Under the pieces are notes generated by a model. It saw nothing but the letters and a program-made list of their open reading frames with translations. It did not search any database and had not been told where the DNA came from. This document shows, piece by piece, positions 1-64,000 of a stretch of 64,000 nucleotides of DNA. This DNA is from Candidatus Poribacteria bacterium. GTDB lineage: Bacteria > Poribacteria > WGA-4E > WGA-3G. How positions within the stretch are numbered: position 1 is the first letter of the stretch; each line of letters opens with the position of its first letter. The stretch is taken from assembly GCA_965242965.1 (NCBI GenBank), contig OZ251518.1, positions 2,400,001-2,464,000 of the forward strand, in the 5' to 3' direction. Both the position numbers and the translations under genes were made by a program.

Positions 1-1
1 G

Positions 2-2476
2 CCTTACTTTGTAGACTTTGAATATGTCCCCGAAGGCATTTGGGTGAGGGGCACCAAATATCCCATCACTCGCATGGAATGGGCGAACGGGCTCCCGCTG
101 CGCGCTTTCATTACGCAGAATCTGCAGGAAACCGACGTGTTCAGAACCGTTGCAACCGAATTTCAAAAAATGGTCGCAGCTCTCCATGTTCACGACATCT
201 CGCACGGTGACCTGCAGGATGGCAACATTCTGCTCAACCGAAACGGGACTCAGGTTGACATCAAGTTGATAGACTACGACAGCGTTTTCGTCCCCGCGCT
301 CCGTGGTTCTCCCGATAGCGGCATCGTCGGCCTTCCGGAATATCAACATCCGCGAAGAATCGCAGGCGGCGGACAAACCGGCGAAAAGGTGGACTATTTT
401 TCGGAACTCGTCATCTATCTCTCCTTCCTAAGTCTCGCGGAAAAACCAGAGCTCTGGAATCAGTTTAAGGATAGCACTGGAGACGGCCTCCTCTTTTCAG
501 CCGATGACTTTAAAAATCCCGACACCTCTGGCGTTTTCAGCGAACTTGGAAAGTTGTCGCCCGAGGTGCAGACACTCGCTGCAACGCTGAAGGATTTTTG
601 TGCAGAAACAGCCATCGAACGGCTGGCACCGTTAGAGGATGTCTTGCCAGAACCACCGCATGAGAAATGTTATGAACAGGGAACGACTTACCTGCAGAAG
701 GGACAATACTACGAGGCAGCTGACGAGTTCAGCAAGGCAATCTCCCTCAAACCCGATTTTAAGGAGGCCTATCACGCCCTGGGGTTCACTTACATGATGA
801 TAGGGAAATTGGATGAGGCGAAAGAGGAAGCCGAAAACGCACTTGCAATTGATTCAGACTATGAACCTGCGCTCGGACTTTTGGACGCTATTCAACCTCG
901 CCTTGTAACCGTTGATAAAATTCGCACCCTTCGCCGCCAAAACGAAGAGTTGCAAACTCAAATTGACGCACTCCACGCCGAAAATCAGGCGTTGCAAACT
1001 CAGAAGATGGATTTGGGAAAGCAACTGAACGACGCGCGGCAAGACTGGCAAACTGAAACATCGGATATTCGCGGCGAAAAACAGGTGTTGCAGAACGAGA
1101 TTGCTGAACTTCGCACCCAAAACCAAGGGTTGCAAACGGAGAAGGCGGATTTAGGAAAGCAACTGGACGGTGCGCGACAACATTTGGGGACAGAGACTGC
1201 TGAACTTTCCAGAGTTCGCAGCGGAAACCAAAAATTGCAAACCGAGGTCGCCGGACTTCGCAACGAAAACCAAGGGTTGCATGCCGAAACTGCTGAGTTT
1301 CAGACTCAAAACAGCGCGTTGCAGGAAGAAAAAACGGCTTTACAGCAGCAATTGGCCAGAGCGTTCCGACGTTGGATAACCGTTATTGGGGTATTAAGCG
1401 TGATTTGCGTTGCTTGTCTCATCGCGTTCTTCGTCCAATTCAACACCAAGGATGAAGCAGACTCCCAGGTTGGGTTGTTGCAGCAGGAATTGGATGAGAA
1501 GGATACCGAAATCCGCGGACTGGAATCTGCCTTGCAGGAATCGGCGCAAAGGGAAGAACAACTTCGCGGCCAAAACCAGAAGTTGAAAAATCAGAACGCG
1601 GCGTTGCTGAAGGAACTTGACATGGAGCGACAACAAAACCGGACATTGAGGAATCGAATTGCTGCGTTGCAGAAGGAACTTGACGAGCTGCGACCGGCTA
1701 ACGGGACTCCACCGCCATCAAATTCCGTTGATGCCAACATGGCACTGATTCCTGCGGGCCGGTTTCAGATGGGAAGCAAGAATGGTGAATTTGACGAAAA
1801 GCCGGTGCATACCGTCTACGTTGATGCATTTTATATTGACAAATATGAAGTGACAAACGCGCAATATAAGCAATTCGTTGATGCCAATCCTCAATGGAGG
1901 AAGAACCGCATTCCTCGCGCATATCATAACGGCAGTTACCTCAGCGATTGGAATCTGAATGATTATCCCGTCGGAAAAGGCGAGCATCCTGTCACCTATG
2001 TGAGTTGGTATGCAGCGATGGCTTACGCGCAATGGGCTGGCAAACGGCTTCCGACAGAAGCAGAATGGGAGAAAGCGGCGCGCGGTGGAGAGGTTGGACA
2101 GAGATACCCCTGGGGGAACTCTATTGATTCCGGCAAAGCAAACTACGGAACGAATAGTGGTGGGACCACCCGCGTAGGAAACTATCCTGCGAACAACTAT
2201 GGTTTATACGACATGACGGGTAACGTGAGGGAGTGGTGCCTTGATGCCTATCAGGGAGGATTCTATAAAAGTTCGCATCGGCGAAATCCGCTCGCCGGCG
2301 GCACGCTGACCGAGGTTGTGGAGAATTTCGCCAACCTGAAAGGTTCCCGCGTGTTGCGTGGGGGCTCATGGAGTAGTCCAGCCAGGGGGATGCGTGTCGC
2401 CGACCGCCTCGGGTATATGCCAACATACGCGTATCCATACGTCGGTTTCCGATGTGCGAAATCTGTAACCCGCTAA
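2..2476 (+). CDS. 5'-truncated multidomain protein: protein-kinase-like domain + TPR + coiled coil + TM + coiled coil + C-terminal FGE-sulfatase (SUMF1) domain
   Basis: The frame is open from base 2, so the start lies upstream of the window. Motifs: kinase HGDLQDGN and LIDYD; TPR-like YYEAADEFSKAISLKPDFKEAY; hydrophobic WITVIGVLSVICVACLIAFFV; FGE motifs RLPTEAEWEKAARGG, NNYGLYDMTGNVREW, RVLRGGSW, GFRCA. Confidence 0.85.
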   Translation, partial: PYFVDFEYVPEGIWVRGTKYPITRMEWANGLPLRAFITQNLQETDVFRTVATEFQKMVAALHVHDISHGDLQDGNILLNRNGTQVDIKLIDYDSVFVPALRGSPDSGIVGLPEYQHPRRIAGGGQTGEKVDYFSELVIYLSFLSLAEKPELWNQFKDSTGDGLLFSADDFKNPDTSGVFSELGKLSPEVQTLAATLKDFCAETAIERLAPLEDVLPEPPHEKCYEQGTTYLQKGQYYEAADEFSKAISLKPDFKEAYHALGFTYMMIGKLDEAKEEAENALAIDSDYEPALGLLDAIQPRLVTVDKIRTLRRQNEELQTQIDALHAENQALQTQKMDLGKQLNDARQDWQTETSDIRGEKQVLQNEIAELRTQNQGLQTEKADLGKQLDGARQHLGTETAELSRVRSGNQKLQTEVAGLRNENQGLHAETAEFQTQNSALQEEKTALQQQLARAFRRWITVIGVLSVICVACLIAFFVQFNTKDEADSQVGLLQQELDEKDTEIRGLESALQESAQREEQLRGQNQKLKNQNAALLKELDMERQQNRTLRNRIAALQKELDELRPANGTPPPSNSVDANMALIPAGRFQMGSKNGEFDEKPVHTVYVDAFYIDKYEVTNAQYKQFVDANPQWRKNRIPRAYHNGSYLSDWNLNDYPVGKGEHPVTYVSWYAAMAYAQWAGKRLPTEAEWEKAARGGEVGQRYPWGNSIDSGKANYGTNSGGTTRVGNYPANNYGLYDMTGNVREWCLDAYQGGFYKSSHRRNPLAGGTLTEVVENFANLKGSRVLRGGSWSSPARGMRVADRLGYMPTYAYPYVGFRCAKSVTR

Positions 2477-2494
2477 CTCTTTACCGTTTTCTGT

Positions 2495-2524
2495 TTGCAA
2501 TCCGTTGCAAATATGTGGTATAAT
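2495..2524 (+). promoter_or_regulatory. sigma70-type promoter of the ATPase-nuclease cluster
   Basis: TTGCAA-N18-TATAAT with TG upstream of the -10, ~50 nt before ATG 2575. Confidence 0.55.
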
Positions 2525-2574
2525 ATCCTCATGTTACATAAGAAGCAGTCTCCTGACGAATAGGGAAAATTATC

Positions 2575-4059
2575 ATGCAAAACGCCAAAGACGCGGGCGG
2601 CACGGTTCGCCTGAAACCCCCAGATGTCCAAATTTCTGTGCAGAATTTTGGGCCGATAACGCATGCGGACATCGATCTGCGTCCGCTGACGGTGTTTGTC
2701 GGGGAGAGCAATACCGGCAAGACTTACCTCGCCGCGCTGATTTATGCCCTGCATCAGCATTTTGAGGGATTTTCACGGTTCCCTCGGGCGTATCTGAATT
2801 TTGCTGACTTAGACTTTCGTTATCGCTATCCTTTGCGACATCACAATCCGGAAATGCAGTCCGAGTTAGACGAAGAGATGCGAGATATCCTTGAAAAGTT
2901 AAACGCGCCTGGGAGGCCGTTCAAGGTATCAGATTTACCACGGCAGTTAAGTGCTGTGTTGCAACGTAGCATTGAAGATGCTGAAAGTCTTGAAGACCAG
3001 GTTAAGCGATACTTCGATCTGGAGTCTGTCGCGGAACTAATCAGGTCTACGAGCGATTTCCCGCACAATGAAATGGCGATTACGTTGGAAGTTCGTGAGG
3101 ACAAGCAGACATGTTGGACCTGTAACATGCGTAACGGTAAGTATGGTACCGCGATAACGGGAGGTGTTGGCAAAAACCTGGTCCTTCTCTCCGCGCAAGA
3201 ATTAGCAGGTCAAGAAATACTAGATTTCGGAGAATTTGCGAGACTTCTGCCTGTTTCTAGGTGGGAAGCGGATGCGTACTATTTGCCTGCCGCGCGGAGC
3301 GGCATCATGCAAAGTCACCGCGTGATTGCGAGATCGCTTGTGAAGAGCGCAACTCGTGTCGGCGTAGACAGGTTTCGCGAGATACCGACGTTTTCGGGGA
3401 TGATAGCGGATTTCCTTGAGGAGATTATCGGCTACGAAGACCGGAATGGTGATTGGGACGAAATGACAAGCATCGCGAACCTGCTAGAGATGGAAGTGTT
3501 ACGGGGGAAGATTGAGGTTAAACATGCAGTGGCAGAGGGATATCCGGAATTCCTCTACCGTCCCAAGGATACAGCGCGCCCACTGCGTATGAGTCAATCG
3601 TCCTCAATGGTATCGGAACTTGCGCCGTTGGTGCTGTTTTTGCGCGGTATCGTTCGTCCGGGCGATTTGCTCATTATTGAAGAGCCTGAATCCCACTTGC
3701 ATCCCGGTGCACAAACCGCGATTGCCCTGACCCTTGCGCGTTTGGTTCGAGCAGGGGTGCGGGTGGTTGTGACGACACACAGTAGTTGGTTTCTCCAGCA
3801 AATTGCGAATCTCATTCGCGAAGGGGAAGTAAATAGGCTGGCAAACGGTATGCCAGCATCGGCGGACTGGTTCTGGAAAGAAGATGTTGGTGCATGGTGG
3901 TTCCACCGTGACAAACCAGTAACGGAAATTCCGTTTGACCTGATTGACGGGATAGAGCCGCGGGATTTCGGGGACGTTGCCGAAATACTCTACAATCGTT
4001 CGGTAACCCTCCAAGAGAAGCTCGTGAATAGGACAGGAGAACGACGTGAAATTGAATGA
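2575..4059 (+). CDS. ABC/AAA-family ATPase (AAA_15/AAA_21-like), copy 1
   Basis: NFGPI, Walker A GESNTGKT, signature-like SSSM, Walker B LLIIEEPESHLHP, H-loop TTHS. Confidence 0.85.
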   Translation: MQNAKDAGGTVRLKPPDVQISVQNFGPITHADIDLRPLTVFVGESNTGKTYLAALIYALHQHFEGFSRFPRAYLNFADLDFRYRYPLRHHNPEMQSELDEEMRDILEKLNAPGRPFKVSDLPRQLSAVLQRSIEDAESLEDQVKRYFDLESVAELIRSTSDFPHNEMAITLEVREDKQTCWTCNMRNGKYGTAITGGVGKNLVLLSAQELAGQEILDFGEFARLLPVSRWEADAYYLPAARSGIMQSHRVIARSLVKSATRVGVDRFREIPTFSGMIADFLEEIIGYEDRNGDWDEMTSIANLLEMEVLRGKIEVKHAVAEGYPEFLYRPKDTARPLRMSQSSSMVSELAPLVLFLRGIVRPGDLLIIEEPESHLHPGAQTAIALTLARLVRAGVRVVVTTHSSWFLQQIANLIREGEVNRLANGMPASADWFWKEDVGAWWFHRDKPVTEIPFDLIDGIEPRDFGDVAEILYNRSVTLQEKLVNRTGERREIE

Positions 4060-4609
4060 CGTTCTTTCGGAAATCCGAACACGAGTGGATAAAGACAGCC
4101 TGACAGACTCCTGCAGCGGTGAGGGATGTGACGTGGATATGACGGACATACCCGATGAGCGCGTGATAATCCTCGTGGAACATGAGTTTGAGTTGCGCGA
4201 AATGGAGGGTAGACGCTGCGACCGGCTCCTTTTCTTCACTGTTGACAACATCCTCTTCATCGTCCCAATTGAACTCAAAAGTGGGAACATTAGGGCATCA
4301 AGAGGAACCAGGCAGTTGCTTGGTGGTGTAAAACTCGCAAATCATTTAGTTCCAGAGGCGAACGATTTTGAAACCATTTGCCTCCCGGTATTGTTCAGTG
4401 GCAATGTCATTCATCCTGAACAGCACAAAAGGCTCAATCAACGTAGCGGAACTTTCCGAAACCAGTTTTTCAAGGTTAGAACAGCGCGATGCGGTAAGGA
4501 GCGGAGTTTAGCGGATGCTCTGTTCGGCGCGATCCCGAAAACCCCGCAGGAAGTGTTGGAAGAGCGCACGCGTATAAGGGATGTCGTATTGGGTGGACTT
4601 TCTAACTAA
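4046..4609 (+). CDS. small partner protein, putative PD-(D/E)xK nuclease
   Basis: Overlaps the ATPase stop; RCDRLLF...PIELKSG motif. Confidence 0.6.
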   Translation: MKLNDVLSEIRTRVDKDSLTDSCSGEGCDVDMTDIPDERVIILVEHEFELREMEGRRCDRLLFFTVDNILFIVPIELKSGNIRASRGTRQLLGGVKLANHLVPEANDFETICLPVLFSGNVIHPEQHKRLNQRSGTFRNQFFKVRTARCGKERSLADALFGAIPKTPQEVLEERTRIRDVVLGGLSN

Positions 4610-4653
4610 TCAAGGTTCCATTGTGGAATTGAGACGAAAACGGAGAGATTATC

Positions 4654-5853
4654 ATGCAAAACACCAAAAAAACAACGCCCCCGAATATCCACCTCGCGGT
4701 GAAGAATTTTGGGCCGATAGGGAGTGCGGACATCGCGCTGCGTCCACTGACGGTGTTTGTCGGGGAGAGCAATACCGGCAAGACTTACCTCGCCGCGCTG
4801 ATTTATGCCCTGCATCGCACCTTTCAGGTGCCAATGAAACATGGAGACATCGCAGGTGCAAAGTCTAACTTCGGGGATGCGGCGGCGTTTGAAGCCGAAC
4901 TCAAACGGTGTTTTGACATTGACGCTGTCTCGGCGTTAATCCGCGTGACTGACAAGGCTGCCTGCGATGAAATGCAGGTGAGACTCGCGGTCTGCGCGGA
5001 TAATCAGACTCGATGCGTCTTTCAGTTGCGCGCCACCAAACGCGGTATCGCTGTAGAGCACTCTATCGATCTGCCGCCGCGGTCAGAGTTGAAAGAGGCT
5101 GCGTCACTTAACGAACGGAGCCGTGCTTATTTCTTGCCAGCGGGCCGCCGTGGGCTGCTGCAGGCGCATGAGACAGGGGCCGCTGCTGTCAAGACAAACG
5201 GGTTTTCTACCGATTTCCTGCAGCAACTCATCGGTAACCACGAGATAGATAACGGGGGTTCTGCCAAACTGCGCGGCGTTGCCGACTTCCTAAGGGATGA
5301 GGTGCTGCGTGGGGAGATAGAAATGGAGCCGTCGGTGCCGGCAGGCTCTCCTGCATTTTTCTACCGTCCGCAGAAAACCTCGCGCGTGCTGCGGTTAAGT
5401 CACTCGTCATCGCAAGTCTCTGCACTTGCGCCGTTAGCGTTGTTTGTTCGGGCGGTGCTGCGTCCGGGGGATTTGCTCATTATTGAGGAGCCTGAGTCTC
5501 ACTTGCATCCAGGTGCACAAACCGCGATTGCCCTGACCCTGGCGCGTTTGGTTCGAGCGGGGGTGCGGGTGATTGTCACGACACATAGCGATTGGTTTCT
5601 CCAGCAACTCGGCAATCTCATTCTTGAGGGAGAATTAGAGAAACTGGGTGAACCTTACAGCCAGCACGGAGAGTGGTTGCAGCGTGAAGATATTGGCGCA
5701 TGGCTGTTCCAAGAACACGGGACGGTGGAAGAAATTCCGTTTGACATCGTTGGCGGCATAGAGCCTCTGGAATATGGTGTCATTGCCGAGGAACTCTACA
5801 ACCATACGGTGAACCTCCGTAGCCGATACAGAAATGCCACCGGTGAGGAATAG
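4654..5853 (+). CDS. ABC/AAA-family ATPase, copy 2
   Basis: Same Walker A/B and TTHS motifs; near-identical DNA blocks shared with copy 1. Confidence 0.85.
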   Translation: MQNTKKTTPPNIHLAVKNFGPIGSADIALRPLTVFVGESNTGKTYLAALIYALHRTFQVPMKHGDIAGAKSNFGDAAAFEAELKRCFDIDAVSALIRVTDKAACDEMQVRLAVCADNQTRCVFQLRATKRGIAVEHSIDLPPRSELKEAASLNERSRAYFLPAGRRGLLQAHETGAAAVKTNGFSTDFLQQLIGNHEIDNGGSAKLRGVADFLRDEVLRGEIEMEPSVPAGSPAFFYRPQKTSRVLRLSHSSSQVSALAPLALFVRAVLRPGDLLIIEEPESHLHPGAQTAIALTLARLVRAGVRVIVTTHSDWFLQQLGNLILEGELEKLGEPYSQHGEWLQREDIGAWLFQEHGTVEEIPFDIVGGIEPLEYGVIAEELYNHTVNLRSRYRNATGEE

Positions 5854-5859
5854 CGGAAC

Positions 5860-6378
5860 ATGCGTCAGACGAACACGAATGAGGTTCTTCAGCACATCCG
5901 GAGCCGGATAGGCGAAGAAAACCTTATTCAGAGAAATGCGTTCAACAAAGATGGATGTCGGGTGGATTTAACCGGCATCCAACAAGACAGAGTTGTCGTG
6001 GATATGGACAAAGTATTCCCCAGTGGACGAGATAGAGTGAAACTGTGTGATTGTGTCCTCTTCTACTTTGATTCTGACGCAAACTTCGTCACGGTTCCAA
6101 TAGAATGCACAACCGAGAAGAAGGTTGACGTATCAAAGGAATCCGAACAGTTGAAAGCCGGGGCAACCTACGCTGCTGAATTTGCCCCACCAAATGCTAA
6201 AAACTGCATCCCGATTCTTGTCTACAGTGGTGGGCTTCACAAAGTAGAAGTTGATGAACTCAGCAGACGGCGTTCCAAGGTCGGCTTCCGTGGGGGAGCC
6301 CCTGCCGATATTAGAACGACGAAATGTGGAATCCGCAGGAACATAACGACTGTGTTGTCCAAGGCAGGTAGCCTCTAA
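5860..6378 (+). CDS. small partner protein, paralog of 4046..4609
   Basis: GCRVDLT, LCDCVLFYF...VPIECT; same position relative to its ATPase. Confidence 0.6.
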   Translation: MRQTNTNEVLQHIRSRIGEENLIQRNAFNKDGCRVDLTGIQQDRVVVDMDKVFPSGRDRVKLCDCVLFYFDSDANFVTVPIECTTEKKVDVSKESEQLKAGATYAAEFAPPNAKNCIPILVYSGGLHKVEVDELSRRRSKVGFRGGAPADIRTTKCGIRRNITTVLSKAGSL

Positions 6379-6430
6379 CCTCTTTCATCTTCGGGTATTG
6401 GCTTCGCTGATGTCCTTGAAACACGTGGTT

Positions 6431-6516
6431 GATTTATGCCCTGCATCGCATTTTTCTACTTTGCCACCGCCTTCGTCACAGTCCCTATGGCGCTCAAAAG
6501 TGGTAGGGTCGCTGAA
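6431..6516 (+). pseudogene. relic of a third ATPase/partner pair
   Basis: 6431-6450 is identical to 4800-4819 (ATPase). 6454 onward translates FYFATAFVTVPMALKSGRVAE, matching the partner core. Confidence 0.7.
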
Positions 6517-6548
6517 ACAAGCCAAAGTGTTGCCTATATCAGATAAGT

Positions 6549-7072
6549 GAGGGTGTTTCATAAATCCGTTGGCGCGCCCTCCCGGTCTCGATGCAATAGG
6601 CAGAAAGCTCCTCCTTCATCGTAGGGCGAGGGCCTGTCCCTCCCCATCGTTCGCGCTACGGAAAAAACGTCTCTTCAGGTCCTTTAGGACCTGAATGTCT
6701 ATAGTCACGTGAGGCTGCGAAGAACGCTAAGGTCCTTTAGGTCCTTAATAGGTTTTGCCATGTCCGCGTGTGTTTTATTAAGGACCTAAAGGACCTTGAC
6801 GTGGGAGCGGCACGTGTTGCTATAGACATGTAGGTCCTAAAGGACCTAAGACGGCATCTTGACGATGGCCAACGCGGGGGACAGGCCCCCGCGCTACGGG
6901 AACATCAAGACCAGAGGGCTCGCCTACCGGATGCATCGAGACTGGTAGGAGGGACATCCTTGCCCCGATAGGCGCATCAACAAAACGCATCGAGACCAGG
7001 AGGTCTCTCCTACGGGAAAATCGCTCGCATCGAGACAGCGCGGGAGTGCCAACGGATTTAGGAAACCCCTTC
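6549..7072. mobile_element. MITE-like element enclosing a REP mosaic
   Basis: TIR GAGGGTGTTTCATAAATCCGTTGGC / GCCAACGGATTTAGGAAACCCCTTC; flanked by direct repeat AGATAAGT at 6541-6548 and 7073-7080. Confidence 0.8.
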
Positions 7073-7136
7073 AGATAAGTGACGCTCAGTTTCGTAAAGA
7101 ACGCAAAATCAAAACAAAAAAGGAGCAATCCCTTTC

Positions 7137-8126
7137 ATGGCATACCTCAGATGGGGAATAATCGGATGCGGCGATGTCGCCGAGCATAAAGGCGGGCCGC
7201 CGCTTTATACCGTTCATGATTCTGAACTCATCGCGGTGATGCGGCGCGACCGGAAGAAAGCCGAAGCGTTCGCCGCCAGACACGGCGCGAAATGGGCTTA
7301 CGCCGACGTAGACGCACTACTCGCTGACGACGAACTAAACGCTGTTTACATCGCTACGCCGCCGCACCTGCACTGCGAACAGACTCTCCGCGCGGCGCAA
7401 GCCGGCAAGCACATCCTTTGCGAAAAACCAATGGCGATGAACGTTGAAGAATGCCAGCGCATGGTGCAAGCGTGTTGGGACGCGGGCGTTACTTTGATGA
7501 TTGCCTATTATCGCAATTTCTATCCAAACATCGTGAAAATGAAGGCGTTGATAAAAGAGGGGGCTATCGGTGAAGTTGTCCTCGCTCGGGTCAACTGCAC
7601 CGGATTCTTCAACCCCAGTCGGCACGATTTTGCTAATTGGCGCGTGAACCCCGCAATCAGCGGCGGCGGAGTCCTCATGGACATCGGCAGCCACCGAATC
7701 TCGCTGCTTCAATATTTGATGGGCGATGTCGTCTCGGCGCGGGGACATGCGGAACCTGTCTACTTAGACGTTGATATTGACGACTCCGCCGTGTTTACGC
7801 TCCGTTTTGCGAGCGGCGCGCACGCTGTCGCGAACATCAATTGGAACATCGGCATCTCGGAAGACGCTGTCGAAATTTACGGCACGGAGGGATGCATCCG
7901 TTGTCCGCAACTGAATAACGGTAACGTGACGCTTGAGCAGGCGGGTAAAGTGTTTGAGATGCATGAACCGCCGTTGCGCTACACGCACACCGGACTAGTG
8001 GCGGATTTTGTCACACATCTCAAGACAGGCGCGCCTATCCGCTGCTCAGGCGAAGAAGGGTTGAAAACAAACGCTGTCATTGAGCAGATTTATGCCGAAG
8101 GCCCCTCCCGGAGGCGCGGTTTGTAA
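7137..8126 (+). CDS. Gfo/Idh/MocA family oxidoreductase
   Basis: WGIIGCG, CEKPMA, GGGVLMDIGSH. Confidence 0.9.
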   Translation: MAYLRWGIIGCGDVAEHKGGPPLYTVHDSELIAVMRRDRKKAEAFAARHGAKWAYADVDALLADDELNAVYIATPPHLHCEQTLRAAQAGKHILCEKPMAMNVEECQRMVQACWDAGVTLMIAYYRNFYPNIVKMKALIKEGAIGEVVLARVNCTGFFNPSRHDFANWRVNPAISGGGVLMDIGSHRISLLQYLMGDVVSARGHAEPVYLDVDIDDSAVFTLRFASGAHAVANINWNIGISEDAVEIYGTEGCIRCPQLNNGNVTLEQAGKVFEMHEPPLRYTHTGLVADFVTHLKTGAPIRCSGEEGLKTNAVIEQIYAEGPSRRRGL

Positions 8127-8197
8127 TCCTAACCCTGATACGGAGCGGTATCTCCTTGATTTATCGGACAGATACCCATCGGCGGATTTGGGATTAT

Positions 8198-9352
8198 TCA
8201 TTGCGCAAGCCGTTTGGATTCCAACGCTAACCACTCCCAATAACCGCGTGGCATCTCCACCGGCGGTGCCAATCCAGCTTCCTCGCGCCAGCGGAGGAGA
8301 GGATGCCGCCGGTCTGCCTGCGGCAGCGCAACGCGTTCGCCATAAGCAGCGGATTCAAAGATGCCCATCATTATCTCGATGACATGACGTGCTTCCTTGC
8401 CGCTGCACCCGTGCTCGCGCCCGGCATCCAATGCGTTGACATATTCTTCCACGAACCAATAATCGGCTTCGGACGCGCCGCTTTTGGCATCGTAGTGTTC
8501 GGGATAGATAAGCTCCAACGCTTCCCACCGGTCATGCGTTCCATCGGGGATATAGTGTGGATGCGGCAACCACCACGCGCCGCCGCTTTTCCAAAACAGC
8601 CGCCCTTCACTGCCATAAAGTTCCATAGCATACGCGCCGGTGTCCATCTTGTCAAAGCGATGCTGGAGCAGGGTGCCGGTGACATTGCCGGTATACTGCA
8701 TCGTCGCGGTGATGTATTCGCCGGCGATGGTGCCCATGCCGCTCGGCGATGGCACAACGTCTTCAGGCGCGATAGGCTTGCCGCCTGTCGTAAGGTGCGC
8801 GACAACGCTTTGGCATTGCCGCCCGAAATGCAACATGTTATTGAGGGTGTGCGTGCCGATGTTCATCAAGCCATACCCGCCGTAATAGCCTTTGCCGCTG
8901 CCGTAAATATAGCGGAGTTCGCCGATTTTACCAGCCTGAAAGGCGCGCGCAATCGCCTGCATCGACGCGCCGACTCTGCCTTGGTGATGCACGGCTACCT
9001 GCACGTCTTTCGCCTCCGCTTTGGCGATAACGGCATCCGCTTGCACCAAATCAATGCACATGGGTTTTTCCACCTCAATGTGGACTCCGTGTTCCAGCAC
9101 GCGCATGCACAAATCGTAATGGAACTCCGTCCCGGTGGGAATCGCGACGATGTCGGGGGCAGTCTCCCGAATCATCTTATCCAAATCGGTGAACAGCGCG
9201 GTGACGTTGACTTCGTCGCCCAACGTATCAAGGCGTTCTTGCACCACATCACAGAGGCTGACAATGTTGGTGCGGGGATGCGCGTGGTAGGCGCGAGCTG
9301 CCGCTGTGCCGCGGCCTCTGCATCCCAAAATGGCAATTCGATAGTTTTTCAT
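8198..9352 (-). CDS. Gfo/Idh/MocA family oxidoreductase
   Basis: IAILGCRGRG, VEKPMC, GLMNIGTH. Confidence 0.85.
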   Translation of the reverse strand: MKNYRIAILGCRGRGTAAARAYHAHPRTNIVSLCDVVQERLDTLGDEVNVTALFTDLDKMIRETAPDIVAIPTGTEFHYDLCMRVLEHGVHIEVEKPMCIDLVQADAVIAKAEAKDVQVAVHHQGRVGASMQAIARAFQAGKIGELRYIYGSGKGYYGGYGLMNIGTHTLNNMLHFGRQCQSVVAHLTTGGKPIAPEDVVPSPSGMGTIAGEYITATMQYTGNVTGTLLQHRFDKMDTGAYAMELYGSEGRLFWKSGGAWWLPHPHYIPDGTHDRWEALELIYPEHYDAKSGASEADYWFVEEYVNALDAGREHGCSGKEARHVIEIMMGIFESAAYGERVALPQADRRHPLLRWREEAGLAPPVEMPRGYWEWLALESKRLAQ

Positions 9353-9394
9353 GGGTTTCTCCTATTCTGCATGTCTATAGTAACCCCGAGATAA

Positions 9395-9553
9395 GAAACA
9401 CTAAGGTCTTTTAGGTTCTATAGGCAAATCCTTCCTGGCCCGTAGCGCGGGGGCCTGTCCCCCGCGATCGTTCGACCCGCGCGAAAAACGCACGCCGGCC
9501 AAGGCCGTTTTCCCGTTCTGATGGCATGGCGAGGGACAGGCCCTCGCCCTACA
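9395..9553. repeat. REP-like hairpin pair (REPIN-like)
   Basis: GTAGCGCGGGGGCCTGTCCCCCGCG and inverted GGCGAGGGACAGGCCCTCGCCCTAC. Confidence 0.8.
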
Positions 9554-9566
9554 GTGACGACGCTAT

Positions 9567-9638
9567 AATCTTGCTAATCTTGGAAATCCTGCAAATCCTG
9601 CTCAATCTTGGAAATCCTGCTCAATCTTGGAAATTCTG
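9567..9638. repeat. short degenerate ~9-bp tandem repeat (AATCYTGNA)
   Basis: aatcttgct aatcttgga aatcctgca aatcctgctc ...; same motif at 24111-24150, 63425-63545 and 63605-63670. Confidence 0.75.
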
Positions 9639-9722
9639 TTGCTTTAAAACCGATTTTGTGGTATCCTCATAGAAAAAGAGTCGCGACCGGGAGGTCGCGG
9701 CGATATGCAAAGGAGAACCCGA

Positions 9723-9977
9723 ATGAACGTTACAGTCAAATACTTCGCTGTCTGCCACGAGATGCTCGACAGAGCCGAGGAGGAAATGCACCTCCCCGAA
9801 GATGCTACCGTCAAAACGATTTTGGAACGGCTCGAGGAAGAATGGCCCGAAATCGCTGAGTTTTACGAGGTGATGCAAATGTCTGTCAACTGGGAATATG
9901 CCACCGAACATACCGAACTCGCCGATGGCGATGAAGTCGCGCTGATTCCACCAGTCACAGGGGGCAGCGATGTTTAA
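9723..9977 (+). CDS. moaD: molybdopterin synthase sulfur carrier subunit
   Basis: VKYFA...SVNWEY...LADGDEVALIPPVTGG; AGGAG RBS before ATG 9723; upstream of moaE. Confidence 0.9.
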   Translation: MNVTVKYFAVCHEMLDRAEEEMHLPEDATVKTILERLEEEWPEIAEFYEVMQMSVNWEYATEHTELADGDEVALIPPVTGGSDV

Positions 9978-10410
9978 GATAACCACCGAAGTTATCACCG
10001 GCACCGAAGTTCGCGTAGCAGTAGAGGGACCGGATGCCGGCGCAGTCGTGGTATTTCTCGGCACGGTGCGGAATAACACCGATGGCAGACCGGTGACTCG
10101 GCTTGAATACGAGGCTTACCCACCGATGGCGGAGAAGAAGATGGCGGAGATCGCGCAAGAAATCGCGCAAAAATGGGGCGATACTCTCCGCACCGCTATG
10201 GTGCATCGCATCGGGAAACTGGAAATCGGCGAGGTGAGCGTCGCCGTCGCCATCGCCTCGCCGCACCGAAAAGATGGGTTTGAAGCATGCCAATACGCCA
10301 TGAATCGCCTCAAGCAGATTGTGCCTATCTGGAAACGCGAAGTCTGGGCTGATGGCGAGGCGGAATGGGTGAAACCGGACGCGGTGTTTTTTGATGGGCG
10401 GCCGGCATGA
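9970..10410 (+). CDS. moaE: molybdopterin synthase catalytic subunit
   Basis: GAVVVFLGTVR, LEYEAY, HRIG, SPHR, LKQIVPIWKRE. Confidence 0.95.
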   Translation: MFKITTEVITGTEVRVAVEGPDAGAVVVFLGTVRNNTDGRPVTRLEYEAYPPMAEKKMAEIAQEIAQKWGDTLRTAMVHRIGKLEIGEVSVAVAIASPHRKDGFEACQYAMNRLKQIVPIWKREVWADGEAEWVKPDAVFFDGRPA

Positions 10411-10434
10411 ACGGCAGCTGTCCCAGCGATAGCA

Positions 10435-11559
10435 TTACACGCAAAACCTGTCAACAAATCGGCTGAAAATGGAAACGCCTTTGTCAAACTGGTCCAACGC
10501 CATCCACTCATCAACGGTGTGCGCTTGTAGAATGCTCCCCGGCCCGATGATGACGATTTCCATGTGTTGCGCGAAGGCGGTTGCATCCGTGCCGTAGGCG
10601 ACGGTGCGCGGTTCTGTCTCACCGGTAATCTCAAGGGCGGCTTGGATAATCTCGGCATCGGGCTCGGTGCGCACCGGCGGTCCTTCGATTAACATAGCGA
10701 AATCTAATCCGTGTTTTTCTGCGGACTCGCGCGCCTTGCCTATCCACGCTTGCGTATCGTGTCCCGGCATCGGCCGGTAGTTGATATTGCACACACTGCG
10801 CGGCGCAGTGATGTTCGCCGCACACTCGCCATCGCTGAGCGTGATATTCCAATCCGTAAACGGCGGCGAGAATTCGGCGTTGAAATACCGCGTATCGGTA
10901 GTCAACTCGTCATGAATCTCACGCATTTCGGCGAGGAACGGAATCATCTTGAGGTTGGCGTTAACACCCTTGCCGGTACTACTGTGCGCGGCGTATCCGT
11001 GCGCCGTGACGGTAAACCGGCAGACACCTTTGTGCCCATACACGGCGTGCAACTCTGTCGGTTCGCCGACAATGCCGTAGCGTGGAAACCCATGCCGTTT
11101 GAACATCTCCGATTTTTCGACAACAGCCGTCGCGCCGAGGTAGCCGACTTCTTCATCGGCGGTGATGACGACATACAACGGCGCGGCGAGTTCTGATGCA
11201 GTGTATCGGGACGCGACTTCTATCATACAGGCGACGCTCCCTTTCATATCGCAGCTGCCGCGCCCATACATCTTGCCATCAATAACCCGTGCCTCAAACG
11301 GATTTTCTGACCAGGCGATGGCAGGCACCGTGTCAATATGCCCTAGCAGTGCTAGCCCGCGTTCGTCTGTGTTCGTTCGTCCCTTGCGCCCAATCAGATT
11401 CACCTTCGGCACGCCGCCCGGGTCGGTGTATTCCACCCGTTCCACTTCGCAATCGATGGATTCAAGCGTTTCAGTGAGGTAGTCCATCACTTCAACGTTG
11501 CTCCGCGTGCTGACTGTATTGTAACTAATGAGGGTTTTGGTCAGTTCTTTTGCATCCAT
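10435..11559 (-). CDS. argE: M20 family metallo-hydrolase, acetylornithine deacetylase-like
   Basis: GHIDTVP, YGRGSCDMKG, DEEVG, GEPT, AHSS, GTDA, QAHTVDE; start placed at MDAKEL. Confidence 0.8.
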   Translation of the reverse strand: MDAKELTKTLISYNTVSTRSNVEVMDYLTETLESIDCEVERVEYTDPGGVPKVNLIGRKGRTNTDERGLALLGHIDTVPAIAWSENPFEARVIDGKMYGRGSCDMKGSVACMIEVASRYTASELAAPLYVVITADEEVGYLGATAVVEKSEMFKRHGFPRYGIVGEPTELHAVYGHKGVCRFTVTAHGYAAHSSTGKGVNANLKMIPFLAEMREIHDELTTDTRYFNAEFSPPFTDWNITLSDGECAANITAPRSVCNINYRPMPGHDTQAWIGKARESAEKHGLDFAMLIEGPPVRTEPDAEIIQAALEITGETEPRTVAYGTDATAFAQHMEIVIIGPGSILQAHTVDEWMALDQFDKGVSIFSRFVDRFCV

Positions 11560-11566
11560 GCAGTTT

Positions 11567-11595
11567 ATTTTACAAAAAACTGCGAATTTTGTCAA
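11567..11595 (-). promoter_or_regulatory. sigma70 promoter giving a probably leaderless argE mRNA
   Basis: On the - strand TTGACA-N17-TAAAAT-N7-ATG, with no SD. Confidence 0.65.
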
Positions 11596-11634
11596 GGATT
11601 TTTCGTCTACAGAAGTCCTGCAAAAGAAAGTGAC

Positions 11635-11663
11635 TTGACATTTGCTGCAAATGATGGTATAAT
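11635..11663 (+). promoter_or_regulatory. consensus sigma70 promoter
   Basis: TTGACA-N17-TATAAT, pointing into the adjacent repeat element. Confidence 0.75.
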
Positions 11664-11667
11664 TATT

Positions 11668-12048
11668 GTGAGTCCATAAATCGCTCAGCATCGCGGGGGA
11701 CAGGCCCCCGCGCTACGATGAAAAATGGGGAATTGTCGGTAGGAGAGACCTCCTGGTCTCGATGCTTCAGTCACTCGCAAACGAGAGCGATGCGCCTATC
11801 CTCTAGTGCAGGCGCAACGCCCCTGTAGGTCAAGATCGTCTGAAGCTCTGGCACATTTGCCAAGCGATCTTGACCCGTTCGGGAGCGGGCGCTCCCGAAC
11901 TACAGAAATGGGCTCAATGCCTTCCGGTAGGAGGGACATCCTTGTCCCGATACGCAGCACATTGAGACCAGGAGGGCACGCCTCCCCGAAGAAATCGAGA
12001 CCGGGAGGTCTCTCCTACCGGGAAGCCATCGAGATATGAAACACCCTC
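11668..12048. mobile_element. MITE-like element with REP mosaic (left TIR degenerate)
   Basis: Right TIR TATGAAACACCCTC followed by AATTATTT; AATTATT at 11661-11667 on the left. Confidence 0.65.
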
Positions 12049-12075
12049 AATTATTTTGTCATGGAGGAACTTGTC

Positions 12076-12306
12076 ATGAAAGAAATGAGTGGAAAGTGTT
12101 ATTTGCCCGGCTTCGATCCGGAGACTTACACGGACCCGGTCCTCGAAGAATGCTACCGAATCAAGCGGGAACTCAGCGCGGAACTCCGGAACGTTGAGGA
12201 CTACTATGAATACGCGGTAGCGCAAAAAGAGAAATGGGAGAAAGCAGGAGTGAAATATCTCCCTCTCCCGCCGCACTTGACCCCGATCCGTCCGGAGAAA
12301 GATTAA
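12076..12306 (+). CDS. small hypothetical protein
   Basis: GGAGG RBS before ATG 12076; non-repetitive, protein-like ORF between two repeat clusters. Confidence 0.6.
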   Translation: MKEMSGKCYLPGFDPETYTDPVLEECYRIKRELSAELRNVEDYYEYAVAQKEKWEKAGVKYLPLPPHLTPIRPEKD

Positions 12307-12696
12307 GTCTCTCCTATCGGAAGAAATCGAGACCAGGAGGTCTCTCCTACGGGGATGTGCATCAAGATTACAGAATAGGCGCAGTTTCACGTAGGGCTTG
12401 GGCCCTCGCCTGCCACACGCGCAGGCGAGCGGGTTTCCCTCGCCATGCGTTTGGCTGGCAGACCGCATCACCCCTGTAGTTCAAGATCGCCTGATCTTGA
12501 CCCGTTCAGGAGCGGGCGCTCCCGAACTACAGAAATGGGCCCGATGCATGCCGGTAGGAGGGACATCCTTGTCCCGATACGAAAAATCGAGACCGGGAGG
12601 TCTTTCCTACCCCGAAGCCATCGAGCCCCGAGGTCTCTCCTACCGGGATGTGCATCGAGACCGCGGAATAGGCGCGGTTACAAACCGCGCCTACCG
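12307..12696. repeat. REP mosaic cluster
   Basis: Modules GAGACC-N4-GGTCTCTCCTAC, GTAGGAGGGACATCCTTGTCCC, GTAGTTCAAGATCGCCTGATCTTGA, TAGGCGCGGTTACAAACCGCGCCTAC. Confidence 0.8.
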
Positions 12697-12734
12697 TCAC
12701 ATCTCTTGCAAATTGCCTGCATCAGGACTGATTC

Positions 12735-15122
12735 CTAAAAATCCACCTGATACAGAAATTTAACATTCCTGCCCGGCTCCGGCATCACCGATTTAATGCG
12801 CGAGAGATGGGCGTGATGGATGGTGTCCAAGAGGTTCTCAACTTCAAAGACTACCAAATGTTGCAATTTCCACCACGACAGGCTGAGATACCCCCCTGCA
12901 TCATAGACGAGATACCCGTCTGTCGGTTCTTCAAATTCACCGAGGCGCGTTTGGCCCGCGGAAAATCGGGTTGTGAAATGAATGTCAACATCCAGCGTTT
13001 CACGCGCGAGCAAATCGCCGCTGATGCGGAGTTTCCCGTTGAGCGGAGGCATCCGCTCTAACGGCTGTCCACTCGCAGCAATCGTGCCGTCGACGTAACT
13101 CATATCCATCTGCACATTCAGACGCGGTAAGACTTCGGCATCAAGGCGCATTTCCACGCCATCCATGATGACATCATGCCCCATGTATTGGTAAATCCAC
13201 AGCCATCCAGCTGGGCCGCTCCCCCATTCTTTTTCGCCGGTGTTTGTCGGAATGAGATACCCTTGGATCTGGTTACGGAAAAGCGCGAGATCCAGCTTGA
13301 GTCTGTCGGCGGCATACCGTGCGAACACTTCGCTGCCGTATCCGTGCTCCGCGTCAAGTTCCGCATTGCCGACTTCATAAGCATAGACAGCGAGATGCGG
13401 GCCATCGGAGAAGAGCTCCTCTATGCCGGGCGCGCGAAACGTCTTCATTAACGTCGCACCGGTGCTGAGCCTATTACTCCAGTGGTAAATCCCCGAAGCC
13501 GCGCCGGATACGCCTTGAAAATCACGCCGTTTGACAAGTCCCGCGCGGATAACTGTGCCAGGGTGAAACGGCTCCGCGCGCCTGATGTCATAACGGATAG
13601 CACCTTGCAAGGTGAACCGGTCGAAGTTTCGTTGGTTGAGATAGAACCCGGCGAGCGCGAACTCGCGGGTGTGCGGTGTCCAATAAAACCCGCCGGTGGC
13701 GTGGTCCCGATATTCTCCCCACACGCCCGCGATGGCACTGTCCATCACATAAGCCATCGCCGAGAAGTTATAGGTAAGCACGCCGAATTCCACACCGAGG
13801 GTGCCGTTTGCTTCCAACTCTTGGTGCTGATAACGGGTGTAGGCAGTCTGGAGTTTTATCTTCTTTATCCACGCGGGCGAATAAAAAGAACTCCCCTTAC
13901 CTGCTGAAGGCGCGGTATCAAAGCGGTATTCCAGTTGTCCTTCATACCGCTGCCTGTCCAACGCGATGTTCACCCCGCTGAGATGCCCCTCCGGCGAACC
14001 AGGAATACCGTAATCAGACTGGTAACTGCCCCCCGATATACCGACATTCCCCCACGGCTTCACAAACGATGCCCCGGTCAAAAAATTGAGCGTGGACAGG
14101 GACGTGTTCTTTAATGTGCCGAGGGGTGTCTGTGTATCATCGGCGATGCGTCGATTCCATTCAACCGCGCCGACAAAATCGCCGAGCGGTGCGACGAAAC
14201 CCGCGTTAGCAGTCCTCCCAGAATTGACAGATTCGCTTTGGAAGGTGAGATGCGTATCGGCGCGTTGCGGCACAAAGTCAAGGATGCTGTTGCGTTTGAC
14301 GTTGACAACCCCACCGAGGGTGCTTGAGCCATAGATGAGCGAGGCAGGGCCGCGCGTAACCTCAACGCGCTCGGCAGAAGTCGGATCGAACGCAACGGCG
14401 TGGTCTGCGCTAGAAGCCGATTTGTCGCCGGTGCGCGCACCGTTTTCAAGGATGAGCAGTCTATCGCCGCCCAACCCGCGGATGACTGGACGCGCGACCG
14501 CGCGCCCCATCGTCCGTTGCGCAACGCCGACTTCGTCCGCCAGCGTATCCGCTAATGTCATCCCCAGTTGTTTCGGGAGAGATACCTCACTCAATACCAG
14601 ATCCGTTGTTTTCTCAAATTGCGAGGTATCGCGGCGTGCACCGTAAACCTGCACCTTCTCAAGTTGAAAAGGCACTCGCTGCAACGCAATCTGGATTTCA
14701 GGCGTAGACTCCCCGACATCAACTACCTTCTCAAATGCCTGATAGTCATGCAGTGCGAACTGAAGCGTCTGTTGTTCTTCAGGCACTTTGTCAAGTTGGA
14801 ATCTGCCATCCGCGTCGGTGCGTGTCGTCATCGGCGGACCGCGCCTGCCGGGTGTGACGCTAACGGTAACCCCGGCGAGCGGCCCGCGGCTTCGTTCGTC
14901 AAGCACCTGTCCGCGAAGCGTCCACGTTTTCACCTCAATGCCTTGCGCATTCCTGACGTAGCAGAACAGACACACTATCCCCAAGCCGAGCAAAAATCGC
15001 CGCCAATGGGGCCAAGCACGAGGCCAAGCACTACGAGGCCAAGAGCCACGGTGCCAAGCGCAAGTGCATACGGAGGCGCGCCGGCAAGGCACGCCTCCAG
15101 AAAACGAAAAATAATTTCGCAT
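12735..15122 (-). CDS. TonB-dependent receptor (ZnuD-like metal uptake) with N-terminal carboxypeptidase-regulatory-like domain
   Basis: RPVIRGLGGDR plug, VTRGPASLIYGSSTLGGVVN, RAPGIEELFSDGPH, NLLD...PEPGRN, C-terminal F; exact start uncertain. Confidence 0.9.
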   Translation of the reverse strand: MRNYFSFSGGVPCRRASVCTCAWHRGSWPRSAWPRAWPHWRRFLLGLGIVCLFCYVRNAQGIEVKTWTLRGQVLDERSRGPLAGVTVSVTPGRRGPPMTTRTDADGRFQLDKVPEEQQTLQFALHDYQAFEKVVDVGESTPEIQIALQRVPFQLEKVQVYGARRDTSQFEKTTDLVLSEVSLPKQLGMTLADTLADEVGVAQRTMGRAVARPVIRGLGGDRLLILENGARTGDKSASSADHAVAFDPTSAERVEVTRGPASLIYGSSTLGGVVNVKRNSILDFVPQRADTHLTFQSESVNSGRTANAGFVAPLGDFVGAVEWNRRIADDTQTPLGTLKNTSLSTLNFLTGASFVKPWGNVGISGGSYQSDYGIPGSPEGHLSGVNIALDRQRYEGQLEYRFDTAPSAGKGSSFYSPAWIKKIKLQTAYTRYQHQELEANGTLGVEFGVLTYNFSAMAYVMDSAIAGVWGEYRDHATGGFYWTPHTREFALAGFYLNQRNFDRFTLQGAIRYDIRRAEPFHPGTVIRAGLVKRRDFQGVSGAASGIYHWSNRLSTGATLMKTFRAPGIEELFSDGPHLAVYAYEVGNAELDAEHGYGSEVFARYAADRLKLDLALFRNQIQGYLIPTNTGEKEWGSGPAGWLWIYQYMGHDVIMDGVEMRLDAEVLPRLNVQMDMSYVDGTIAASGQPLERMPPLNGKLRISGDLLARETLDVDIHFTTRFSAGQTRLGEFEEPTDGYLVYDAGGYLSLSWWKLQHLVVFEVENLLDTIHHAHLSRIKSVMPEPGRNVKFLYQVDF

Positions 15123-15134
15123 GATGTGTTCTCC

Positions 15135-15767
15135 CTATTGCACCGTTATCGGAATCGGGAGAGCGGCGGTGAAGTCCGGATGGTCTCCGTGAATAAGCTG
15201 CAGTGTGATGTGCGTCGTCCCGGCTTTCACGCCTACGACTTCAAACACCCACTTTTCTTCATCCTCTTCATGCGCGTCCTCCTCTTCTTCAGCGTGCCCA
15301 TGCTCGTCTTCCTCGTGTTCTTCTTCCTCGTGTTCTTCAACGTGAAGATGAACCTCGGCGATTGCGGTGTCGTAGCCAGTCAGCCCCAAGGCGAATTCTT
15401 CTACTTCGTCGTGGGCATGGCCATGTTCGTCCTCTTCGTGTTCCCCTTCCTCTTCAGGTTGGGGAATGAACCCCACGCCATCGGGATTGAGAAATTGGAC
15501 ATGCACGTCAATTTCCTCACCGACACCGACGGTGATACCGCCTGTCTCGGTGCCTTGGAACTGCCGGTAGATTTCCACGCCGTCCACTTCTAGGAAAAAG
15601 CCATCAGCTTCGGCGTGATAAGGCGCGTCTTCTTCGGTTGCCGGTGTGTCAATAATAGGGTTATCGTCTTCGCCGCAGCCGGCAAAAAACAGTGCGGCCG
15701 CGAAAGCGACGAACATCAGTGCAACAGAGGCGACAGGAATGTCGCGGCTCAAAAATTTCGTAAACAT
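15135..15767 (-). CDS. His/Glu-rich lipoprotein, putative metal-binding
   Basis: GGAGG RBS; lipobox FFAGC; repeated EEDEHGHA tracts; HGDHPDF. Confidence 0.8.
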   Translation of the reverse strand: MFTKFLSRDIPVASVALMFVAFAAALFFAGCGEDDNPIIDTPATEEDAPYHAEADGFFLEVDGVEIYRQFQGTETGGITVGVGEEIDVHVQFLNPDGVGFIPQPEEEGEHEEDEHGHAHDEVEEFALGLTGYDTAIAEVHLHVEEHEEEEHEEDEHGHAEEEEDAHEEDEEKWVFEVVGVKAGTTHITLQLIHGDHPDFTAALPIPITVQ

Positions 15768-15983
15768 CGTATCCTCCAAAAAGAGTCATTTTGTCTAATC
15801 CGCGCAAACATTTAGCGCGAACATTTAGAATTGTGCCAGCAGTGTTGAAGGCGCGCGAAAGTATACGGCAACGTTACGTCTAGTGCCGTTCTGCCCATTT
15901 AGGGCGACATATTACGGACGCGCCGAAAAGCCGGCGGGAGCGCAGAAACGGTGTTTTCCGCGCAAAACAGAAATGAACGTTCG

Positions 15984-16286
15984 TTAGGAGGATACGGGAG
16001 GCCCGCGAATGAGCGTGTGATATGGAAGTTTTAACGTGAGGATGACTGCCTCAGAACACGGCGGTTTCGCGTAAGAAATGGCAGGCGAAACGGGCGCGAA
16101 GGCGTAGCTTTCAACATGAACGCGATGCGCTTGGTAAAAGCACGCAGAACACTCGCTTTCCGAGCACTCGCTTTCCGAATCGACATCGTCATGGGAATGC
16201 GTCAGTGCGGTAAGACTCAGCACCGTGACATAAACACAGATGCCGAAAAATATGAGAAGATGAGTTAGAATGCTATCGTGTTTCAT
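15984..16286 (-). CDS. DUF2946-like small membrane protein with HxH, CxxC and C-terminal RGPP
   Basis: TM segment, HSHDD, CSAC, IRGPPVSS*; upstream of the lipoprotein + TonB receptor. Confidence 0.7.
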   Translation of the reverse strand: MKHDSILTHLLIFFGICVYVTVLSLTALTHSHDDVDSESECSESECSACFYQAHRVHVESYAFAPVSPAISYAKPPCSEAVILTLKLPYHTLIRGPPVSS

Positions 16287-16332
16287 TATTATTTCGCGCC
16301 AACCGAGATGAGCGACTGTCAACTTGCAAAGT

Positions 16333-16361
16333 ATTATACCACATTTTGCGGGTGATGTCAA
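16333..16361 (-). promoter_or_regulatory. sigma70 promoter of the metal-uptake operon
   Basis: - strand TTGACA-N17-TATAAT with TG extension. Confidence 0.7.
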
Positions 16362-16375
16362 ATTTTTTTTTGATG

Positions 16376-16405
16376 TTGACATTCGTTCGCATTTTCGTGT
16401 ATACT
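16376..16405 (+). promoter_or_regulatory. sigma70 promoter, divergent
   Basis: TTGACA-N18-TATACT immediately before the MITE-like element. Confidence 0.6.
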
Positions 16406-16410
16406 TAAAT

Positions 16411-16842
16411 GAGGGTGTTTCGTAAATCGCTCAGCGTCGCGGTGACAGGTCCCCGCGCTATTGCCGGTAGGAGAGACCTCCTGGTCTCGATCTTCCGTAG
16501 CGCGGGGGCCTGTCCCCCGCGTTGTCCATCGTCAAGCGGTGGTGTTTTAGGTCCTTTAGGTCCTACATGTCTATAGCAGCACGTGTCGTCCTGTTTTCAA
16601 GGTCCTTTAGGTCCTTAATAAAACACGCGCCGCATGGCAAAACCTATTAAGGACCTAAAGGACCTTAGAGTTCTTCGCGAGCACGCGTGCTATAGACATT
16701 AAGGTCCTACGGACCTAAGAACCGTTTTTTCATCGTCGTGCGGGGCAGAAATCGAGACCGGGAGGTCTCTCCTACCGGGGAAATGGAATCGCTCGGGGTA
16801 TCGCGAAACCATTTTGACAACAACGAGTTAGGAAACACTCTC
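16411..16842. mobile_element. MITE-like element with REP mosaic
   Basis: TIRs GAGGGTGTTTCGTAA / TTAGGAAACACTCTC; flanks ACTTAAAT / AATTAAAT (7/8). Confidence 0.8.
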
Positions 16843-16878
16843 AATTAAATCTAAATAACACAGAAAAGGAGAATCAGT

Positions 16879-17331
16879 ATGACTTTTGACTATCGATTCC
16901 GCCTGCGCGGATGTGGCGTGACGTTTGTCTGCATGCTTATCATGCCGGCGTTACTCCTCGGATGCAGAGCGAAGACTAGCATACCGGAAAGTGCGGAGAT
17001 GTTAACGCTGTCTGCCACCATCACTGAAATCGATGACCACGGTAACGCTGTCACCGACATACTCAGCGAGGCGTTTACCGAACGCGGGTGGCATCTCGGC
17101 GATACGCTGGAGGCAACGTTTGCAACCGCTCAGCCAATCCAATTCCAATTCGTTGAAGACTACGGTGATGTCCCGGTTGGCGAATATCTGGGCCGCTTTT
17201 CTACGTCCACGGGCCGGTTTAAGATTGCGATTAACCACGGGAGTATCGCTGAAACGTTGCAGTTAAAAAGCGCGAGTCAAGTGACGCTTCGGAAAGTAGA
17301 GCTGGCGGTTCCGGTAAAGGACGTGCCATAA
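16879..17331 (+). CDS. lipoprotein with SAM hydroxide adenosyltransferase (fluorinase/chlorinase family) C-terminal domain only
   Basis: Lipobox LLGC; IDDHGNAVTDI, YGDVPVGE, IAINHGSIAETLQL. Confidence 0.6.
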   Translation: MTFDYRFRLRGCGVTFVCMLIMPALLLGCRAKTSIPESAEMLTLSATITEIDDHGNAVTDILSEAFTERGWHLGDTLEATFATAQPIQFQFVEDYGDVPVGEYLGRFSTSTGRFKIAINHGSIAETLQLKSASQVTLRKVELAVPVKDVP

Positions 17332-18938
17332 TGGCGCAAACACAAAAAGAACCTAAAATGCTTTTCACACTGAAACAGGCAAGCGAATGGGCATCGCAAC
17401 ACCTGCGGAAAAACGTCACACCTGCAAACATCACCTATCTCATCCAATACGGACGGATTGAATCTGTGATGCAAAACGGCGTGACGTTGATTCCCAAGGA
17501 GAGCCTCGTCGGTTACTACAACGCTTACCTCAAAAGGCGAGAAGCACACTGGAAAGCGGAACTGGGCGAGGACCTGAACTGGGCATTGTCCTTTGAAGAG
17601 GTAAAGGAAGCGGAAACCACGAAGCATGTCCACCGCCTGCATCCTTACAAAGGGAAATTCATCCCGCAACTGGTAGAGTATTTTTTGGATACGCACACCG
17701 ACGAATTTAAGCGGGAGACGTATTTTCAACCGGGCGACATCGTGCTGGACCCGTTTTGTGGGAGTGGGACGACGCTCATCGAAGCGAACGAACGCGGCAT
17801 GCACGCAATTGGTGTCGATGTCTCGGCATTTAACGCTTTCATCGGAAATGCGAAGGTTGCCACCTACGATTTCGTTCAACTCTGGAATGCCAGCCGCGAA
17901 ATTACGGCGGAACTCAGACAATTCTACTCGCGCAACGGGGCCATTACGTTTGAAGAGAAACTGGCAGAAGCCCTTGCAGACTTCAACAACCAGTATTTCC
18001 CCGCTTCTTTCAAAAGCAAAGTTAGAACCGGGCAGATCGACCAGAAGCGTTACGGTGCCGAGAAAGAAGCCGAATTCTTGAAGACATATCGGCAACTCGT
18101 CGCGGATTATGACGTTGATATTCAGATGCCGACTGATTCCGCGAGTTTTATGAAATTGTGGTATCTTCCCGGTGTCCGGGCCGAGGTCGATTTCGTCCAC
18201 AGATTAATCAACAAAGTGGAAGAGCCCGGCACGCGAAGTGCCCTGATGCTTATCTTAAGTCGGACTATCCGCTCGTGCCGTGCCACGACACACGCCGATT
18301 TAGGAACATTGCGCGAACCCGTAACGACAACCTACTACTGCCGGAAACACGGCAAAATTTGTAAACCGCTATTCTCCATCTTGAGGTGGTGGGAGCGATA
18401 TAGCAAAGATAGCATCCAGCGATGGGTTGAGTTCGGTAGGTTGAGAACGGAGACGTTTCAGCACTGCTTAACCGGTGATGCGCGGACAATTAACATCATC
18501 GCGATGCTCCGGCGGGCACATCCACAGCTTGCTGAACTTGTCCAAACGCAGCGTATCAAAGGCATTTTCACGAGTCCGCCTTACGTCGGCTTGATTAACT
18601 ATCACGAACAACACGCTTACGCCTATGATCTCTTCGGGTTTAAACGGCTTGACGCATTAGAAATCGGACCGCTTTTCAGAGGCAAAGGGCGTGAGGCACG
18701 GGCATCCTACATTCACGGCGTGTCGGAAGTCTTGAAAAACTGCAAGCGATTTCTGGCGGCGGACTACGATGTCTTTGTCGTGGCCAACGATAAGTTTAAC
18801 ATGTATCCTACCATCGCGGAAGCGGCGGGAATGCGTATCGTGACGCAGTATAAGCGGCCCGTCTTAAATCGGACAGAGAAAAATCGCGGTTCGGCTTATG
18901 CCGAAACGATATTCCATCTCAAAGAGAAGAGGAATTGA
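17331..18938 (+). CDS. site-specific DNA methyltransferase (N4-C/N6-A type) with N-terminal HTH-like extension
   Basis: HRLHPYKGKFIPQLV, VLDPFCGSGTT, TSPPY. Confidence 0.9.
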   Translation: MAQTQKEPKMLFTLKQASEWASQHLRKNVTPANITYLIQYGRIESVMQNGVTLIPKESLVGYYNAYLKRREAHWKAELGEDLNWALSFEEVKEAETTKHVHRLHPYKGKFIPQLVEYFLDTHTDEFKRETYFQPGDIVLDPFCGSGTTLIEANERGMHAIGVDVSAFNAFIGNAKVATYDFVQLWNASREITAELRQFYSRNGAITFEEKLAEALADFNNQYFPASFKSKVRTGQIDQKRYGAEKEAEFLKTYRQLVADYDVDIQMPTDSASFMKLWYLPGVRAEVDFVHRLINKVEEPGTRSALMLILSRTIRSCRATTHADLGTLREPVTTTYYCRKHGKICKPLFSILRWWERYSKDSIQRWVEFGRLRTETFQHCLTGDARTINIIAMLRRAHPQLAELVQTQRIKGIFTSPPYVGLINYHEQHAYAYDLFGFKRLDALEIGPLFRGKGREARASYIHGVSEVLKNCKRFLAADYDVFVVANDKFNMYPTIAEAAGMRIVTQYKRPVLNRTEKNRGSAYAETIFHLKEKRN

Positions 18939-18942
18939 AGTG

Positions 18943-19713
18943 ATGCCGTCACCACGCCAGACGATGATTAAAGAGCGGCTTGTGGAGTGTATCCGGACTA
19001 AATTCCGCACCTACACGCCTGAAACGAACTATATGCCGTTCCACCACCGCTTGCTCGGCAGAGATAGGATGGCATTATTCTCTTTCATCCATTCCTTGAA
19101 TACGACATTCGGGGTTTCCATCTATGAGCCAGTCGCCCTTGAATTAGCACGTGAGCGATTTCGGCGCGTGGAAACACAGGTGAAACCTGCCGGGGAAATC
19201 AGCACGGAGGCTCACCGGCAAATCCAAACCATCATCGATGGATTGGTGCGCGCAACGCGAGAACCCGATAGAACCGTCGAAACAGAAGAAATTAGAGCGG
19301 TTTGTCAAGCAGGCGATTTAAACCGTGTGAAACTGACTCGGGTTGACATCTGGTTAGAAAACCATGAGGGGGAACTGTTTTTAATCGATCTGAAAACAGT
19401 CAAACCTAACGTGAAAGGGTTTGAGTCATACAAACGAACCCTCCTAGAGTGGACAGCAGCAGAACTGGCTCGTGCTCCAGAGGCTGCTATCCAAACGCTA
19501 ATTGGCATTCCCTACAATCCTTATGAACCGGAACCGTATCGTCGATGGACGATGAGAGGACTGTTTGACATGCCGAACGAAATTTTGGTAGCGGAAGAAC
19601 TCTGGAATTTTATCGGTGGAGAAGGCAGTTACGCAGATTTGCTAGTCGCTTTTGAACTCGCCGGGATGGAACTCCGGTCCGAAATTGACGAGTATTTTGA
19701 GAAGTTCCGATAG
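18943..19713 (+). CDS. type II restriction endonuclease, TdeIII/MjaII-like family
   Basis: MPFHHRLLG, FIHSLNTTFG, D...IDLKTVKPN, IPYNPY, VAEELWNFIGG; adjacent to the MTase. Confidence 0.8.
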   Translation: MPSPRQTMIKERLVECIRTKFRTYTPETNYMPFHHRLLGRDRMALFSFIHSLNTTFGVSIYEPVALELARERFRRVETQVKPAGEISTEAHRQIQTIIDGLVRATREPDRTVETEEIRAVCQAGDLNRVKLTRVDIWLENHEGELFLIDLKTVKPNVKGFESYKRTLLEWTAAELARAPEAAIQTLIGIPYNPYEPEPYRRWTMRGLFDMPNEILVAEELWNFIGGEGSYADLLVAFELAGMELRSEIDEYFEKFR

Positions 19714-19734
19714 CCTTTCGCGCCTCAGGATTGG

Positions 19735-20757
19735 ATGTCTATGAAAGTTGACAACACTTTTGACAAAACCGAGTTAAAAAAACGGCTCAACGCCGCATAC
19801 GCTCTCAACCTGCAAACCCTCACTTTTCTACCGGAAGGCGAAGATAGTTACGGCTATATCGCCACCTCCGAAACAGGGGAACGCTATTTTGCCAAAGCCT
19901 CCTCTTCCGTGCCGGAGGCATCTTTGCATATCGCTACGCACTTACGAGAACAGGGCGGCATAGCCGAAGTTGTCGCGCCTTTGAAAACGCAAGCAGGCGC
20001 GCTCAGCATCGCATGGCACGATTTTCGCGTCTCTCTATTTCCGTTCATTGCCGGTAAAAGCCGATGGGACTTGTGGAAAATCGGAGAAGATTTCACCGAT
20101 GCAGCATTGGCGAAGTGCGGCGAATTGCTCGCAAAAATCCACAACTGTCCAGAACCCATCGCGCCGGTGATGGCCACGAAAACCACATATCAATTGCCTC
20201 TTCGGCACGAACTTTTCGCCGTTCTCAATGCCGCTGAGAACGGCACGCCGTGTCAAAACCGCTATCAACGCCAACTGCTGGAAGCACTCTCTCTGCACCG
20301 CGCAGCTATTCTGCAAACCTTGGAGAGATATGATAACCTCGGACATTCAGCGGAAGCACTGCAAACGCCGTTTGTCATCACACACGGAGATGCGACACCG
20401 GGCAATCTCATTCTAGATACCGAAGACCGGATGCACCTGATCGATTGGGACGGTGCATGCCTCGGGCCACCTGAGAAGGACCTGGTTTCTTTCACCGGTG
20501 AACAGTTTGAGATAGTTCTGGCGGCATATCTGAAACACCGCTATGCAGCCTTACACGCCGATATTTTCGGTTTCTATATTTACGAATGGACGCTCAACGA
20601 AATCCGAGATTACGGCATGAAAATCTTGTTTAAAAACAGCGACGCACAGCAGAATGAATACGACTGGGAAAGCCTGCAAGAATATCTACCGCCAGCCCAG
20701 GACGCTATGGAGGTAGGCATAGAGGCTCTTCACAAAATTTTGGGCAGAATTTTGTAG
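19735..20757 (+). CDS. aminoglycoside phosphotransferase/choline kinase family protein
   Basis: THGDATPGN, LIDWD, PPEKDL. Confidence 0.8.
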   Translation: MSMKVDNTFDKTELKKRLNAAYALNLQTLTFLPEGEDSYGYIATSETGERYFAKASSSVPEASLHIATHLREQGGIAEVVAPLKTQAGALSIAWHDFRVSLFPFIAGKSRWDLWKIGEDFTDAALAKCGELLAKIHNCPEPIAPVMATKTTYQLPLRHELFAVLNAAENGTPCQNRYQRQLLEALSLHRAAILQTLERYDNLGHSAEALQTPFVITHGDATPGNLILDTEDRMHLIDWDGACLGPPEKDLVSFTGEQFEIVLAAYLKHRYAALHADIFGFYIYEWTLNEIRDYGMKILFKNSDAQQNEYDWESLQEYLPPAQDAMEVGIEALHKILGRIL

Positions 20758-20840
20758 CGGCGATTTCTAGAGTCGCCCTACACGCTATTATTAGGGTGGA
20801 TTTCTACGTCCATCTACATCCCCGATAAGGGAGGACACCC

Positions 20841-21569
20841 ATGTCTCAAATCAAATCCGTGCTATTGTGGGAAAACCAACGCCGTTATATCCGCGAGGCT
20901 ATCGATGCCGGCACCCTCAAAGGCGCGATTATCCCTACCGGCAGCACAGAGCAGCACAACGAACACCTCGCGATGTACCACGATACGCAAAGTGCTGTTT
21001 ACGTTTCCAAATTAGCGGCGGAAAAGTTGTTTCCGCAGGTTATCGTCACGACACCGCTGGCGATTGGCGTATCGGAACACTGGATGGACCACAAGGGCAC
21101 GCTTACGTTGCGCCCCGAGGTCTTCGGCGAAGTGCTTTACGATGTCGCCGATAGCATCCGCCGACACGGTATCCATAACATCTTGATTGTCAACGGGCAC
21201 GCCGGTAATACGGCACCCGTGCAGGAACGTTTGGACGGATTCCGCGCCAGACTCGGCATTAACCTCGCGTATCACTCTTATTGGGAGGCATACAGCGAAG
21301 AATTGGTGCAGGAACAGATGGAATCCGGGGTCTGCCCTGGGCACGCGGCGGAGTTCGAGACAGCGTTCGCCCTCGCCGCCTTCCCCGAAAACGTGGATTG
21401 GAACGGCGTAGACTACAACGGCGCGAAACTCACCATCTCCAATGCCGGGCAAGCGGCAGCAGACAGGGAGTATCATCACCAAGCCAAATTGGCGACTGCC
21501 GAAAAGGGCCAAGCAATGCTCGATGTCGCCGTGGCATGGGTTACGGAACGGATGCAGGCGATGTTTTAG
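20841..21569 (+). CDS. creatininase family protein
   Basis: PTGSTEQHNEHL, GVSEHW, VNGHAGN, HAAEFET. Confidence 0.9.
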   Translation: MSQIKSVLLWENQRRYIREAIDAGTLKGAIIPTGSTEQHNEHLAMYHDTQSAVYVSKLAAEKLFPQVIVTTPLAIGVSEHWMDHKGTLTLRPEVFGEVLYDVADSIRRHGIHNILIVNGHAGNTAPVQERLDGFRARLGINLAYHSYWEAYSEELVQEQMESGVCPGHAAEFETAFALAAFPENVDWNGVDYNGAKLTISNAGQAAADREYHHQAKLATAEKGQAMLDVAVAWVTERMQAMF

Positions 21570-21598
21570 GCGCGATGTCCCGCGGTTGCGTTGGAGCG

Positions 21599-21625
21599 GT
21601 AGGCGCGGTTTGAAACCGCGCCTAC
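21599..21625. repeat. single palindromic REP between convergent genes
   Basis: GTAGGCGCGGTTTGAAACCGCGCCTAC, a perfect inverted repeat. Confidence 0.75.
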
Positions 21626-21635
21626 CGGCTTGGAT

Positions 21636-22424
21636 TTAATGTCCTTCAAGTGCCTTCCGCAACCCATCGCCGTGTTCGCGCCACCAACTATAGAGAATGG
21701 AGATATCGGTGCCGATGCAGAAATGCCGCACGCCCATATCTAAATATCGTTTCGCCCCATCGGCACTGCCAATCTCCGCGCGTGGGGGCACACCCATCTT
21801 TAGCGAAGTCTCAAAGACTTTGCGTTCCGCCGCTTGGATTTCGGGCGCGCCGCGCTGCCCCGCCATGCCGACGCTCATCGAATAATCCGCGCCGCCCCAC
21901 TGAATCATGTCAACGCCTTCAACCGCCAGCACCTCTTCGAGATTTTCGACGGTGCCTTTCTTCTCAATCATGATGACGACGACGACATCGCGGAGTGCCT
22001 GAATGTAGTCCGGGCTCCCCCCGTATCCCATATAAGAGAATCGACGGGTTGCGACACCATAACTGCCGCCATCTTCGGGTGTATCGGCGCGCGTAATGCG
22101 AACGCATTCCTTCACATCCTCAACGTTTTGGCAATCGGCGTAAAGCACACTCTGGAAGCCGGAACCGATAGCGCGTTGCGCGAGGAAGCCGCGCGGCTCC
22201 TGGTCTACTTTAATCATCGTTGAGATGTTATGCAGTTCCGCCGCCCGGCACAGATTGTCCAAATCGTGCAGGTCAAACGGGCCATACTCCCCAACGAATT
22301 CAACGTAGTCATACATCCCAGTGTGGCCGATTGCCTCCACGATGGAGGGCCACGTCGTGTGGATGTGCGTGCCGACGGTAGGTTTATCGGCGTTCAATAA
22401 CTCTCGAAAGGTATTTTTTCTCAT
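21636..22424 (-). CDS. HpcH/HpaI aldolase family protein
   Basis: YDYVEFVGEY, IMIEKK..VENLEEVLAVEGVD, GGADYSMS. Confidence 0.85.
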   Translation of the reverse strand: MRKNTFRELLNADKPTVGTHIHTTWPSIVEAIGHTGMYDYVEFVGEYGPFDLHDLDNLCRAAELHNISTMIKVDQEPRGFLAQRAIGSGFQSVLYADCQNVEDVKECVRITRADTPEDGGSYGVATRRFSYMGYGGSPDYIQALRDVVVVIMIEKKGTVENLEEVLAVEGVDMIQWGGADYSMSVGMAGQRGAPEIQAAERKVFETSLKMGVPPRAEIGSADGAKRYLDMGVRHFCIGTDISILYSWWREHGDGLRKALEGH

Positions 22425-22570
22425 CAATTTCACCTCGTGCTGTTCGGAAGATTTTTCGCTGAAAACTCAACGTCTCTATATTAGCAGCGTCCCGCACTTT
22501 TTTCAACTGAAAAATGGTTGCATCACAAAGCGATGTGTGTTAAAATTATTCACGGCAACGGAGGTATCTC

Positions 22571-23353
22571 ATGGAAAAAAGTTTTCTATTACCCACAAAT
22601 TTCGGTGACTATCTGACAATTGAAAACGCTGCGCAACGCTTTGAAGAGGCGACAGACGTGGCATTGAAAGTTTCCAATGCAGGTGTAAGACTGTATGCCA
22701 CCATGGATCACGCTGCGATTTTCTGTGACCCGCCGCATCTCGTCGCTGGCGGTTTGAAACAGGTAGGCTATGTGAACGGCTGGGATGCGCGGTGTTACCC
22801 TTCGCCTGTCGATGGACACGATTACATCAACGTCTCGGCGCGATTGCCCGAACGTCATCCAGCGCGCGCTTCCGGGTGGTTTGACTACGTCGCTGTCGTG
22901 CATCCCGTTGACGAACCTGCGCGGCAACACATGCTTGGGCAAGGGTATGGCAATCCGTTTATCCACCACCTGACGTGGGGCATCGTTCCCTTACAGCGCG
23001 CCGATGCTGACGATTTCACTTACGCCAGCCGAGTCGTTCCGGATATGGTTGAGAAACGCGAGATTATCGGGAACGCCATCGGCGACGCGCCCGGCACGCT
23101 GATTATTGCGCTGCCCGAGAACGTCATCGCCGATGCGCGCTTTGAAGAGGCACTGCCCGAGTGGCTGGGGGCCCTTGATGAGGAAGAATATCAGGTCGAA
23201 GCAATGCAGGGCGGCGGCTTCCTCATCCAGTTTTTCGTGCTGACTGGCGGCAGGATTGAGGTAGCGATGCGTGCGGATACAACGCAGACGTTTAATCCGA
23301 AGAGCGTGCACAAAATCTCGGCGGATGAAATTAGTGCTGTGCAGGGAGAATAA
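22571..23353 (+). CDS. hypothetical protein (possible VOC/glyoxalase-like fold)
   Basis: GGAGG RBS, 260-aa ORF; DHAA, HHLTWG and LIQFF motifs. Confidence 0.65.
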   Translation: MEKSFLLPTNFGDYLTIENAAQRFEEATDVALKVSNAGVRLYATMDHAAIFCDPPHLVAGGLKQVGYVNGWDARCYPSPVDGHDYINVSARLPERHPARASGWFDYVAVVHPVDEPARQHMLGQGYGNPFIHHLTWGIVPLQRADADDFTYASRVVPDMVEKREIIGNAIGDAPGTLIIALPENVIADARFEEALPEWLGALDEEEYQVEAMQGGGFLIQFFVLTGGRIEVAMRADTTQTFNPKSVHKISADEISAVQGE

Positions 23354-23367
23354 GTTTTGCGTTTTCC

Positions 23368-23396
23368 TTGACACCGGCAATGTTGTGTGGTATCCT
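23368..23396 (+). promoter_or_regulatory. sigma70-type promoter with no nearby ORF
   Basis: TTGACA-N17-TATCCT with TG extension. Confidence 0.5.
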
Positions 23397-23580
23397 TAAA
23401 GGCAAACGCCTTCTGCCCCAGAAGTCGTCAGCGTTTCAATAGACATGCTGAAACGATGCACGGAAAGTCAAAGCGCGCGGCGAAAATGCGATATGTATAC
23501 TTTTTATACATATCCTGTCAAAATATGGTGGAAAATGACAACAAAGGCACAATTCGATCCAAATATCCCATGGGACAGAG

Positions 23581-24291
23581 CCGTAGGAGAGCCCTCCTGG
23601 TCTCGATGCGAGCGGTGTCCCGGTAGGAGAGCCCTCCTGGTCTCGATGCGTTTTGTTGCTGTGCTATCGGGACAAGGATGTCCCTCCTACCGGTCTCGAT
23701 GCGTTCGGCGGTTCCCGTAGGGCGAGGGCCTGTCCCTCGCCGTGCCAAAATTCTCCTTTCACCGTAGGGCGAGGGCCTGTCCCTCGCCATGCACAGGTCT
23801 GAGCAGCAAACATCCGAGGTCTATGAGCTGCAGGCGTTTTTCGCGGAGATCGGCAGATCGCGGGGGACAGGCCCCCGCGCTACGGTAAGAAATAAGAAAT
23901 CGTCCCCGTTCACCGTAGGGCGAGGGCCTGTCCCTCGCCGTGCCTAAGGTCCCTTAGGTCCTTAATATGATTTTTCACGTCTTGTCTCCCGCACATTAAG
24001 GTCCTAACGGACCTTGAAAAGTTTGGCAGACCGGGGTTTCTATAGACATGCAGGTCTTAAAAGACCTGAAGAGGCATCCATTGCAAAAAGCATGCTCGTT
24101 GCGCGGGAGATAATCTTGTAAATCGTGTAAATCCTGTAAATCCTGATTCAGACTATTAAGATTGCGGGGGAAACCCGCTCGGATGCGCGGATGGCATCCG
24201 AGGGCCCCCGCGCTACGAACTACGGACGTTTGAGGCATCGAGACCAGGAGGTCTCTCCTACCGGGAAGGCATCAAGATATGAAACCCCCTC
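23581..24291. repeat. large REP mosaic ending in a solo right TIR
   Basis: At least 5 hairpin module types; TATGAAACCCCCTC ends at 24291. Confidence 0.8.
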
Positions 24292-24388
24292 ACTTAACTG
24301 TGGCGGAGCCCTTGACGATGCACGGGTGGCAGGAGCACGCGGTAAAATCAATACGCATCCTTTTTGTAGATATAGGAGGATTTCCTCA

Positions 24389-24994
24389 ATGCCGTATAGC
24401 AATTTTACGTTAGAAAAAGTGCGGAAAACGTTTCATTTAGAGGCGTTTGAAGAGGCGGACATCTCCTCTGACATCGAACCGGTAAGTCCAAGCGCAGAAC
24501 TTACCAAGGCATTGTCGCGCAATGTGCCGGTAGCGAAAGCCATCAACACTGAGAAGGCGAAATCGGAAATGATTGTCGCTAATGTTCTCCTTGAACTTCG
24601 CGAGCACTTTGAGCGGCGTATCAGTCTTTTTTCAGGTATCGATTTCAACGTTGACGACAAGACAGAATTAACCGGCGTGTGCGACTTCCTCGTCAGTCTG
24701 TCTCCGGTGCAATTTCATTTAGAGGCACCCATCATCATTCTTGTAGAGGCGAAGAAGGATGATCTGACGGTTGGATTCGGGCAGTGTGTCGCGGAGATGG
24801 TGGCCGCCCAACGCTTTAATGCCGAGAGAGGCAATGACATCCGTTGCGTTTATGGTGCTGCCACATCAGGAATAGTGTGGCAATTCCTCAAATTGGAGGG
24901 ACAAGCACTCTATATTGATAGCACCGTGTATGTAATCGGGCAGTGCGGCAAAATCCTCGGCATCCTCGCCAGTATGGTGGAACAAAAGGCATGA
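24389..24994 (+). CDS. PD-(D/E)xK-like protein, paralog 1 (201 aa)
   Basis: AGGAGG-like RBS; EKAKSE, GVCDFLVS, IILVEAKK, GQCVAEM. Confidence 0.75.
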   Translation: MPYSNFTLEKVRKTFHLEAFEEADISSDIEPVSPSAELTKALSRNVPVAKAINTEKAKSEMIVANVLLELREHFERRISLFSGIDFNVDDKTELTGVCDFLVSLSPVQFHLEAPIIILVEAKKDDLTVGFGQCVAEMVAAQRFNAERGNDIRCVYGAATSGIVWQFLKLEGQALYIDSTVYVIGQCGKILGILASMVEQKA

Positions 24995-25009
24995 ACCGGA
25001 GATGAACAG

Positions 25010-25615
25010 ATGGCATACAGCAACTTCACCCTAGATTCGGTGGAAGCAGCGTTTCAGTTAGAAGTCGTTGAACGCGCGGGTATCTTTTCTGGGATAGAAC
25101 CGGTGGCACCGAGCCTCTATCTATCAACAGGCTTAGCCAAAAAGGTTGCACTGGCCACCGCGATAGGCACTGAGAAAGCGCGTTCGGAACTCATTGTTGC
25201 CGACATTCTCGTTGAACTGCGGGAACATTTCGAGTTTCGCATTAGCTTTTTTTCGGGGATTGACTTCAACGTTGATGCAGAAAACGAACTCACCGGTGTC
25301 TGCGATTTCTTAGTGAGTCTATCCCCTAGACAATCGCTTTTAAAGGCACCTATCATCGCGCTGGTGGAAGCAAAGAACGTTGACGTGAAACAAGGACGAG
25401 GACAGTGTGTGGCGGAGATGATTGCCGCCCAACGCTTTAACGCCGACAAAGGCAATGACATCCCCCGCATTTACGGTGCATCGACTACGGGAACGGAGTG
25501 GCAGTTCCTGAAATTAGAGGAGAAGTGCCTGCACCTAGATATGGATACCTACCCTATCCAGCGGTGCGATGCAATCCTCGGCATCCTCGCCAGTATGGTG
25601 GAACAAAAAGCATGA
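25010..25615 (+). CDS. PD-(D/E)xK-like protein, paralog 2 (201 aa)
   Basis: GVCDFLVS...LVEAKN. Confidence 0.75.
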   Translation: MAYSNFTLDSVEAAFQLEVVERAGIFSGIEPVAPSLYLSTGLAKKVALATAIGTEKARSELIVADILVELREHFEFRISFFSGIDFNVDAENELTGVCDFLVSLSPRQSLLKAPIIALVEAKNVDVKQGRGQCVAEMIAAQRFNADKGNDIPRIYGASTTGTEWQFLKLEEKCLHLDMDTYPIQRCDAILGILASMVEQKA

Positions 25616-25630
25616 ACGGGAGATAAGCCG

Positions 25631-26236
25631 ATGGAGTCCAGCAACTTCACCCTAGAAATAGCGCGGAAGAGGTTTCAACTTGAAGAAACTCAATCTATCG
25701 GCATCTTCGCCGACATAGAGCCGGTGACACCGCGTGCGCACTTTATCACCGAGTTCGCGGATAGAGTGTCAATCGCCGCCGCTATAAACACCGAGAAGGC
25801 AAAATCGGAACTCCTTGTCGCCGAAGTGCTGTTTGAGCTCCGCGCGCACTGCACCCGGCAGATAAGTTTTTTTTCGGGGATTGACTTCAACGTGAATGCC
25901 GATGATGAACTCACGGGTGTATGCGACTTTCTCGTGAGTCTGTCGCCAAATCAATTTGATTTAGAAGCACCTGTCATCATTCTCGTAGAGGCAAAGCGGG
26001 ATGCACCGGCATTCGGCTTGGGGCAGTGTGTGGCGGAGATGATTGCCGCTCAACGCTTTAATACCGACAAAGGCAATGACATCCCCCGCATTTACGGTGT
26101 CTCCACCACCGGCACCGAGTGGCTATTCCTCAAATTAGAGGAACGGCACCTGCAAATTGATCGGGATATCTACCACATCAAGCAGTGCGGCGCAATCCTC
26201 GGCATCCTCGCCTGCATGGTGGAACAAAAAGCGTGA
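25631..26236 (+). CDS. PD-(D/E)xK-like protein, paralog 3 (201 aa)
   Basis: GVCDFLVS...LVEAKR. Confidence 0.75.
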   Translation: MESSNFTLEIARKRFQLEETQSIGIFADIEPVTPRAHFITEFADRVSIAAAINTEKAKSELLVAEVLFELRAHCTRQISFFSGIDFNVNADDELTGVCDFLVSLSPNQFDLEAPVIILVEAKRDAPAFGLGQCVAEMIAAQRFNTDKGNDIPRIYGVSTTGTEWLFLKLEERHLQIDRDIYHIKQCGAILGILACMVEQKA

Positions 26237-26270
26237 CTCAAATGCCCCTGGAACAGTGAGGTGATTTCAG

Positions 26271-26876
26271 ATGGCGTATAGCAACTTTACGTTAGATTCG
26301 GCAGTGAAAGCGTTTGATTTAGAAATCGTTGAATCCGCCGCTCTTTTCTCTCCAATAGAGCCGATAGTCCCGCGGCCCCATTTCATAACCGATTTGGCGA
26401 AAAAGGCGAAGGTCGCGGCCGCTATCGGCACCGAAAAGGCGAAGTCCGAACTCATCGTCGCCAGCGTGCTGTTTGAACTCCTTGAGAACACTGATTTCGG
26501 CATCAGCCTGTTTTCAGGCATTGAATTCAACGTTGATAACGAAAAGGGGTTGAACGGGGTGTGTGATTTCTTAGTCAGTTTGTCACCGGTGCAATATCTC
26601 TTACAGACACCTGTTATTGTCCTCGTTGCAGCGAAAAAAGATAACGTGAGAGAGGGCCTCGGGCAGTGTATCGCCGAAATGGTGGCCGCCCAACGCTTTA
26701 ACTCGGAAATGGAAAATGACATCGCCCGCGTTTATGGTGCATCTACGACAGGGAGGGATTGGCAATTCCTTACATTAGCGGAAAGGCAGCTGCACTTGGA
26801 TAGGGAGATTTACCACATCCAGCAGTGCGACAAAATCCTCGGCATTCTCACCAGCATGGTGGCGCAAAATGCGTGA
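26271..26876 (+). CDS. PD-(D/E)xK-like protein, paralog 4 (201 aa; ExK changed to AxK)
   Basis: GVCDFLVS...LVAAKK. Confidence 0.75.
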   Translation: MAYSNFTLDSAVKAFDLEIVESAALFSPIEPIVPRPHFITDLAKKAKVAAAIGTEKAKSELIVASVLFELLENTDFGISLFSGIEFNVDNEKGLNGVCDFLVSLSPVQYLLQTPVIVLVAAKKDNVREGLGQCIAEMVAAQRFNSEMENDIARVYGASTTGRDWQFLTLAERQLHLDREIYHIQQCDKILGILTSMVAQNA

Positions 26877-26899
26877 GTCGCGCGCATTAAAAAATAAAT

Positions 26900-26928
26900 T
26901 TGCAATTCGCGCGGCAATATGGTATAAT
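26900..26928 (+). promoter_or_regulatory. pyr operon promoter
   Basis: TTGCAA-N17-TATAAT with TG extension. Confidence 0.7.
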
Positions 26929-26959
26929 TAAAAGCAATGAGGATATTATGCACGCAAAA

Positions 26960-26993
26960 CCTTTTTAATCCCATCCGGCGAGGTGGAAAAAGG
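26960..26993 (+). promoter_or_regulatory. PyrR-binding RNA stem-loop
   Basis: CCTTTTTAATCCCATCCGGCGAGGTGGAAAAAGG fits the CUUUAA...UCCNGNGAGGY PyrR loop consensus and lies upstream of pyrR. Confidence 0.75.
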
Positions 26994-27168
26994 ATGTTCA
27001 GTTACACGCTGGGAGTCGGAACTCCCGTTCACTGTCAACTTCATTGTCAGCTACACGCGCACCAACGGATAACGCACGCGCATTCCTGCGCGCCGCGCAC
27101 CATTGCATCCAAACCCATCGTCTTTCACTTGCACGCCGCCGTTATTGAACAGAAAACCGCCGAATTCT

Positions 27169-27209
27169 GCCTTGCTCATCGTTTTTTGATGTGCAAGGCT
27201 TCTTTTTTT
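27169..27209 (+). terminator. intrinsic terminator (attenuator) in the pyrR leader
   Basis: GCCTTGCTCATC...GATGTGCAAGGC hairpin followed by TTCTTTTTTT. Confidence 0.75.
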
Positions 27210-27223
27210 GTAGGAATAAACAG

Positions 27224-27760
27224 ATGCACGAAAAAGCACAAGTCATGAACGCCGAAGACATCCGGCGCGCCTTAATGCGTATCGCACACGAAATTTTGGA
27301 GCGGAACCACCAGCACATCGCTGATTTGGTGCTTGTCGGTGTGAAAAGCCGCGGCGATACGCTCGCGCACCGCATCGCGCAAAACATTGAACGCATTGAA
27401 AACGTTGATATCAAGGTTGGCGCGATTGATGTCACCCTCTACCGCGACGATATCAACCTCTATGAAACGCAGATGCAGGTGAACAGCACGGAAATCCCGT
27501 TTGACATTACCGGCAAGCGGGTTATTCTCGTAGATGAGGTGCTTTACACGGGCCGCACAATTCGCGCCGCGATGGATGCCCTCATGGATTTCGGCAGGCC
27601 CGCCGCCATCCAACTCGCCGCACTCGTCGATAGAGGCCACCGCGAACTCCCCATCTCAGCGGACTACATCGGCAAAAACGTGCCGACTGCGCGGAAAGAG
27701 TTCGTCCGCGTGCAACTTGTTGAAGAACACGGCGTGGATGCCGCGATAATCTATGAATAG
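27224..27760 (+). CDS. pyrR: pyrimidine operon regulator / uracil phosphoribosyltransferase
   Basis: RIAHEILERN, DVTLYRDD, VDEVLYTGRTIRAAMDAL, DRGHRELPI. Confidence 0.95.
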   Translation: MHEKAQVMNAEDIRRALMRIAHEILERNHQHIADLVLVGVKSRGDTLAHRIAQNIERIENVDIKVGAIDVTLYRDDINLYETQMQVNSTEIPFDITGKRVILVDEVLYTGRTIRAAMDALMDFGRPAAIQLAALVDRGHRELPISADYIGKNVPTARKEFVRVQLVEEHGVDAAIIYE

Positions 27761-27856
27761 AAAAGCGGAAAATGGGCAAGAAAAGGCAACGTCTTTTCGG
27801 TGTCTTTTCTGCCCGATAAGCCAAACGCAGCTGAACAACCGCTAGGAACAACAAAA

Positions 27857-29158
27857 ATGCTTATTCAGAACGGCCGCATCATCGAACCCGCGAACAACGT
27901 TAACGAGATTGGCGACATCCTCATTATTGATGGAAAAATCGCGCAAGTCGGCGGCAAAATTACAGCACCGACAGCAGAAGTCCAACGCATTGACGCAACC
28001 GGGATGATTGTCGCGCCGGGGCTCATCGACATGCACGTCCACCTGCGAGAACCGGGATTTGAACATAAAGAGACGATTGCGACTGGCACAGCGGCGGCGG
28101 ATGCCGGCGGGTTCACCTCTGTCGCCTGCATGGCGAATACGTCACCGGTGACAGATTCGCCAGCACGGATTCAGCACATCAAAGACATCGCGCACAAGAA
28201 CGCGAAGACGAACGTTTTCCCGATAGGGAGCATTACCAAAAACCTCGCGGGGGAGGGACTCTCTGATATCCGCGGCATGCTCGCCGCCGGTGCAGTCGGC
28301 ATCAGCGATGATGGCGTTACCGTGATGAACGCCGAACTGATGCGCCAGGCGTTGGCACTCAGCGCGGAACTCGATTTTCCTGTCATGGTTCACTGCGAAG
28401 AGCACAACCTCAACGCCGGTGCCGTGATGAACCTCGGCGAGACATCGCGAAGGCTGAATCTCAAAGGGAGCCCGAATGCAGCGGAGGACATCATCGTCGC
28501 GCGCGACATCCTGTTGGCGGAGATGACAGGCGGACACGTGCATATCCTGCACGTCAGCACGGCAGGCGCGGTTGAACTCGTGCGGCAAGGAAAACAGCGC
28601 GGCGTTCACGTTACGGCGGAAGCGTGCCCACACCACTGGCTCCTCACCGATGCAGCGGTGGAAAAACAGGGAACGAACGCCAAGATGCATCCGCCGCTGC
28701 GCGCGCAAGCGGATATTGACGCAGTCCTTGAAGGGTTACGCGATGGCACTATCGACTCGATTGCGACGGACCACGCGCCGCACGCGCCCGAAGAAAAGGC
28801 ACTCGGCATGCAAAACGCACCCAACGGGATTATCGGTTTGGAAACGTGCGTGCCGCTCGTTTTGACGCACCTCGTGGAGGCAGGACATCTCACGTTATCC
28901 GAGGCGATTGCGAAACTTACTTGCATCCCAGCGGAAATCCTCGGCATCAAACGTGGTACATTGTCCATCGGCACCGTGGCGGACATGACTCTCATCGCTC
29001 TGGATAAAGTGGCTAAAGTGGACGTGGCAAAATCCCAGTCAAAAAGCAGAAACACGCCTTTTGATGGATGGGAATTGAAGGGATGGCCCGCAATGGTTAT
29101 CCGCGGCGGTATCAAACCGGCCACGGCCCGTAGCGCGAGGGCCTATCGCGGCCCGTAG
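27857..29158 (+). CDS. pyrC: dihydroorotase
   Basis: DMHVHLREPG, HVST, PPLR, ATDHAPH, SRNTPF; the C-terminal tail is encoded by a REP. Confidence 0.95.
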   Translation: MLIQNGRIIEPANNVNEIGDILIIDGKIAQVGGKITAPTAEVQRIDATGMIVAPGLIDMHVHLREPGFEHKETIATGTAAADAGGFTSVACMANTSPVTDSPARIQHIKDIAHKNAKTNVFPIGSITKNLAGEGLSDIRGMLAAGAVGISDDGVTVMNAELMRQALALSAELDFPVMVHCEEHNLNAGAVMNLGETSRRLNLKGSPNAAEDIIVARDILLAEMTGGHVHILHVSTAGAVELVRQGKQRGVHVTAEACPHHWLLTDAAVEKQGTNAKMHPPLRAQADIDAVLEGLRDGTIDSIATDHAPHAPEEKALGMQNAPNGIIGLETCVPLVLTHLVEAGHLTLSEAIAKLTCIPAEILGIKRGTLSIGTVADMTLIALDKVAKVDVAKSQSKSRNTPFDGWELKGWPAMVIRGGIKPATARSARAYRGP

Positions 29159-29420
29159 CGCGAGGGCCTGTCCCTCGCGAACTCTCAGAGGTATTAAACC
29201 GTCCGCGGCCCGTAGCGCGAGGGCCTGTCCCTCGCGAACTCTCAGAGGTATCAAATCGTCCTCGGCTCATAGCGCGAGGGCCTGTCCCTCGCGAGCTCTC
29301 AGAGGTATAAAATCGTCCGCGGCCCGTAGCGCGAGGGCCTGTCCCTCGCGAGCTCTCAGAGGTATAAAATCGTCCGTGGCCCGTAGCGCGAGGGCCTGTC
29401 CCTCGCGAACTCTCAAAGGA
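29108..29420. repeat. 57-bp tandem array (5 units) each holding a REP hairpin
   Basis: GTAG/ATAG hairpin heads at 29155, 29212, 29269, 29326 and 29383. Confidence 0.9.
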
Positions 29421-29426
29421 AACTTT

Positions 29427-30569
29427 ATGAAAGCAATTCTCGCATTAGCAGACGGAACCGTTTTTGAAGGACAGCAATTCGGCACGACAGGCGAAACCGT
29501 CGGCGAAGTTGTCTTCAATACCAGCATGACGGGGTATCAGGAAGTCCTCACAGACCCTTCGTATAAAGGGCAGCTCGTCACGATGACGTATCCGTTAATC
29601 GGCAATTACGGCTGCAACGAGACAGACATCGAATCTATCCGCCCACAAGTGGAAGGCTTTGTCGTGCGCGAATACAGCGCGTATCCGAGCAATTGGCGTT
29701 CACAATGGAGTTTGGATGCCTACTTGGAAAAGCACGGTATCATCGGCATTCAGGGGATTGATACCCGTGCGCTCACGCGGCGGCTTCGTATCCACGGCGT
29801 GATGAACGCGTGCCTTTCAACGGAAGATGTTAACCCAGAAAGCCTCGTCGCGAAGGCACAAGCGTGGCACGGTTTAGTCGGACACGATTTGGTGCAACGC
29901 GTCACGTGTCCGAATCCGTATGCATGGAATGGACATCCTGAGCACGGAGGAAGAGATGCCCTCGGACTACAGCATGAGGAGTGCTCTTCGCGCGGAAAAT
30001 ATCGCGTCGTCGCGATGGATTTCGGCGTTAAATATAATATCTTGCGGCAACTCACTGCACACGGATGCGAGGTGCAGGTTGTCCCGGCGGCGACGACAGC
30101 AGCGGAGATTCTTGCAGCCGAACCCGACGGTGTGTTCCTCTCTAACGGCCCCGGCGACCCGAGCCCGTTAGACTATGCCACCCAGACGATTCAAGGGTTG
30201 ATGGGTAAAAAGCCGCTCTTCGGCATCTGCTTAGGACATCAATTGCTGTCCCTCGCCCTCGGTGGGAAAACCTATAAACTGAAGTTTGGGCACCGCGGCG
30301 CGAATCAGCCTGTCCAACACGTCAAGACAGAACAGGTGGAAATCACCTCCCAGAACCACGGTTTCTGTGTTGACATTGATTCGTTACCGGGGAGCATTGA
30401 CGTGACGCATATTAACCTAAACGATGACACGCTTGAGGGCATACAGCATCGGGACGTTCCGATGTTTTCGGTGCAGTATCATCCCGAAGCCGCGCCCGGT
30501 CCACACGATGCGAGTTATCTGTTTTCAAAGTTTACGCGGATGATGGAGAATAATCTTTCTGGCGCGTAG
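29427..30569 (+). CDS. carA: carbamoyl-phosphate synthase small subunit
   Basis: GEVVFNTSMTGYQE, SNGPGDP, GICLGHQ, QYHPEAAPGPHD. Confidence 0.97.
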   Translation: MKAILALADGTVFEGQQFGTTGETVGEVVFNTSMTGYQEVLTDPSYKGQLVTMTYPLIGNYGCNETDIESIRPQVEGFVVREYSAYPSNWRSQWSLDAYLEKHGIIGIQGIDTRALTRRLRIHGVMNACLSTEDVNPESLVAKAQAWHGLVGHDLVQRVTCPNPYAWNGHPEHGGRDALGLQHEECSSRGKYRVVAMDFGVKYNILRQLTAHGCEVQVVPAATTAAEILAAEPDGVFLSNGPGDPSPLDYATQTIQGLMGKKPLFGICLGHQLLSLALGGKTYKLKFGHRGANQPVQHVKTEQVEITSQNHGFCVDIDSLPGSIDVTHINLNDDTLEGIQHRDVPMFSVQYHPEAAPGPHDASYLFSKFTRMMENNLSGA

Positions 30570-31272
30570 CGCGAGGGCCTCGTGAGGAAAAAATAAGGCC
30601 GCGCACGGTTGCTAATAGGCGCAACACGGCGGGGGACAGGCCCCCGCCCTACGGGAAAAAGGGGGTTCGCTTTCGGATGGAGAGTAATCTTTCTGGTTCG
30701 TAGCGCGAGGGCCTGTCCCTCGCGAGGGCCTCGTGAGGAAAAAATAAAGCCGCGAACGGTTGCTAGTAGGCGCAACACGGCGGGGGGACAGGCCCCCGCC
30801 CTACGGGACAAGGGGTTCGCTTTCGGATAGAGAGTAATCTTTCTGGTTCGTAGCGCGAGGGCCTGTCCCTCGCGAGGGCCTCGTGAGGAAAAAATAAGGC
30901 CGCGCACGGTTGCTAATAGGCGCAACACGGCGGGGGACAGGCCCCCGCCCTACGGGACAAGGGGGTTCGCTTACGGATAGAGAAGAATCTTTCTGGCGCG
31001 TAGCGCGAGGGCCTGTCCCTCGCGATGCCCTAGTGAGGGAAAAATAAGGCCGCGAACAGTTTCTAATAGGCACAACACGGCGGGGGACAGGCCCCCGCCC
31101 TACGGGACAAGGGGTTCGCTTTCGGATGGAGAAGAATCTTTCTGGCGCGTAGCGCGAGGGCCTGTCCCTCGCGATGCCCTCGTGAGGAAAAAATAAAGCC
31201 GCGAACGGTTGCTAATAGGCGCAACACGGCGGGGGACAGGCCCCCGCCCTACGGGACAACGGGGGTTCGCTT
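30552..31272. repeat. ~150-bp tandem array (5 units) of inverted REP pairs
   Basis: AATCTTTCTGG unit starts at 30552, 30686, 30836, 30986 and 31135. Confidence 0.9.
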
Positions 31273-31302
31273 ACCTTTGGAACAAGGATAACATAACAAA
31301 AG

Positions 31303-34300
31303 ATGCCAAAACGGACAGATATTCAAAAAATCTTAATTATCGGGTCCGGTGCGATTATCATCGGGCAGGCGTGCGAGTTTGACTACTCCGGCACGCAGGC
31401 GTGCAAAGCACTGAAAGAAGAGGGCTACCAGATCGTGCTTGTCAACAGCAATCCTGCGACAATCATGACAGACCCGGATTTCGCCGATCGCACCTACATC
31501 GAACCTATCACTGCCGATACGGTGGAGCTCGTCATCGAGAAGGAGCGGCCGCAGGCGTTGCTGCCGACGTTAGGCGGACAGACTGCCCTCAACGTCTCCG
31601 TGGAACTCGCTGAATCCGGGGTGCTAGATAAATACGGCGTGGAGCTCATCGGCGCGAAACTGCCCGCCATCCAGAAAGCGGAAGACCGGGCACTCTTCAA
31701 GTCGGCGATGCAAAAAATCGGGTTAGCCGTGCCACAAAGCGGTATCGCGCACACCGTTGCCGAGGCGTTAGAACTCGTGGAGGACATCGGTTTTCCGGCG
31801 ATTATCCGGCCCGCCTTCACCCTCGGCGGCACCGGCGGCGGCATCGCCTATAACATCGAAGAATATCAGAAGATGGTAACCACCGGCATCGCGCTCAGCC
31901 CAATCAACGAACTCCTCATCGAAGAATCTGTCATCGGTTGGAAGGAATTTGAATTGGAGGTGATGCGAGACGGTGCAGACAACGTCGTCATCATCTGCTC
32001 CATTGAAAACGTTGACGCGATGGGGGTTCACACCGGGGATAGCATTACCGTCGCGCCCATCCAAACGCTGACGGACAGGGAATATCAGCAGATGCGGGAT
32101 GCCGCCATTAAAATTATCCGAGAAATCGGGGTGGACACGGGCGGCTCGAATATCCAATTCGCTGTGGACCCGCGCACGGGAGAACAAGTGGTAATTGAGA
32201 TGAACCCGCGCGTCTCGCGCAGCTCCGCGCTCGCCTCTAAAGCCACCGGGTTCCCTATTGCCAAAATCGCCGCGAAACTCGCTGTCGGTTATACACTTGA
32301 CGAAATTCCAAACGACATTACTGCCGAAACACCCGCCTGCTTTGAACCTACGATTGATTACGTCGTCGTCAAAATTCCGCGATGGGCATTCGAGAAATTC
32401 CAGGGCACCGACGAAACCTTGACAACACAGATGAAATCTGTCGGCGAGGCGATGTCCATCGGCGGCACTTTCAAGGAGGCACTACAAAAAGGATTGCGTT
32501 CGTTAGAAAACGGCTGGCACGGGTTTGACAACCACGCGCTTGAGGAACTCCCGCTCTCCGAACTTTCCAGCAAACTCACCGTGCCGAACGTTGAACGCCT
32601 CTTTTACATCAAAACTGCCTTGAAACGCGGGATGAGTCTTGAAGAAATCCACACTTACACCCAGATCGATCCGTTTTTCCTCTACAATCTCAAGGAAATT
32701 GTCGATTTTGAACAGGTATTAACCGGCACAGCAGAGGTTACGAACGCGAGGGACAAGCACTCGCGCCACAGTGAATACGATGAATACGATGTCAATCTTC
32801 TCCGGCGCGCCAAAAAGTTTGGATTTTCCGACCGGCAACTCGCCGACATCTACGACAGCGCAGAAAATGAAATCCGTGACATCCGCAAACGGCTAGGCGT
32901 GGAGGCCACCTTCAAGACTGTGGATACTTGCGCCGCCGAGTTTGAGGCAGAAACGCCTTACTACTACTCAACCTGCGCCAGCGAAGACGAGGTGCGTCCT
33001 ACCGACACACCGAAAATCATGATTCTCGGTGGCGGCCCCAACCGCATCGGACAAGGCATTGAGTTTGACTACTGCTGCGTCCACGCCGCGATGGCACTCA
33101 AGGCGGACGGCTACGAGACTATCATGGTAAACAGCAACCCCGAAACCGTCAGCACCGATTACGATACGTCAGACCGGCTCTACTTTGAGCCCCTCACGTG
33201 TGAAGATGTGCTGAATATCTACGACAAGGAGAAACCGCGCGGTGTCATCGTTCAGTTTGGCGGACAGACACCGCTGAACCTCGCGATGGCACTGAAAACC
33301 GCCGGGGTGCCGATAATCGGGACAAGCCCAGAAGACATTGCGCGTTCGGAAGACAGGCAGCTTTTTAAAGAGGTGCTAGATACCATCGGGCTGAAACAGC
33401 CGCCGAACGGGACAGCGACATCAAGTGAGGAAGCCGCGCCCATCGCCGCCGCCCTCGGCTACCCTGTCATCGTTCGGCCTTCGTATGTGCTAGGCGGCCG
33501 CGCGATGCAGATTGTTTATGACGAAAAACTGCTTCAGGCGTATATGGACTCCGCCGTGCAAGCCTCACCGGAACATCCTGTCCTAATTGATAAGTTCTTG
33601 GAGGACGCAATCGAGGTGGATGTCGATGCCATCGCCGATGGAAACCGCACTGTCATCGGCGGCGTGATGGAGCATATTGAGGAGGCGGGTGTCCATTCCG
33701 GCGATAGTGACTGCGTGCTGCCACCCCATACTCTCGTCGATGAGCAGATTCTGCAACTCAAGGAGTATACCTACTCCCTAGCGAAGGCACTCCGCGTGTG
33801 TGGCTTGATGAACGTGCAGTATGCAATTAAGAACGATGAGATTTACGTTTTAGAGGTGAATCCTCGTGCATCACGCACCATACCGTTCGTGAGCAAGGCA
33901 ATCGGCGTGCCGTTGGCGAAACTGGCGGCGCGCGTGATGGCGGGCAAAACGTTAGACGCACTCGGCTTCACGCAAGAAATCGAACCGACTTATTTCAGCG
34001 TGAAGGCACCTGTCTTCCCCTTCAACCGCTTCCCTGGTGCGAACTCACGCCTTGGACCGGAGATGAAATCCACCGGCGAAGTGATGGGCATCGATACCGA
34101 TGTCTCGCGCGCGTTCGCGAAGGCACAAAAGGCGTGCGGCTATACGCTACCGCTCACCGGCAAGGTGTTTATCAGCGTGCGGAATAAGGACAAGCGCGCG
34201 ATTATTTTCATCGCCAAAAGGTTATATGACATGGGGTTTGAGCTCATCGCGACGCACGGCACGGCGAAGGTGCTACTCCGCAACGGCATGGCCGCCGAGC

Positions 34301-34551
34301 TCGTCTACAGCATCGGCAAAGGCAGGCCGACGATTCACGACTATATCAAGAACCACGCCGTCGCGCTCATCATCAACACGCCGACCGGGGATTTGCATCG
34401 GCCGAACGAACTGCTCATCCGGCAGATGGCGATAGAACACGACATCCCGATTTTTTCCACCGTCCCCGGCGCAGCGGCGGCGGTAAACGCGATTGATGCC
34501 CTGCAACGCGGCGACATCTCCGTCTCACCGCTGCAGGATTATTATACATAA
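31303..34551 (+). CDS. carB: carbamoyl-phosphate synthase large subunit
   Basis: [27 protein letters not shown], duplicated ATP-grasp domains, MGS domain. Confidence 0.98.
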
Positions 34552-34614
34552 AACGGCTGTGGCATAGCGGTTGATAGAGGCAGCCGCTATGACGATTTAA
34601 CTGACGATTTAACT

Positions 34615-34942
34615 GAGGGGGTTTCATATCTCAATGTCTTCCCGGTAGGCGAGACCTCCCGGTCTCGATGCCCACCGTATCGGGACAAGGATGTCCCTCC
34701 TACCGTAAGGCATCGGGCTCACCTCTGTAGTTCGGGAGTGCCTGCTCCCGAACGGGTCAGGATCAGGCGATCCTGACCTACAGGAGTGATGCAGTCTGAT
34801 AGCAAAACGCATGGCGAGGGGAACCCGCTCGCAGGCGCGTGTGGCATGCGAGGGCCCACGCCCTACGTAAAGGGGAGGCGTTTTTTTCATCGTATCGCGG
34901 GGGCATGTCCCCGCGACGTTGAGCGATTTATGAAACACCCTC
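34615..34942. mobile_element. MITE-like element with REP mosaic
   Basis: TIRs GAGGGGGTTTCATA / TTATGAAACACCCTC; perfect 8-bp direct repeat ATTTAACT at 34607-34614 and 34943-34950. Confidence 0.85.
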
Positions 34943-35024
34943 ATTTAACTGACGATTCAAAGGTTGCGCGGACAACGCGCGCCTACCGGCAGAGGCCGCG
35001 AATCATACCGAGAGGAATACGAAC

Positions 35025-35831
35025 ATGGCAAACGATACAAGTCTCGAAAGAAATACCCGCTGGGTCCAAGCACTTGACAGGATTCTGGAAGTGCTAAACC
35101 TTGACGTTGAACACCCGATCCGATTTTTGCAGATTGAAGATGGCCGGGAGGTAGTTATCGTCCAACCGAACGCCTTCACCGTCTCGCGCGTTTACGCGAC
35201 GGGCCGTCCCGATGGCCTCTGTCCGCACGGCGAAGATTCCTACTACGACTACTTTTGCGCGAAGTTGGCGGCGCACGAAGAAGAACACGGCACCGATGAA
35301 GGGTTTGAACTAGCCGACGAAGAATGGCAGACCCTCTTCGAGGAGTCCTTCTTCCGGTATAACCGCTATCTGCTGTTCGCGGGCATTAAACGGTGGGAGG
35401 ATGTCAAGCGCGACACCGATACCAACATCGCCGCGACGATGATGGCGCGCACCTACGCGCCACCCGAAATCGCTTGGCAGAGCTATCAGTATAAAGGCTA
35501 CATGCTGATGATGAATAGCATCGCCCAGGCCGAGTTAAGTCTGCAACAGGACAACACGGCGGAGGCGTTGCGGCACATTGACCTGGGTATCCAGAAAATG
35601 GGCGAATTCTGCGGCGAATGCCTGCGCGAGGAGCACCCCGATGCCGAAAACGTCACCCGCGAACGCTACCTCAGCAACCTGCTGGAATACCGCGCTGATC
35701 TTGAGTCACTCAGCGCGGGCGAAAACCCCGAAAATCGGGAACCCGAAACCGAGGACACCGAAATCGATAGCGATAGCGATGAGGCTGACATTTTGGCGGA
35801 GTTAGAACGTCTCCTCAGCGAAGACGATTAG
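35025..35831 (+). CDS. conserved hypothetical protein
   Basis: GAGG RBS; GRPDG.CPHG motif, acidic tail; no function assignable. Confidence 0.7.
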   Translation: MANDTSLERNTRWVQALDRILEVLNLDVEHPIRFLQIEDGREVVIVQPNAFTVSRVYATGRPDGLCPHGEDSYYDYFCAKLAAHEEEHGTDEGFELADEEWQTLFEESFFRYNRYLLFAGIKRWEDVKRDTDTNIAATMMARTYAPPEIAWQSYQYKGYMLMMNSIAQAELSLQQDNTAEALRHIDLGIQKMGEFCGECLREEHPDAENVTRERYLSNLLEYRADLESLSAGENPENREPETEDTEIDSDSDEADILAELERLLSEDD

Positions 35832-35840
35832 TTTCCTTCC

Positions 35841-36260
35841 AGTAGGAGAGACCTCTGGTCACGATGGCTCCGGTCTGTTTGCGATCAGGCGATCGCAAAC
35901 TACAGAGAGTAGGAGAGACCGCCCGGTCTTGATGTTTTTGGTCCGTTTGCGATCAGGCGATCGCAAACTACAGATGTTAGTTCCCCGTAGGCGAGACCTC
36001 GCGGTCTCGATGCACCCGGTAGGAGAGACCTCTGGTCACGATGGCTCCGGTCTGTTTGCGATCAGGCGATCGCAAACTACAGAGAGTAGGAGAGACCGCC
36101 CGGTCTCGATTGCCCCCAGTAGGAGAGACCTCCCGGTCTCGATGGCTCCGGTTTGCGATGGGGCGAGCGCAAACTACAGAGAGAGGAGGTCCCGATGCAG
36201 TTTGCGAGCCCCCCAGGCGCGATTATCCCATGTAAGAGAGACCTCCTGGTCTCGATTCCA
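35841..36260. repeat. REP mosaic with an internal ~90-bp duplication
   Basis: 35842-35929 repeated at 36019-36107; GTAGGAGAGACC and TTTGCGATCAGGCGATCGCAAACTAC modules. Confidence 0.85.
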
Positions 36261-36268
36261 ATCGCGGC

Positions 36269-36937
36269 TCATAAGTTAATCGAACTGAACCAATCCTCAT
36301 CGTCTACCTGCGTTGCTCGCAAGAGGATGCCACCGAGAAAAATGAACGCGATGCCTCGGAAAATCAGGTGCAGCTGAATACCCAATCCGAGCCATACGCC
36401 GAGAGGGAAGGCAATTGCACAGAGTAGGAAAAGACACGCGGCGATGATATTCCCCCACTCGCGCAGCGCGAGCCCGTAGCAGAATGCCGTTAAAGCGCAG
36501 AGGAAGGTGCCTGTCATCAGGAGTGCCTCAGCCCATTCTTCCCAGAGGCCGCCGAGTGCCTTTCCGATGGCTTGGGTTTCCGGGTCCGCCATGAAGTCCG
36601 CTAAGGTTTGGAGGGGTGCCGTCAGCGCGCAGTGCCCGGTGAGCTCAACGACAATCCAGAGCAGCCCGAACAGCGCGCCCAAAAGACTCCGGGTCTTCGC
36701 TTCGGAACGGAGGAGCACGTAACTCGCCACCACCGCCGGCACCAGCAAAATCTGCGTTACCACACCGATGCCGTGCAGCACGCCGAGGCTGCTATCCGGC
36801 GGCTGTCCCGCCTCACCAGAGAGAAAACCGGATGTGCCGCTAAAGAGAACCCAACAACCGGAGAGCACCACGAGGATCCCACCCAAAATACTGGTAACAC
36901 TGCCGAGAGTATACAAGGGATTTCGTTTATTATCCAT
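36269..36937 (-). CDS. integral membrane protein, hypothetical
   Basis: About six hydrophobic segments; AAGGAAGG RBS. Confidence 0.75.
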   Translation of the reverse strand: MDNKRNPLYTLGSVTSILGGILVVLSGCWVLFSGTSGFLSGEAGQPPDSSLGVLHGIGVVTQILLVPAVVASYVLLRSEAKTRSLLGALFGLLWIVVELTGHCALTAPLQTLADFMADPETQAIGKALGGLWEEWAEALLMTGTFLCALTAFCYGLALREWGNIIAACLFLLCAIAFPLGVWLGLGIQLHLIFRGIAFIFLGGILLRATQVDDEDWFSSINL

Positions 36938-37198
36938 CAATTACCTTCCTTCCTTATGAACCGCGATTGTCCTAACCTGCCATTCCAAGTTCTTCGCATT
37001 GAAATTGCGGTAAGGCAAATGCAATTGCTCCTGTCCTATTTGAGCATGCCTATCAAGGCGTATAGAAAATTTGTGTGATAGTTATGCGCGATGTTCGCGC
37101 AAAACTGCTATAATACCGAAAGTTTACATCAATTCGCAATTTTAAGCAAGTTTTTTTGTAAATTTCCATTTTTAAAGGATATGAATTTCACAAGTTAA

Positions 37199-37856
37199 CC
37201 GGTAGGAGAGACCTCCTGGTCTCGATTTCTACCGCCCGGTTTTGATACGGTGCAGGCAGCAACCCGCCGCTTTCACCGTAGGGCGAGGGCCTGTCCCTCG
37301 CTATGCAACTGATGAGAGATGGCTGCTGCCTTTAGGTCTGTAGGACCTAAATGTCTATAGCTCCTCGCAACGCGAAGACTCTTAAGGTCTGTAGGACCTT
37401 AATATGCATCCGCACCGCGTGGCTAGCAGCCTATTAAGGTCCTAACGGACCTTGAAAACGGGCCGACACGTGTTGCTATAGACATGCAGGACCTAAAGGA
37501 CCTGAAGAGCCGTCTTTGCAAAATCGCTTTCGCCGCTGCGAATGAACACCGCCGTTTTACCGTAGCGCGTGGGCCCTCGGATGCCATCCGCGCATCCGAG
37601 CGGGTTTCCCCCGCGATCGGTGCATGGCGAGGGACAGGCCCTCGCCCTACGGTAAAGGGGGGCGTGCTGAGGCCATCGCGTGGCCGTTTGCGATCTGGCG
37701 ATCGCAAACTACAGACAGAAAAAGCGACCGTTCTGGATACCGTAGCGCGGGGCCCCTCGGATGCCATCCGCGCATCCGAGGGGCCCCGCGCTACGGTGAA
37801 AATCGAAACCAGGAGGGCTCTCCTACCGGGAAGCCATCGATTTATGAAACCCCCTC
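37199..37856. repeat. REP mosaic ending in a solo right TIR
   Basis: Multiple modules; TTTATGAAACCCCCTC ends at 37856. Confidence 0.8.
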
Positions 37857-37941
37857 ACTCAACACCCAGAAAAAACTGGACATATCCCAACTGAATACGC
37901 TATAATATATCTATCATCATGAAACGAGGGCAATCAAAAAA

Positions 37942-39372
37942 ATGAACGCACAAAAAACCGTGCTGATAGTCGATGCAGACCGGCGGCAGCGCGACCGGAT
38001 TTGCCAAACGCTCAGTGGACAAGGCCTCCGCCTGATTGTCAAAGACAATATGTATCAGGCGTTTCACCAGATCGAATATCAGAAGATAGATGTCCTCATC
38101 GCCCCGCTGAAGGCAGAACGGATTGACGGCTCGGCACTCTTGGAAGCCGCGGCGCAGCAGCATCCGGATGTCGGTATCATTTTCATTACCGCGCCGAATG
38201 TGTTGGAGACTGACATCGGCATCAAGGCGATGACCGCGCATGAAGGCACCTATTTTCTCCCGAAGCCTGTCAACCCTGTCCATCTGAAGGCACTGCTACA
38301 GCGCACGCTTCAAATTCAGCAGCTGGCGTTTGAAAACCGGCAGTTGCAATCGCAAATCGACGAGAAGGAAGGCTTACGCCGCATGACAGGACAATCGCCG
38401 CAAATGACACGCGTGCGCGAGATGATTACCCAGATCGCGCCGACAAGGGCGACGGTGATGATATACGGTGCGCGCGGCACCGGCAAGGAACTCGTCGCCC
38501 GGGCGGTGCATCATCGCAGCCTGCGGCGCGGCTCCCTCATCGCCTTTAACTGCGCGACGCTCAACGAAAACCTCGCCGAATCGGAACTCTTCGGACACGA
38601 ACGCGGCTCGTTTAGCGGCGCGTATAACCAACGGAAGGGACGGTTTGAACTCGCGCACGGCGGAACGCTGTTCCTTGACGAAGTCTCGAAACTGAGTATA
38701 TCCAATCAGGCGCGCCTGCTGCGCGTCCTCGAAGAACGCGAATTTGAACGCGTCGGCGGCTCAAAGACTATCAAAGTTGACGTCCGCGTCGTTTGTGCAA
38801 CGAATAGCGACTTGGAACTCGCTTGTCAAGAGGGGTATTTCCTCCCAGACCTTTATGACAGGCTCAACGTTATCCCTATCCATTTGCCGACGCTACATGA
38901 ACGGATAGAGGATATCCCACTGTTAGTCAAAGATTTTCTTGAGGAATTTTGCCGCGAAAATAAGAAACAGCGGATAACCCTCTCACCGGCGGCAATCCGA
39001 ACTTTGATGAAATACGAGTGGCCCGGCAACGTGCGCGAGCTGAAAAATTGCATCGAGGGACTCGTCGTCATGTCCACGCATACCCGCTTGGAACAGGCTG
39101 ACCTGCCGGAACGTATCCTCAAGGCGGCTGGCGTGATGATGTCAAACATCGTTTCGGTCCCGACGCTGCGCACGGCAGCACCATCGGACACCGTCGGCCC
39201 GCCGAGTCTCAACGTAGAAATCGGCATGTCAATGGACGAGATTCATCAGGAAGTGCTGCGCGCCACGCTGGAGTATGTTGATAACAACAAAGCGAAGGCG
39301 GCGAAAATCCTCCAAATCAGCCGACGCACCATTCAACGGAAGGCGAAAGAATATGGACTCTGCAACAATTAG
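37942..39372 (+). CDS. NtrC/AtoC-type AAA+ enhancer-binding protein with atypical receiver domain and Fis HTH
   Basis: [57 protein letters not shown]. Confidence 0.9.
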
Positions 39373-39955
39373 CGCGAAGCGAACAAATCCCATAATTCCG
39401 GCATCCGTTTTCGGATTTCACGTGCAAGCCGGTGGCGGTGCTGCGGATTCAGCCGGCTTTCCGCTTCAACTTGCGGATATCTTCGGCCCCATTTTGGGAG
39501 TGCTGCTGCCGACGCTTATCCTCGTTACCGTTGCGATAGTCGTCTATGGCCGGATTCGGCGCAGCAACCCAAAACCGGAAACGCCGCGTCCTGCGGCGCG
39601 CGCACCTCAACCCCGGCGGGGAGATACGCCCGAGGCGCGAGCATTGGAGGCGTTGGATTTTGCCCTTTACAACCGCGCCGAGCCCACAATTCGCGAATAC
39701 TACGCCAGCATCGCGTGTCTGATCCTGCAGTATCTCAGCGATAAATACCAGATTAAGGTGCATGAAGCGACAACGACGCAGATTCTCGCCGATGTCGCCG
39801 ATGCGCTGCCGGCGAACCAGATCGACTATGTCGGCGAAATTCTCCACACGTGTGATATGGTGCAGTTTACCCCGCATCATCCGACGCGTTCGGAACAAGA
39901 CGACATTTATGAAACGGCGCGGGATTTTCTGGAGGGGCAGGCGAAGGGTTTATAG
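39353..39955 (+). CDS. hypothetical single-TM protein
   Basis: TM segment then a helical domain with YLSDKY..TT.QI and DMVQF. Confidence 0.6.
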   Translation: MDSATISAKRTNPIIPASVFGFHVQAGGGAADSAGFPLQLADIFGPILGVLLPTLILVTVAIVVYGRIRRSNPKPETPRPAARAPQPRRGDTPEARALEALDFALYNRAEPTIREYYASIACLILQYLSDKYQIKVHEATTTQILADVADALPANQIDYVGEILHTCDMVQFTPHHPTRSEQDDIYETARDFLEGQAKGL

Positions 39956-40020
39956 CCACACTTCGCGGGAAGCACGTTCAGTTAACTTGACAAGCATTTT
40001 TGAAATATGTTATCATAATT

Positions 40021-40286
40021 GAGGAGGTTTCATAAATCGCTCAACGTCGCGGTGATATGCCCCGCGCTACGGTAAAAAAACGCCGCCCCTTCACGTAGGG
40101 CGAGGGTCTGTCCCTCGCCATGCGTTTTGGTGTCAGACCGCCTCACGCCTGTAGTTCAGGATCGCCTGATCCTGACCCGTTCGAGATCGGGCGATCTCGA
40201 ACTACAGAGGTGGGCCCGATGCCTGCCGGTATTCGCCCTCCCTCCAAGGCGGGATAACTACCGAAACGGAGTTATGAAACACCCTC
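40021..40286. mobile_element. MITE-like element with REP mosaic
   Basis: TIRs GAGGAGGTTTCATAA / TTATGAAACACCCTC; flanks TCATAATT / GTATAATT; directly after TTGACA(39987)-N18-TATCAT. Confidence 0.75.
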
Positions 40287-40331
40287 GTATAATTAGCGTA
40301 GTTTCTAACGCGTGCGGTGTCAATCCACATA

Positions 40332-40400
40332 ATGGAATTTGAATGGGAGAAAAACAGAGCGGCAGTGTATCGAGAAGGCGGTGACATCAATGCAGGATGA
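40332..40400 (+). pseudogene. internally deleted BrnT-family toxin
   Basis: Translates MEFEWEKNRAAVYREGGDINAG*: a BrnT-like N-terminus joined directly to a C-terminal stub overlapping the antitoxin start. Confidence 0.6.
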
Positions 40401-40611
40401 ACTTCGGCCTGAGTATGATTTGAAAAACATGCAGGTTAGGAAGGTAGGACCCGGGCGAAAGTATTTCGCAGGGAACCCCGTCATCTACCTAGAACCCGAT
40501 GTTGCGGCGGTATTTCCAGACGCTGCGGCTGTGAACGAGGCACTGCGGTTTCTGATGCGCGTCAGCAAGGAAAATCAGGCAGGATTGCCTCGCGTGAGTA
40601 GCGATGCCTGA
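40390..40611 (+). CDS. BrnA-like antitoxin
   Basis: DELRPEYDL...IYLEPDVAAVFPDAAAVNEALRFL. Confidence 0.65.
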   Translation: MQDELRPEYDLKNMQVRKVGPGRKYFAGNPVIYLEPDVAAVFPDAAAVNEALRFLMRVSKENQAGLPRVSSDA

Positions 40612-40626
40612 ATCGTAACATTCTTC

Positions 40627-40665
40627 TTGACATTTTGATGCAAGCATGTTATCATTAAAATGTCA
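40627..40665 (+). promoter_or_regulatory. promoter with overlapping inverted repeat (candidate operator)
   Basis: TTGACA-N17-TATCAT; TGACATTTT (40628-36) / AAAATGTCA (40657-65). Confidence 0.6.
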
Positions 40666-40677
40666 CTAGAGAACTCC

Positions 40678-40781
40678 GTTCACATGGAGTCAGGGTGAAA
40701 GTTTAGAGGAGCTCTCATAGTCCAAACGGATAGAGCAAATTAAGGCACGCGCGCAGAAGGCATCTGATTTGTCATAAGTGA
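40678..40781 (+). pseudogene. remnant of the 3' end of the PAPS-reductase-family gene
   Basis: 40678-40710 is identical to 48406-48438; 40763-40781 is identical to 48580-48598; in-frame TAG and internal deletion. Confidence 0.85.
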
Positions 40782-40791
40782 AGGTGTTTAC

Positions 40792-41415
40792 GTGAAAATA
40801 GCTGAGTTTCAAGGAAGCGAAATAGTGGAGGTCCCGAAACACTCCGGTATTTACGCGTGGTATTATCGCCCACAAGCATCTGGAAACAACGTCTCTGGCA
40901 TCCTAGGACAGTTGATAAAGACTCCCTTTCGCGTGAAGACCGAAATTGCTATGCGATATCGGGTAATCTGGACAGCGGAGTCCGAAGCCGAGGTTCTCCA
41001 CGGTGCCGAACTCCACCCTGCAGACCAGGTTGTGGCAAAGATAGTTACCGATGGCGGCGAACTCATCAAATCCTTGCTTCAACAGGCGATGGTGCCTTAC
41101 TTTGCAACACCTCTCTATATCGGAATTTCCCGAGACTTATCTCGGCGGGTGAAGGAACACTACGATTCCTTGACGCAGCTCTGGGAAACAGATGCACCCG
41201 TAAGCAATTATCTTGAACAGAATCCCGATGCAGCGGTCGAAGAGGTTCTGAATCAGTTTGATTTAAACCATTCATTTCCGCTCAACGCAAGAGTCAAAGG
41301 AATAGCCCCGAGCGATCTGGTAGTCTGTGTTTTTCCTGTTGAGGATCAGGAAAAACTGCGAGACTTAGAACAAATTCTTCAGATTCTCGCCGATCCAATT
41401 TGTGGTAGGAGATAA
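40792..41415 (+). CDS. GIY-YIG-like nuclease
   Basis: PKHSGIYAWY ... LYIGISRDLSRRVKEH ... LE. Confidence 0.75.
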   Translation: MKIAEFQGSEIVEVPKHSGIYAWYYRPQASGNNVSGILGQLIKTPFRVKTEIAMRYRVIWTAESEAEVLHGAELHPADQVVAKIVTDGGELIKSLLQQAMVPYFATPLYIGISRDLSRRVKEHYDSLTQLWETDAPVSNYLEQNPDAAVEEVLNQFDLNHSFPLNARVKGIAPSDLVVCVFPVEDQEKLRDLEQILQILADPICGRR

Positions 41416-41419
41416 GCCG

Positions 41420-43717
41420 ATGTCAACCATGTTCAGTGTCGCCAAAAACCCCATTTTCGGATCTTTTGGGGAATTTACAATTGGTGACAACTCAAATACC
41501 CTTCGGGCCAGATACCTTCTCACGAAAATCAGGCCGGGGAACGATGGCACTTGGGAATGCGAGTTGGCATCCCAAATGAAGCCATGGCGCGAAGTCTTCA
41601 ATCTTGAACAGTTGAGTTCCGATGAACTTTTACAACGAGAACTGGACGATTCGCGCGTAGCGCATGACCTCATCCCCTATCTGCTCGGTGAATCCGGAGA
41701 TAGAGCAAAGTTCTTTCCGCCGATTCTCGCCGTAATCGTCCCGCGTAAGCAGGGTGGCTCTGGAATTGAAGGGTTTTATCCGGCTCGGGAGGCTCAAGGC
41801 GCATCGGTTGAGCATTACGGCAATCTGTTTGATTTTGAGCGAATTGAATGGGGAGGTGAACTTACCCCACTCGCGCGTCTCAACTATAATCGGCAACGCG
41901 CCGCGTTCATTATTGTTGACGGCCAACATCGCGCTATGGCTGTGCTCGCTCTGCACAGGCAGTTGAACCAGAACTGGGGAGATAACGCCTTCGCCGCTTA
42001 CTACGAACACATCAAGGTGACACCCGAACAAGTCAAAAGCATTGAATTGCCGACGTGTATCATCTATTTCCCAGAGCTACATGATGGGAATCCGCTGCCG
42101 CGACAACAAGGTATCAATTTAAACTCCGTTTGTCGGGAGGTATTCCTAGTCGTCAACCGAAGTGCCAAACGTGTGAGCGCGGTGCGCGAGTGCTTGCTAG
42201 ACGACGAGGATATCGCCGCACGCCTGATGCGCCGAACCCTCTCAACGCTGAAAAACCGCGGCGAAGAACAGGGTGACTTAGCCCGAATTTATTCAATTTC
42301 TTATGGCGATTCAGACACCGAAACCGGAGAAAAAGAGGTAGCCTCCCGGCGACTTGAATATAGCAGTGCCATTGCGATACATAAGAGCCACAGCGCGATC
42401 GCTTTCGGTGTTAACGAAGGGTTTAAGTTAAAAAATCCTCAGGACATTTCGGAACGGTGTAAAACCAAAAACATCAATCGTCCATCCGAAATCCTACTGG
42501 GAACGAGTGTGGAAGATTACCGAATCCTCGCGCGCAATTCAGGGAAAACACTCCCAACCGCCGAAGTCGACGTAGTCGTCGAAAAACTGGGGAACTTGGC
42601 AGACGCTGCTTTGGTGCGACTTTTCGACCAATTTCGTCCGTTTCAGGTTCATAATGCCGAACTCCGAAAATTGAGACTGCGGCTTTCAGATGTTCATCCT
42701 GATGCTCAGAGCGAACAGAAGAAAGCGTATACGCTGATTTTCGAGGGAAGCGAGGAGCGGAACGTCTTTGACTCACATTTCAGGCGGCTGAGTTATGAAT
42801 GTGAGCGCGAGGGGCAAACAGTCCCACCGCACCTCCTGAATCAGATAGATTTCTGCAAGTCTGTTAAGCAGGCACTCGGCGAGCACGAACGCGAATTCCA
42901 ACGCCGCCGCGCATGCAAATTCTTCGGAATAAACCGCGCCCTATTTGATAGTGACGATCATCGGGAAGACCGCGCATTTCTGAGTAACAAGGCACGAAAA
43001 CTCTTCCTAACCGTGTCAACCCAAGCGTTTCAGTTGGGCTATGCCATGGCGATTTTCACCGTCGTTGAAGAGTTGAAACGCGGGAGACCGGATGCCTCCC
43101 CTTTGCTGTATCACGACAGGCTGAAACTTGTCGAATTCGTGACAGAGGCATATCTCGCTGCGCTCAACACTTACTTTTCCCCCAAGGACGATACGGTTCA
43201 TCAGGGGCTTGCTGGCTACATCTGCGAGCCGCGGGCATCGGTTTTTGATGCAAATTCTCCGGGGCTTCGCGGGCTCTTGGCGATGAGCGTCAATGAACTG
43301 AACGAACGCCAATGGCGATTTTTCCGCTACGCCATTTTAGAGATTGTCCACTCGCCGTTCTGCTGGCATGCTGCTCAGAAAAAAATGAAGCAGATGGACT
43401 GCGAATGGGCACTAACGTGGTATAAAGAATCCATCCCCAAATTGGTGGAGGGTATTCTGTCCGAACGTGCAAAGTATGTTGAGGATGCGCTGGAAGCGGG
43501 CATCAAAAGTCGCGATTTTGAACTGCTGAAAATGCGCACGGAATCTGAAGCGAGAGATGTCGGCAAAAGCGAAGAACGCATCCGGCAACTTGTTGAAAAA
43601 CTTCAGCATTCCCATCGGACCACAGCAAAGCAAAACGCGCTTGACCACCTCAAGGCAAGTTTAGAAACCGTTGAATCCAAATCGGAGATGATCCGACGTT
43701 TACGCGATAACTTTTAG
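41420..43717 (+). CDS. large DGQHR-domain (DndB/ParB-like) protein
   Basis: LLQRELDDSRV, FFPPIL, IVDGQHR, EVFLVVNRSAK. Confidence 0.8.
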   Translation: MSTMFSVAKNPIFGSFGEFTIGDNSNTLRARYLLTKIRPGNDGTWECELASQMKPWREVFNLEQLSSDELLQRELDDSRVAHDLIPYLLGESGDRAKFFPPILAVIVPRKQGGSGIEGFYPAREAQGASVEHYGNLFDFERIEWGGELTPLARLNYNRQRAAFIIVDGQHRAMAVLALHRQLNQNWGDNAFAAYYEHIKVTPEQVKSIELPTCIIYFPELHDGNPLPRQQGINLNSVCREVFLVVNRSAKRVSAVRECLLDDEDIAARLMRRTLSTLKNRGEEQGDLARIYSISYGDSDTETGEKEVASRRLEYSSAIAIHKSHSAIAFGVNEGFKLKNPQDISERCKTKNINRPSEILLGTSVEDYRILARNSGKTLPTAEVDVVVEKLGNLADAALVRLFDQFRPFQVHNAELRKLRLRLSDVHPDAQSEQKKAYTLIFEGSEERNVFDSHFRRLSYECEREGQTVPPHLLNQIDFCKSVKQALGEHEREFQRRRACKFFGINRALFDSDDHREDRAFLSNKARKLFLTVSTQAFQLGYAMAIFTVVEELKRGRPDASPLLYHDRLKLVEFVTEAYLAALNTYFSPKDDTVHQGLAGYICEPRASVFDANSPGLRGLLAMSVNELNERQWRFFRYAILEIVHSPFCWHAAQKKMKQMDCEWALTWYKESIPKLVEGILSERAKYVEDALEAGIKSRDFELLKMRTESEARDVGKSEERIRQLVEKLQHSHRTTAKQNALDHLKASLETVESKSEMIRRLRDNF

Positions 43718-43787
43718 ATGCCTGTCTTCGCGCAGCTCCTATAACTTGACAAGCACTTTTGAAAATGGCAATTTTACTGGAAGTATC

Positions 43788-46700
43788 ATGAACAACATAT
43801 CTTTGTCCGACATTTTTAGCGTTAACAGGCGTTTTCAGCGTTCGGTTCATCTGGAACGCGATTTCTATACCGAAAATGCCCTAGACGGTTACATCATAAC
43901 AAACACCGTTCGCGATACATTATCACGCGTCATTTACGCGCTTGAGCAGCGCGCAACATCAAAAGCGTGGTCTCTCACTGGCCCCTATGGTTCTGGGAAA
44001 TCCGCGTTCGCGCTTTTCACTACGAAGTTGCTCGGTGATTCTGCTGCACCGACAACCCAACAGGCTTCGCAACTGCTCAAACAAGCGGACGCAGCATTAT
44101 ACCAGCAATTCATTAAAGCAAAAGGAAAAGGTCGGTTGTCTCCCGGTTTCTGTCCTATCCTCATAACGGGAGAACGTGCCCCCATTACGCTTGCTCTCCT
44201 GCGCGGTTTGGAACAGGGACTTACTTCTTTCAATCGAACGCTGTTCTCCGATTTGCTTCTTCAGGATGTCAAAAACCTGCTGCAAACAGCAGACAAAGGC
44301 TCTCTTCCGCGCGCTTCTGAGATTACAGCCCTTTTTGAAACGGCGACACGGCAAATCTGTGCAGATGGAGGTTCAGGGATATTGCTGGTAATTGATGAAC
44401 TTGGGAAGTTCATTGAATATGCGGTGCAGCACCCGGATCGCGGAGACGCATTTGTCCTCCAAAGTCTCGCCGAATTTGCCTCGCGCAGCGGAAAAACCCC
44501 GCTGTTGCTATTGACAATTCTCCATCAGGCTTTTGAACAGTATGCACAGCGGGCCGCGAAATCCCAACGCGAAGAATGGGCAAAAGTGCAAGGACGGTTT
44601 GAGGATGCCATCTTTGCGGATTCCACCGAGCAGGTCCTCCGGCTCATCGGCGAAGCATTAACAACCCGTTCGGAACTCGTTCCAAAAACCAACTTCGCGA
44701 TTGCGGTTGACTTGGAACTCAAACCGCGGCAACTTGACGAGCACGAATTTATTCAACTGCTGGAAAGGTGTCTCCCCCTTCACCCGACAGTGGCACTCCT
44801 AATCGGTTCCCTTTTCCGGCGGTTTGCACAGAATGAACGTTCCTTATTCGCGTTCCTCGGTTCAAATGAACCCCACGGGCTCCAAGATTTTCTTTTGAAC
44901 CAATTTTACGATGGACGCGCGCTGCCGCTGTTTTCATTGGCGAATCTGTATGACTACATCAATACCGCGCTAGGAAATCGGCTGTATGAGTCGCGCGATA
45001 GCAAGAAATGGTCAGAAATTGAATCGGCAATTCAGCGTCTGCCAGATCCGTCTCCGATGACAGTCAGCCTGATTAAGACTATCGGTTTGCTCAATGCTGT
45101 GGGAGAGGTGAGCCGGAATCTGAAAGCCTCAGATCAGGTGCTCCGTTATGCGTTAGACGATGGCACGGCAGAATTCGCCGAGGAATTTACAGATGCGCTG
45201 GAGACGTTAGAAAAACGGTCTATTGTCACCTACCGCCGTTACAACGATGCGTATGCTCTCTGGGAAGGGAGCGACATTGACATTGAGACTAAACTCCGCG
45301 AAGCGTCAAAACATGTCAATCCGAATCTGCGAGTGGCAAAAGACCTGGAGAGACTTCTTCCCCAGCGGCCGCTTATCGCCAAACGGCACCTATTTCAGAC
45401 TGGCACCACGCGCTACTTCAACGTTCAGTATTCAGAACTTGAAACCTTTGAGGCGGATTTGCGCGCACCACTCGATGATGCAGATGGCCTTGTCCTCTAC
45501 GCATTGCCCGAAGATGAACTTGAAGTGGCGCAGCTCGTCGAAAAGGCATCCGCGGCGGAAGCCGCAAACCGAAAAGAGGTCTTGGTTGCCATTCCGCGCT
45601 CCATCGGTTTTTTGCGGGATGCTGTCCTTGAGTTGGCCCACCTGCGCTGGATCGCAGAAAACACCCCAAAGTTGAAAGGCGATGCAACCGCAAGACATGA
45701 ACTCTTATCGCGGTTAACCGTAGCGGAACATGATGTGGCTTCGCGCTTGGAGGCAATCTTTGGCGAGCACAGCGAGAAGACTTGCATCTGGTACCACAAG
45801 GGACGACCGGTGCAGATTGACTCGCAACGCGCGAGAAACGCCTATCTGTCAACTATCTGCGATGAGGTTTACGACGAAACTCCTATCCTGCAGAACGAAC
45901 TGATCAATCGGCATAAAATATCTGGTTCAGTGACAACCGCCAGACGAAAACTGATTCAGGCGATGCTTGAAAATGGAGGCGAGGAGAAACTCGGCATCAC
46001 CCGCTATCCACCAGAAATAACGATTTACGTTTCCATGTTGTCAACTACAAGTATTCACCGTCCAGTTTCGGGAGTGTGGGGATTTCACCCACCTGAACCT
46101 TCCGATAAAAACAGAATGGGCCCCACGTGGAAAGCGATTGAAACGTTCCTTGGCGAATGTGAAGTCGCGCGACAACCTGTCGTGAAACTCTACGAACGCT
46201 TGTCCGCACCACCACTAGGCGTGCGAAGCGGGCCGCTACCTATTCTGTTATGCGCCGCGATGCTCCACTACAAAACAGAAATCGCGCTCTACGAAGACGG
46301 TTCCTTTGTCGCCGACGTTTCAATGCCGGTTTTTGAACGCCTGATTAAGGCACCGGAGAAATTTGAATTAAAGCGGTTTCGGTTGGCAGGAGTCAGGACA
46401 GACGTGCTTTCGCAATTGGGGGGAGTGCTCAAACAACCAGCAGCGGCAGACACGCCAGACCTGCTAACGATAGTGACACCCCTTATGCGTTTCATTGCTG
46501 AACTCCCAAAGTATACGTTGTTAACGCAAACGTTGAGTGAGGAAGCGAAAAATCTCCGCAAAACCGTACTGGATGCACGCGAACCCGACATGCTCATCTT
46601 TGAGCAGCTCCCCGAAGCCATGGGGTGCCCTCCTTTTCGCATTGACGCAACATCCGATGCAAACGCCATTGATACCTTCTTCAAAAAGCTGCAAGACGCA

Positions 46701-47282
46701 TTGGCAGAAATAGGCGGGGCTTACGATATCCTGCTGAACTCCATTGAGCAACTCCTCGTCTCGGCGTTTGCTTTAAAACAGACGAACGAGGAACTTCGCA
46801 GGGAGTTGGCTGACAGAGCTGAATCCCTGTTGGCAGTAACGGTTGAGACGCGGCTCAAGGGATTCTTAATTCGCGCCTGCGACCTCGGTTTGGATTTCAC
46901 CGGCTGGCTTGAGGCGATCGCCACCTTCCTCGCCAACAAACCGCCGAGTTCGTGGAACGACACGGACAAGGCTCAATTTGAGGTGAACCTCTCCGAATTG
47001 GCGCGGAAGTTCCATCATTTTGAAGCGGTGTCTTACGAAAATCGCTCCCACGTCGAACAACCGTCGGCCGGTGAGTCCATTCGGATTGGCATCACCAGAG
47101 CGAATCAACGCGAGCAAGAACGGGTTGTCGCTTTGCCATCACCAACCGAGGAACAGGCTGCCAAACTTGAGCACGCGATTGAGGAGGTTTTTGAGAAATT
47201 CGGGATCGCTGAAAACACCGAACATTGCCTCGCTGTCATCGCGCGATTATCAGAAAAATTGATGCAACAACTAGAAAATTGA
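43788..47282 (+). CDS. large P-loop ATPase, SspC/BrxC-like
   Basis: RFQRSVHLERD, Walker A GPYGSGKS, Walker B LLVIDELGKFIEY, EWAKVQGRF, PLHP, QNERSLFAFL. Confidence 0.75.
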   Translation: MNNISLSDIFSVNRRFQRSVHLERDFYTENALDGYIITNTVRDTLSRVIYALEQRATSKAWSLTGPYGSGKSAFALFTTKLLGDSAAPTTQQASQLLKQADAALYQQFIKAKGKGRLSPGFCPILITGERAPITLALLRGLEQGLTSFNRTLFSDLLLQDVKNLLQTADKGSLPRASEITALFETATRQICADGGSGILLVIDELGKFIEYAVQHPDRGDAFVLQSLAEFASRSGKTPLLLLTILHQAFEQYAQRAAKSQREEWAKVQGRFEDAIFADSTEQVLRLIGEALTTRSELVPKTNFAIAVDLELKPRQLDEHEFIQLLERCLPLHPTVALLIGSLFRRFAQNERSLFAFLGSNEPHGLQDFLLNQFYDGRALPLFSLANLYDYINTALGNRLYESRDSKKWSEIESAIQRLPDPSPMTVSLIKTIGLLNAVGEVSRNLKASDQVLRYALDDGTAEFAEEFTDALETLEKRSIVTYRRYNDAYALWEGSDIDIETKLREASKHVNPNLRVAKDLERLLPQRPLIAKRHLFQTGTTRYFNVQYSELETFEADLRAPLDDADGLVLYALPEDELEVAQLVEKASAAEAANRKEVLVAIPRSIGFLRDAVLELAHLRWIAENTPKLKGDATARHELLSRLTVAEHDVASRLEAIFGEHSEKTCIWYHKGRPVQIDSQRARNAYLSTICDEVYDETPILQNELINRHKISGSVTTARRKLIQAMLENGGEEKLGITRYPPEITIYVSMLSTTSIHRPVSGVWGFHPPEPSDKNRMGPTWKAIETFLGECEVARQPVVKLYERLSAPPLGVRSGPLPILLCAAMLHYKTEIALYEDGSFVADVSMPVFERLIKAPEKFELKRFRLAGVRTDVLSQLGGVLKQPAAADTPDLLTIVTPLMRFIAELPKYTLLTQTLSEEAKNLRKTVLDAREPDMLIFEQLPEAMGCPPFRIDATSDANAIDTFFKKLQDALAEIGGAYDILLNSIEQLLVSAFALKQTNEELRRELADRAESLLAVTVETRLKGFLIRACDLGLDFTGWLEAIATFLANKPPSSWNDTDKAQFEVNLSELARKFHHFEAVSYENRSHVEQPSAGESIRIGITRANQREQERVVALPSPTEEQAAKLEHAIEEVFEKFGIAENTEHCLAVIARLSEKLMQQLEN

Positions 47283-47464
47283 CATGACTAGATCGTAGGA
47301 AGGGAGTTCGTGTGGTTAATCTGGCAAGGGGTTTCCTTGTCGCAGATAGGAAACCTCTTCCGGTCCGTAAGTCCTAAAGAGATGTTTTCCCACAATGCGC
47401 CGTTTCCGATGCTTTCTGAAATGTTGCAAAAACCGTGGAATCTGACATCACAACAAATTTTAAT

Positions 47465-47559
47465 TTGACATTTTGCTGAAAATGTAGTATAATTAAAATA
47501 GCAATAAAATCTATAGCAAACGTTTTTTGTTTGCAAATTTTGGATTTTTATGGTATACT
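47465..47559 (+). promoter_or_regulatory. two tandem sigma70 promoters upstream of the PAPS reductase-like gene
   Basis: TTGACA-N17-TATAAT (47465-47493) and TTGCAA-N17-TATACT (47531-47559). Confidence 0.7.
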
Positions 47560-47779
47560 ATACGAAACGTTGTTAATTGCGTTGGTTCGTGAACGGCTGC
47601 AGCATTGAGGCAGCACTCGGATTCATCGCAGCGAATGAAGTCGCGCGGCGGTTTTGAGAAATTACGCACAATTTTCATTCGCGTTAAAACACGTAGTTCA
47701 AAGGTGGAGGCAGTCAATTTGCAGATTCGGCACTGCAACTCCGTAAAGCCTATTTTATAGTAGCCAACAGGAGCAAAGC

Positions 47780-48598
47780 ATGGAAGAAAAAATACGCCAT
47801 CTCCTCGGCCTCTCCGGAGGCAAAGACAGTTCAGCGCTCGCCGTTTATATGCGAGACCGCGTGCCGCAGATGGAATACTTTTTCTGCGACACCGGGAAGG
47901 AACTGCCAGAGACTTACGAGTTTCTGGATCGGTTAGAGGCATTCCTCGGCAAACCGATCGCGCGCCTCAATGTAGAACGTGACTTCGATCATTGGCTCAC
48001 GCTCTACGGCGGCCTGCTGCCATCGTCGCAAGTTCGGTGGTGCACCTATAACCTCAAGATTAAGCCGTTTGAGGAATACGTAGGCGAGGACAAAGCGTAT
48101 CACTACATCGCGATTCGCGCCGACGAAGATCGCGTTGGCTATAAACCGCCGAAAACAACCGCGCTCCGAAGCATCGAACCCAAGTATCCTTTCAAGGATG
48201 ATGGCATCACCAAAGAGGATGTCTTCCGCATCTTGGAGGAAAACGGGATCGGTTTACCCGCCTATTACGATTGGCGGACGCGCTCCGGGTGCTACTTCTG
48301 CTTTTTCCAACGCAAAGCAGAATGGGTGGGGCTATTGGAAAAGCATCCTGACCTTTTTGAACTCGCCAAGGGTTATGAAAAATTCGACCCGGATACGGGC
48401 GAACGGTTCACATGGAGTCAGGGTGAAAGTTTAGAGGAACTCTCGGAACCTGAACGGATAGAGCAGATTAAGGCACGCGCGGAGAAGGCTACTGCCGCTA
48501 AGAAAACGGCGCGTCCCAATCGCCGCCTCATCGATATCCTCACCGATGTCCATGATGATGAGGATGACGATGAGCCTTGTCTGATTTGTCATAAGTGA
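47780..48598 (+). CDS. PAPS reductase family protein, SspD/DndC-like
   Basis: PP-loop SGGKDS, DTGKE, RWCT..LKI.PF, IRADE, RSGCYFCFFQ, C-terminal CLICHK. Confidence 0.85.
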   Translation: MEEKIRHLLGLSGGKDSSALAVYMRDRVPQMEYFFCDTGKELPETYEFLDRLEAFLGKPIARLNVERDFDHWLTLYGGLLPSSQVRWCTYNLKIKPFEEYVGEDKAYHYIAIRADEDRVGYKPPKTTALRSIEPKYPFKDDGITKEDVFRILEENGIGLPAYYDWRTRSGCYFCFFQRKAEWVGLLEKHPDLFELAKGYEKFDPDTGERFTWSQGESLEELSEPERIEQIKARAEKATAAKKTARPNRRLIDILTDVHDDEDDDEPCLICHK

Positions 48599-48614
48599 GA
48601 CTTAGAGGTTCCTA

Positions 48615-49499
48615 ATGGATCGGGAAACACTTCTCGAAAAATTCACAAATCTCCGGCAATGGAACAGGGGTGCGGAGAGAGCACCGCATAAACCCTTGCT
48701 AATCATATACGCCATCGGCAAATTGCTGCGAGGTGAGGGCCGACTGACTCCATTTGCCGAAGCAGACGTGGACGTTGGAAAATTATTGCGGGAGTTCGGC
48801 GGGCGACAATCAAAACAGGGAACCCAGTATCCTTTTTGGCGGTTGCGCAACGATAGCATCTGGGAAGTAACCGATGCAGCCCTGATGTCCCCCAACTCCA
48901 GTGGGGACGTGAGAAAAAGCGAACTCCTCAATCTTAACGTTGCTGGTGGTTTTCACGAAGCCATTGCTGAACAACTCCAAAATGACACAAGTCTAGCTTT
49001 TGAAATAATTCATAAGCTGTTAGACATGCATTTTTGTGATGGAATGCATAGTGACATTTTGCAAGCCGCTGGCATTGAACTGCCCATCAAGGTTTTTGAA
49101 ACCAAGATGCGAACATCCAACTTCCGAGAAAAAGTCCTGAGAGCCTACGAATACAGATGTGCTGTCTGCGGTTTCGATGTGAAATTAGGAATACTTCCTC
49201 TCGCGTTGGAGGCCGCTCATATCAAATGGCAAGCGTTCGGCGGTCCTAATGAAGAGGTGAATGGACTGGCTCTTTGCGTCCTGCATCATAAGTTATTTGA
49301 CCGTGGGGCTTACACTTTGTCGCCCCAATGGGAAGTCCTGATATCAGATGATGCACACGGGTCTGTTGGTTTTGAGGAATGGCTGATGCGGTTCCACGGT
49401 AAACCAATTAACTTTCCGCAACGGCAGTCCTACTATCCGGGTGCAGATTTCATCAGTTGGCACGTCAACGAGGTGTTCCAAGGGGATTACCGGGAATAA
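48615..49499 (+). CDS. SBD-HNH endonuclease (phosphorothioated-DNA-binding restriction endonuclease type)
   Basis: N-terminal APHKPLL and QYPFWRL sulfur-binding-domain motifs; C-terminal CAVCG, EAAHIK, NGLALCVLHHKLFDRG. Confidence 0.8.
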   Translation: MDRETLLEKFTNLRQWNRGAERAPHKPLLIIYAIGKLLRGEGRLTPFAEADVDVGKLLREFGGRQSKQGTQYPFWRLRNDSIWEVTDAALMSPNSSGDVRKSELLNLNVAGGFHEAIAEQLQNDTSLAFEIIHKLLDMHFCDGMHSDILQAAGIELPIKVFETKMRTSNFREKVLRAYEYRCAVCGFDVKLGILPLALEAAHIKWQAFGGPNEEVNGLALCVLHHKLFDRGAYTLSPQWEVLISDDAHGSVGFEEWLMRFHGKPINFPQRQSYYPGADFISWHVNEVFQGDYRE

Positions 49500-49549
49500 T
49501 CCACTGAGCACACTTCATCCACAGTCAAAGTGTGTTAAGGATAAAAATC

Positions 49550-50521
49550 ATGGCAAATGTTCAGACTTACTTCAACAAGTTTCATGATACCATCAGAAGA
49601 AGCTATAACGACAATAGCATTCTGAGGGATAAGAGGGATCTGCTTTTACGGGATCTACAAGAAGGGCTGCGGAGGTACGCCTTGGCCTCTGGCATCAAAA
49701 TCCCGAGATACGAGCACTTCAATCAGGGCAGTTACGCGATGGATACCGGGATTGAACCGCTCTCCGGCGAGGATTATGATATTGATGTCGGCTTGACTTT
49801 TCATATATCAGCGTCGACCTATTCCCCCGTTGAGGTCAAGCAGTGGGTTTACGAAGCCTTGAACTCCGGGAACAGAACGGTGGAGTACAAACGTCCTTGC
49901 GTGAGGGTCCAATATCATCGGAAAGGGGAGGAAATCTACCACGTTGATTTTGCTGTCTATTCCGGAAAGGCCTATAATTGGGACAATCAGACCTATCTAG
50001 CAAAAGGCTTTTTGGGATCTGCCCCCGAAAACCAGGTCTGGGAAATTTCAGAACCGCATGGACTACTGGAAGCATTTCAGCAGAAATTTCCGAACGAAGG
50101 AGATCGAAATCAGTTTCGGCGAGTTATCCGATTCCTGAAGCGGTGGAAAGACGTGAATTTCACTGCGGAAGGAAACGCGCGTCCCACCGGGATTGCGCTG
50201 ACAGCGTGCGCCATGAATTGGTTTCAGCGTGGACTGGTTTATCGGGCTGCTGTTGGCACCAATTATGATGACTTAACAGCACTCAGGAACCTTGCTGAGT
50301 CAATCCTAAGTCAGTTTGATTTTGGGAATCGGATAAGTGTCAGACTACCTGTTCCACCACACAATGATCTGTTTGAGAAATTGAGCAACAAACAGATGGC
50401 AAACCTTGAAAGCAAACTTGCGGTACTCGTGACTTCCTTAACTCGGGCGCAAGAAGAATCTTCCTATGTTTCAGCATGCCGCATTCTACATCGCCTTTTC
50501 GGAGATGACTTTCTACCGTGA
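49550..50521 (+). CDS. cGAS/DncV-like nucleotidyltransferase (CD-NTase/SMODS) 1
   Basis: QGSYAMDT, DYDIDVG, KRPCVRV, HVDFAVY, IRFLKRWK, FGDDF. Confidence 0.85.
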   Translation: MANVQTYFNKFHDTIRRSYNDNSILRDKRDLLLRDLQEGLRRYALASGIKIPRYEHFNQGSYAMDTGIEPLSGEDYDIDVGLTFHISASTYSPVEVKQWVYEALNSGNRTVEYKRPCVRVQYHRKGEEIYHVDFAVYSGKAYNWDNQTYLAKGFLGSAPENQVWEISEPHGLLEAFQQKFPNEGDRNQFRRVIRFLKRWKDVNFTAEGNARPTGIALTACAMNWFQRGLVYRAAVGTNYDDLTALRNLAESILSQFDFGNRISVRLPVPPHNDLFEKLSNKQMANLESKLAVLVTSLTRAQEESSYVSACRILHRLFGDDFLP

Positions 50522-50605
50522 TAACCGGAACCAGCCGAATTTGGACAAGACTCGCGTAGTTTTTATAACGCTATGTTTTTCCATAACTAGAGAAGGTTAG
50601 TCAAA

Positions 50606-51553
50606 ATGGATGAGAAAATCAAAAGAATTCTGACAATTGATGGAGGAGGAATTAAAGGGGTATTCCCATCTTCCTTCCTTGCTACTGTTGAAGATTCAAT
50701 CAAAGACAACGTAGCAAACTATTTTGACTTAATCGTCGGTACCTCGACCGGTGGCATCATAGCTCTGGGCCTTGGGCTTGGATTATCAGCGCAGGAGATT
50801 TTGACGTTTTATGAAGAATCCGGACCTCGGATTTTTGGTGGGAATCGTCTTGGACGGTGGTTGAGAGGGCTTGGCATGTCAAAGTACAATAGCGACCCTC
50901 TTGAGGAAGCACTAAAGGAGTGCTTTGGGGAAAAGAAACTGGGCGATAGCAAAAAACGCCTAGTCATCCCATCAATGAACCTTGAAAATGGCGAGGTCTA
51001 CATCTACAAGACAGCCCATCATCCTCGATTGGAAAGAGATTTCAAGCAAAAGGTTGTTGATGTGGCCCTCGCAACCGCTGCCGCTCCAACTTATTTTCGC
51101 GCACATAGGTCGGATGGAGGAACCCCTCTAATTGATGGGGGTGTATGGGCGAATAACCCCGTGGGACTATCCGTAGTTGAAGCAATTGCGTTGCTTGACT
51201 GGCCAAGGGATTCTTTAAAAATCTTGAGTTTGGGTTGCACTCATGAACCATTAAACGTGAATTGGGGCAGAAAATTCTCACTAGGACGTTTATATTGGGC
51301 ACTAAAATTGTGCGACGTGTGTATGCATGCACAATCCCACGGATCCCTCGGAACAGCGCAACTTCTTGCGGGACATGATAACGTCATCAGGATTAACCCA
51401 TCCATGGCCAGCGGAAAGTTTGGTTTAGATAAAGCCAAGGAAATTTGCTCGCTCAAAGGTCTCGGAGTAGACCAAGCCCGAAAAGCGTTGCCTCAACTCC
51501 GCAAGGTTTTTATCAGCAATCCAGTAGAAGCATTTGAGGCTTTCCACAGATAA
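50606..51553 (+). CDS. capV: patatin-like phospholipase, CBASS effector
   Basis: DGGGIKG, GTSTGG, AAPTYF, IDGGVWANNP; flanked by CD-NTases. Confidence 0.85.
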   Translation: MDEKIKRILTIDGGGIKGVFPSSFLATVEDSIKDNVANYFDLIVGTSTGGIIALGLGLGLSAQEILTFYEESGPRIFGGNRLGRWLRGLGMSKYNSDPLEEALKECFGEKKLGDSKKRLVIPSMNLENGEVYIYKTAHHPRLERDFKQKVVDVALATAAAPTYFRAHRSDGGTPLIDGGVWANNPVGLSVVEAIALLDWPRDSLKILSLGCTHEPLNVNWGRKFSLGRLYWALKLCDVCMHAQSHGSLGTAQLLAGHDNVIRINPSMASGKFGLDKAKEICSLKGLGVDQARKALPQLRKVFISNPVEAFEAFHR

Positions 51554-51569
51554 ACGAAGGTGAAAAAAT

Positions 51570-52640
51570 ATGTTTACTTACTCAAACCAATTCAGTAGGT
51601 CTCTCGATCAGGTCATATCCCAATCGTTGGACATATCTGATGAGCACCACCAACTGGCGGTAGAACGCTATAAATCCATAGGTAACTGGCTAGAACGGAG
51701 AGGGTCTAGAGTCGCTCACTACCGTCCCGAAATCTATCCACAAGGCTCTTTTCTGCTGGGTACAGTTACGCGCCCTGTTTCCAACGCCGAAGAGTACGAT
51801 ATCGACCTCGTGAGCGAACTGAATCTTGAAAAATTCCGAATCAGCCAAGAAGGACTCAAGAACTTAGTCGGGGACGAAATCACGGCCTATGCCCGCACTC
51901 ACTATCTGGATCTGCCAAAGAATGGAAGGCGTTGCTGGACGCTGAATTATCCAGGCAATGCCCGATTCCACATGGACATCTTACCAGCGATTCCAGATGG
52001 AGAATCGTTCAAACAGACTCTCCTGTCAAACGCAGGATCGTTCCCGAATTTCTCTATTGCAATTGGCTTGTCAAGTTTTGCAATTGCAATTACTGACAGA
52101 GATCATTGCAATTACAATAGGATTGATCGGAATTGGCCTCGCAGTAATCCGAAGGGGTATGCAGCATGGTTCATGAACAGGGGACTCAACCGAGACCTGA
52201 CTGATACTCGGGCTGTTGAGGATGTCCCGGATCACAGCGTCAAAACACCCCTCCAGCGGACAGTTCAGATACTGAAGCGTCACCGCGACATCTGGTTTGA
52301 CAAGATGGTGAGGCAGCGCCGCTACAGACGAGACGATAAACCAATCTCTATCATCATTACGACGCTTGCGGCTCACGCCTACGAAGGCGAAAAAGACCTG
52401 CAAGAATCCCTCCAGAATATTGTAAGGAAGATGCCGAGCTCTATTGAGTGGCGATACGGTGGAGTCGCCTACGTACGCAATCCGGTGGATCCGTTGGAGA
52501 ACTTCGCTGACAAATGGCAGGAGCATCCTAGCCGAAAGGTTTGCTTCATGGACTGGCTTCAGCAGGTATCCGGGAAAATGAACGATTACCTGGCAAGGCG
52601 CGATATTTCGGCAATGAAGGCGTTACTACGGTTGCGCTAA
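51570..52640 (+). CDS. cGAS/DncV-like nucleotidyltransferase (CD-NTase) 2
   Basis: YPQGSFLLGT, EYDIDLV, RRCWTLNY, FHMDILPA, SNPKGY, LKRHRD, PISIIITTLAA, NPVDPLENFADKW. Confidence 0.85.
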   Translation: MFTYSNQFSRSLDQVISQSLDISDEHHQLAVERYKSIGNWLERRGSRVAHYRPEIYPQGSFLLGTVTRPVSNAEEYDIDLVSELNLEKFRISQEGLKNLVGDEITAYARTHYLDLPKNGRRCWTLNYPGNARFHMDILPAIPDGESFKQTLLSNAGSFPNFSIAIGLSSFAIAITDRDHCNYNRIDRNWPRSNPKGYAAWFMNRGLNRDLTDTRAVEDVPDHSVKTPLQRTVQILKRHRDIWFDKMVRQRRYRRDDKPISIIITTLAAHAYEGEKDLQESLQNIVRKMPSSIEWRYGGVAYVRNPVDPLENFADKWQEHPSRKVCFMDWLQQVSGKMNDYLARRDISAMKALLRLR

Positions 52641-52716
52641 GACAAAGGAGAGGTTGGAGAGGTGAGTAAGATAGAATCTCTTCGGGTCCTATGCACGTTA
52701 CCGAAGTGAAGCCCCC

Positions 52717-53502
52717 TCACTCCCCCAAAAGCCGCAACTTATTTTCATAAACCTGCCGATAATAATCCGCACGCTTCAGTTCCGATGCCGCCGCCTCGTC
52801 TAGCACGACGACGGTGCGGGGATGCATCTGCAATACGGAAGCTGGCACCTCTGCCGTAATCGGCCCCTCCACTGCCGCCGCAATCGCTGCCGCTTTCGAT
52901 GCGCCGTTCGCTAACAGCAGGCACTCCCGCGCCTCCATGATAGTGCCGACACCCATCGTAATCGCCAGCGTCGGCACTGCATCGATATCCCCCCCGAAAT
53001 GTGGCGCGTTCGCCGCTAAGGTGCTTCGCGTCAACGTCTTAATCCGAGTGCGAGAACCGAGTGAGGAACTGGGCTCGTTGAACCCAATATGTCCCTCTCT
53101 GCCGATGCCGAGGATCTGGATATCGATGCCGCCGGCGCGCGCAATCGCGGCTTCATAACGTTCACAAAACGCCCCGTGGTCTTCCGCAGTATTCTGCGGG
53201 AGATAGCGGTTCTCCTCCGGGATGTTGACATGCCGGAAAAAATGCGCCTCCATGAAGGTATGATAACTGGCCGGATGCGTCTTCGGTATGCCGACATACT
53301 CGTCGAGGTTAAAGGTTGTCACGGCAGAGAAATCGAGTCCCTCTTCGGTGTGCATTCGGACGAGTTCCTCGTAAAGTCCGATGGGCGTGCTACCGGTGGC
53401 GAGTCCCATGACGAGTTCGGGTTTTTTGAGGAGCGCGCGCTTCACGATATCGGCGGCGATGGCGACGAGGTGTGGATACGTCGGTTGAATGATAATTTCC
53501 AT
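52717..53502 (-). CDS. nagB: glucosamine-6-phosphate deaminase
   Basis: GLATGSTP, TFNLDEY, GIGREGHIGFNEP, ITMGVGTI. Confidence 0.95.
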   Translation of the reverse strand: MEIIIQPTYPHLVAIAADIVKRALLKKPELVMGLATGSTPIGLYEELVRMHTEEGLDFSAVTTFNLDEYVGIPKTHPASYHTFMEAHFFRHVNIPEENRYLPQNTAEDHGAFCERYEAAIARAGGIDIQILGIGREGHIGFNEPSSSLGSRTRIKTLTRSTLAANAPHFGGDIDAVPTLAITMGVGTIMEARECLLLANGASKAAAIAAAVEGPITAEVPASVLQMHPRTVVVLDEAAASELKRADYYRQVYENKLRLLGE

Positions 53503-53506
53503 GAGA

Positions 53507-54295
53507 TTACGCGGTGCCGGCGATGATGTTATCCATATCCTCGCTGATTTGATGGACGGTGCCTTCGGGGTTTTCTTTATCAACCGGAAGTTCAGCGGTG
53601 ATGTAGTCGTCGTAGCCGATGTCTGCGAGTGCAGTCATCACAGCGTTCCAATCGATGGTGCAGTCTTCGATCAGGTAGGTGAACCGGCGTTCCTCGGCGT
53701 TGAAGCCTTTCACATGCACTTTGGCGATGCGAGAACCAAGCGAACGGATCCAGTGTTGCGGGAAGCCGTAGAGGACGATGTTGCCCACATCAAAATACGC
53801 CGTGACAGCAGGGCTATCAAAGGCATCGATGTAACTGGCGAATTCAAAGGGACTGAGCAGGAATTTATTCCAGACGTTTTCAAGCGCAATGGTGAGTCCC
53901 TTCGCGGTGGCATGGGGAATCAACTTGCGGATTTCTGTATGCGAACGGTGGTATGCCAATTCATAAGGCGTGGCTTCGTTGACAACAGCCGGAACAAGTA
54001 GCACCGTGTCCGCGCCGATGGCTGTCGCCGTCTCCATGGACTCAAGCACTCCGTCGCGCGAGGCGGCGCGCACCGATTCGTCATCATCGGAGAGCGGGTG
54101 AGACCAGTGTTTGGCGTTCATGACGCTGAACAGCTCTATCCCGTGTTGCGTCGCGAGGTGTTTCGTCTGGAGCCGGTCTGCCTCATTTTCGAGGGTTCCG
54201 ATTTCCACGCCGTCAAATCCGGCGGCTTTTGCGAGTTTGAATCGGGCTTCGGTTGTGTCGCCCGGTAGTGAACCGATACAAATTCCTTTTTTCAT
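53507..54295 (-). CDS. sugar phosphate isomerase/epimerase (xylose-isomerase-like TIM barrel)
   Basis: AGFDGVE, ENVWNKFLLSP, YFDVGN, VHVKGF. Confidence 0.85.
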   Translation of the reverse strand: MKKGICIGSLPGDTTEARFKLAKAAGFDGVEIGTLENEADRLQTKHLATQHGIELFSVMNAKHWSHPLSDDDESVRAASRDGVLESMETATAIGADTVLLVPAVVNEATPYELAYHRSHTEIRKLIPHATAKGLTIALENVWNKFLLSPFEFASYIDAFDSPAVTAYFDVGNIVLYGFPQHWIRSLGSRIAKVHVKGFNAEERRFTYLIEDCTIDWNAVMTALADIGYDDYITAELPVDKENPEGTVHQISEDMDNIIAGTA

Positions 54296-54317
54296 AGTTT
54301 TCCTCTCTTATTTTCAT

Positions 54318-54932
54318 GAGGGTGTTTCATAACTCGTTGTTGTCACAATGGTTTCGTGAGCTCCCGAACGATGCCGTTTCTCCCGTAGGAGAGACCTCCC
54401 GGTCTCGATTTCTTGCCCGTAGGCGAGCCCTCCCGGTCTTGATTTTCCCGTAGCGCGGGGGCCCTCGGAGGTTTCCATACGCGCATCCGAGCGGGTTTCC
54501 CCCGCGTTGGCCATCGTCAAGAGATGGCGTTTTAGGTCCTTTAGGTCCTACATGTCTATAGCAGCACGTGTTGTTCCATTTTCAAGGTCCTTTAGGTCCT
54601 TAATAAAGAACATGCGGCCCTGGCAAAATATTAAGGACCTAAAGGACCTTAGCGTTCTTCGCGTCTGCGCGTGCTATAGACATTCAGGACCTAAAGGACC
54701 TGAAGAGAACAAGAGACGTTTTTTCCGTAGCGCGAGCGATGGCGAGGGAAACCCGCTCGCATGCGCGTGTGGCATGCGAGGGCCCACGCCCTACGATGAA
54801 GGGGGCTTTCTGCCGTTCCCCCAGTATGCGCGCCGTCCTATTGCATCGAGACCAGGAGGTCTCTCCTACCGGCATGCGTCAAGACCGGGAGGTCTCTCCT
54901 ACCCGGAAGCCATCGAGTTATGAAACATCATC
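54318..54932. mobile_element. MITE-like element with REP mosaic
   Basis: TIRs GAGGGTGTTTCATAA / TTATGAAACATCATC; the right end overlaps the holB stop codon. Confidence 0.7.
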
Positions 54933-55884
54933 ATTGCAATAACTTCAGACACATCACCTCCAAAGCCAACGTCGCGTTTGTGTTGGTGTTGTCAATGAGG
55001 GATTTCGTCTGGAAAATGGTTTGGATTGCCTGCTGGAGGCGCAAGCGGGAATAGCGCGGCACTAACGCGCGCAACTCCTCTAGCGAATGGTTGTGCGTAA
55101 TCAACTCCGTAGGCGCGCCTTGGTGTAAGAAAAGCAGGTCGCGATACCACGTCACTAACTCAGCCAACCGTTCTGGTTCGTTCTTGAATTGCTCGGCGAA
55201 CCGAAAGGCTGCCAGCACCTCGGTCTCCTTCAAAATTTCCGGTATCTCCTGCGAGAGCGCGTCGCCTTTTTCCAGTTGCGTCAGTGCTTTGCCGATGGCA
55301 CCACCCGTTGAGATTGCGATAGCTGTCGCTTTCTCGGGGTCCGCCGAAAACCGATGGGTTAAAACCTCCGCCAATTCCTCGGGTTGCATCGCGTGGAATT
55401 GGAGGATTTGGCATCGGGAACGCGTCGTTGGCAGCAACGCCTCAATGTTGGAGGTGAGGAGAATGATGACAGAGGATGCCGGGGGCTCCTCCAGTGTTTT
55501 GAGGAGGCAATTCTCTGCTTCGGCGTTCATCCGTTCCGCCTCTGTTAAGATGTAGACTTTCCTGCTCGCCTCCAACGGTTCGTAGATAATCTGGCTTTGC
55601 ATTTCGCGGATTTGCCCGATTTTCAGGAGGCTGCCCTCGCGCCGGATGAACCGCAGGTCTGGATGATTGCCGGATGTTACTTTGCGGCAGGCGAGGCATT
55701 GTCCGCAGACTATCGGCGGCTGTGCTTCTTGCTGGCAGAAGATGAGCCGCGTGAAGTAGGTGGCCACCGTCTCCTTGCCGACTCCCGATGGCCCGACGAA
55801 GAGATACGCGCCGGCGATTCGTCCGGATGCGACGGTGCGTTGGAGTTGTTCAATGATGTGTTCGTGTCCGATTATGTCTTGCAT
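54931..55884 (-). CDS. holB: DNA polymerase III subunit delta'
   Basis: AYLFVGPSGVGK, CGQCLAC, HPD, AENCLLKTLEEPP, LLPTTRSRC; downstream of tmk. Confidence 0.93.
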   Translation of the reverse strand: MQDIIGHEHIIEQLQRTVASGRIAGAYLFVGPSGVGKETVATYFTRLIFCQQEAQPPIVCGQCLACRKVTSGNHPDLRFIRREGSLLKIGQIREMQSQIIYEPLEASRKVYILTEAERMNAEAENCLLKTLEEPPASSVIILLTSNIEALLPTTRSRCQILQFHAMQPEELAEVLTHRFSADPEKATAIAISTGGAIGKALTQLEKGDALSQEIPEILKETEVLAAFRFAEQFKNEPERLAELVTWYRDLLFLHQGAPTELITHNHSLEELRALVPRYSRLRLQQAIQTIFQTKSLIDNTNTNATLALEVMCLKLLQ

Positions 55885-55905
55885 TTTTTTGTTCTTCTGC
55901 GGTGA

Positions 55906-56292
55906 GGTAGGAGAGACCTCCCGGTCTCGATTTCTGCCTCAAACTGAAAACGTTCATTCACCGTAGCGCGGGGGCCTGTCCCCCGCGAGCGTTCGGTGGA
56001 CCGCAGCATGGCGAGGGACAGGCCCTCGCCCTACGGCAGCAAAAAACGTTCATTCACCGTAGCGCGGGGGCCTGTCCCCCGCGAGCGTTCAGTGGCCCGC
56101 AGCATGGCGAGGGACAGGCCCTCGCCCTACGGGAAGGGAGGCGTTTTTTTACCGTAGCGCGGGGGCCTGTCCCCCGCGAATCCGAGCCGCAGCGAAACCT
56201 CCATATAAACCTAGCATGGCGAGGGACAGGCCCTCGCCCTACGGTGGAGAGGACGTTTTTTTATCGTAGCGCGGGGGCCTGTCCCCCGCGAT
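55906..56292. repeat. tandem inverted REP pairs between holB and tmk
   Basis: AAAACGTTCATTCACCGTAGCGCGGGGGCCTGTCCCCCGCG...GGCGAGGGACAGGCCCTCGCCCTACGG repeated about 3-4 times. Confidence 0.85.
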
Positions 56293-56893
56293 CCCTCTTT
56301 CGATATTCGGCCAAGAGTGCCGCGTGGACAATGTCAGGACATTGCGTTGCATCAATCAATTTCACGCGATGCGGTTCCGCCGCCGCAATGGCAAGATACC
56401 CCTCACGCACATTGCGATGCGATGCCAACGCCTCCTTGTCTAACCGATTCCGGTGCAGCTGCCGCTGCCGTTGCAATCCGATTTCTGGCGGCAGATCCAA
56501 CACAAACGTCAAATCTGGGATGATACCACACGTCGCCTCGTGATTGAGTCGGTTGATGAATGCGATGTCTATCCCGCCGCGATACCCTTGATACGCAACG
56601 GTTGCGTCAATAAACCGGTCGCAGATTACCGTCCGATTTGCTTCAAGCGCGGGACGAATAACTTCGGCGACATGTTGTGCGCGCGCCGCGGCGATGAGCA
56701 GCAACTCAGTCGTCGCCGTTATCCCATCTGCGGTGAGAAAAATCTCGCGGATGCGTTCGGAGATGGGGGTACCGCCGGGTTCGCGCGTGACGATAACGTC
56801 GGTGTCAAGTGCGTCTGCTAAACGTTGAGCCTGTGTTGTTTTGCCTGCGCCTTCCACGCCTTCAAATGTGATGAAAAATCCGTGCTGTGCCAT
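56261..56893 (-). CDS. tmk: thymidylate kinase
   Basis: FITFEGVEGAGKTTQ, TREPGG, CDRF, AYQG, PDLT. Confidence 0.95.
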   Translation of the reverse strand: MAQHGFFITFEGVEGAGKTTQAQRLADALDTDVIVTREPGGTPISERIREIFLTADGITATTELLLIAAARAQHVAEVIRPALEANRTVICDRFIDATVAYQGYRGGIDIAFINRLNHEATCGIIPDLTFVLDLPPEIGLQRQRQLHRNRLDKEALASHRNVREGYLAIAAAEPHRVKLIDATQCPDIVHAALLAEYRKRDRGGQAPALR

Positions 56894-56900
56894 TTATGAT

Positions 56901-56929
56901 ATTTTAGCATTTTGTGGTTTTGATGTCAA
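56901..56929 (-). promoter_or_regulatory. promoter giving a probably leaderless tmk-holB mRNA
   Basis: - strand TTGACA-N17-TAAAAT (TGn extended)-N7-ATG, with no SD. Confidence 0.65.
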
Positions 56930-56982
56930 GATGAAAATTTTTTGTTGCCTGGAGCGGGATTTACAAAAGAGGAGCGGGTGAC

Positions 56983-57704
56983 TGTAGTTCGGGATCGCCT
57001 GATCCCGAACGGGACATGGCAGAACCCCTTCCTGGCCCGTAGCGCGGGGGCCCTCGGATGCCATCCGCGCATCCGAGCGGGTTTCCCCCGCGATCGCCCG
57101 ACTTGCGCGAAAACTGCACGCCAGCCAAAGCCGTTTCCCCAACCGAGGCACGGCGAGGGACAGGCCCCTCGCCCTACGGGCAGCGGCACGTTTTTTTTCG
57201 TAGCGCGCGGGGCTCGGAGGTTTCCATACGCGCATCCGAGCGGGTTTCCCCCGCGATCGTTGGAGTGCGCCGACGATGGCGAGGGACAGGCCCTCGCCCT
57301 ACGGTGTGGGGGGCGTTTTTTTTCGTAGCGCGGGGGACAGGCCTCCGCGAGCTCCATCGTCATGATGTGTGTTTTCCCTCTCTGTAGTTTGTGATCGCCT
57401 GATCACAAACGGGTCAGGATCAGGCGATCCTGACCTACAGGACCTGGCACGAGAACGATGGCGAGGGACAGGCCCTCGCCCTACGATGAAGGGGGGGTTT
57501 TATCGTAGCGCGGGGGCCTGTCCCCCGCGACCGTTGGATTGCGCGGACGATGACGAGGGACAGGTTTTCCCACCGCCCTACGATGAAGGGGAGCTTTCTG
57601 CCGCCCTATTGCATCGAGACCGGGAGGTCTCTCCTACCGGGGAAACGGAATCGTTCAAGGTATCACGAAACCAGTTTGACAACAACGAGTTATGAAACAC
57701 CCTC
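56983..57704. repeat. REP mosaic ending in a solo right TIR
   Basis: Multiple modules; GACAACAACGAGTTATGAAACACCCTC ends at 57704. Confidence 0.8.
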
Positions 57705-57822
57705 AATTAAAAATCGTCTTTACCGAAGAAAACTGCATACTTCTGAAAAAGAATTTGACAAATTCAATTTCTTTGTGGTAATATATTGAAAATCCGCAAT
57801 TCTGAATGGCAATAGGAGAGTT

Positions 57823-60408
57823 ATGAAACAACCCCGGGCAAGAATTTGGCAATTCAAAAATCCAGAGCTCGATGAGAGTTTCGCATTAGCGGCGGAACTC
57901 GGCGTATCGCTCCTCGTCGCGCAACTTTTAATTAACCGCGGCCTGACAACGGCAGCCGCAGCACGCACCTATCTCTATCCGAAGTTTGAGCATCTACACG
58001 ATGCTTTTGAAATGGCGGATATGGCGAAGGCTGTCGAACGGATAAACCTCGCGATGAAACGCGGCGAAAACATCTGCGTCTACGGCGATTACGACACCGA
58101 CGGCACCACGGCAACCGCGCTACTGCTCAACACGTTCCGGCATATCGATGTGCCGGTTGAATACTACATTCCGAATCGGTTTGATGACGGCTATGGGCTC
58201 AGCGAAAAGACGGTGGAAGAGGTGCGCGAGAAAGGCACCGACTTGCTCATTACCGTAGACTGCGGGATTAAGTCGGTTAGAGAGGTGGAACGTGCGAACG
58301 CACTCGGCATGGATGTGATTATCACAGACCATCACCAACCGGAGCCGGGCGCGCGCCCAGCCGCACACGCGCTTATTTCACCGAAAGTTGAGGGCAACGA
58401 GTATCCCTATCCCGAACTCGCCGGGGTTGGATTGGCGTTTAAGGTTGCGCAAGCATTGATACCCGACGATACGGCGTTTCTGGAATCCTTGCTTGATTTG
58501 GTGGCACTCGGCACTGTTGTCGATATCGCGCCGCTGACAGGAGAGAACCGGGTGTTGAGCCGACTCGGTTTGGATGAACTCAACAAACGGAAACGTCCCG
58601 GCATCCGCGCGTTATGCAACGCAGCCGGTATGGCCGAAGGAAAACCGCTTGTAGGACGTTCCCTCTCTTTTGGGCTCGGACCGCGGATTAATGCCGCCGG
58701 CAGACTGGATACCGCGACGAAGGTGGTGCAACTGCTCACCACCGAATCCGATGATGAGGCAAAACGGATTGCCACGGAACTCAACAGCAAAAATCAGGCG
58801 CGCCGTGAATTGGAAGCGGGCATTCGTGATAAGGCGGAAGAGATGATTGTGAATGAGTTGGACGATGACACGAGAGGCATCGTCGTCGCGAGCAATTGGG
58901 GAGATAAGGCGCAAGGCGTGGTGGGCATCGTTGCATCGCGCTTGATGGAAACTTATCACAGACCGGTGATTGTCCTCGCGATTAAGGGTGAAGAGGCTAC
59001 CGGGTCTGGCCGCTGTATTGATGGGATGAACCTCGCCAACAGTTTAATCGCCTGCACGCATTTGCTGATAAAACACGGTGGGCACGAAAAGGCGGCTGGG
59101 TTAACCTTGAAAACGAAAAAAATCCCTGAATTTCGGGAGGCGTTTGACGCTTATGCTCGCGACAATTTGAAAGATGAGCATCTCCAGCCGAAATTATCGA
59201 TGGATTTTGAAACCAGTCTCTCTGAATTAACGTTAGAGACGTTAGCATCCTTGGCTCAACTTGAACCGTTTGGGGAGAAAAACCCGGCACCTCGTTTCGG
59301 CGCGCGCAACGTGAAACTCGCCGGCACCCCTACCCTGATGAGTAACGGGCGGCATCTCAAGATGCATGTTACTGATGGCACAGCGAAGCGCGAGGCGATT
59401 GCGTGGCAGAGAGGCGAACATATTGTCACGTTGAAAGGGCTCACCGCGCCGTTTGGCATCGCGTTTTCGCCGGAGATTAACGAGTGGCAGGGGAACATCA
59501 GAATCCAACTTATCCTTAAGGATTGGCAAATTGGGAGAAACACGCGCGGTGGAAATCGCACGATATTCCCATCCATCACGGACGGAGAGGCAGAACCCAT
59601 CGTCAAGGTTATCAATAGCCGCGGCAGAGATAAGCAGGATTACCTCTTAAAATTGCTTGCGCGCGACGAAGCCGGTGCCATCATCTATGTCCAAAACCGG
59701 GAGATGCTGGAGCTCTTGCTCACGCGGCTTATCCCGGAGAAGGCAGACTGTATCGCGCCGCACGACGAGACTACCCCCGAAGCGGAAGAAGCGGCGTTGG
59801 TGGAAAAATTGGCGCGCGGCGACATTCGGGCCATCGCCTCCAGTGCAACTTTTTCTAAACCAGAGCGGTTTCCTTTCGTCAAACATTTTGTCTTCTGCCA
59901 CTTGTCGCCGACTGCTGATGAATTCTTTCAGCGATGCCAACCCGCTTTCGCCACCGAGGAGACTTCGGGACTGCATCTCATCTACGCCGATGCGGATGTT
60001 CAGTCGATGAACGAGTGGCTGACGCAAAAGTATCCTGCCGAGGCAGCCCTGCGGGAGTTATACGGACAATTGCGTGCCAGGATTCAGAACAACGGAACAG
60101 ATGGATATCCGGTAGTGGACTTGCTAAACGGCACACTGGGAGTGCCAGCATCTGTCCAGAATGGACTTACCATCTTTGAAGAATTGCGGCACATTGAACT
60201 GAACGGTGCGCCGGATGCAGCGCGCGTCCATCTCCTGCCATCGGAGAGGCGCGGGTTGGAGACTTCGCAAACCTATCTGAAGGGGCAGTGGATTCGAGAG
60301 ACGAACCCGGCGTTCGTCGCATTCCAATTGCAGGAAGACATCAAACCGATTTGGGAGCGGATAGCCCATGAGTGTCGAAGCGTTAATCAGCCAAATTCAG
60401 GACTATAA
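57823..60408 (+). CDS. recJ: single-stranded-DNA-specific exonuclease with C-terminal extension
   Basis: YGDYDTDG, TVDCG, TDHH, PRINAAGR, GGH, LEPFG..NP. Confidence 0.95.
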   Translation: MKQPRARIWQFKNPELDESFALAAELGVSLLVAQLLINRGLTTAAAARTYLYPKFEHLHDAFEMADMAKAVERINLAMKRGENICVYGDYDTDGTTATALLLNTFRHIDVPVEYYIPNRFDDGYGLSEKTVEEVREKGTDLLITVDCGIKSVREVERANALGMDVIITDHHQPEPGARPAAHALISPKVEGNEYPYPELAGVGLAFKVAQALIPDDTAFLESLLDLVALGTVVDIAPLTGENRVLSRLGLDELNKRKRPGIRALCNAAGMAEGKPLVGRSLSFGLGPRINAAGRLDTATKVVQLLTTESDDEAKRIATELNSKNQARRELEAGIRDKAEEMIVNELDDDTRGIVVASNWGDKAQGVVGIVASRLMETYHRPVIVLAIKGEEATGSGRCIDGMNLANSLIACTHLLIKHGGHEKAAGLTLKTKKIPEFREAFDAYARDNLKDEHLQPKLSMDFETSLSELTLETLASLAQLEPFGEKNPAPRFGARNVKLAGTPTLMSNGRHLKMHVTDGTAKREAIAWQRGEHIVTLKGLTAPFGIAFSPEINEWQGNIRIQLILKDWQIGRNTRGGNRTIFPSITDGEAEPIVKVINSRGRDKQDYLLKLLARDEAGAIIYVQNREMLELLLTRLIPEKADCIAPHDETTPEAEEAALVEKLARGDIRAIASSATFSKPERFPFVKHFVFCHLSPTADEFFQRCQPAFATEETSGLHLIYADADVQSMNEWLTQKYPAEAALRELYGQLRARIQNNGTDGYPVVDLLNGTLGVPASVQNGLTIFEELRHIELNGAPDAARVHLLPSERRGLETSQTYLKGQWIRETNPAFVAFQLQEDIKPIWERIAHECRSVNQPNSGL

Positions 60409-62509
60409 CCCGGACGCGGAGGTGGGACTGCTGGAGCAGTGCTACCACTTCGCGCAAAAAGCACACGAGGGACAACTTCGGAAATCCGGTGAGCCCTACT
60501 TTACACACTGCCTGAAGACAGCGGAGGAACTTGCCGCGCTGCGGTTGGATACACACACTATCTGCGCCGGGCTCCTGCACGATGTGCTTGAAGATACCGG
60601 GGTGACGCGCGCAGAGATGGACGTGCGCTTCGGACAGAATATCACGAATCTCGTTGAGGGTGTCACCAAGATCGGGAAATACAAATTCCGCGGCGGACAT
60701 CGGCAACGGCAAGCCGAAACCTATCGGAAACTGCTGATAGCCACCGCCGAGGATATGCGCGTCATTCTGATCAAACTCGCCGACCGGGTGCATAACATGG
60801 AGACGCTCAAGTTCCTCCCAGGGCAGAAGTGTCAACGGATTGCGAAAGAGACGCTGGAGATTTACGCGCCTATCGCACACCGGCTGGGCATCTGGCGCAT
60901 TATGAGCCGCTTGGAGGACCTGGCGTTCAAACATCTCTTCCCCACCGAATACCACGAAATCGCCAACCTGCTGGACGAAAAACTAGTGGAACGCGAGGCT
61001 TATTGCGAGATGATGGTAGCGCGCATTCGCGAAGAATTGGAAAATCAGGACATCTTCGCCGATGTGCACGGCAGGACCAAGCATATCTATAGCATTTACC
61101 AGAAAATGCAACAGAAAGGGACACCCTTCAAGGACATCTGCGATCTGGTTGGGCTCCGCATCCTCGTCAAAACGGATAGAGCCTGCTACCTGGCACTCGG
61201 CGCGCTGCACCAACGATGGCACTACCTCCCAGACCGGCTCCGAGACTGGATCGGGCAGCCGAAGAAGAATGGGTATAAGTCGCTTCATACGACGATTGTG
61301 GATAACGGGAAGCCGGTGGAAATCCAGATCCGCAGTTACGAGATGCACAAAATTGCAGAGGACGGCATCGCCGCGCATTGGAGTTACAAAGAGGGCGCGC
61401 CGAACTGCAAACAGGGGCATTCTATCTTCGCCAGCTATAAGCAGATGCTGGAGGATATACAGGATCCGCAGGAAGGCGCGCACCAGTTCGTTGAATCGAT
61501 GAAACTGGAGCTCTCTGACGACGAGGTCTACGTTTTCTCCCCGAAAGGCGATCTGTTCGCGTTGCCAACCGGTTCAACCGCCATCGATTTCGCCTATAAA
61601 ATCCACACCGATATCGGGAATACCTGTTGCGGTGCGGAGATTAACGGCACGATTTCGCCAATTCGACAGGAGTTGCAAAACGGGGACAGGGTGGAGATCT
61701 GGACGCACCCGAATTGTAAGCCGAGCCGCAGTTGGCTGCGCTATGTCAAAACGTCAAACGCGCGCAGCAAAATCAAGAACTGGTTCCGTGAGAAGGACCG
61801 GGCGGACGCGCTGGAACTCGGCAAAAAATTCCTCTATTCCGAATTGCGCGTCTCCACCCTGAACGCCCGCGATTATCTGAATTCCCCCAAACTGCTGGAT
61901 GTCGCCAAACAGCTGCGTCTCAAGAATATCGCAGAACTCTTTATCCGCATCGGCAAGCGCGAGGAATCCGCCGCGCATGTCGTCACCCTCCTCGAACCAG
62001 ACGCACCGGAACCTGAAACCCCCACACCGTTGAAAGAAGCCCCGATGCCTGTCCTCGAACTTGAAAACGGCATCGACCTCGGCATGATACGAATAATGAA
62101 GTGCTGTAACCCGATTCCCGGTGACGAGGTTATCGGTTATGTCACCCGCGGGCGCGGTGTCTCCGTGCATCGGAACGGGTGCATCCGCCTTCTTGATGAA
62201 CCCGAACGCCTCCTCAACGTAAAATGGCCCGAAAAGCAGAACGGAACCCATCGGCGTGACATCTATCCGGCGCAAATTAGTGTTGAGTGCAGTGACCGGC
62301 CGGGGATGCTCGGCGAGATCACCACGGTTATCGCGCAGTGCAAAGTGAACATCCGATGCGGCACCTTCCAACCCTCCGAGGTCACGCGCGCTAACGATGC
62401 CGCACAAGATCTGCTGACGTTAGATGTGACAGGGACTACGCAACTCGCCGAGGTGATGCAGGCTCTTCGGCATTTGAAAGGTGTCCAGCGTGTGACGCGT
62501 AAGTTCTAA
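60368..62509 (+). CDS. rel: bifunctional (p)ppGpp synthetase/hydrolase (RelA/SpoT)
   Basis: HEGQLRKSGEPY, LHDVLEDT, KLADRVHNM, YKSLHT, EIQIRS, TGS, CC and ACT domains. Confidence 0.95.
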   Translation: MSVEALISQIQDYNPDAEVGLLEQCYHFAQKAHEGQLRKSGEPYFTHCLKTAEELAALRLDTHTICAGLLHDVLEDTGVTRAEMDVRFGQNITNLVEGVTKIGKYKFRGGHRQRQAETYRKLLIATAEDMRVILIKLADRVHNMETLKFLPGQKCQRIAKETLEIYAPIAHRLGIWRIMSRLEDLAFKHLFPTEYHEIANLLDEKLVEREAYCEMMVARIREELENQDIFADVHGRTKHIYSIYQKMQQKGTPFKDICDLVGLRILVKTDRACYLALGALHQRWHYLPDRLRDWIGQPKKNGYKSLHTTIVDNGKPVEIQIRSYEMHKIAEDGIAAHWSYKEGAPNCKQGHSIFASYKQMLEDIQDPQEGAHQFVESMKLELSDDEVYVFSPKGDLFALPTGSTAIDFAYKIHTDIGNTCCGAEINGTISPIRQELQNGDRVEIWTHPNCKPSRSWLRYVKTSNARSKIKNWFREKDRADALELGKKFLYSELRVSTLNARDYLNSPKLLDVAKQLRLKNIAELFIRIGKREESAAHVVTLLEPDAPEPETPTPLKEAPMPVLELENGIDLGMIRIMKCCNPIPGDEVIGYVTRGRGVSVHRNGCIRLLDEPERLLNVKWPEKQNGTHRRDIYPAQISVECSDRPGMLGEITTVIAQCKVNIRCGTFQPSEVTRANDAAQDLLTLDVTGTTQLAEVMQALRHLKGVQRVTRKF

Positions 62510-62890
62510 AATCGCTCAACGTCGCGGGGACAGGCCCCCGCGCTATTGCCGGTAGGAGGAGACCTCCTGGTCTCGATATCGTCCGCGCAATCCAACGATC
62601 GCGGGGGACAGGCCCCCGCGCTACGAAAAAAATAACGCCTTCCTTTCACCGTAGGGCGAGGGCCTGTCCCTCGCCATCGTCCGCGCACTCCAATGATCGC
62701 GGGGGACAGGCCCCCGCGCTACGGGAAAAAACGCCCCCCCTCACCGTAGGGCGAGGGCCTGTCCCTCGCCATGCGTTTTGGTGTCGGACCGCATCACCCC
62801 TGTAGGTCAGGATCGCCTGATCCTGACCTGTTCGGGATCGGGCGATCCCGAACTACAGATGTGGGCCCAATGCCTTCCGGTATTCGCCAT
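62508..62890. repeat. REP mosaic between the convergent rel and rpmB genes
   Basis: Starts with the subterminal ATCGCTCAACGTCGCG motif; several hairpin modules. Confidence 0.8.
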
Positions 62891-62943
62891 CCCTCTTTCT
62901 TTCCCCAGCGCGCGGGACCGTCTGGCACCCGACAAAAAAACCG

Positions 62944-63156
62944 TCATGCAGGTGCCGGCATTCGTGAAATAACCTTCGTGACTTTCCCACTCCGCAAACA
63001 TTTAGTGCAGACTCGCACGCGTCTCGCGCCTTCTTCGGTTTGGATGCGCACCCGTTGCAGATTTGGGAGCCATCGCCGCTTCGTATGCCGCCGCGATTTA
63101 CTGATCTGGTTACCTGCCATCGGACGCTTGCCGCAGACATTACAGACTCGTGACAT
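62944..63156 (-). CDS. rpmB: 50S ribosomal protein L28
   Basis: MSRVCNVCGKRPMAGNQISKS..HTKRRWLPNLQ...VCTKCLRSGK; GAGGAGG RBS. Confidence 0.95.
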   Translation of the reverse strand: MSRVCNVCGKRPMAGNQISKSRRHTKRRWLPNLQRVRIQTEEGARRVRVCTKCLRSGKVTKVISRMPAPA

Positions 63157-63287
63157 GATTATGCCTCCTCTCTTTTTTTCCTTGATATTAAATCAAGCGA
63201 TAGGTTAAACTTATCTATTTGCCATACTCCCAACGCTAAAGCGATGGGATGCTGTTGGTGGTATTCTCATCCAACAGACTAACAGAT

Positions 63288-63316
63288 AGTATACCACACA
63301 AAACAACGTTTGTCAA
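63288..63316 (-). promoter_or_regulatory. rpmB promoter
   Basis: - strand TTGACA-N17-TATACT with TG extension. Confidence 0.7.
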
Positions 63317-63370
63317 ATTAAAATGCTAAAGCGGGTATTACCTCACCAGCCTGAAGTCTGGCATTTTATT

Positions 63371-64000
63371 CAGGGTGTTTCATAAATTCGTTGGCGCGCC
63401 CTCCCAGTCTCAATGCAAGACTCAAGCAGGATTTCCAAGATTTCCAAGATTTCGCAAGATATGAGCGGGATTTTCAAGATACGGACAAAGCGGATGCTTC
63501 GCAAGCTTCGCACCGCTTGTCCTTTTCAAGATTTTCAAGATTCTAGTTTTTGATGCACCGACACCGCGGGGCACGCTACAACAGCGTCGGTGCGTCAAAA
63601 ACCTAATCCTGGAAATCGTGTAAATCCTGTAAATCCTGCTCCGGATTTGCAAGATTTTGCAGGATTCTGTTTTTGTTCCCTTCCACCGTGCAGGCGTATC
63701 CGTTCCCCTCCCTGTAGTTCAGGATCGCCCGATCCTGAACCGTTTGTGATCAGGCGATCACAAACTACAGAGGGGGGCGCGAAGCGGGCACAAACGACAG
63801 AGAGCCCCCCTTTCACCGTAGGGCGAGGGCCTGTCCCTCGCCATGCCTCGCGCACTCCAACGATCGCGGGGGACAGCCCCCCGCGCTACGGGCGGCGAAA
63901 ATCTCCCCCTTCACCGTAGGGCGAGGAACAGGCTCTGTAGTTCAGGATCGCCAGATCCTGACCCGTTTGTGATCAGGCGATCACAAACTACAGAGGGGAA
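63371..64000. mobile_element. MITE-like element/REP mosaic running off the window end
   Basis: Left terminus CAGGGTGTTTCATAAATTCGTTGGCGCGCCCTCCC matches the 6549 element; 9-mer repeats and REP modules inside. Confidence 0.7.

Follow-up and report, generated by a model that had tools for sequence, protein, structure and literature searches.

A GIY-YIG-like/DGQHR gene pair as a candidate effector or regulator module in a rearranged Ssp-type phosphorothioation locus

The locus described here is interpreted, with moderate confidence, as belonging to a clade of Ssp phosphorothioate (PT) systems that carries a candidate effector or regulator module, present here in a reduced form. The module is a pair of genes, one for a GIY-YIG-like nuclease and one for a long DGQHR protein. 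On sequence grounds, it is regarded as a coupled and conserved two-gene module that is widespread and uncharacterised. No account of the GIY-DGQHR pair was found in PADLOC or in the published literature searched. In the window (the whole stretch of DNA analysed, 64 kb), the pair is accompanied by sspC, sspD and a gene for an SBD-HNH endonuclease.

Gene content and rearrangement of the locus

Five co-oriented ORFs on the + strand occupy positions 40792-49499, and all of them are intact according to ORF calls and motif reading. The first gene (40792..41415, +) encodes a divergent GIY-YIG-like nuclease of 207 aa, in which GIY is read at residue 19 and YIG at residue 109. The second (41402..43717, +) is a long DndB/DGQHR gene of the ParB superfamily, encoding 771 aa when read from the first GTG; translation more likely begins at M7 (41420), which gives a 765-aa protein of the same size as the database copy. 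Its DGQHR motif, located at 173-177, is invariant in 46 sequences. The third gene, sspC (43746..47282, +), encodes a large P-loop ATPase of the DUF499/DUF6079 type, of 1178 aa from TTG or of 1164 aa from the likely start, M15 at 43788, with Walker A GPYGSGKS at 79 and LLVIDE (Walker B) at 213. The fourth, sspD (47780..48598, +), encodes a PAPS-reductase-family PP-loop enzyme of 272 aa with the PP-loop SGGKDS at 12. The fifth gene (48615..49499, +) encodes a predicted SBD-HNH PT-dependent restriction endonuclease of 294 aa, featuring the SBD sulfur-contact residues HK at 25 and YP at 72 and an H..N..H pattern from 202. None of the four Ssp-linked genes is truncated, their catalytic motifs are intact, and their products show few departures from otherwise invariant columns (2/34, 4/134, 3/104 and 2/82).

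Profile matches identify SspC and SspD as true Ssp-type proteins. SspC, which is full length against its orthologues, matches the PADLOC SspC model PDLC02779 over residues 26-1094 with 1112 bits, compared with 655 bits for BrxC. SspD matches PDLC02782 over its full length (386 bits) and Pfam PAPS_reduct PF01507 (38.5 bits, cut-off 22.5), and is 85% identical to the SspD of the related locus L001. The preliminary description of this DNA had reported five co-oriented genes with intact motifs and had taken the large ATPase and the PAPS reductase to be of Ssp type; both statements agree with direct reading of the motifs and with the PADLOC scores. BREX type 4 (BrxP, BrxC, PglZ, BrxL) has homologues of SspC and SspD in BrxC and BrxP, but was rejected as a classification, since the two proteins score higher on the SspC and SspD models than on those for BrxC and BrxP and the window contains no PglZ and no Lon-like gene (BrxL). 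A PAPS-DUF4007 fusion is likewise absent from the window.

Two features of the intergenic DNA were missed in that earlier account. One is a non-coding gap of 497 nt between sspC and sspD (47283..47779, +), and the other is a pseudogene remnant of the sspD 3' end (104 nt, 40678..40781, +), located just 5' of the GIY gene. The remnant is 88-89% identical to sspD at 48406-48494 and then matches 48580-48598 at 19/19 positions, with about 85 nt missing between the matching parts and an in-frame TAG in the sspD frame. Similarity extends to the sspD 3' ends of L001 (83%), L002, L003, L005, L006 and L008. This remnant is a rearrangement scar, and the state of the window is therefore derived and rearranged.

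Upstream of the remnant, a promoter-like element (40627..40668, +; TTGACA, 17 nt, TATCAT) exhibits 11/12 sigma-70-type consensus matches and is repeated in the gap at 47465-47506 with 74% identity. The gap element itself presents a perfect sigma-70 consensus at 47465-47493 (12/12 matches). The region contains seven promoter-like sites, a number not above that of shuffled sequences (mean 7.8), and we only infer a promoter function for the element at 40627..40668. The gap matched nothing in Rfam, has no significant RNA structure (z -0.13) and does not resemble the DNA of relatives.

The GIY-YIG-like/DGQHR pair and its distribution

The GIY protein is characterized by an insertion of about 85 residues between the GIY and YIG strands. 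Residues G19, Y21, Y109, I110, G111, H123 and E193 are conserved across 16 orthologues, all of which have an Arg 4-5 positions ahead of H123. In profile scans, the window protein gave no family match at E<=0.01, and Pfam GIY-YIG PF01541 was sub-threshold in 8/16 orthologues. Among 40 distant relatives, 14 match PF01541, 2 of them above the gathering score; these 14 match no other family except the related GIY_YIG_2 in 2/14. The AlphaFold model (pLDDT 84) found its best meaningful Foldseek match in R.Eco29kI (probability 0.94, TM 0.37, E 0.15), with no Foldseek match at E<=0.001 and no PDB match in the profile search, while Atlas matches are treated as leads only. The pattern GIY...YIG...R...H...E is common to this protein, R.Eco29kI and other GIY-YIG endonucleases; however, the insertion between the first two strands is very long, and the similarity in sequence and fold stays below significance. 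The protein is described as a predicted nuclease, with a GIY-YIG assignment that rests on sub-threshold evidence. Fusion of the GIY to a DGQHR domain was observed in none of the best 150 of 327 GIY relatives.

The DGQHR protein (model pLDDT 84) combines an N-terminal beta-rich part and DGQHR domain (~1-290) with an all-helical C-terminal region (~320-771). The window protein scores 24.2 bits against PF14072 (DndB; cut-off 29.1) and 32 bits, E 1e-7, against TIGR03187 (cut-off 58.85), and gave no match to the DndB equivalog TIGR03233. Within the family of 46, all members match both PF14072 and TIGR03187 at E<=0.01, and 12 match TIGR03233 weakly. These matches support a kinship to DndB at the superfamily level only. 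RefSeq annotates relatives as "DNA sulfur modification protein DndB". Neither the fold search nor the profile search found a PDB relative, and comparison by hhalign detected no SspB-like region (probability 0.15%). DndB of DndABCDE, the closest named family, is reported as a negative regulator of PT modification and not an effector, and shares the DGQHR ParB-like domain. However, it is much shorter (the L004 neighbour that resembles DndB has 420 aa and the Pfam model 338 positions, versus ~770 aa), and the window protein has an extra conserved helical half. Additionally, the long DGQHR protein is linked to Ssp genes instead of DndCDE and is paired with a nuclease gene, except in five Hormoscilla loci with orphan DGQHR genes that lack Ssp and GIY genes.

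The GIY and DGQHR genes overlap or abut, and 24 of 31 related loci have them side by side. Among these paired loci, 19 contain sspC and sspD, two more have sspD at a contig end, and three are cut by contig ends. In relatives, the pair usually lies directly 3' of sspD, the site of sspE in canonical systems. Rank correlation of pairwise identities across 15 complete loci reached rho 0.91 for GIY-DGQHR and 0.82 for SspC-SspD, compared with only 0.36-0.58 between the modules (pair versus SspC/SspD). An Asticcacaulis plasmid still keeps the pairing at 28% identity; a GIY-like ORF that lacks annotation comes first, the DndB-like gene second, and sspA-B-C-D after them.

Exchange of whole modules and of their parts was also observed. 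In L007, a close GIY-DGQHR pair accompanies an SspC that is just 24% identical, a clear module swap in which the pair has moved between unrelated SspC backbones. The nuclease partner of the DGQHR gene is, judging from two loci, exchangeable as well: L020 lacks a GIY gene but carries an HNH gene, and in L010 the GIY position is taken by sspE, whose product scores 1081 bits in PADLOC.

Candidate role of the pair

In the proposed explanation, the writer genes of the clade (sspB, sspC and sspD, plus sspA or a housekeeping desulfurase) travel with the GIY-DGQHR pair. In the most probable mechanism, SspBCD would mark host DNA with PT, for example as 5'-CpsCA-3'; the DGQHR protein would bind DNA and a nucleotide, read the PT status and control its partner; and the GIY-YIG-like nuclease would nick or cut unmarked invading DNA. 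By analogy, the pair may represent a split counterpart of SspE, whose ParB-like DGQQR GTPase is described as stimulated by PT-DNA and as licensing the fused HNH nuclease domain (PMC13251355).

The comparison with SspABCD-SspE systems (Vibrio cyclitrophicus FF75, E. coli 3234/A, Streptomyces) reveals the SspC ATPase and the SspD PP-loop enzyme as common components. In these systems, as in the clade, a ParB-superfamily protein and a nuclease follow sspD, and the relatives of the window also carry sspB and often sspA. The differences lie in the sensor and nuclease, as SspE unites both in one protein with a DGQQR motif (DUF262) and an HNH-like DUF1524 nuclease, whereas here two proteins are present, with a DGQHR motif of the DndB type and a GIY-YIG-like nuclease, and in the absence of sspB from the window. 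No gene of the locus matched PADLOC SspE, GmrSD_N or GmrSD_C. SspABCD-SspFGH provides a second parallel, being likewise an accessory set coupled to sspBCD and interchangeable between writer backbones; it comprises three genes instead of two, and no PADLOC match to SspF, SspG or SspH was found in the locus.

According to PMC8092258, 2,211 of 2,678 sspBCD clusters lack both sspE and sspFGH, and its authors expect further partners. We tentatively suggest that the pair may be a third, so far undescribed class of PT-sensing restriction effector coupled to Ssp, alongside SspE and SspFGH: a split sensor-nuclease with a swappable nuclease (GIY-YIG, HNH), which gene transfer would have spread on chromosomes and conjugative plasmids through at least eight phylum-level groups. 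If this is true, the pair could account for part of the ~84% of sspBCD clusters without a known partner.

The effector role is nevertheless that of a candidate, and a regulatory or modification-side role is possible, because further restriction-like genes, for a helicase, a GHKL ATPase and a PLD nuclease, lie 3' of the pair in some relatives, and sspA stands last. Cyanobacterial relatives place the pair between sspD and sspA and continue with the helicase, GHKL ATPase and PLD nuclease, and these three could be the actual restriction arm. Also weighing against the proposed explanation are the lack of GIY-DGQHR fusions among the best 150 of 327 GIY relatives, the orphan DGQHR genes of Hormoscilla, the reported role of DndB as a negative regulator, the sub-threshold GIY-YIG assignment and the missing sspB of the window. 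Such an operon order would suit a modification-side function, which we consider improbable, in which the DndB-like protein tunes the amount of PT and the GIY protein supplies or assists the nick for sulfur insertion, replacing the SspB nickase where sspB is missing. The family-wide match to the DndB Pfam model and the weak equivalog matches are consistent with it, as are the two full-flank loci that keep the pair without sspB, namely the window and L006. SspB is described as a nickase in PMC12914056. However, 16 of the 19 loci in which the pair occurs together with sspC and sspD also encode SspB (the exceptions being L006, L017 and L024), and the pair therefore does not generally replace SspB. 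The DGQHR protein is moreover twice the length of DndB, with its conserved helical C-terminal half, and the replacement of the nuclease by HNH or sspE is typical of effector modules; the transfer of the pair between unrelated SspC backbones in L007 also argues against a modification function.

sspB, the SBD-HNH gene and the state of the window's copy

No Pfam match to DUF4007, class-V aminotransferase (cysteine desulfurase), PglZ or DUF262/GmrSD_N was found in 61 ORFs over the 64 kb, comprising 11 from the locus region and 50 further ORFs, the ones outside the locus being at least 90 aa long and not overlapped by longer ones. PADLOC detected no SspA, SspB, SspE or SspFGH among 28 window ORFs (11 + 17), and tblastn of the window with six SspB proteins returned only noise, up to E=50. 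In contrast, of the 20 relatives with sspC, 17 encode SspB (DUF4007) beside it, and the absence of SspB is not a family trait among these loci. Because these relatives keep the gene and the window bears the sspD scar, the missing sspB is more plausibly explained by its loss or relocation within this lineage. According to PMC12914056, sspB is part of the minimal writer set, and DUF4007 is reported in 442 of 457 type-4 BREX taxa (bioRxiv 10.1101/2025.10.09.681413), which underlines its importance to this chemistry. A desulfurase supplied in trans is presented as established for Ssp, SspA being dispensable and IscS able to substitute (PMC13251355, PMC8092258), so the absence of SspA from the window is not disqualifying. 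Furthermore, the window lacks a GHKL-like gene of ~815 aa that 7 of the 8 further loci in its clade carry (L001-L006 and L008, not L007). The window's copy is thus described as rearranged and reduced, and it may have lost the ability to write PT. The pair, sspC and sspD are kept, sspB and the ~815-aa gene would have been lost, and the sspD scar persists. PT writing by this copy would depend on sspB and a desulfurase elsewhere in the genome.

The fifth gene is, by its profile matches, a member of the known PT-dependent SBD-HNH endonuclease family, with PT-dependent cleavage predicted. It matches NCBIfam NF045808 over its full length with 315 bits (cut-off 180), and its SBD region matches the structures of ScoMcrA and SprMcrA (5zmm, 1e-10; 7cc9, 1.6e-8). 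The family comprises at least 4250 members with PF13391 and PF26340. The build is the same as in EcoWI and SprMcrA, while ScoMcrA adds an SRA domain. Since SBD-HNH is found in none of the 31 loci carrying the DGQHR gene, it is regarded as a separate add-on and not as part of the conserved module, and it probably targets foreign DNA that is PT-marked in another sequence context. PMC7461809 places fewer than 3.6% of predicted PT-dependent enzymes near dnd clusters, whereas here the gene lies directly 3' of a PT-writer gene; a mutated modification cluster is one explanation named there for such coexistence.

A CBASS-type operon is located after the SBD-HNH gene.

The arrangement of the window appears to recur in several close-relative assemblies at 95-98% identity, judging only from contigs of equal size: 9680 for DGQHR, SspC and SBD-HNH; 8673 for SspC, SspD and SBD-HNH; and 7886 for DGQHR and SspC. 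The preliminary description had proposed an undescribed Ssp-like variant that uses a host desulfurase, taken here to mean a complete system of all five genes that works without SspB. The apparent recurrence, the adjacency, shared orientation and integrity of the genes, and the provision of desulfurase in trans are in its favour. We nevertheless consider this reading highly improbable, given the retention of sspB in most relatives that have sspC, the wide occurrence of DUF4007 in type-4 BREX, the derived state marked by the sspD remnant, and the absence of SBD-HNH from the related loci. Several of its components are retained: DUF4007/SspB, desulfurase, PglZ and SspE indeed went undetected across the 64 kb, the GIY-YIG-like and DGQHR genes are coupled, they occupy the sspE position in most relatives, and they match none of the PADLOC models for SspE and SspFGH. 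Gene by gene, PADLOC assigns SspC and SspD to Ssp and the pair to no SspE or SspFGH model; co-occurrence links the pair to sspC and sspD and leaves SBD-HNH aside. An Ssp-type locus with an unstudied pair is therefore upheld, and a self-contained SspB-free design with SBD-HNH as a member is not.

A further explanation, somewhat unlikely in our estimation, is that the Ssp part is a disabled remnant, in which PT writing became harmful or useless beside SBD-HNH, sspB was lost, and only SBD-HNH and the CBASS-type genes still defend. This explanation is compatible with the family-level reading and differs from it only on the state of the window's copy. It is favoured by the absence of sspB and desulfurase from the 64 kb, the scar and altered gene order, the missing ~815-aa gene and the rarity of PT-dependent enzymes near dnd clusters, with cluster mutation as a named cause. 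On the other hand, the four Ssp-linked genes retain their full length and their motifs, the arrangement seems to persist in related assemblies, and sspB could be elsewhere in the genome. L006, which has no sspB within 10 kb, keeps every other gene. Finally, homologues of SspC and SBD-HNH at ~64% identity share contigs of the same size (5907, 16203, 23291 and 32682), which suggests that the SspC/SBD-HNH pairing is recurrent and tolerated.

Gene identities at the locus

Five co-oriented ORFs were read on the + strand at positions 40792-49499, which confirms the five-gene observation of the preliminary description, and each motif named there is readable in the sequence. The first ORF (207 aa, the GIY-YIG-like gene, GIY) is overlapped by 14 nt by the second (771 aa, the DndB-like gene, DGQHR), and the two abut if translation starts at M7. 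The third ORF (1178 aa) starts 28 nt past the second and is followed by a 497-nt gap without a convincing ORF, a 272-aa ORF and, 16 nt further on, a 294-aa ORF. PADLOC identified the third gene as sspC (PDLC02779, 1112 bits, versus 655 bits for the best BrxC model) and the fourth as sspD (386 bits). The fifth gene, SBD-HNH, encodes a full-length member of NF045808, the phosphorothioated-DNA-binding restriction endonucleases (NCBIfam, 315 bits; cut-off 180), and the solved structures of the ScoMcrA and SprMcrA sulfur-binding domains match its N-terminal part. The locus thus contains SspC and SspD of the Ssp writer family and no SspB, and it belongs neither to SspE or SspFGH nor to BREX type 4. 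The absence of DUF4007/SspB, a desulfurase and PglZ, claimed earlier for the locus, extends to the whole window: a Pfam scan of 61 of its ORFs matched neither DUF4007 or DUF262 nor a cysteine desulfurase or PglZ domain. Furthermore, PADLOC scanning of 28 of these ORFs gave no match to SspA, SspB, SspE or SspFGH, and tblastn with the SspB proteins of relatives found no sspB in the window.

The 207-aa protein gave no family match at E<=0.01 in the family scans, and PADLOC-DB 2.0.0 contains no model for either GIY or DGQHR. Among 16 orthologues, G19, Y21, Y109-I110-G111, H123 and E193 are conserved, together with an Arg 4-5 residues ahead of the His. This pattern corresponds to GIY...YIG...R...H...E, with an insertion of ~85 residues separating strands one and two, a spacing viewed in comparison with that of I-TevI. 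The Pfam GIY-YIG model matched the YIG-R-H segment below threshold in 8 of the 16 orthologues. A profile search of 1.84 billion representatives recovered 327 relatives, of which the best 150 are all stand-alone proteins of 75-273 aa. Among 40 more distant relatives, 14 matched GIY-YIG at E<=0.01 (2 above the gathering score), and the only other family to match them was the related GIY_YIG_2 model, in 2 of the 14. The AlphaFold model (pLDDT 84) gave no significant Foldseek match, the best meaningful one being the GIY-YIG restriction enzyme R.Eco29kI (probability 0.94, TM 0.37, E 0.15). Against viral structures, Foldseek returned 0 matches at E<=0.001 and a few GIY-YIG proteins at probability 0.5-0.66; the Atlas search yielded leads only, and the family profile found nothing among PDB sequences. 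Judging from these residues and profiles, the 207-aa protein is likely a divergent GIY-YIG-like nuclease.

The family to which the 771-aa protein belongs is uniform, with members of ~768 aa. With this protein as query, a word-indexed search returned 436 matches, many of them named DndB or "DGQHR domain-containing" by their sources. Its own matches to DndB (PF14072) and the DGQHR domain (TIGR03187) lie below both cut-offs, all 46 sampled family members match both models at E<=0.01, and 12 of the 46 match the DndB equivalog, weakly; kinship with DndB therefore holds at the superfamily level only. In the structural model (pLDDT 84), a beta-rich and DGQHR region makes up the N-terminal part, and the C-terminal half is entirely helical. 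No solved-structure relative was identified by fold or profile: Foldseek of the whole model against the PDB gave helical-repeat noise with 0 matches at E<=0.001, and the family profile gave chance-level matches only among PDB sequences. Profile comparison found no SspB-like part in the protein (probability 0.15%). With hhalign, the profile gave uninformative probabilities of 1.7% against a single SspE sequence and 17% against a single DndB sequence. An Atlas search with the C-terminal half produced scores <=0.85 and no family.

Conservation of the GIY-DGQHR pair

A scan of one genome per species with the DGQHR gene yielded 31 relative loci (L001-L031). A GIY homologue lies directly upstream of the DGQHR gene in 24 of them; sspC and sspD are also present in the fetched DNA of 19 of these, 2 more have sspD at the contig end, and the last 3 end at a contig edge beside the pair. 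The commonest order is sspB-sspC-sspD-GIY-DGQHR, so the pair occupies the place of sspE in canonical systems. The effector position proposed for the pair in the preliminary description is therefore borne out as a position. Other orders were also observed, namely sspD-GIY-DGQHR-X-...-sspB-sspC in L003 and L004, GIY-DGQHR-sspB-sspC-sspD in L016, and GIY-DGQHR-sspA-sspB-sspC-sspD on an Asticcacaulis conjugative plasmid, whose DndB-like protein shows just 28% identity and whose GIY-like ORF lacks an annotation. In RefSeq, relatives of the pair are named "DndB" and "hypothetical protein".

The proposed coupling of the two genes agrees with both their adjacency and their divergence. Across 15 complete loci, with 17 loci with partial or missing genes left out, pairwise identities of GIY and DGQHR correlate with rho 0.91, those of SspC and SspD with rho 0.82, and cross-module comparisons give 0.36-0.58, the pairs being non-independent. 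The DGQHR and SspC trees are broadly congruent, L007 excepted. In this locus the pair falls inside the window's clade and SspC is a distant outlier (24% identity), which indicates one clear module exchange. The window's DGQHR clade comprises 9 rows, L001-L008 and the window (support 99/100), and mixes records labelled Poribacteria, Gammaproteobacteria, Bacteroidota and Latescibacterota, which points to transfer of the module across phyla.

The GIY gene is absent from 7 of the 31 loci. L010 carries a true sspE (1081 bits) in the GIY position, and L020 has an HNH-domain gene just downstream of the DGQHR gene. The remaining five are Hormoscilla loci (L013, L014, L015, L018 and L031) with an orphan long DGQHR gene and no GIY or Ssp gene within the fetched DNA. 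Four of these orphans adjoin a VapC-like gene, as read from the sequence by eye, and the L031 gene was matched in two pieces, possibly reflecting a frameshift.

Proposed role of the pair

SspE is described as carrying a ParB-like DGQQR GTPase domain that is stimulated by phosphorothioate (PT) DNA and licenses the fused HNH nuclease (PMC13251355), and a comparative study equates SspE with DndB (PMC10853773). By analogy with SspE, the long DGQHR protein would sense PT status and control its GIY-YIG partner. We infer that the pair may form such a split sensor-nuclease effector because of its sspE-like position, its tight coupling, the exchange of nuclease partners and the occurrence of the pair with exchanged writer backbones. 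The chief alternative places the pair on the modification side, where it would take part in DndB-like regulation and possibly supply a nickase. This role is supported by the DndB kinship of the DGQHR protein and by cyanobacterial operons, which place the pair between sspD and sspA and follow it with a PbeA-like helicase, a GHKL ATPase and a PLD nuclease.

Cultured strains with intact operons are known, a Geminocystis plasmid being one carrier. Plasmid A of the cultured Trichormus variabilis ATCC 29413 (L032) encodes sspB-C-D, GIY, a DndB-like protein, a helicase, an ATP-binding protein, PLD and a desulfurase; a stop codon interrupts its GIY gene (L032 8315-8998) in frame, and the annotation splits the gene into two hypothetical proteins. 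Another neighbour, ~490-750 aa long, recurs in 8 alphaproteobacterial and cyanobacterial loci (L022-L029), with examples at L025 12431-14386 and L028 1655-3904 (minus strand). RefSeq names the L032 gene in that position (664-2904, minus strand) a [quoted passage not shown], the two being equated by position and size only. The window contains no such neighbour.

According to PMC8092258, 2,211 of 2,678 sspBCD clusters lack a known restriction partner, which raises the question of how, or whether, such clusters defend the cell. Travelling with sspBCD across many phyla, the pair is a concrete candidate for one missing partner, whether as the split effector or, alternatively, as a new kind of PT regulator. 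Its candidate role is directly testable in the intact operons of cultured strains, with Trichormus plasmid A providing a natural GIY nonsense mutation. The literature searched nowhere describes an Ssp-linked pairing of a GIY-YIG protein with a long DndB-like one; subscription papers lay mostly outside this search, and supplementary tables, including those of PMC8092258, PMC10853773 and bioRxiv papers, may list it. In its accessible part, a 2026 SspE paper discusses only SspE and names sspFGH and Dnd as compatible PT systems.

State and neighbourhood of the window's copy

Directly upstream of the GIY gene, DNA similarity to the intact sspD revealed a fragment of an sspD 3' end (40678-40781). 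Identity to 48406-48494 of the intact gene is 88-89%, and the last 19 nt, including the stop, are identical; ~85 nt are missing between the two matching parts, and an in-frame TAG is present. The sspD ends of the closest relatives match the fragment as well. Its location before GIY indicates that the lineage once had the order sspD-GIY-DGQHR, which is retained in L001-L008. Ahead of the fragment is a promoter-like element, and the gap between sspC and sspD contains a 74%-identical copy of this element in which TTGACA-17-TATAAT is perfect. Additionally, a 23-nt repeat (22/23) occurs at 39983 and at 43742, the latter just before sspC. Relative to the closest relatives, the window lacks sspB and a ~815-aa protein, which has a weak GHKL-ATPase match and sits after the pair in L001-L006 and L008. 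On this sequence comparison, the window's copy is a rearranged derivative, and several steps were needed to produce it. The "non-canonical" gene set, earlier read as a distinct variant, is thus mostly a product of loss and rearrangement, and the interesting part is the family-level GIY-DGQHR module.

The surviving genes are full length with intact motifs, and L006, which has full flanks, is likewise without sspB. The window departs at 2/34, 4/134, 3/104 and 2/82 of the columns invariant in 14 other loci, none of them in a named motif. A disabled writer, leaving only SBD-HNH and CBASS to act, is about as likely as a functional copy supplied with sspB from elsewhere. Clusters of DGQHR, SspC, SspD, SBD-HNH and patatin proteins (>=90% identity) include contigs of equal size (9680, 8673, 7886, 16345, 60768 and 5,736,848), and the SBD-HNH and patatin clusters further share 6587, 4356 and 4383. 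These sizes, rather than the gene order of the assemblies, suggest the same arrangement in several close relatives, and an assembly artefact was set aside on this ground. An origin of the pair and the writer genes from different lineages was also set aside, as the window groups with L001 and L002 for DGQHR and for SspC alike. Rfam found no family over 39000-53000 (one chance miRNA match, E 0.38), the sspD leader folded no better than shuffles, and for a 90-aa ORF at 40339-40611 neither a family nor, among the 31 loci, a homologue was found.

None of the 31 loci identified via DGQHR carries SBD-HNH. Homologues of SspC and SBD-HNH (~64% identity) occur on contigs of equal size (5907, 16203, 23291 and 32682), so the sspC(-sspD)-SBD-HNH pairing may recur in this SspC clade. 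According to PMC7461809, characterised SBD-HNH members (EcoWI and others) cleave DNA carrying GpsAAC/GpsTTC, <3.6% of the predicted enzymes lie near dnd clusters, and such coexistence is ascribed to mutation of the writer, inactivity of the nuclease or a difference in sequence context. Each of these could apply here. A PT-writer remnant that naturally adjoins a PT-dependent endonuclease, as in the window's copy, bears on how bacteria resolve writer/reader conflicts over the same DNA mark.

Directly after SBD-HNH, PADLOC and NCBIfam identified a CBASS-type trio (49532-52640), consisting of a 329-aa CD-NTase (PDLC00795, 357 bits), a phospholipase of the patatin-like type (NF041079; 268 bits, cut-off 200) and another CD-NTase that differs from the first (356 aa; PDLC00770, 386 bits). 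To our knowledge, two cyclases flanking one CBASS effector is an unusual arrangement. Equal-size contigs suggest that the adjacency of SBD-HNH and patatin recurs in relatives. The Ssp genes, SBD-HNH and CBASS together occupy a low-GC island (~40300-52700; GC 0.465-0.50 versus 0.53-0.57 in the flanks), with a sigma-54 response regulator (37942-39372) on one side and nagB (minus strand, 52717-53583) on the other. The island contains none of the genome's intergenic repeats. In the window, this family of short repeats accounts for ~70 BLAST matches, with identity reaching 90% over 185 nt; its sites include 39956-40338, 62712-62895, 34701-34947, 12424-12556, 57380-57515 and 56006-56276, and it resembles REP or MITE elements.

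Further genes were noted elsewhere in the window. At 2575-6378 lie two tandem pairs, in each of which an ATPase of the AAA_15/AAA_21 type (494 and 399 aa; PD-T4-4_A-like and PDC-M47A-like, 118-125 bits) precedes a small familyless protein (187 and 172 aa). A type II restriction-modification system at 17331-19713 consists of a methyltransferase (PADLOC PDLC03249, 740 bits) overlapping a TdeIII-family endonuclease (PF09520, 257 bits). Finally, four tandem PD-(D/E)xK paralogues (267, 201, 201 and 201 aa) lie at 24191-26876; Pfam finds nothing in them, and each matches PADLOC PDLC01472 at 154-162 bits.

Follow-up and report, generated by a model that had tools for sequence, protein, structure and literature searches.

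The stretch of DNA analysed here, 64,000 nucleotides in length and referred to below as the window, carries a chromosomal defence island at about 40.3-52.7 kb, the host being related to sponge symbionts. The GC content of the island is 0.47-0.50, against 0.55 in the flanks. Within the island, the gene for the sulfur-transfer enzyme of Ssp-type phosphorothioation (PT), sspD, is followed by the gene for a nuclease with a sulfur-binding domain (SBD) and an HNH domain (Table 1). The initial annotation had placed a putative PT-writing gene 16 nt ahead of a PT-dependent-type nuclease gene; this adjacency is real and both identities were right, with profile scores far beyond chance.

Table 1. Features of the defence island, in window coordinates
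Feature	Position	Strand	Length	Basis or remark
207-aa ORF, possible GIY-YIG nuclease (weak)	40792..41415	+	207 aa	14-nt overlap with start of DndB-like gene
DGQHR/DndB-like protein, at the usual place of sspB	41402..43717	+	771 aa	Pfam DndB and TIGR03187, both below cutoff
sspC, ORC/Cdc6-type AAA+ ATPase of the Ssp writer	43746..47282	+		PADLOC SspC, E = 0, 1112.5 bits
Sigma-70-type promoter-like site, TTGACA / 17 nt / TATAAT	47465..47493	+		12/12; in the 497-nt sspC-sspD gap
sspD, PP-loop/PAPS-reductase-family sulfur-transfer enzyme of Ssp-type phosphorothioation	47780..48598	+	272 aa	PADLOC, Pfam
sspD/nuclease spacer with AGAGG Shine-Dalgarno-like motif	48599..48614	+	16 nt	Read directly
SBD-HNH nuclease, SprMcrA/EcoWI class	48615..49499	+	294 aa	NF045808, HNH_2, alignments to PDB 5ZMM and 7CC9
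Nuclease domains: N-terminal sulfur-binding winged helix, linker, C-terminal HNH with Cys/His zinc site				Residues ~1-115 (winged helix) and ~166-240 (HNH and zinc site)
CBASS module: CD-NTase, patatin phospholipase, second CD-NTase	49532..52640	+		PADLOC, NCBIfam

The nuclease matches the NCBIfam model NF045808 (PT-DNA_restrict, "phosphorothioated DNA-binding restriction endonuclease") with an E value of 3.6e-94 and 315.1 bits against a cutoff of 180, residues 5-289 covering positions 2-284 of the 284 in the model, and it also matches Pfam HNH_2 (5.6e-10). Residues 11-115 align to the solved SBDs of ScoMcrA (5ZMM, E 1e-10) and SprMcrA (7CC9, 1.6e-08), with H25-K26 falling on the HR pair of ScoMcrA and Y72-P73 on its YP pair; HR/HK and YP pairs are the sulfur-recognition residues of SBDs (PMC7461809; this and the other papers cited are used to the extent of their text available to us). 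The HKPLL and YPFWRL motifs quoted in the initial annotation are both found in the ORF, as APHKPLL and QYPFWRL. Across 77 nuclease homologues, H25, K26, P27, P73, F74, C182, C185, H202, N216, C221 and H224 are invariant, the last six of which we take to serve the HNH and zinc sites; position 72 is variable (Y, F, H, D, E or L) and is Y here. As judged by alignment, the sulfur-pocket, HNH and zinc residues are intact and the protein is a clear, ordinary member of the SprMcrA/EcoWI class, predicted to bind and cleave DNA in a PT-dependent way. It is like that class in two-domain architecture, length, full profile match, HK/YP pocket pairs and HNH and zinc residues, and unlike it in general in sharing an operon with a PT-writer gene. 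Neither a DUF262 (DGQQR) NTPase domain nor a DUF1524 HNH domain was detected in its 294 residues with Pfam, NCBIfam or PADLOC.

The product of the upstream gene matches the whole PADLOC SspD model (E 3.7e-116, residues 6-272 on positions 1-277 of 277) as well as Pfam PAPS_reduct (1.6e-09), and 33 aligned homologues all share its SGGKDS loop and C88, C171, C174, C267 and C270. The dN/dS of sspD is 0.05-0.07 in every group of relatives, and stays at this level in a five-species group with a common loss of sspC. No terminator-like site was detected on the + strand of the spacer. Across the region, promoter-like sites are no more frequent than expected (11 against 11.1), which leaves the perfect match and the position of the site ahead of sspD as the features that count; these suggest that sspD and the nuclease gene form their own transcription unit. 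In 8 of 18 sequences, sspD is preceded by sites of at least 10/12, a count of little weight, being without a shuffle control. The 285-nt leader of sspD yielded no regulatory RNA, an Rfam search of positions 39900-53000 giving one chance-level match elsewhere, and its conservation in relatives does not go beyond one 39-nt blastn match.

Upstream, sspC is also full length, with its Walker A (GPYGSGKS) and Walker B (LLVIDE) motifs present. The DNA-recognition and nicking subunit of the Ssp writer is SspB, a DUF4007 protein. A tblastn search of the 64-kb window with four poribacterial SspB proteins gave no match at E values up to 0.01, nor did the PADLOC SspB model match any protein of the island. 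The 771-aa protein encoded at the usual place of sspB is instead DndB-like (Pfam DndB 2.1e-05, 24.2 bits against a cutoff of 29.1; TIGR03187 DGQHR 1e-07, below cutoff). It was considered as a disguised SspB and rejected, as hhalign against an SspB alignment gave a probability of 0.2% and PADLOC SspB did not match. Its relatives adjoin Ssp genes or SBD-HNH genes in three loci (L026, L042 and L078). Neither SspA nor any other cysteine desulfurase was found by Pfam and NCBIfam among the ORFs of at least 110 aa in the window, an absence that weighs little because iscS elsewhere in the genome often supplies the desulfurase (PMC12914056). The Ssp writer is incomplete in cis, with neither sspB nor a cysteine desulfurase in the 64-kb window; sspB could lie outside it.

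The initial annotation had included an inactive writer among its options. This part stood insofar as the two genes are missing from the window, and one can picture a decaying Ssp cluster whose writer is dead here, with the nuclease acting as a stand-alone Type IV enzyme and sspD left over; the sspB pseudogenes, sspC fragments and rearrangements of related loci and the low GC content of the island relative to its flanks are consistent with such a relic. However, we consider it improbable, since sspC and sspD are both full length with intact motifs, sspD is under purifying selection in relatives even where sspC has been lost, a perfect promoter-like site lies ahead of sspD, and the desulfurase can often be provided by iscS (PMC12914056).

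The pairing recurs in sponge-associated bacteria and is not unique to this window. Among 79 related loci, sspD lies within 10 kb of the nuclease gene in 34 and is absent from that distance in 45; it is directly upstream on the same strand in 18, with gaps of -4 to about 75 nt. The linked copies all belong to one clade, mostly of Poribacteria, so the independent events are few, and no residue in the alignment of 77 homologues separates the 37 nucleases near sspD from the 40 unlinked ones. Eight loci have the order nuclease-sspB-sspC-sspD with an 8-nt sspB/sspC overlap and intact ORFs, sspB included in all eight; hence the nuclease coexists with apparently complete writers. Ssp genes were present in none of the three plasmid neighbourhoods inspected. 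Tandem diverged copies of the nuclease gene occur in L003, L016 and L065, and among 13 longer relatives (57-59% identity along the entire query), seven are fusions of RE_AspBHI_N, a 5mC reader, to SBD and HNH.

We favour, at a probability of about 0.4, the reading in which the nuclease serves an Ssp defence island as its modification-dependent (Type IV) arm and cuts PT-DNA in contexts that the host does not write. Its winged-helix SBD would dock on a PT linkage and the HNH domain would cut nearby, the targets being incoming DNA with PT in contexts or strands not written by the host, such as double-stranded Dnd-type GpsN sites. The single-strand Ssp mark of the host itself would either escape the nuclease or fail to license it, and, sspB being missing, this mark may never be made in this window; in either case there would be no self-conflict and no inverted logic. 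Both the substrate context, which we favour as different from the one written by the host, as one option of the initial annotation had it, and the sparing of host DNA are what we infer from sequence. The linkage of sspD and nuclease would then have come about because compatible modules are inherited together, not because the two cooperate biochemically.

Membership of NF045808, the SBD alignments and the invariance of active-enzyme residues in 77 homologues argue for this Type IV reading, as do the 45 loci without sspD within 10 kb, the plasmids without Ssp genes, the AspBHI_N fusions, the tandem copies and the coexistence with intact writers. Affinity for C*CA, the Ssp context, is reported to vary between SBDs (PMC11349849), and dnd+ plasmids to be restricted by EcoWI-class enzymes (PMC7461809). 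Against it stands a linkage tighter than defence-island clustering predicts, with 18 of the 79 nuclease genes directly downstream of sspD. The single clade of linked copies also makes for few independent events. The pair also persists without sspB or sspC while sspD remains under strong constraint in every group, and the sequence itself gives no substrate specificity. The attachment to sspD in particular is left unexplained by the Type IV reading. Should the nuclease be merely a compatible Type IV enzyme, the arrangement would be an ordinary one for a defence island.

An inverted restriction-modification logic, in which the nuclease destroys invading DNA that the writer has marked, had been put forward in the initial annotation as an option that would be a new mechanism, and it found no support. 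All that speaks for it is the adjacency and the fact that a writer enzyme has been kept beside a PT-dependent nuclease. The eight relatives in which the nuclease adjoins a complete sspBCD, together with classical effectors, sit badly with the idea that the writer marks DNA for this nuclease to cut. In addition, the host chromosome is what Ssp writers mark (PMC9646914, PMC8092258), no component is seen that could direct the writer to foreign DNA, and the promoter-like site gives no hint of induction. We regard this logic as very improbable indeed.

In SspBCD-SspE systems sspE follows sspD, and the present locus is like them in its clear sspC and sspD orthologues and in having, after sspD, an HNH nuclease joined to a PT-reader domain; it is unlike them in lacking sspB (DUF4007) and sspA across the 64-kb window. 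The nuclease could be a PT-sensing effector analogous to SspE and the restriction partner of the Ssp writer, its SBD reading the host mark as a licence or platform and its HNH domain then nicking unmodified invader DNA; we think this possible, though unlikely. The slot directly after sspD is held in relatives by PbeA (PADLOC 2e-202), by DUF262(GmrSD_N)+HNH proteins of SspE-like architecture or by a small-ORF and DndB-like pair, and the presence of sspD within 10 kb in 34 of the 79 relatives also points this way. Four loci (L003, L005, L048 and L068) have the order sspB(lesioned)-sspC-sspD-nuclease, with the nuclease as the only candidate effector inside the operon, which suits a partner role and counts against the Type IV reading. 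Other partners are to be expected, given that 83.9% of 2,678 sspBCD clusters lack both sspE and sspFGH (PMC8092258), part of which a partner nuclease of this kind would account for. SBD-type HNH nucleases have likewise been proposed as alternative restriction components of Dnd (PMC10853773), and a brxP deletion was unobtainable where mcrA was deletable (PMC12914056). However, all SBD-HNH enzymes characterised in the text available to us cut PT-DNA in cis (PMC7461809), and the nuclease is not homologous to SspE (DUF262 NTPase + DUF1524; domains described in PMC9646914), having no NTPase switch of the SspE type and only the PT-reader/HNH logic in common with it. Unlinked relatives are, moreover, indistinguishable by sequence, the loci with an intact writer also carry other effectors (PbeA, DUF262-HNH), and with no sspB in the window there may be no mark to sense.

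The state of sspB in related loci bears on a further possibility, namely that the SBD-HNH protein, a winged helix joined to a nicking nuclease, replaces SspB, so that sspC-sspD-nuclease or sspD-nuclease would be a self-sufficient writer/reader cassette. Of the loci in which the nuclease immediately follows sspD, 17 could be assessed, and in 0 of them does an unlesioned sspB adjoin sspC; in the nuclease-sspB-sspC-sspD order, by contrast, sspB is intact in 8/8 loci. In those 17 loci, sspB is intact but 6-7 kb away in five and absent in six; it has a common 3'-end frameshift in two, is reduced to remnants of at most 23 aa in two, and lacks its first 46 codons, with stops or a frameshift in addition, in two. 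Purifying selection on sspC and sspD continues after the decay of sspB (omega 0.15 and 0.06 in L003-L005, 0.13 and 0.08 in L048-L068). The pair persists in loci with a damaged or missing sspB and in loci with no sspC inside 10 kb, and it occurs by itself in at least three distinct chromosomal settings (L015/L052, L022 and L053). A cassette of sspD and SBD-HNH, with or without sspC, whether the nuclease took over the role of SspB or the two act jointly on one PT site, would explain the survival of the pair through repeated loss of sspB and sspC; the equation of SBD with winged helix (PMC10853773) is in keeping with the replacement.

We nevertheless hold both the replacement of SspB and the self-sufficient cassette to be quite improbable. 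The remote sspB of the five loci is under selection (omega 0.14), which argues for a continued need, sspB and sspC may lie elsewhere in genomes with the pair only, and the sspD genes of both arrangements interleave in the tree. None of the 13 longer relatives has a PAPS-reductase domain, so no fusion of sspD to SBD-HNH was seen among them, which is weak evidence. BREX type 4 keeps the DUF4007 (SspB) domain, often fused to its PAPS reductase BrxP (PMC12839542), and the analogy of an SspB-less writer in which BrxP and BrxC suffice was dropped for this reason; such a fusion is lacking here. A complex prediction for SspD and the SBD-HNH protein, both given as 33-row alignments, scored 0.00 against a mark of 0.32 and counts neither way.

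In E. coli K-12, the immigration control region has mrr and mcrBC beside hsdRMS, compatible through different target contexts; it is like the present locus in setting modification-dependent nucleases beside a modification-writing system, and unlike the sspD-nuclease pair in its separate transcription units and in base methylation rather than backbone sulfur. Fewer than 3.6% of about 3,000 SBD-HNH homologues are in dnd neighbourhoods (PMC7461809). The initial annotation took such enzymes to be incompatible, as a rule, with a PT system, a view that is out of date given Dnd loci (PMC10853773), BREX type 4 (PMC12914056) and the 34 relatives described above. Nucleases of wHTH(SBD)+SAD+HNH architecture are encoded in the Dnd loci of 698 taxa (PMC10853773), immediately downstream of the PT-modification genes as in the present locus and proposed there as an alternative restriction component; unlike the present case, the writer is Dnd (ABC ATPase + DndE) and the nucleases have an extra SRA domain. 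In Bacteroides salyersiae BREX type 4, with the order brxP-mcrA-brxC, a PAPS-reductase gene is likewise followed by an mcrA-type gene beside an SspC/BrxC ATPase; PT is written with mcrA present and mcrA is dispensable for writing (PMC12914056). The present locus differs in having neither PglZ nor BrxL, and McrA is likened to our nuclease by gene arrangement, not sequence.

The apparent paradox of a PT nuclease beside a PT writer is thus largely in print already for Dnd and BREX type 4. No report of an association of SBD-HNH with Ssp was found in the literature, the available text of PMC10853773 included, and the present locus and its relatives add Ssp to the classes of PT writer with adjoining SBD/McrA-type nucleases. 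The sponge-symbiont loci form a natural series, from intact sspBCD with nuclease through sspC-sspD-nuclease to sspD-nuclease alone, which makes the coexistence of writer and nuclease testable with few constructs.

At the left end of the island, the 207-aa ORF matches Pfam GIY-YIG at an E value of 0.044 only, its GIY...YIG...R...EH-like motifs being what we read as GIY-YIG, and a promoter-like site of 11/12 lies near it at 40627-40655. To the right of the nuclease gene, the CBASS module is a separate defence system, identified by PADLOC (cyclase 2.9e-107, phospholipase effector 5.3e-105, cyclase 6.2e-116) and by NCBIfam CBASS_lipase (268.2 bits against a cutoff of 200), which may be co-transcribed.

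The initial annotation had placed an SBD-HNH nuclease gene directly after an sspD-like gene, and the identity of sspD (PADLOC), that of the nuclease (NF045808, alignment to structures of the sulfur-binding domain, SBD) and the 16-nt spacer, which contains an AGAGG motif, bear this out in all details. The nuclease matched NCBIfam NF045808 ("phosphorothioated DNA-binding restriction endonuclease") over its full length (315.1 bits; cutoff 180), and residues 11-115 aligned with the solved SBDs of ScoMcrA (5ZMM, E 1e-10) and SprMcrA (7CC9, 1.6e-08), with H25-K26 and Y72-P73 at the positions of the sulfur-recognition residue pairs named in PMC7461809. Across an alignment of 77 homologues (37 linked, i.e. 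near sspD, and 40 unlinked), no substitution occurs in the pocket (H25, K26, P27, P73, F74) or at the residues of the HNH motif and zinc site (C182, C185, H202, N216, C221, H224), and no position distinguishes linked from unlinked nucleases. The protein is new within an already known nuclease family.

Features of the window, including the defence island
Feature	Position	Strand	Evidence and remarks
Two AAA_15/AAA_21 ATPase genes	2575-6378		small ORF after each, without family match
Type II restriction-modification pair	17331-19713		N6_N4 DNA methylase, then TdeIII-family endonuclease (E 2.3e-76)
Four tandem paralogous ORFs	24191-26876		267, 201, 201, 201 aa; pairwise 119-132 identical residues; no Pfam match
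207-aa ORF	40792 onward, upstream of pair		weak GIY-YIG likeness, E 0.044
771-aa DGQHR/DndB-like protein	ends 43717, upstream of pair		matches under curated cutoffs
SspC	upstream of pair		PADLOC E = 0
sspC-sspD gap	47283-47779		497 nt
Sigma-70-type promoter-like site	47465-47493		12/12 match; inside sspC-sspD gap
sspD	47780-48598	+	272 aa; PADLOC SspD E 3.7e-116 across entire model; Pfam PAPS_reduct 1.6e-09
SBD-HNH nuclease	48615-49499	+	294 aa; NCBIfam NF045808, Pfam HNH_2
CBASS-like module	49532-52640		cyclase, patatin, cyclase; downstream of nuclease

The pair is housed in an island of lower GC content (0.47-0.50 vs ~0.55) bounded by the gene of a sigma-54 regulator on one side and by nagB on the other; pyrC, carAB, holB, recJ and relA/spoT lie on the same chromosome stretch. 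The Ssp writer of phosphorothioate (PT) marks is incomplete in cis in the window: canonical SspB (DUF4007) was absent from the whole 64 kb in tblastn searches with four poribacterial SspB proteins (E up to 0.01), no island protein matched SspB in PADLOC, and no cysteine desulfurase was found among window ORFs of at least 110 aa. The 771-aa DndB-like protein was rejected as an SspB, being unrelated (hhalign probability 0.2%). BREX type 4 retains the DUF4007 domain in 97% of taxa, often fused to a PAPS reductase (PMC12839542), and therefore offers no precedent for an SspB-less writer.

The arrangement is real and recurrent. A search at E up to 0.001 returned 4,250 nuclease homologues; a survey of species-representative genomes yielded 565 confirmed relatives, the best 80 of which gave 79 loci, mostly in metagenome-assembled genomes labelled Poribacteria, Latescibacterota, Caldilineaceae or Gemmatimonadetes. 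Within this best 80 of 565, tblastn and the SspD profile detected a same-strand sspD no more than 10 kb away at 34 of the 79 loci, so the adjacency is not unique: sspD lay immediately upstream of the nuclease (<=150 nt) at 18, upstream with spacing at 8, and at a further 8 the nuclease stood 295-460 nt ahead of sspB-sspC-sspD. The remaining 45 had no sspD within 10 kb, four of them with less than 1 kb of upstream sequence. In a nuclease tree of 78 rows, built without two ORFs of under 270 aa and without four loci that lacked a gene call, the window and the other linked rows, 37 in total, fell into a single clade (SH-aLRT 95; 45 rows), and none of the 33 rows outside it was linked; the association is thus strong, but concentrated in one part of the tree. 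The sspD-then-nuclease order is kept at locus L001, whose Ssp lineage is far more distant (SspC 30% and SspD 55% identity to the window), and three plasmid-borne homologues (29-41% identity) had no Ssp neighbours. Diverged tandem SBD-HNH copies occur at L003:9980-11999, L016:8733-10909 and L065:6905-8916, the two copies at L003 falling in separate subclades.

The eight nuclease-sspB-sspC-sspD loci look intact from their sequences, with a full DUF4007 SspB (E 2e-87) overlapping sspC by 8 nt and an sspC-to-sspD gap of mostly 11-12 nt. Representatives of recurrent neighbour clusters, searched against PADLOC and Pfam, showed that the slot after sspD at these loci is taken by PbeA (PLD nuclease and SF2 helicase; PADLOC 2e-202), by a GmrSD_N(DUF262)+HNH protein, or by a small ORF and then a DndB-like protein. 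At the 18 sspD-then-nuclease loci the other writer genes are eroded or scattered: sspC is full-length at seven, and sspB is intact but 6-7 kb off beyond unrelated genes at five, shares a frameshift placing the final 51 codons out of frame at two (L048, L068), lacks its first 46 codons and carries stops or a frameshift at two (L003, L005), is a remnant of at most 23 aa at two, is absent within 10 kb at six, and is not assessable at one with a short flank (L050). Sequences from both main arrangements interleave in the sspD tree, which requires at least six arrangement changes. That the nuclease substitutes for SspB, or that the pair is autonomous, would explain why a sound sspB next door and the sspD-then-nuclease order tend to exclude each other; sspB and sspC may however lie elsewhere in those genomes, and we regard this reading as quite improbable.

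Despite writer erosion, the retained genes at linked loci are constrained. Nei-Gojobori dN/dS, approximate because dS is close to saturation in several comparisons, was 0.05-0.07 for sspD in all groups, 0.09-0.19 for the nuclease, 0.12 for sspC at loci without sound sspB and 0.14 for sspB in five species with a common loss of sspC, in which flanking housekeeping genes gave 0.08-0.23. Such purifying selection, together with the integrity of the motifs, speaks against relic status, which we consider unlikely.

Pairings of a PT writer with a PT-reader nuclease are already known from Dnd and BREX type 4; what is new here is the Ssp counterpart. EcoWI-class SBD-HNH enzymes restrict dnd+ plasmids, and dnd genes are found in the vicinity of fewer than 3.6% of ~3,000 homologues, ~65 cases being left unresolved (PMC7461809). 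In 698 taxa the Dnd locus encodes wHTH(SBD)+SAD+HNH nucleases, mostly right after the modification genes, which the authors proposed as alternative restriction components; DndFGH is present in only 197 of these taxa (PMC10853773). The Ssp passages of that paper make no mention of an association with SBD-type HNH nucleases, and our literature search, in which the original SspABCD-SspE paper (Xiong 2020) was represented by the later papers cited here, found no description of such a link. Bacteroides salyersiae BREX type 4 has the order brxP-mcrA-brxC; the system writes PT in the presence of mcrA, which is dispensable for the modification, and a brxP deletion was unobtainable (PMC12914056).

In eight species the nuclease coexists with an apparently complete sspBCD, and the host's own mark would therefore not be cut there. 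The simplest account, to which we give a probability of roughly 0.4, is that the nuclease would be a Type IV enzyme with an SBD or a dimer geometry that demands PT contexts not made by Ssp, and that it may travel with the Ssp genes as a compatible module. The affinity of SBDs for the Ssp context C*CA varies (PMC11349849). This account agrees with the family biochemistry, with the existence of unlinked and 5mC-reader-fused relatives, and with the absence of a sequence signature from linked copies; it leaves the tight, persistent sspD-nuclease coupling without explanation. Seven of 13 longer relatives (P0121-P0127, Caldilineaceae-type, 604-624 aa) are RE_AspBHI_N + SBD + HNH proteins, an assignment confirmed by Pfam scan for one and taken from precomputed labels for six, with 57-59% identity to the window's nuclease along the entire query. 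AspBHI_N is a 5mC reader, and the layout, paralleled by the SBD-SRA-HNH of ScoMcrA, is typical for modification-dependent enzymes; a PAPS reductase fusion was found in none of the 13. Alternatively, the nuclease could play a sensing role like that of SspE, which senses CpsCA and then nicks (PMC9646914). Its position after sspD matches this, as do the missing-partner statistics, 83.9% of 2,678 sspBCD clusters lacking both sspE and sspFGH (PMC8092258); we hold it possible, though clearly less probable than the Type IV account. The inverted logic raised at the outset, in which the writer marks invading DNA for cleavage, has the adjacency as its one favourable point and is very improbable indeed. 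The interest of the system lies in its puzzling logic and in a natural series of reduced loci rather than in a proven new mechanism.

A poribacterial hotspot adjoining aldo-keto reductase, mutY-like and FGE-sulfatase genes forms the upstream flanks of L005, L011, L015, L026, L029, L031, L032, L039, L049 and L052; its contents alternate between nuclease alone, sspD-nuclease, sspC-sspD-nuclease and nuclease-sspBCD-PbeA, with pAgo and other defence genes downstream at some loci. HATPase_c-type proteins lie between sspD and the nuclease at L013, L014, L021 and L056 (570-598 aa, with a 162-aa partner) and adjoin the nuclease or sspC at L002, L020 and L034 (727-790 aa). The small ORF and DndB-like pair, which in the window occupies sspB's expected place, recurs beside Ssp genes or an SBD-HNH gene (L026:16552-19047, L042:1331-3812, L006/L010/L039) and may be a PT-associated effector pair in its own right.

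The perfect sigma-70 consensus ~285 nt ahead of the sspD start would give a long AT-rich leader, for which neither an Rfam match nor conservation in relatives was found. The CBASS-like module, with one patatin phospholipase gene between two CD-NTase genes, begins ~50 nt past the nuclease; no terminator-like site separates the two, and the first cyclase of the module falls under the NCBIfam cGAS cutoff (135.6 vs 150). Farther upstream, the ATPase and small-ORF genes look like two copies of a defence-type two-gene module.

Follow-up and report, generated by a model that had tools for sequence, protein, structure and literature searches.

In the usual description of CBASS, a single sensor cyclase is wired to a single effector, and a type I operon has one cyclase. 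In type I systems with CapV, such as V. cholerae CapV-DncV, a cyclic dinucleotide made by a CD-NTase activates a patatin phospholipase without ancillary genes. Here, we analysed a block of three genes at positions 49550-52640 of a 64,000-nucleotide stretch of Poribacteria DNA (the window, in whose coordinates positions are given), which has this same core but carries two cyclases of different clades, cdn1 and cdn2, on either side of the lipase. Neither belongs to clade A, the clade of DncV, and DncV was not among their PDB matches at E<=0.01.

E2-CBASS of S. marcescens (SmCdnG-E2; PMC12948482) employs a clade-G cyclase, as the window does with cdn2, and a 2TM-SAVED effector where the window has CapV. 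Deletion of E2 or a block of the C-terminal glycine abolished defence there (preprint 10.1101/2022.05.25.493364), whereas the window contains neither E2 nor the E2-binding motif. The nearest relatives of cdn2 outside its lineage resemble E2-CBASS in their long C-terminal motif and in an E2 gene that follows the cyclase directly. Among solved structures, the closest to cdn2 is VcCdnG (9WOO, 2.2e-62) from the V. cholerae CdnG-Cap5 system (PMC12804361), a protein of 396 aa partnered by Cap5, in contrast to the 356 aa of cdn2 and its partner CapV.

Our literature search found no paper on a two-cyclase CBASS operon; a mention in some CBASS surveys is possible. We regard the block as a chimeric CBASS cassette that occupies a variable defence slot in the genome of a sponge-associated member of the Poribacteria; for our explanation as a whole, including its mechanism, the odds are somewhat below even.

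The three-gene block and its defence slot

The block and its surroundings comprise the following features:

43746-47282, + strand: SspC, phosphorothioation defence system (PADLOC, 1112 bits)
47780-48598, + strand: SspD, phosphorothioation defence system (PADLOC, 3.7e-116)
48615-49499, + strand: left flank, phosphorothioated-DNA-binding (PT-DNA) HNH restriction endonuclease (NF045808, 315 bits, cut-off 180)
49499-52719, no strand: exchangeable cassette slot, from the stop of the PT-DNA HNH gene to the stop of nagB
49550-50521, + strand: cdn1, clade-B-like CD-NTase of 323 aa, full-length and with intact catalytic GS / DxD / D
50522-50605, no strand: cdn1-CapV junction, 84 bases, where relatives have Cap5
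50606-51553, + strand: CapV, patatin phospholipase effector of the cyclic-dinucleotide-activated type, 315 aa
51570-52640, + strand: cdn2, clade-G CD-NTase core, 356 aa
52717-53583, - strand: right flank, glucosamine-6-phosphate deaminase-like (nagB-like) housekeeping gene

The initial annotation had described three co-oriented genes, two CD-NTases around CapV, with intact catalytic motifs, and this was confirmed by the open reading frames, family matches, and motifs. As judged from their sequences, the family matches of all three genes are strong, far beyond chance. The Pfam DncV-like NTase model PF21654 scored 60.4 bits on cdn1 and 31.9 bits on cdn2 (cut-off 24.9), and the PADLOC cyclase models gave 2.9e-107 and 6.2e-116, respectively. 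The middle gene matched Pfam Patatin (97.7 bits), the PADLOC phospholipase effector model (5.3e-105), and NCBIfam CBASS_lipase NF041079 (268 bits, cut-off 200). Translations and PDB alignments placed the catalytic motifs at Q59-G60-S61, D77-x-D79, and D133 in cdn1 and at G59-S60, D77-x-D79, and D136 in cdn2. In CapV, alignment to solved CapV chains identified G45-T-S47-T-G49 and D177-G-G, with the dyad Ser47 / Asp177. The little similarity noted earlier between the cyclases was borne out by 20% identity across 330 columns (BLASTP E 5e-7).

Closest to cdn1 in the PDB were 8YSN, 8YSD, and 8YSC (2e-72 to 6e-69), titled just 'Nucleotidyltransferase' and probably the Deinococcus CdnB cited in PMC12804361; BfCdnB 7LJO of clade B04 (4.9e-14) was its sole match with a clade label. 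The assignment of cdn2 to clade G is based on its shared substrate-binding residues and on its PDB matches, which are, besides VcCdnG, SmCdnG 8HSB (4.6e-26) and BdCdnG 7LJN (7.4e-14); all three are named as CdnG in PMC12804361, PMC12948482, and PMC10442399.

Both cyclases thus combine the GS motif and [DE]x[DE]...D triad of a CD-NTase with an adjacent known Cap-class effector, as CBASS genes do. Cap2/Cap3, E2, HORMA/TRIP13, and Cap6-8 are missing from the block, in keeping with a type I system without ancillary genes, but its two cyclases depart from the usual description of one per operon. It does not classify as E2-CBASS (type II short), since both the E2 gene and the C-terminal E2-binding motif with its conserved glycine are missing. 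In agreement with the initial annotation, Pfam, PADLOC, and NCBIfam detected no Cap2/Cap3, HORMA/TRIP13, or second effector among the open reading frames of the block, and they detected no E2. By tblastn, E2 and Cap5 had no match at E<=1e-3 across the whole genome, and the same queries matched all control relatives; remnants of Cap5 or E2 sought within the window gave only noise, with E above 0.06.

The cdn1 frame (+ strand, stop at 50521) has alternative starts at 49532 and 49550. Of these, the ATG at 49550 is the probable one because the homologues all begin MANVQ; start and length agree with nine homologues. No Cap5 remnant was found in the 84-base junction, which closes with an AAGG ribosome-binding-like site ahead of the CapV ATG. 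CapV and cdn2 are 16 bases apart (open reading frame coordinates), and in neither intergenic gap did a promoter/terminator scan, which relied on consensus matches only, find a site.

The block holds these three open reading frames only, and its neighbours are the PT-DNA HNH gene and nagB; the SspC/SspD region (43746-48598) lies upstream of the cassette, co-oriented with it. The G+C content climbs from 0.47 to 0.55 at the nagB-like gene. DNA identity to a genome of the same genus (G066), in which a TIR-domain gene occupies the cassette slot, is 67% for the left-flank HNH gene and 90% for the nagB-like gene. An X7 contig runs from 49498 to 52720 through 3651 other letters, and loose ends occur at 52713-52715 in X1, X2, and X6.

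Mosaic origin from two operon types

Comparison with relatives shows that the cassette arose by fusion of two partial operons, so that the fusion of two partial CBASS loci, initially offered as an alternative explanation, is supported as its origin by the relatives' operons and the lost parts. The first source is a CdnB-Cap5 operon of type I, a kind common in this bacterial family, of which cdn1 alone is left. In the CdnB-Cap5 operons of related Poribacteria (L162-L172, L097), the cyclases are 63-69% identical to cdn1 and Cap5 is kept, whereas the window has CapV-cdn2 in its place. Cap5 (HNH-SAVED) lies directly downstream of the cdn1-type cyclase at 11 of 11 places, spread over 10 further genomes of the family, and also at one metagenome locus; one of these holds only a 140-residue fragment. 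The window cdn1 nests within this Cap5-paired clade (SH-aLRT 92 with L172). A metagenome scan with cdn1 alone as query found nothing; with an alignment as query it recovered four loci, none with CapV. Viral contigs scanned with cdn1 gave no match, and the same scan with cdn2 yielded one distant relative (40% identity).

The second source is a capP-capH | CapV-CdnG-E2 operon, also common in the family, reduced to its CapV and CdnG core. This is the usual order in relatives, with capP/capH divergent. The window CapV sits in a clade of nine Poribacteria CapVs (support 97), mostly CdnG-paired, and the pairing of CapV with CdnG, some 16-20 bases apart, is seen again at L143, L153, L157, L160, L161, and many other CapV loci. 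An E2 gene stands beside the cyclase in L144-L146, L148, L149, L153, L157, and L161. In the alignment, cdn2 ends at ...LLRLR, and all its homologues outside this lineage carry a C-terminal tail of about 45 further residues. The missing stretch is the E2-binding motif of SmCdnG, given as residues 352-398 in PMC12948482. A possible tail remnant past the cdn2 stop, where a tblastn match to one homologue continued past the TAA at 52638-52640 and covered 52641-52691, was rejected because an 11-homologue tail profile gave that frame no score, while shuffled controls reached 3.5 bits. Altogether, four parts of the relatives' operons are absent from the window: Cap5, E2, capP/capH, and the E2-binding tail of CdnG.

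Tandem CBASS arrays in the family (L143, L173, L144) share with the window two cyclases per co-oriented cluster and place Cap5-type beside CapV-type modules, but each of their cyclases has its own effector and E2, in contrast to the single effector of the window. Arrays of the type CdnG-E2-Cap5-CapV-cyclase-E2 (L173) or CapV-CdnG-Cap5-cyclase-E2 (L143) are plausible precursors of the cassette.

Maintenance of the cassette in related strains

In the other lineages examined, the cdn1-CapV-cdn2 arrangement occurred at none of 80 CapV loci, 11 cdn1 places, and 21 CdnG loci; CapV partnered the cdn1-type cyclase at none of the 11 places, and no cdn1-type neighbour was seen at the 80 CapV loci. The initial annotation had proposed a search for the same gene order and had counted a one-off arrangement, next to an orphan cyclase, among the signs against its main reading. 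The arrangement is indeed confined to one lineage, but its members keep the cassette, with all frames open, even where their DNA differs by several percent and their proteins by up to 20%. This speaks against either cyclase being a dead orphan.

Comparison of strains showed that the three genes stay together in inheritance and exchange, with all frames open in diverged strains. Judging by these alleles, the cassette is not a fresh accident but is kept by selection, intact in several related strains. In two other samples, single contigs cover the whole trio of genes; they show 106 and 144 differences (3-4% DNA divergence), and all four indel events within genes among the differences listed keep the frame. 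Five alleles of cdn1 (83-100% identical, 323-324 aa), five of CapV (91.4-99.0%, 315 aa), and eight tail-less alleles of cdn2 (80-100%, 354-358 aa, with an identical C-terminal end) were recovered, their assignment to one contig being partly indirect, by the contigs being equally long. The catalytic motifs are invariant across the aligned alleles of both cyclases. Synonymous changes make up 5 of 9 differences listed for cdn1 and 8 of 23 for cdn2, compared with 22-23% expected at random, the other 15 in cdn2 being amino-acid-changing. Among the variants of cdn2, L62R, which adjoins the GS motif, is present in four other samples. Protein divergence between alleles reaches 9.8-20% in cdn2 and at most 9% in CapV, and the variation of cdn2 is patchy, as would be expected of the surface loops of a sensor. 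With 173 further differences beyond those listed, a stop codon may occur in another strain. The arrangement arose only once in evolution, and so its persistence amounts to a single observation.

One effector and its candidate sensors

In the mechanism that we favour, the tail-less CdnG, cdn2, would act like a type I cyclase, independent of E2. It is predicted to make a cGAMP-type dinucleotide because residues needed in VcCdnG (G56/S57, D73/D75, D135, R120, S193, K244/R247, S261, and E308/F310) are conserved in it; the exception among those needed for 3'2'-cGAMP synthesis is K118. This product would activate CapV, which would degrade the membrane and thereby abort infection. The other cyclase, cdn1, would be a live enzyme without its own effector in the cassette and would most likely feed the same CapV, so that two sensors with different triggers would serve one effector. 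Convergence of two sensors on one effector had been the main reading of the initial annotation. A protease-sensed activation loop has been described in clade-G enzymes (2026 preprint). CdnGs of this family pair with CapV or with Cap5, and the Cap5 proteins of CdnB and CdnG operons are 64% identical, which suggests overlapping signals. That both cyclases trigger CapV is plausible, with a little less than an even chance. To the full reading, a selected two-sensor, one-effector CBASS in which CdnG shed its ubiquitin-like tail and both cyclases converge by way of cGAMP-type signals that are the same or overlap, we give a probability of about 0.35.

Relative-rate and leave-one-out counts do not separate this reading from its rivals. 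It is possible, if doubtful, that only the ancestral pair works, with CdnG triggering CapV and cdn1 a leftover, either useless or signalling elsewhere. The recurrence of the CapV-CdnG pairing in relatives and the pairing of cdn1-type cyclases with Cap5 only are consistent with this, as are the 21 private changes of cdn1 at columns invariant in its relatives, against at most 6 in any other member. An outside target could be one of two other, orphan CapV-like patatin lipases in the genome (G000:C1:263266-264099 and 4916456-4917253). Yet cdn1 is full length, its motifs are invariant in five alleles with as little as 83% identity, and synonymous changes are enriched among its listed differences. 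Moreover, it travels with a cassette that some strains have and others lack, and in a unit this small and exchangeable a dead gene would be expected to break or disappear.

A CdnG without tail and E2 might be crippled, given that S. marcescens E2-CBASS needs both. Cdn1 might then have replaced it as the sensor of CapV, leaving cdn2 to drift, an unlikely course of events for which the branch of cdn2, the longest of its clade (0.63), and its high, mostly amino-acid-changing allele divergence might speak. However, all eight cdn2 alleles retain their length, their end, and every catalytic and substrate-binding residue; the four private changes of cdn2 at otherwise invariant columns are not above those of several relatives; and its patchy variation fits sensor loops. 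Least probable, and in our view highly improbable, is that two CBASS operons broke down and that the block as a whole, now without function, is their decaying remnant. Four parts of these operons are gone and the slot turns over between strains, but the frames of all three genes are open in every allele seen, the listed indels preserve them, and neither cyclase has lost a catalytic motif in the aligned alleles.

If both cyclases drive CapV, the locus would be a case of natural signal convergence, and a two-sensor, one-effector CBASS would admit a wider range of phage cues to one abortive response. Regardless of convergence, the locus shows the reshuffling of CBASS modules in a defence slot, with cyclases of clades B and G and effectors swapping partners within one bacterial family. 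It also shows that a clade-G cyclase can persist for long without the E2 and the tail that model E2-CBASS needs, and this persistence of a tail-less CdnG bears on the reversion of type II systems to type I.

The two-cyclase cassette and its maintenance across strains

Positions 49550-52640 of the window (G000:C1:2400001-2464000, in a genome of 5.7 Mb) are filled by three ORFs in one orientation, identified with strong scores by Pfam, PADLOC and NCBIfam as two CD-NTases and one CBASS phospholipase.

Genes of the cassette
From ATG 49550, + strand, CD-NTase cdn1, 323 aa (GTG 49532 in the ORF list)
50606-51553, + strand, CBASS phospholipase CapV, 315 aa
51570-52640, + strand, CD-NTase cdn2, 356 aa

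The start of cdn1 was set at ATG 49550, where nine homologues share MANVQ. The three-gene order described in the initial annotation was borne out: both CD-NTases are co-oriented with CapV, catalytic motifs are intact in all three genes, and the cyclases, which carry the only DncV-like NTase domains of the genome, share 20% identity. The closest relatives of this CapV are in Candidatus Poribacteria MAGs, and sponge metagenomes contain near-identical DNA.

Half or more of the sampled words of a 3.35-kb stretch were found in six metagenome runs from three studies, and four of these runs were aligned onto the window. Run X6 carries all three genes on a single contig, with 106 differences and one 3-base deletion. 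The single contig of X7 has 144 differences and seven gapped places, five of which lie inside genes and represent three events: a +1/-1 pair within 3 bases in cdn1, and a 3-base deletion and a +1/-1 pair within 6 bases in cdn2. The reading frame survives each of the four intragenic indel events listed for X6 and X7. Among the 40 of 213 differences that were listed, 32 lie in genes; these include 5 synonymous and 4 nonsynonymous ones in cdn1 and 8 and 15, respectively, in cdn2, with about 22-23% synonymous expected at random.

Protein look-ups yielded cdn1 alleles of 323-324 aa (96.9, 93.2, 89 and 83% identity to the window), CapV alleles of 315 aa (91.4-99.0%) and cdn2 alleles of 354-358 aa (92, 90.2, 90, 85, 85, 82 and 80%), variation being greater in both cyclases than in CapV. 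The aligned cyclase alleles show no change in their catalytic motifs, and all cdn2 alleles end in ...LLRLR; beyond this group, no cdn2 relative exceeds 61% identity, and their lengths are 371-615 aa. An indirect link between alleles of different genes comes from equal longest-contig sizes, which assign them to shared small contigs (4356 and 3699, each for all three genes; 9680 for cdn1 and cdn2; 6587 for cdn1 and CapV). In the cdn1 allele P0131, the C-terminal third is that of another allele type, and runs X1 and X2 are identical to the window over 49941-51626, yet differ by about 10% in the cdn2 protein; thus, cassette alleles recombine. Open frames of constant length despite such divergence are not the behavior of dead genes. 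The three genes behave as a cassette, and all three frames are maintained.

Mosaic origin from two partial operons

The best PDB matches of cdn1, 8YSN, 8YSD and 8YSC (2e-72 to 6e-69), are titled only "Nucleotidyltransferase." A further match is Bacteroides fragilis CdnB 7LJO (4.9e-14), described in PMC10442399 as a clade B04 enzyme with 3'3'-cGAMP as main product, and because of this match we term cdn1 clade-B-like, as judged from PDB matches rather than from a reference-clade tree. Cyclases of the cdn1 type (63-69% identical) occur at 11 places in 10 of 175 other genomes of the phylum. An HNH-SAVED (Cap5-like) gene lies directly downstream at all 11, once as a 140-residue fragment only, and CapV at none. 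The single close metagenome locus, L097, likewise has a Cap5-like gene downstream and no CapV. In a quick maximum-likelihood tree, cdn1 nests within this Cap5-linked clade (sister L172, SH-aLRT 92), and its ancestor therefore had Cap5.

At E<=0.01, cdn2 matched three solved CdnG enzymes and nothing besides: Vibrio cholerae 9WOO (2.2e-62), Serratia marcescens 8HSB (4.6e-26) and BdCdnG 7LJN (7.4e-14), so named in PMC12804361, PMC12948482 and PMC10442399. The VcCdnG residues reported in PMC12804361 as required for 3'2'-cGAMP synthesis by mutagenesis are conserved in the PDB alignment (G59/S60, D77/D79, D136, R121, S192, K236/R239, S260 and E310/F312 in cdn2), the sole exception being K118, replaced by G119. 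cdn2 itself groups with the Poribacteria CdnGs in a clade of 22 (support 95). Homologues outside its lineage all extend about 45 residues beyond the cdn2 C-terminus or continue as a fused domain. What cdn2 lacks is the counterpart of the E2-binding helix-plus-sheet motif that PMC12948482 places at residues 352-398 of SmCdnG. CapV belongs to a clade of nine (support 97). Its members have CdnG as partner, except L005, which pairs with another cyclase type, and L148 and L149, where the gene after CapV lies beyond the stretch covered.

Cyclases of the cdn2 type (50-60% identical) were found in 26 other genomes. The 21 loci laid out, extended about 5 kb to each side where the contig permitted, include CapV-CdnG-E2 (L153, L157, L161), CapV-CdnG fused to an AGS_C domain (L160, L143), CdnG-E2-Cap5 (L144-L146, L148, L149, L173) and CdnG with a neighbor of about 206 aa without assigned family. 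Divergent capP and capH lie upstream of CapV in L153, L157, L161 and L148. Two loci are co-oriented tandem arrays of two cyclases and two effectors: CapV-CdnG::AGS_C-Cap5-cyclase-E2 (L143, genome G155) and broken CdnG-E2-Cap5-CapV-cyclase-E2 (L173, G160). In L173, a 282-aa ORF that belongs to no known defense family interrupts the CdnG. Fusions of clade-G cyclases to a C-terminal AGS_C sensor domain (513-519 aa) or a long SEC-C-motif extension (620 aa) were seen in L107/L148 (G174), L102/L143 (G155) and L120/L160 (G026).

Neither E2 nor Cap5 was detected in the window's genome by tblastn at E<=1e-3, while the same queries matched every control relative. The cdn1 tree, the CapV and cdn2 clades, the missing tail and the absent E2 and Cap5 indicate that the block combines two partial operons. 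Fusion of two partial CBASS loci, offered initially as the alternative, is thus well supported: by these sequence comparisons, a CdnB-Cap5 operon that lacks its effector is joined to a capP/capH | CapV-CdnG-E2 operon that lacks its regulators, E2 and cyclase tail. We count this mosaic origin among the things shown.

In a survey of the best 80 of at least 490 CapV-related loci (one genome per species), none had cdn1-type and cdn2-type genes flanking CapV by tblastn. Local profiles for four cyclase groups found one cyclase ORF at 72 loci, none at 4 and two hits at 4; L032 among the latter is one gene broken into two pieces, and in L006, L065 and L071 the second cyclase lies 1.7-4 kb from the CapV-cyclase pair. 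Cyclases on both sides of CapV were found at 0 of the 80 loci. The initial refuting condition, that the arrangement is a one-off, therefore holds with respect to the other lineages examined, but not within this one, where other samples carry diverged alleles with open frames.

An exchangeable defense slot

The cassette sits in an exchangeable defense slot delimited by the stop codons of the PT-HNH and nagB-like genes. Both flanks are syntenic with the same-genus genome G066 (88% DNA identity over 40763-43724, 67% in the PT-HNH gene, 90% in nagB), which carries a 401-aa TIR-domain gene (L138:17901-19106) in place of the cassette; window 43725-48659 (SspC, SspD) has no counterpart there. In the sponge metagenome run X7, one contig has 3651 other letters separating 49498 from 52720, and further slot alternatives are suggested by loose ends at 52713-52715 in X1, X2 and X6. 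The TIR gene, the alternative join and the loose ends together show the slot to be exchangeable.

Features around the cassette
37942-39372, RtcR/PspF-like CARF-AAA-HTH regulator upstream of the defense cluster (PADLOC PDLC01995, 7.2e-100)
40792-49499, phosphorothioation-type defense cluster upstream of the cassette: 207-aa ORF, DndB-like 771-aa ORF (weak Pfam match), SspC, SspD, PT-DNA-binding HNH nuclease
47465-47493, perfect TTGACA-17-TATAAT match upstream of SspD
54379-54934 (also ~56900-57700), short dispersed repeats of ~55-90 bases between housekeeping genes

G066 retains the 207-aa ORF, the DndB-like ORF and the HNH gene. SspD, the HNH gene, cdn1, CapV and cdn2 all run in one direction, separated by 16, 50, 84 and 16 bases, and no terminator-like site was found on the + strand from SspD through cdn2, making read-through transcription from SspD into the cassette conceivable. 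The dispersed repeats match well over 100 places on both strands in two same-genus genomes and resemble a high-copy family of REP- or MITE-like elements.

Proposed dual input to CapV and competing explanations

The leading reading, with a probability of about 0.4, is that both cyclases feed CapV. The tail-less CdnG would work without E2 and supply its ancestral partner, CapV, with a cGAMP-type signal, and cdn1 would be a live enzyme with CapV as its only effector in cis. Within this bacterial family, CapV and Cap5 both occur as partners of closely related CdnGs, and the Cap5 proteins of CdnB and CdnG-E2 operons are 64% identical; cross-talk therefore appears plausible. Set against dual input are the single origin of the cassette and the fact that CapV is never the partner of cdn1 relatives. 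Only somewhat less probable is that CdnG-CapV alone is functional and cdn1 is idle or acts elsewhere; two further CapV-like patatins of the genome (245 and 253 bits), with no cyclase within 1.5 kb of either, are possible trans targets and also speak against dual input.

Further CapV-like patatin phospholipases (PADLOC effector models)
G000:C1:263266-264099 (L003:1441-2358), - strand, adjoining a PDC-S11-like gene
G000:C1:4916456-4917253 (L004:1453-2586), + strand

Replacement of a crippled CdnG by cdn1 seems unlikely. Nevertheless, E2 and the C-terminal glycine are reported as essential in the S. marcescens model (10.1101/2022.05.25.493364), within its clade the branch of cdn2 is the longest (0.63), and four other samples have the non-conservative L62R beside its GS motif, all of which count against dual input. 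General decay of the cassette is very improbable, given the constant-length frames kept through allele divergence. Returning to dual input, a 2026 preprint (PMC12991175) describes protease-cleaved activation loops in almost every enzyme of clades A and G and in about 18% of those of clade D, and reports none for other clades; therefore, cdn1 and cdn2 may respond to different cues.

None of the papers covered by phrase searches describes a two-cyclase CBASS operon, and a prior mention elsewhere, as in the main classification paper or one review, is possible. Taken singly, the components of the cassette are ordinary for CBASS. Their combination stands out: a unit maintained by selection that has two cyclases of different clades and one effector, and in it a clade-G cyclase that descends from E2-CBASS and has persisted with neither tail nor E2.
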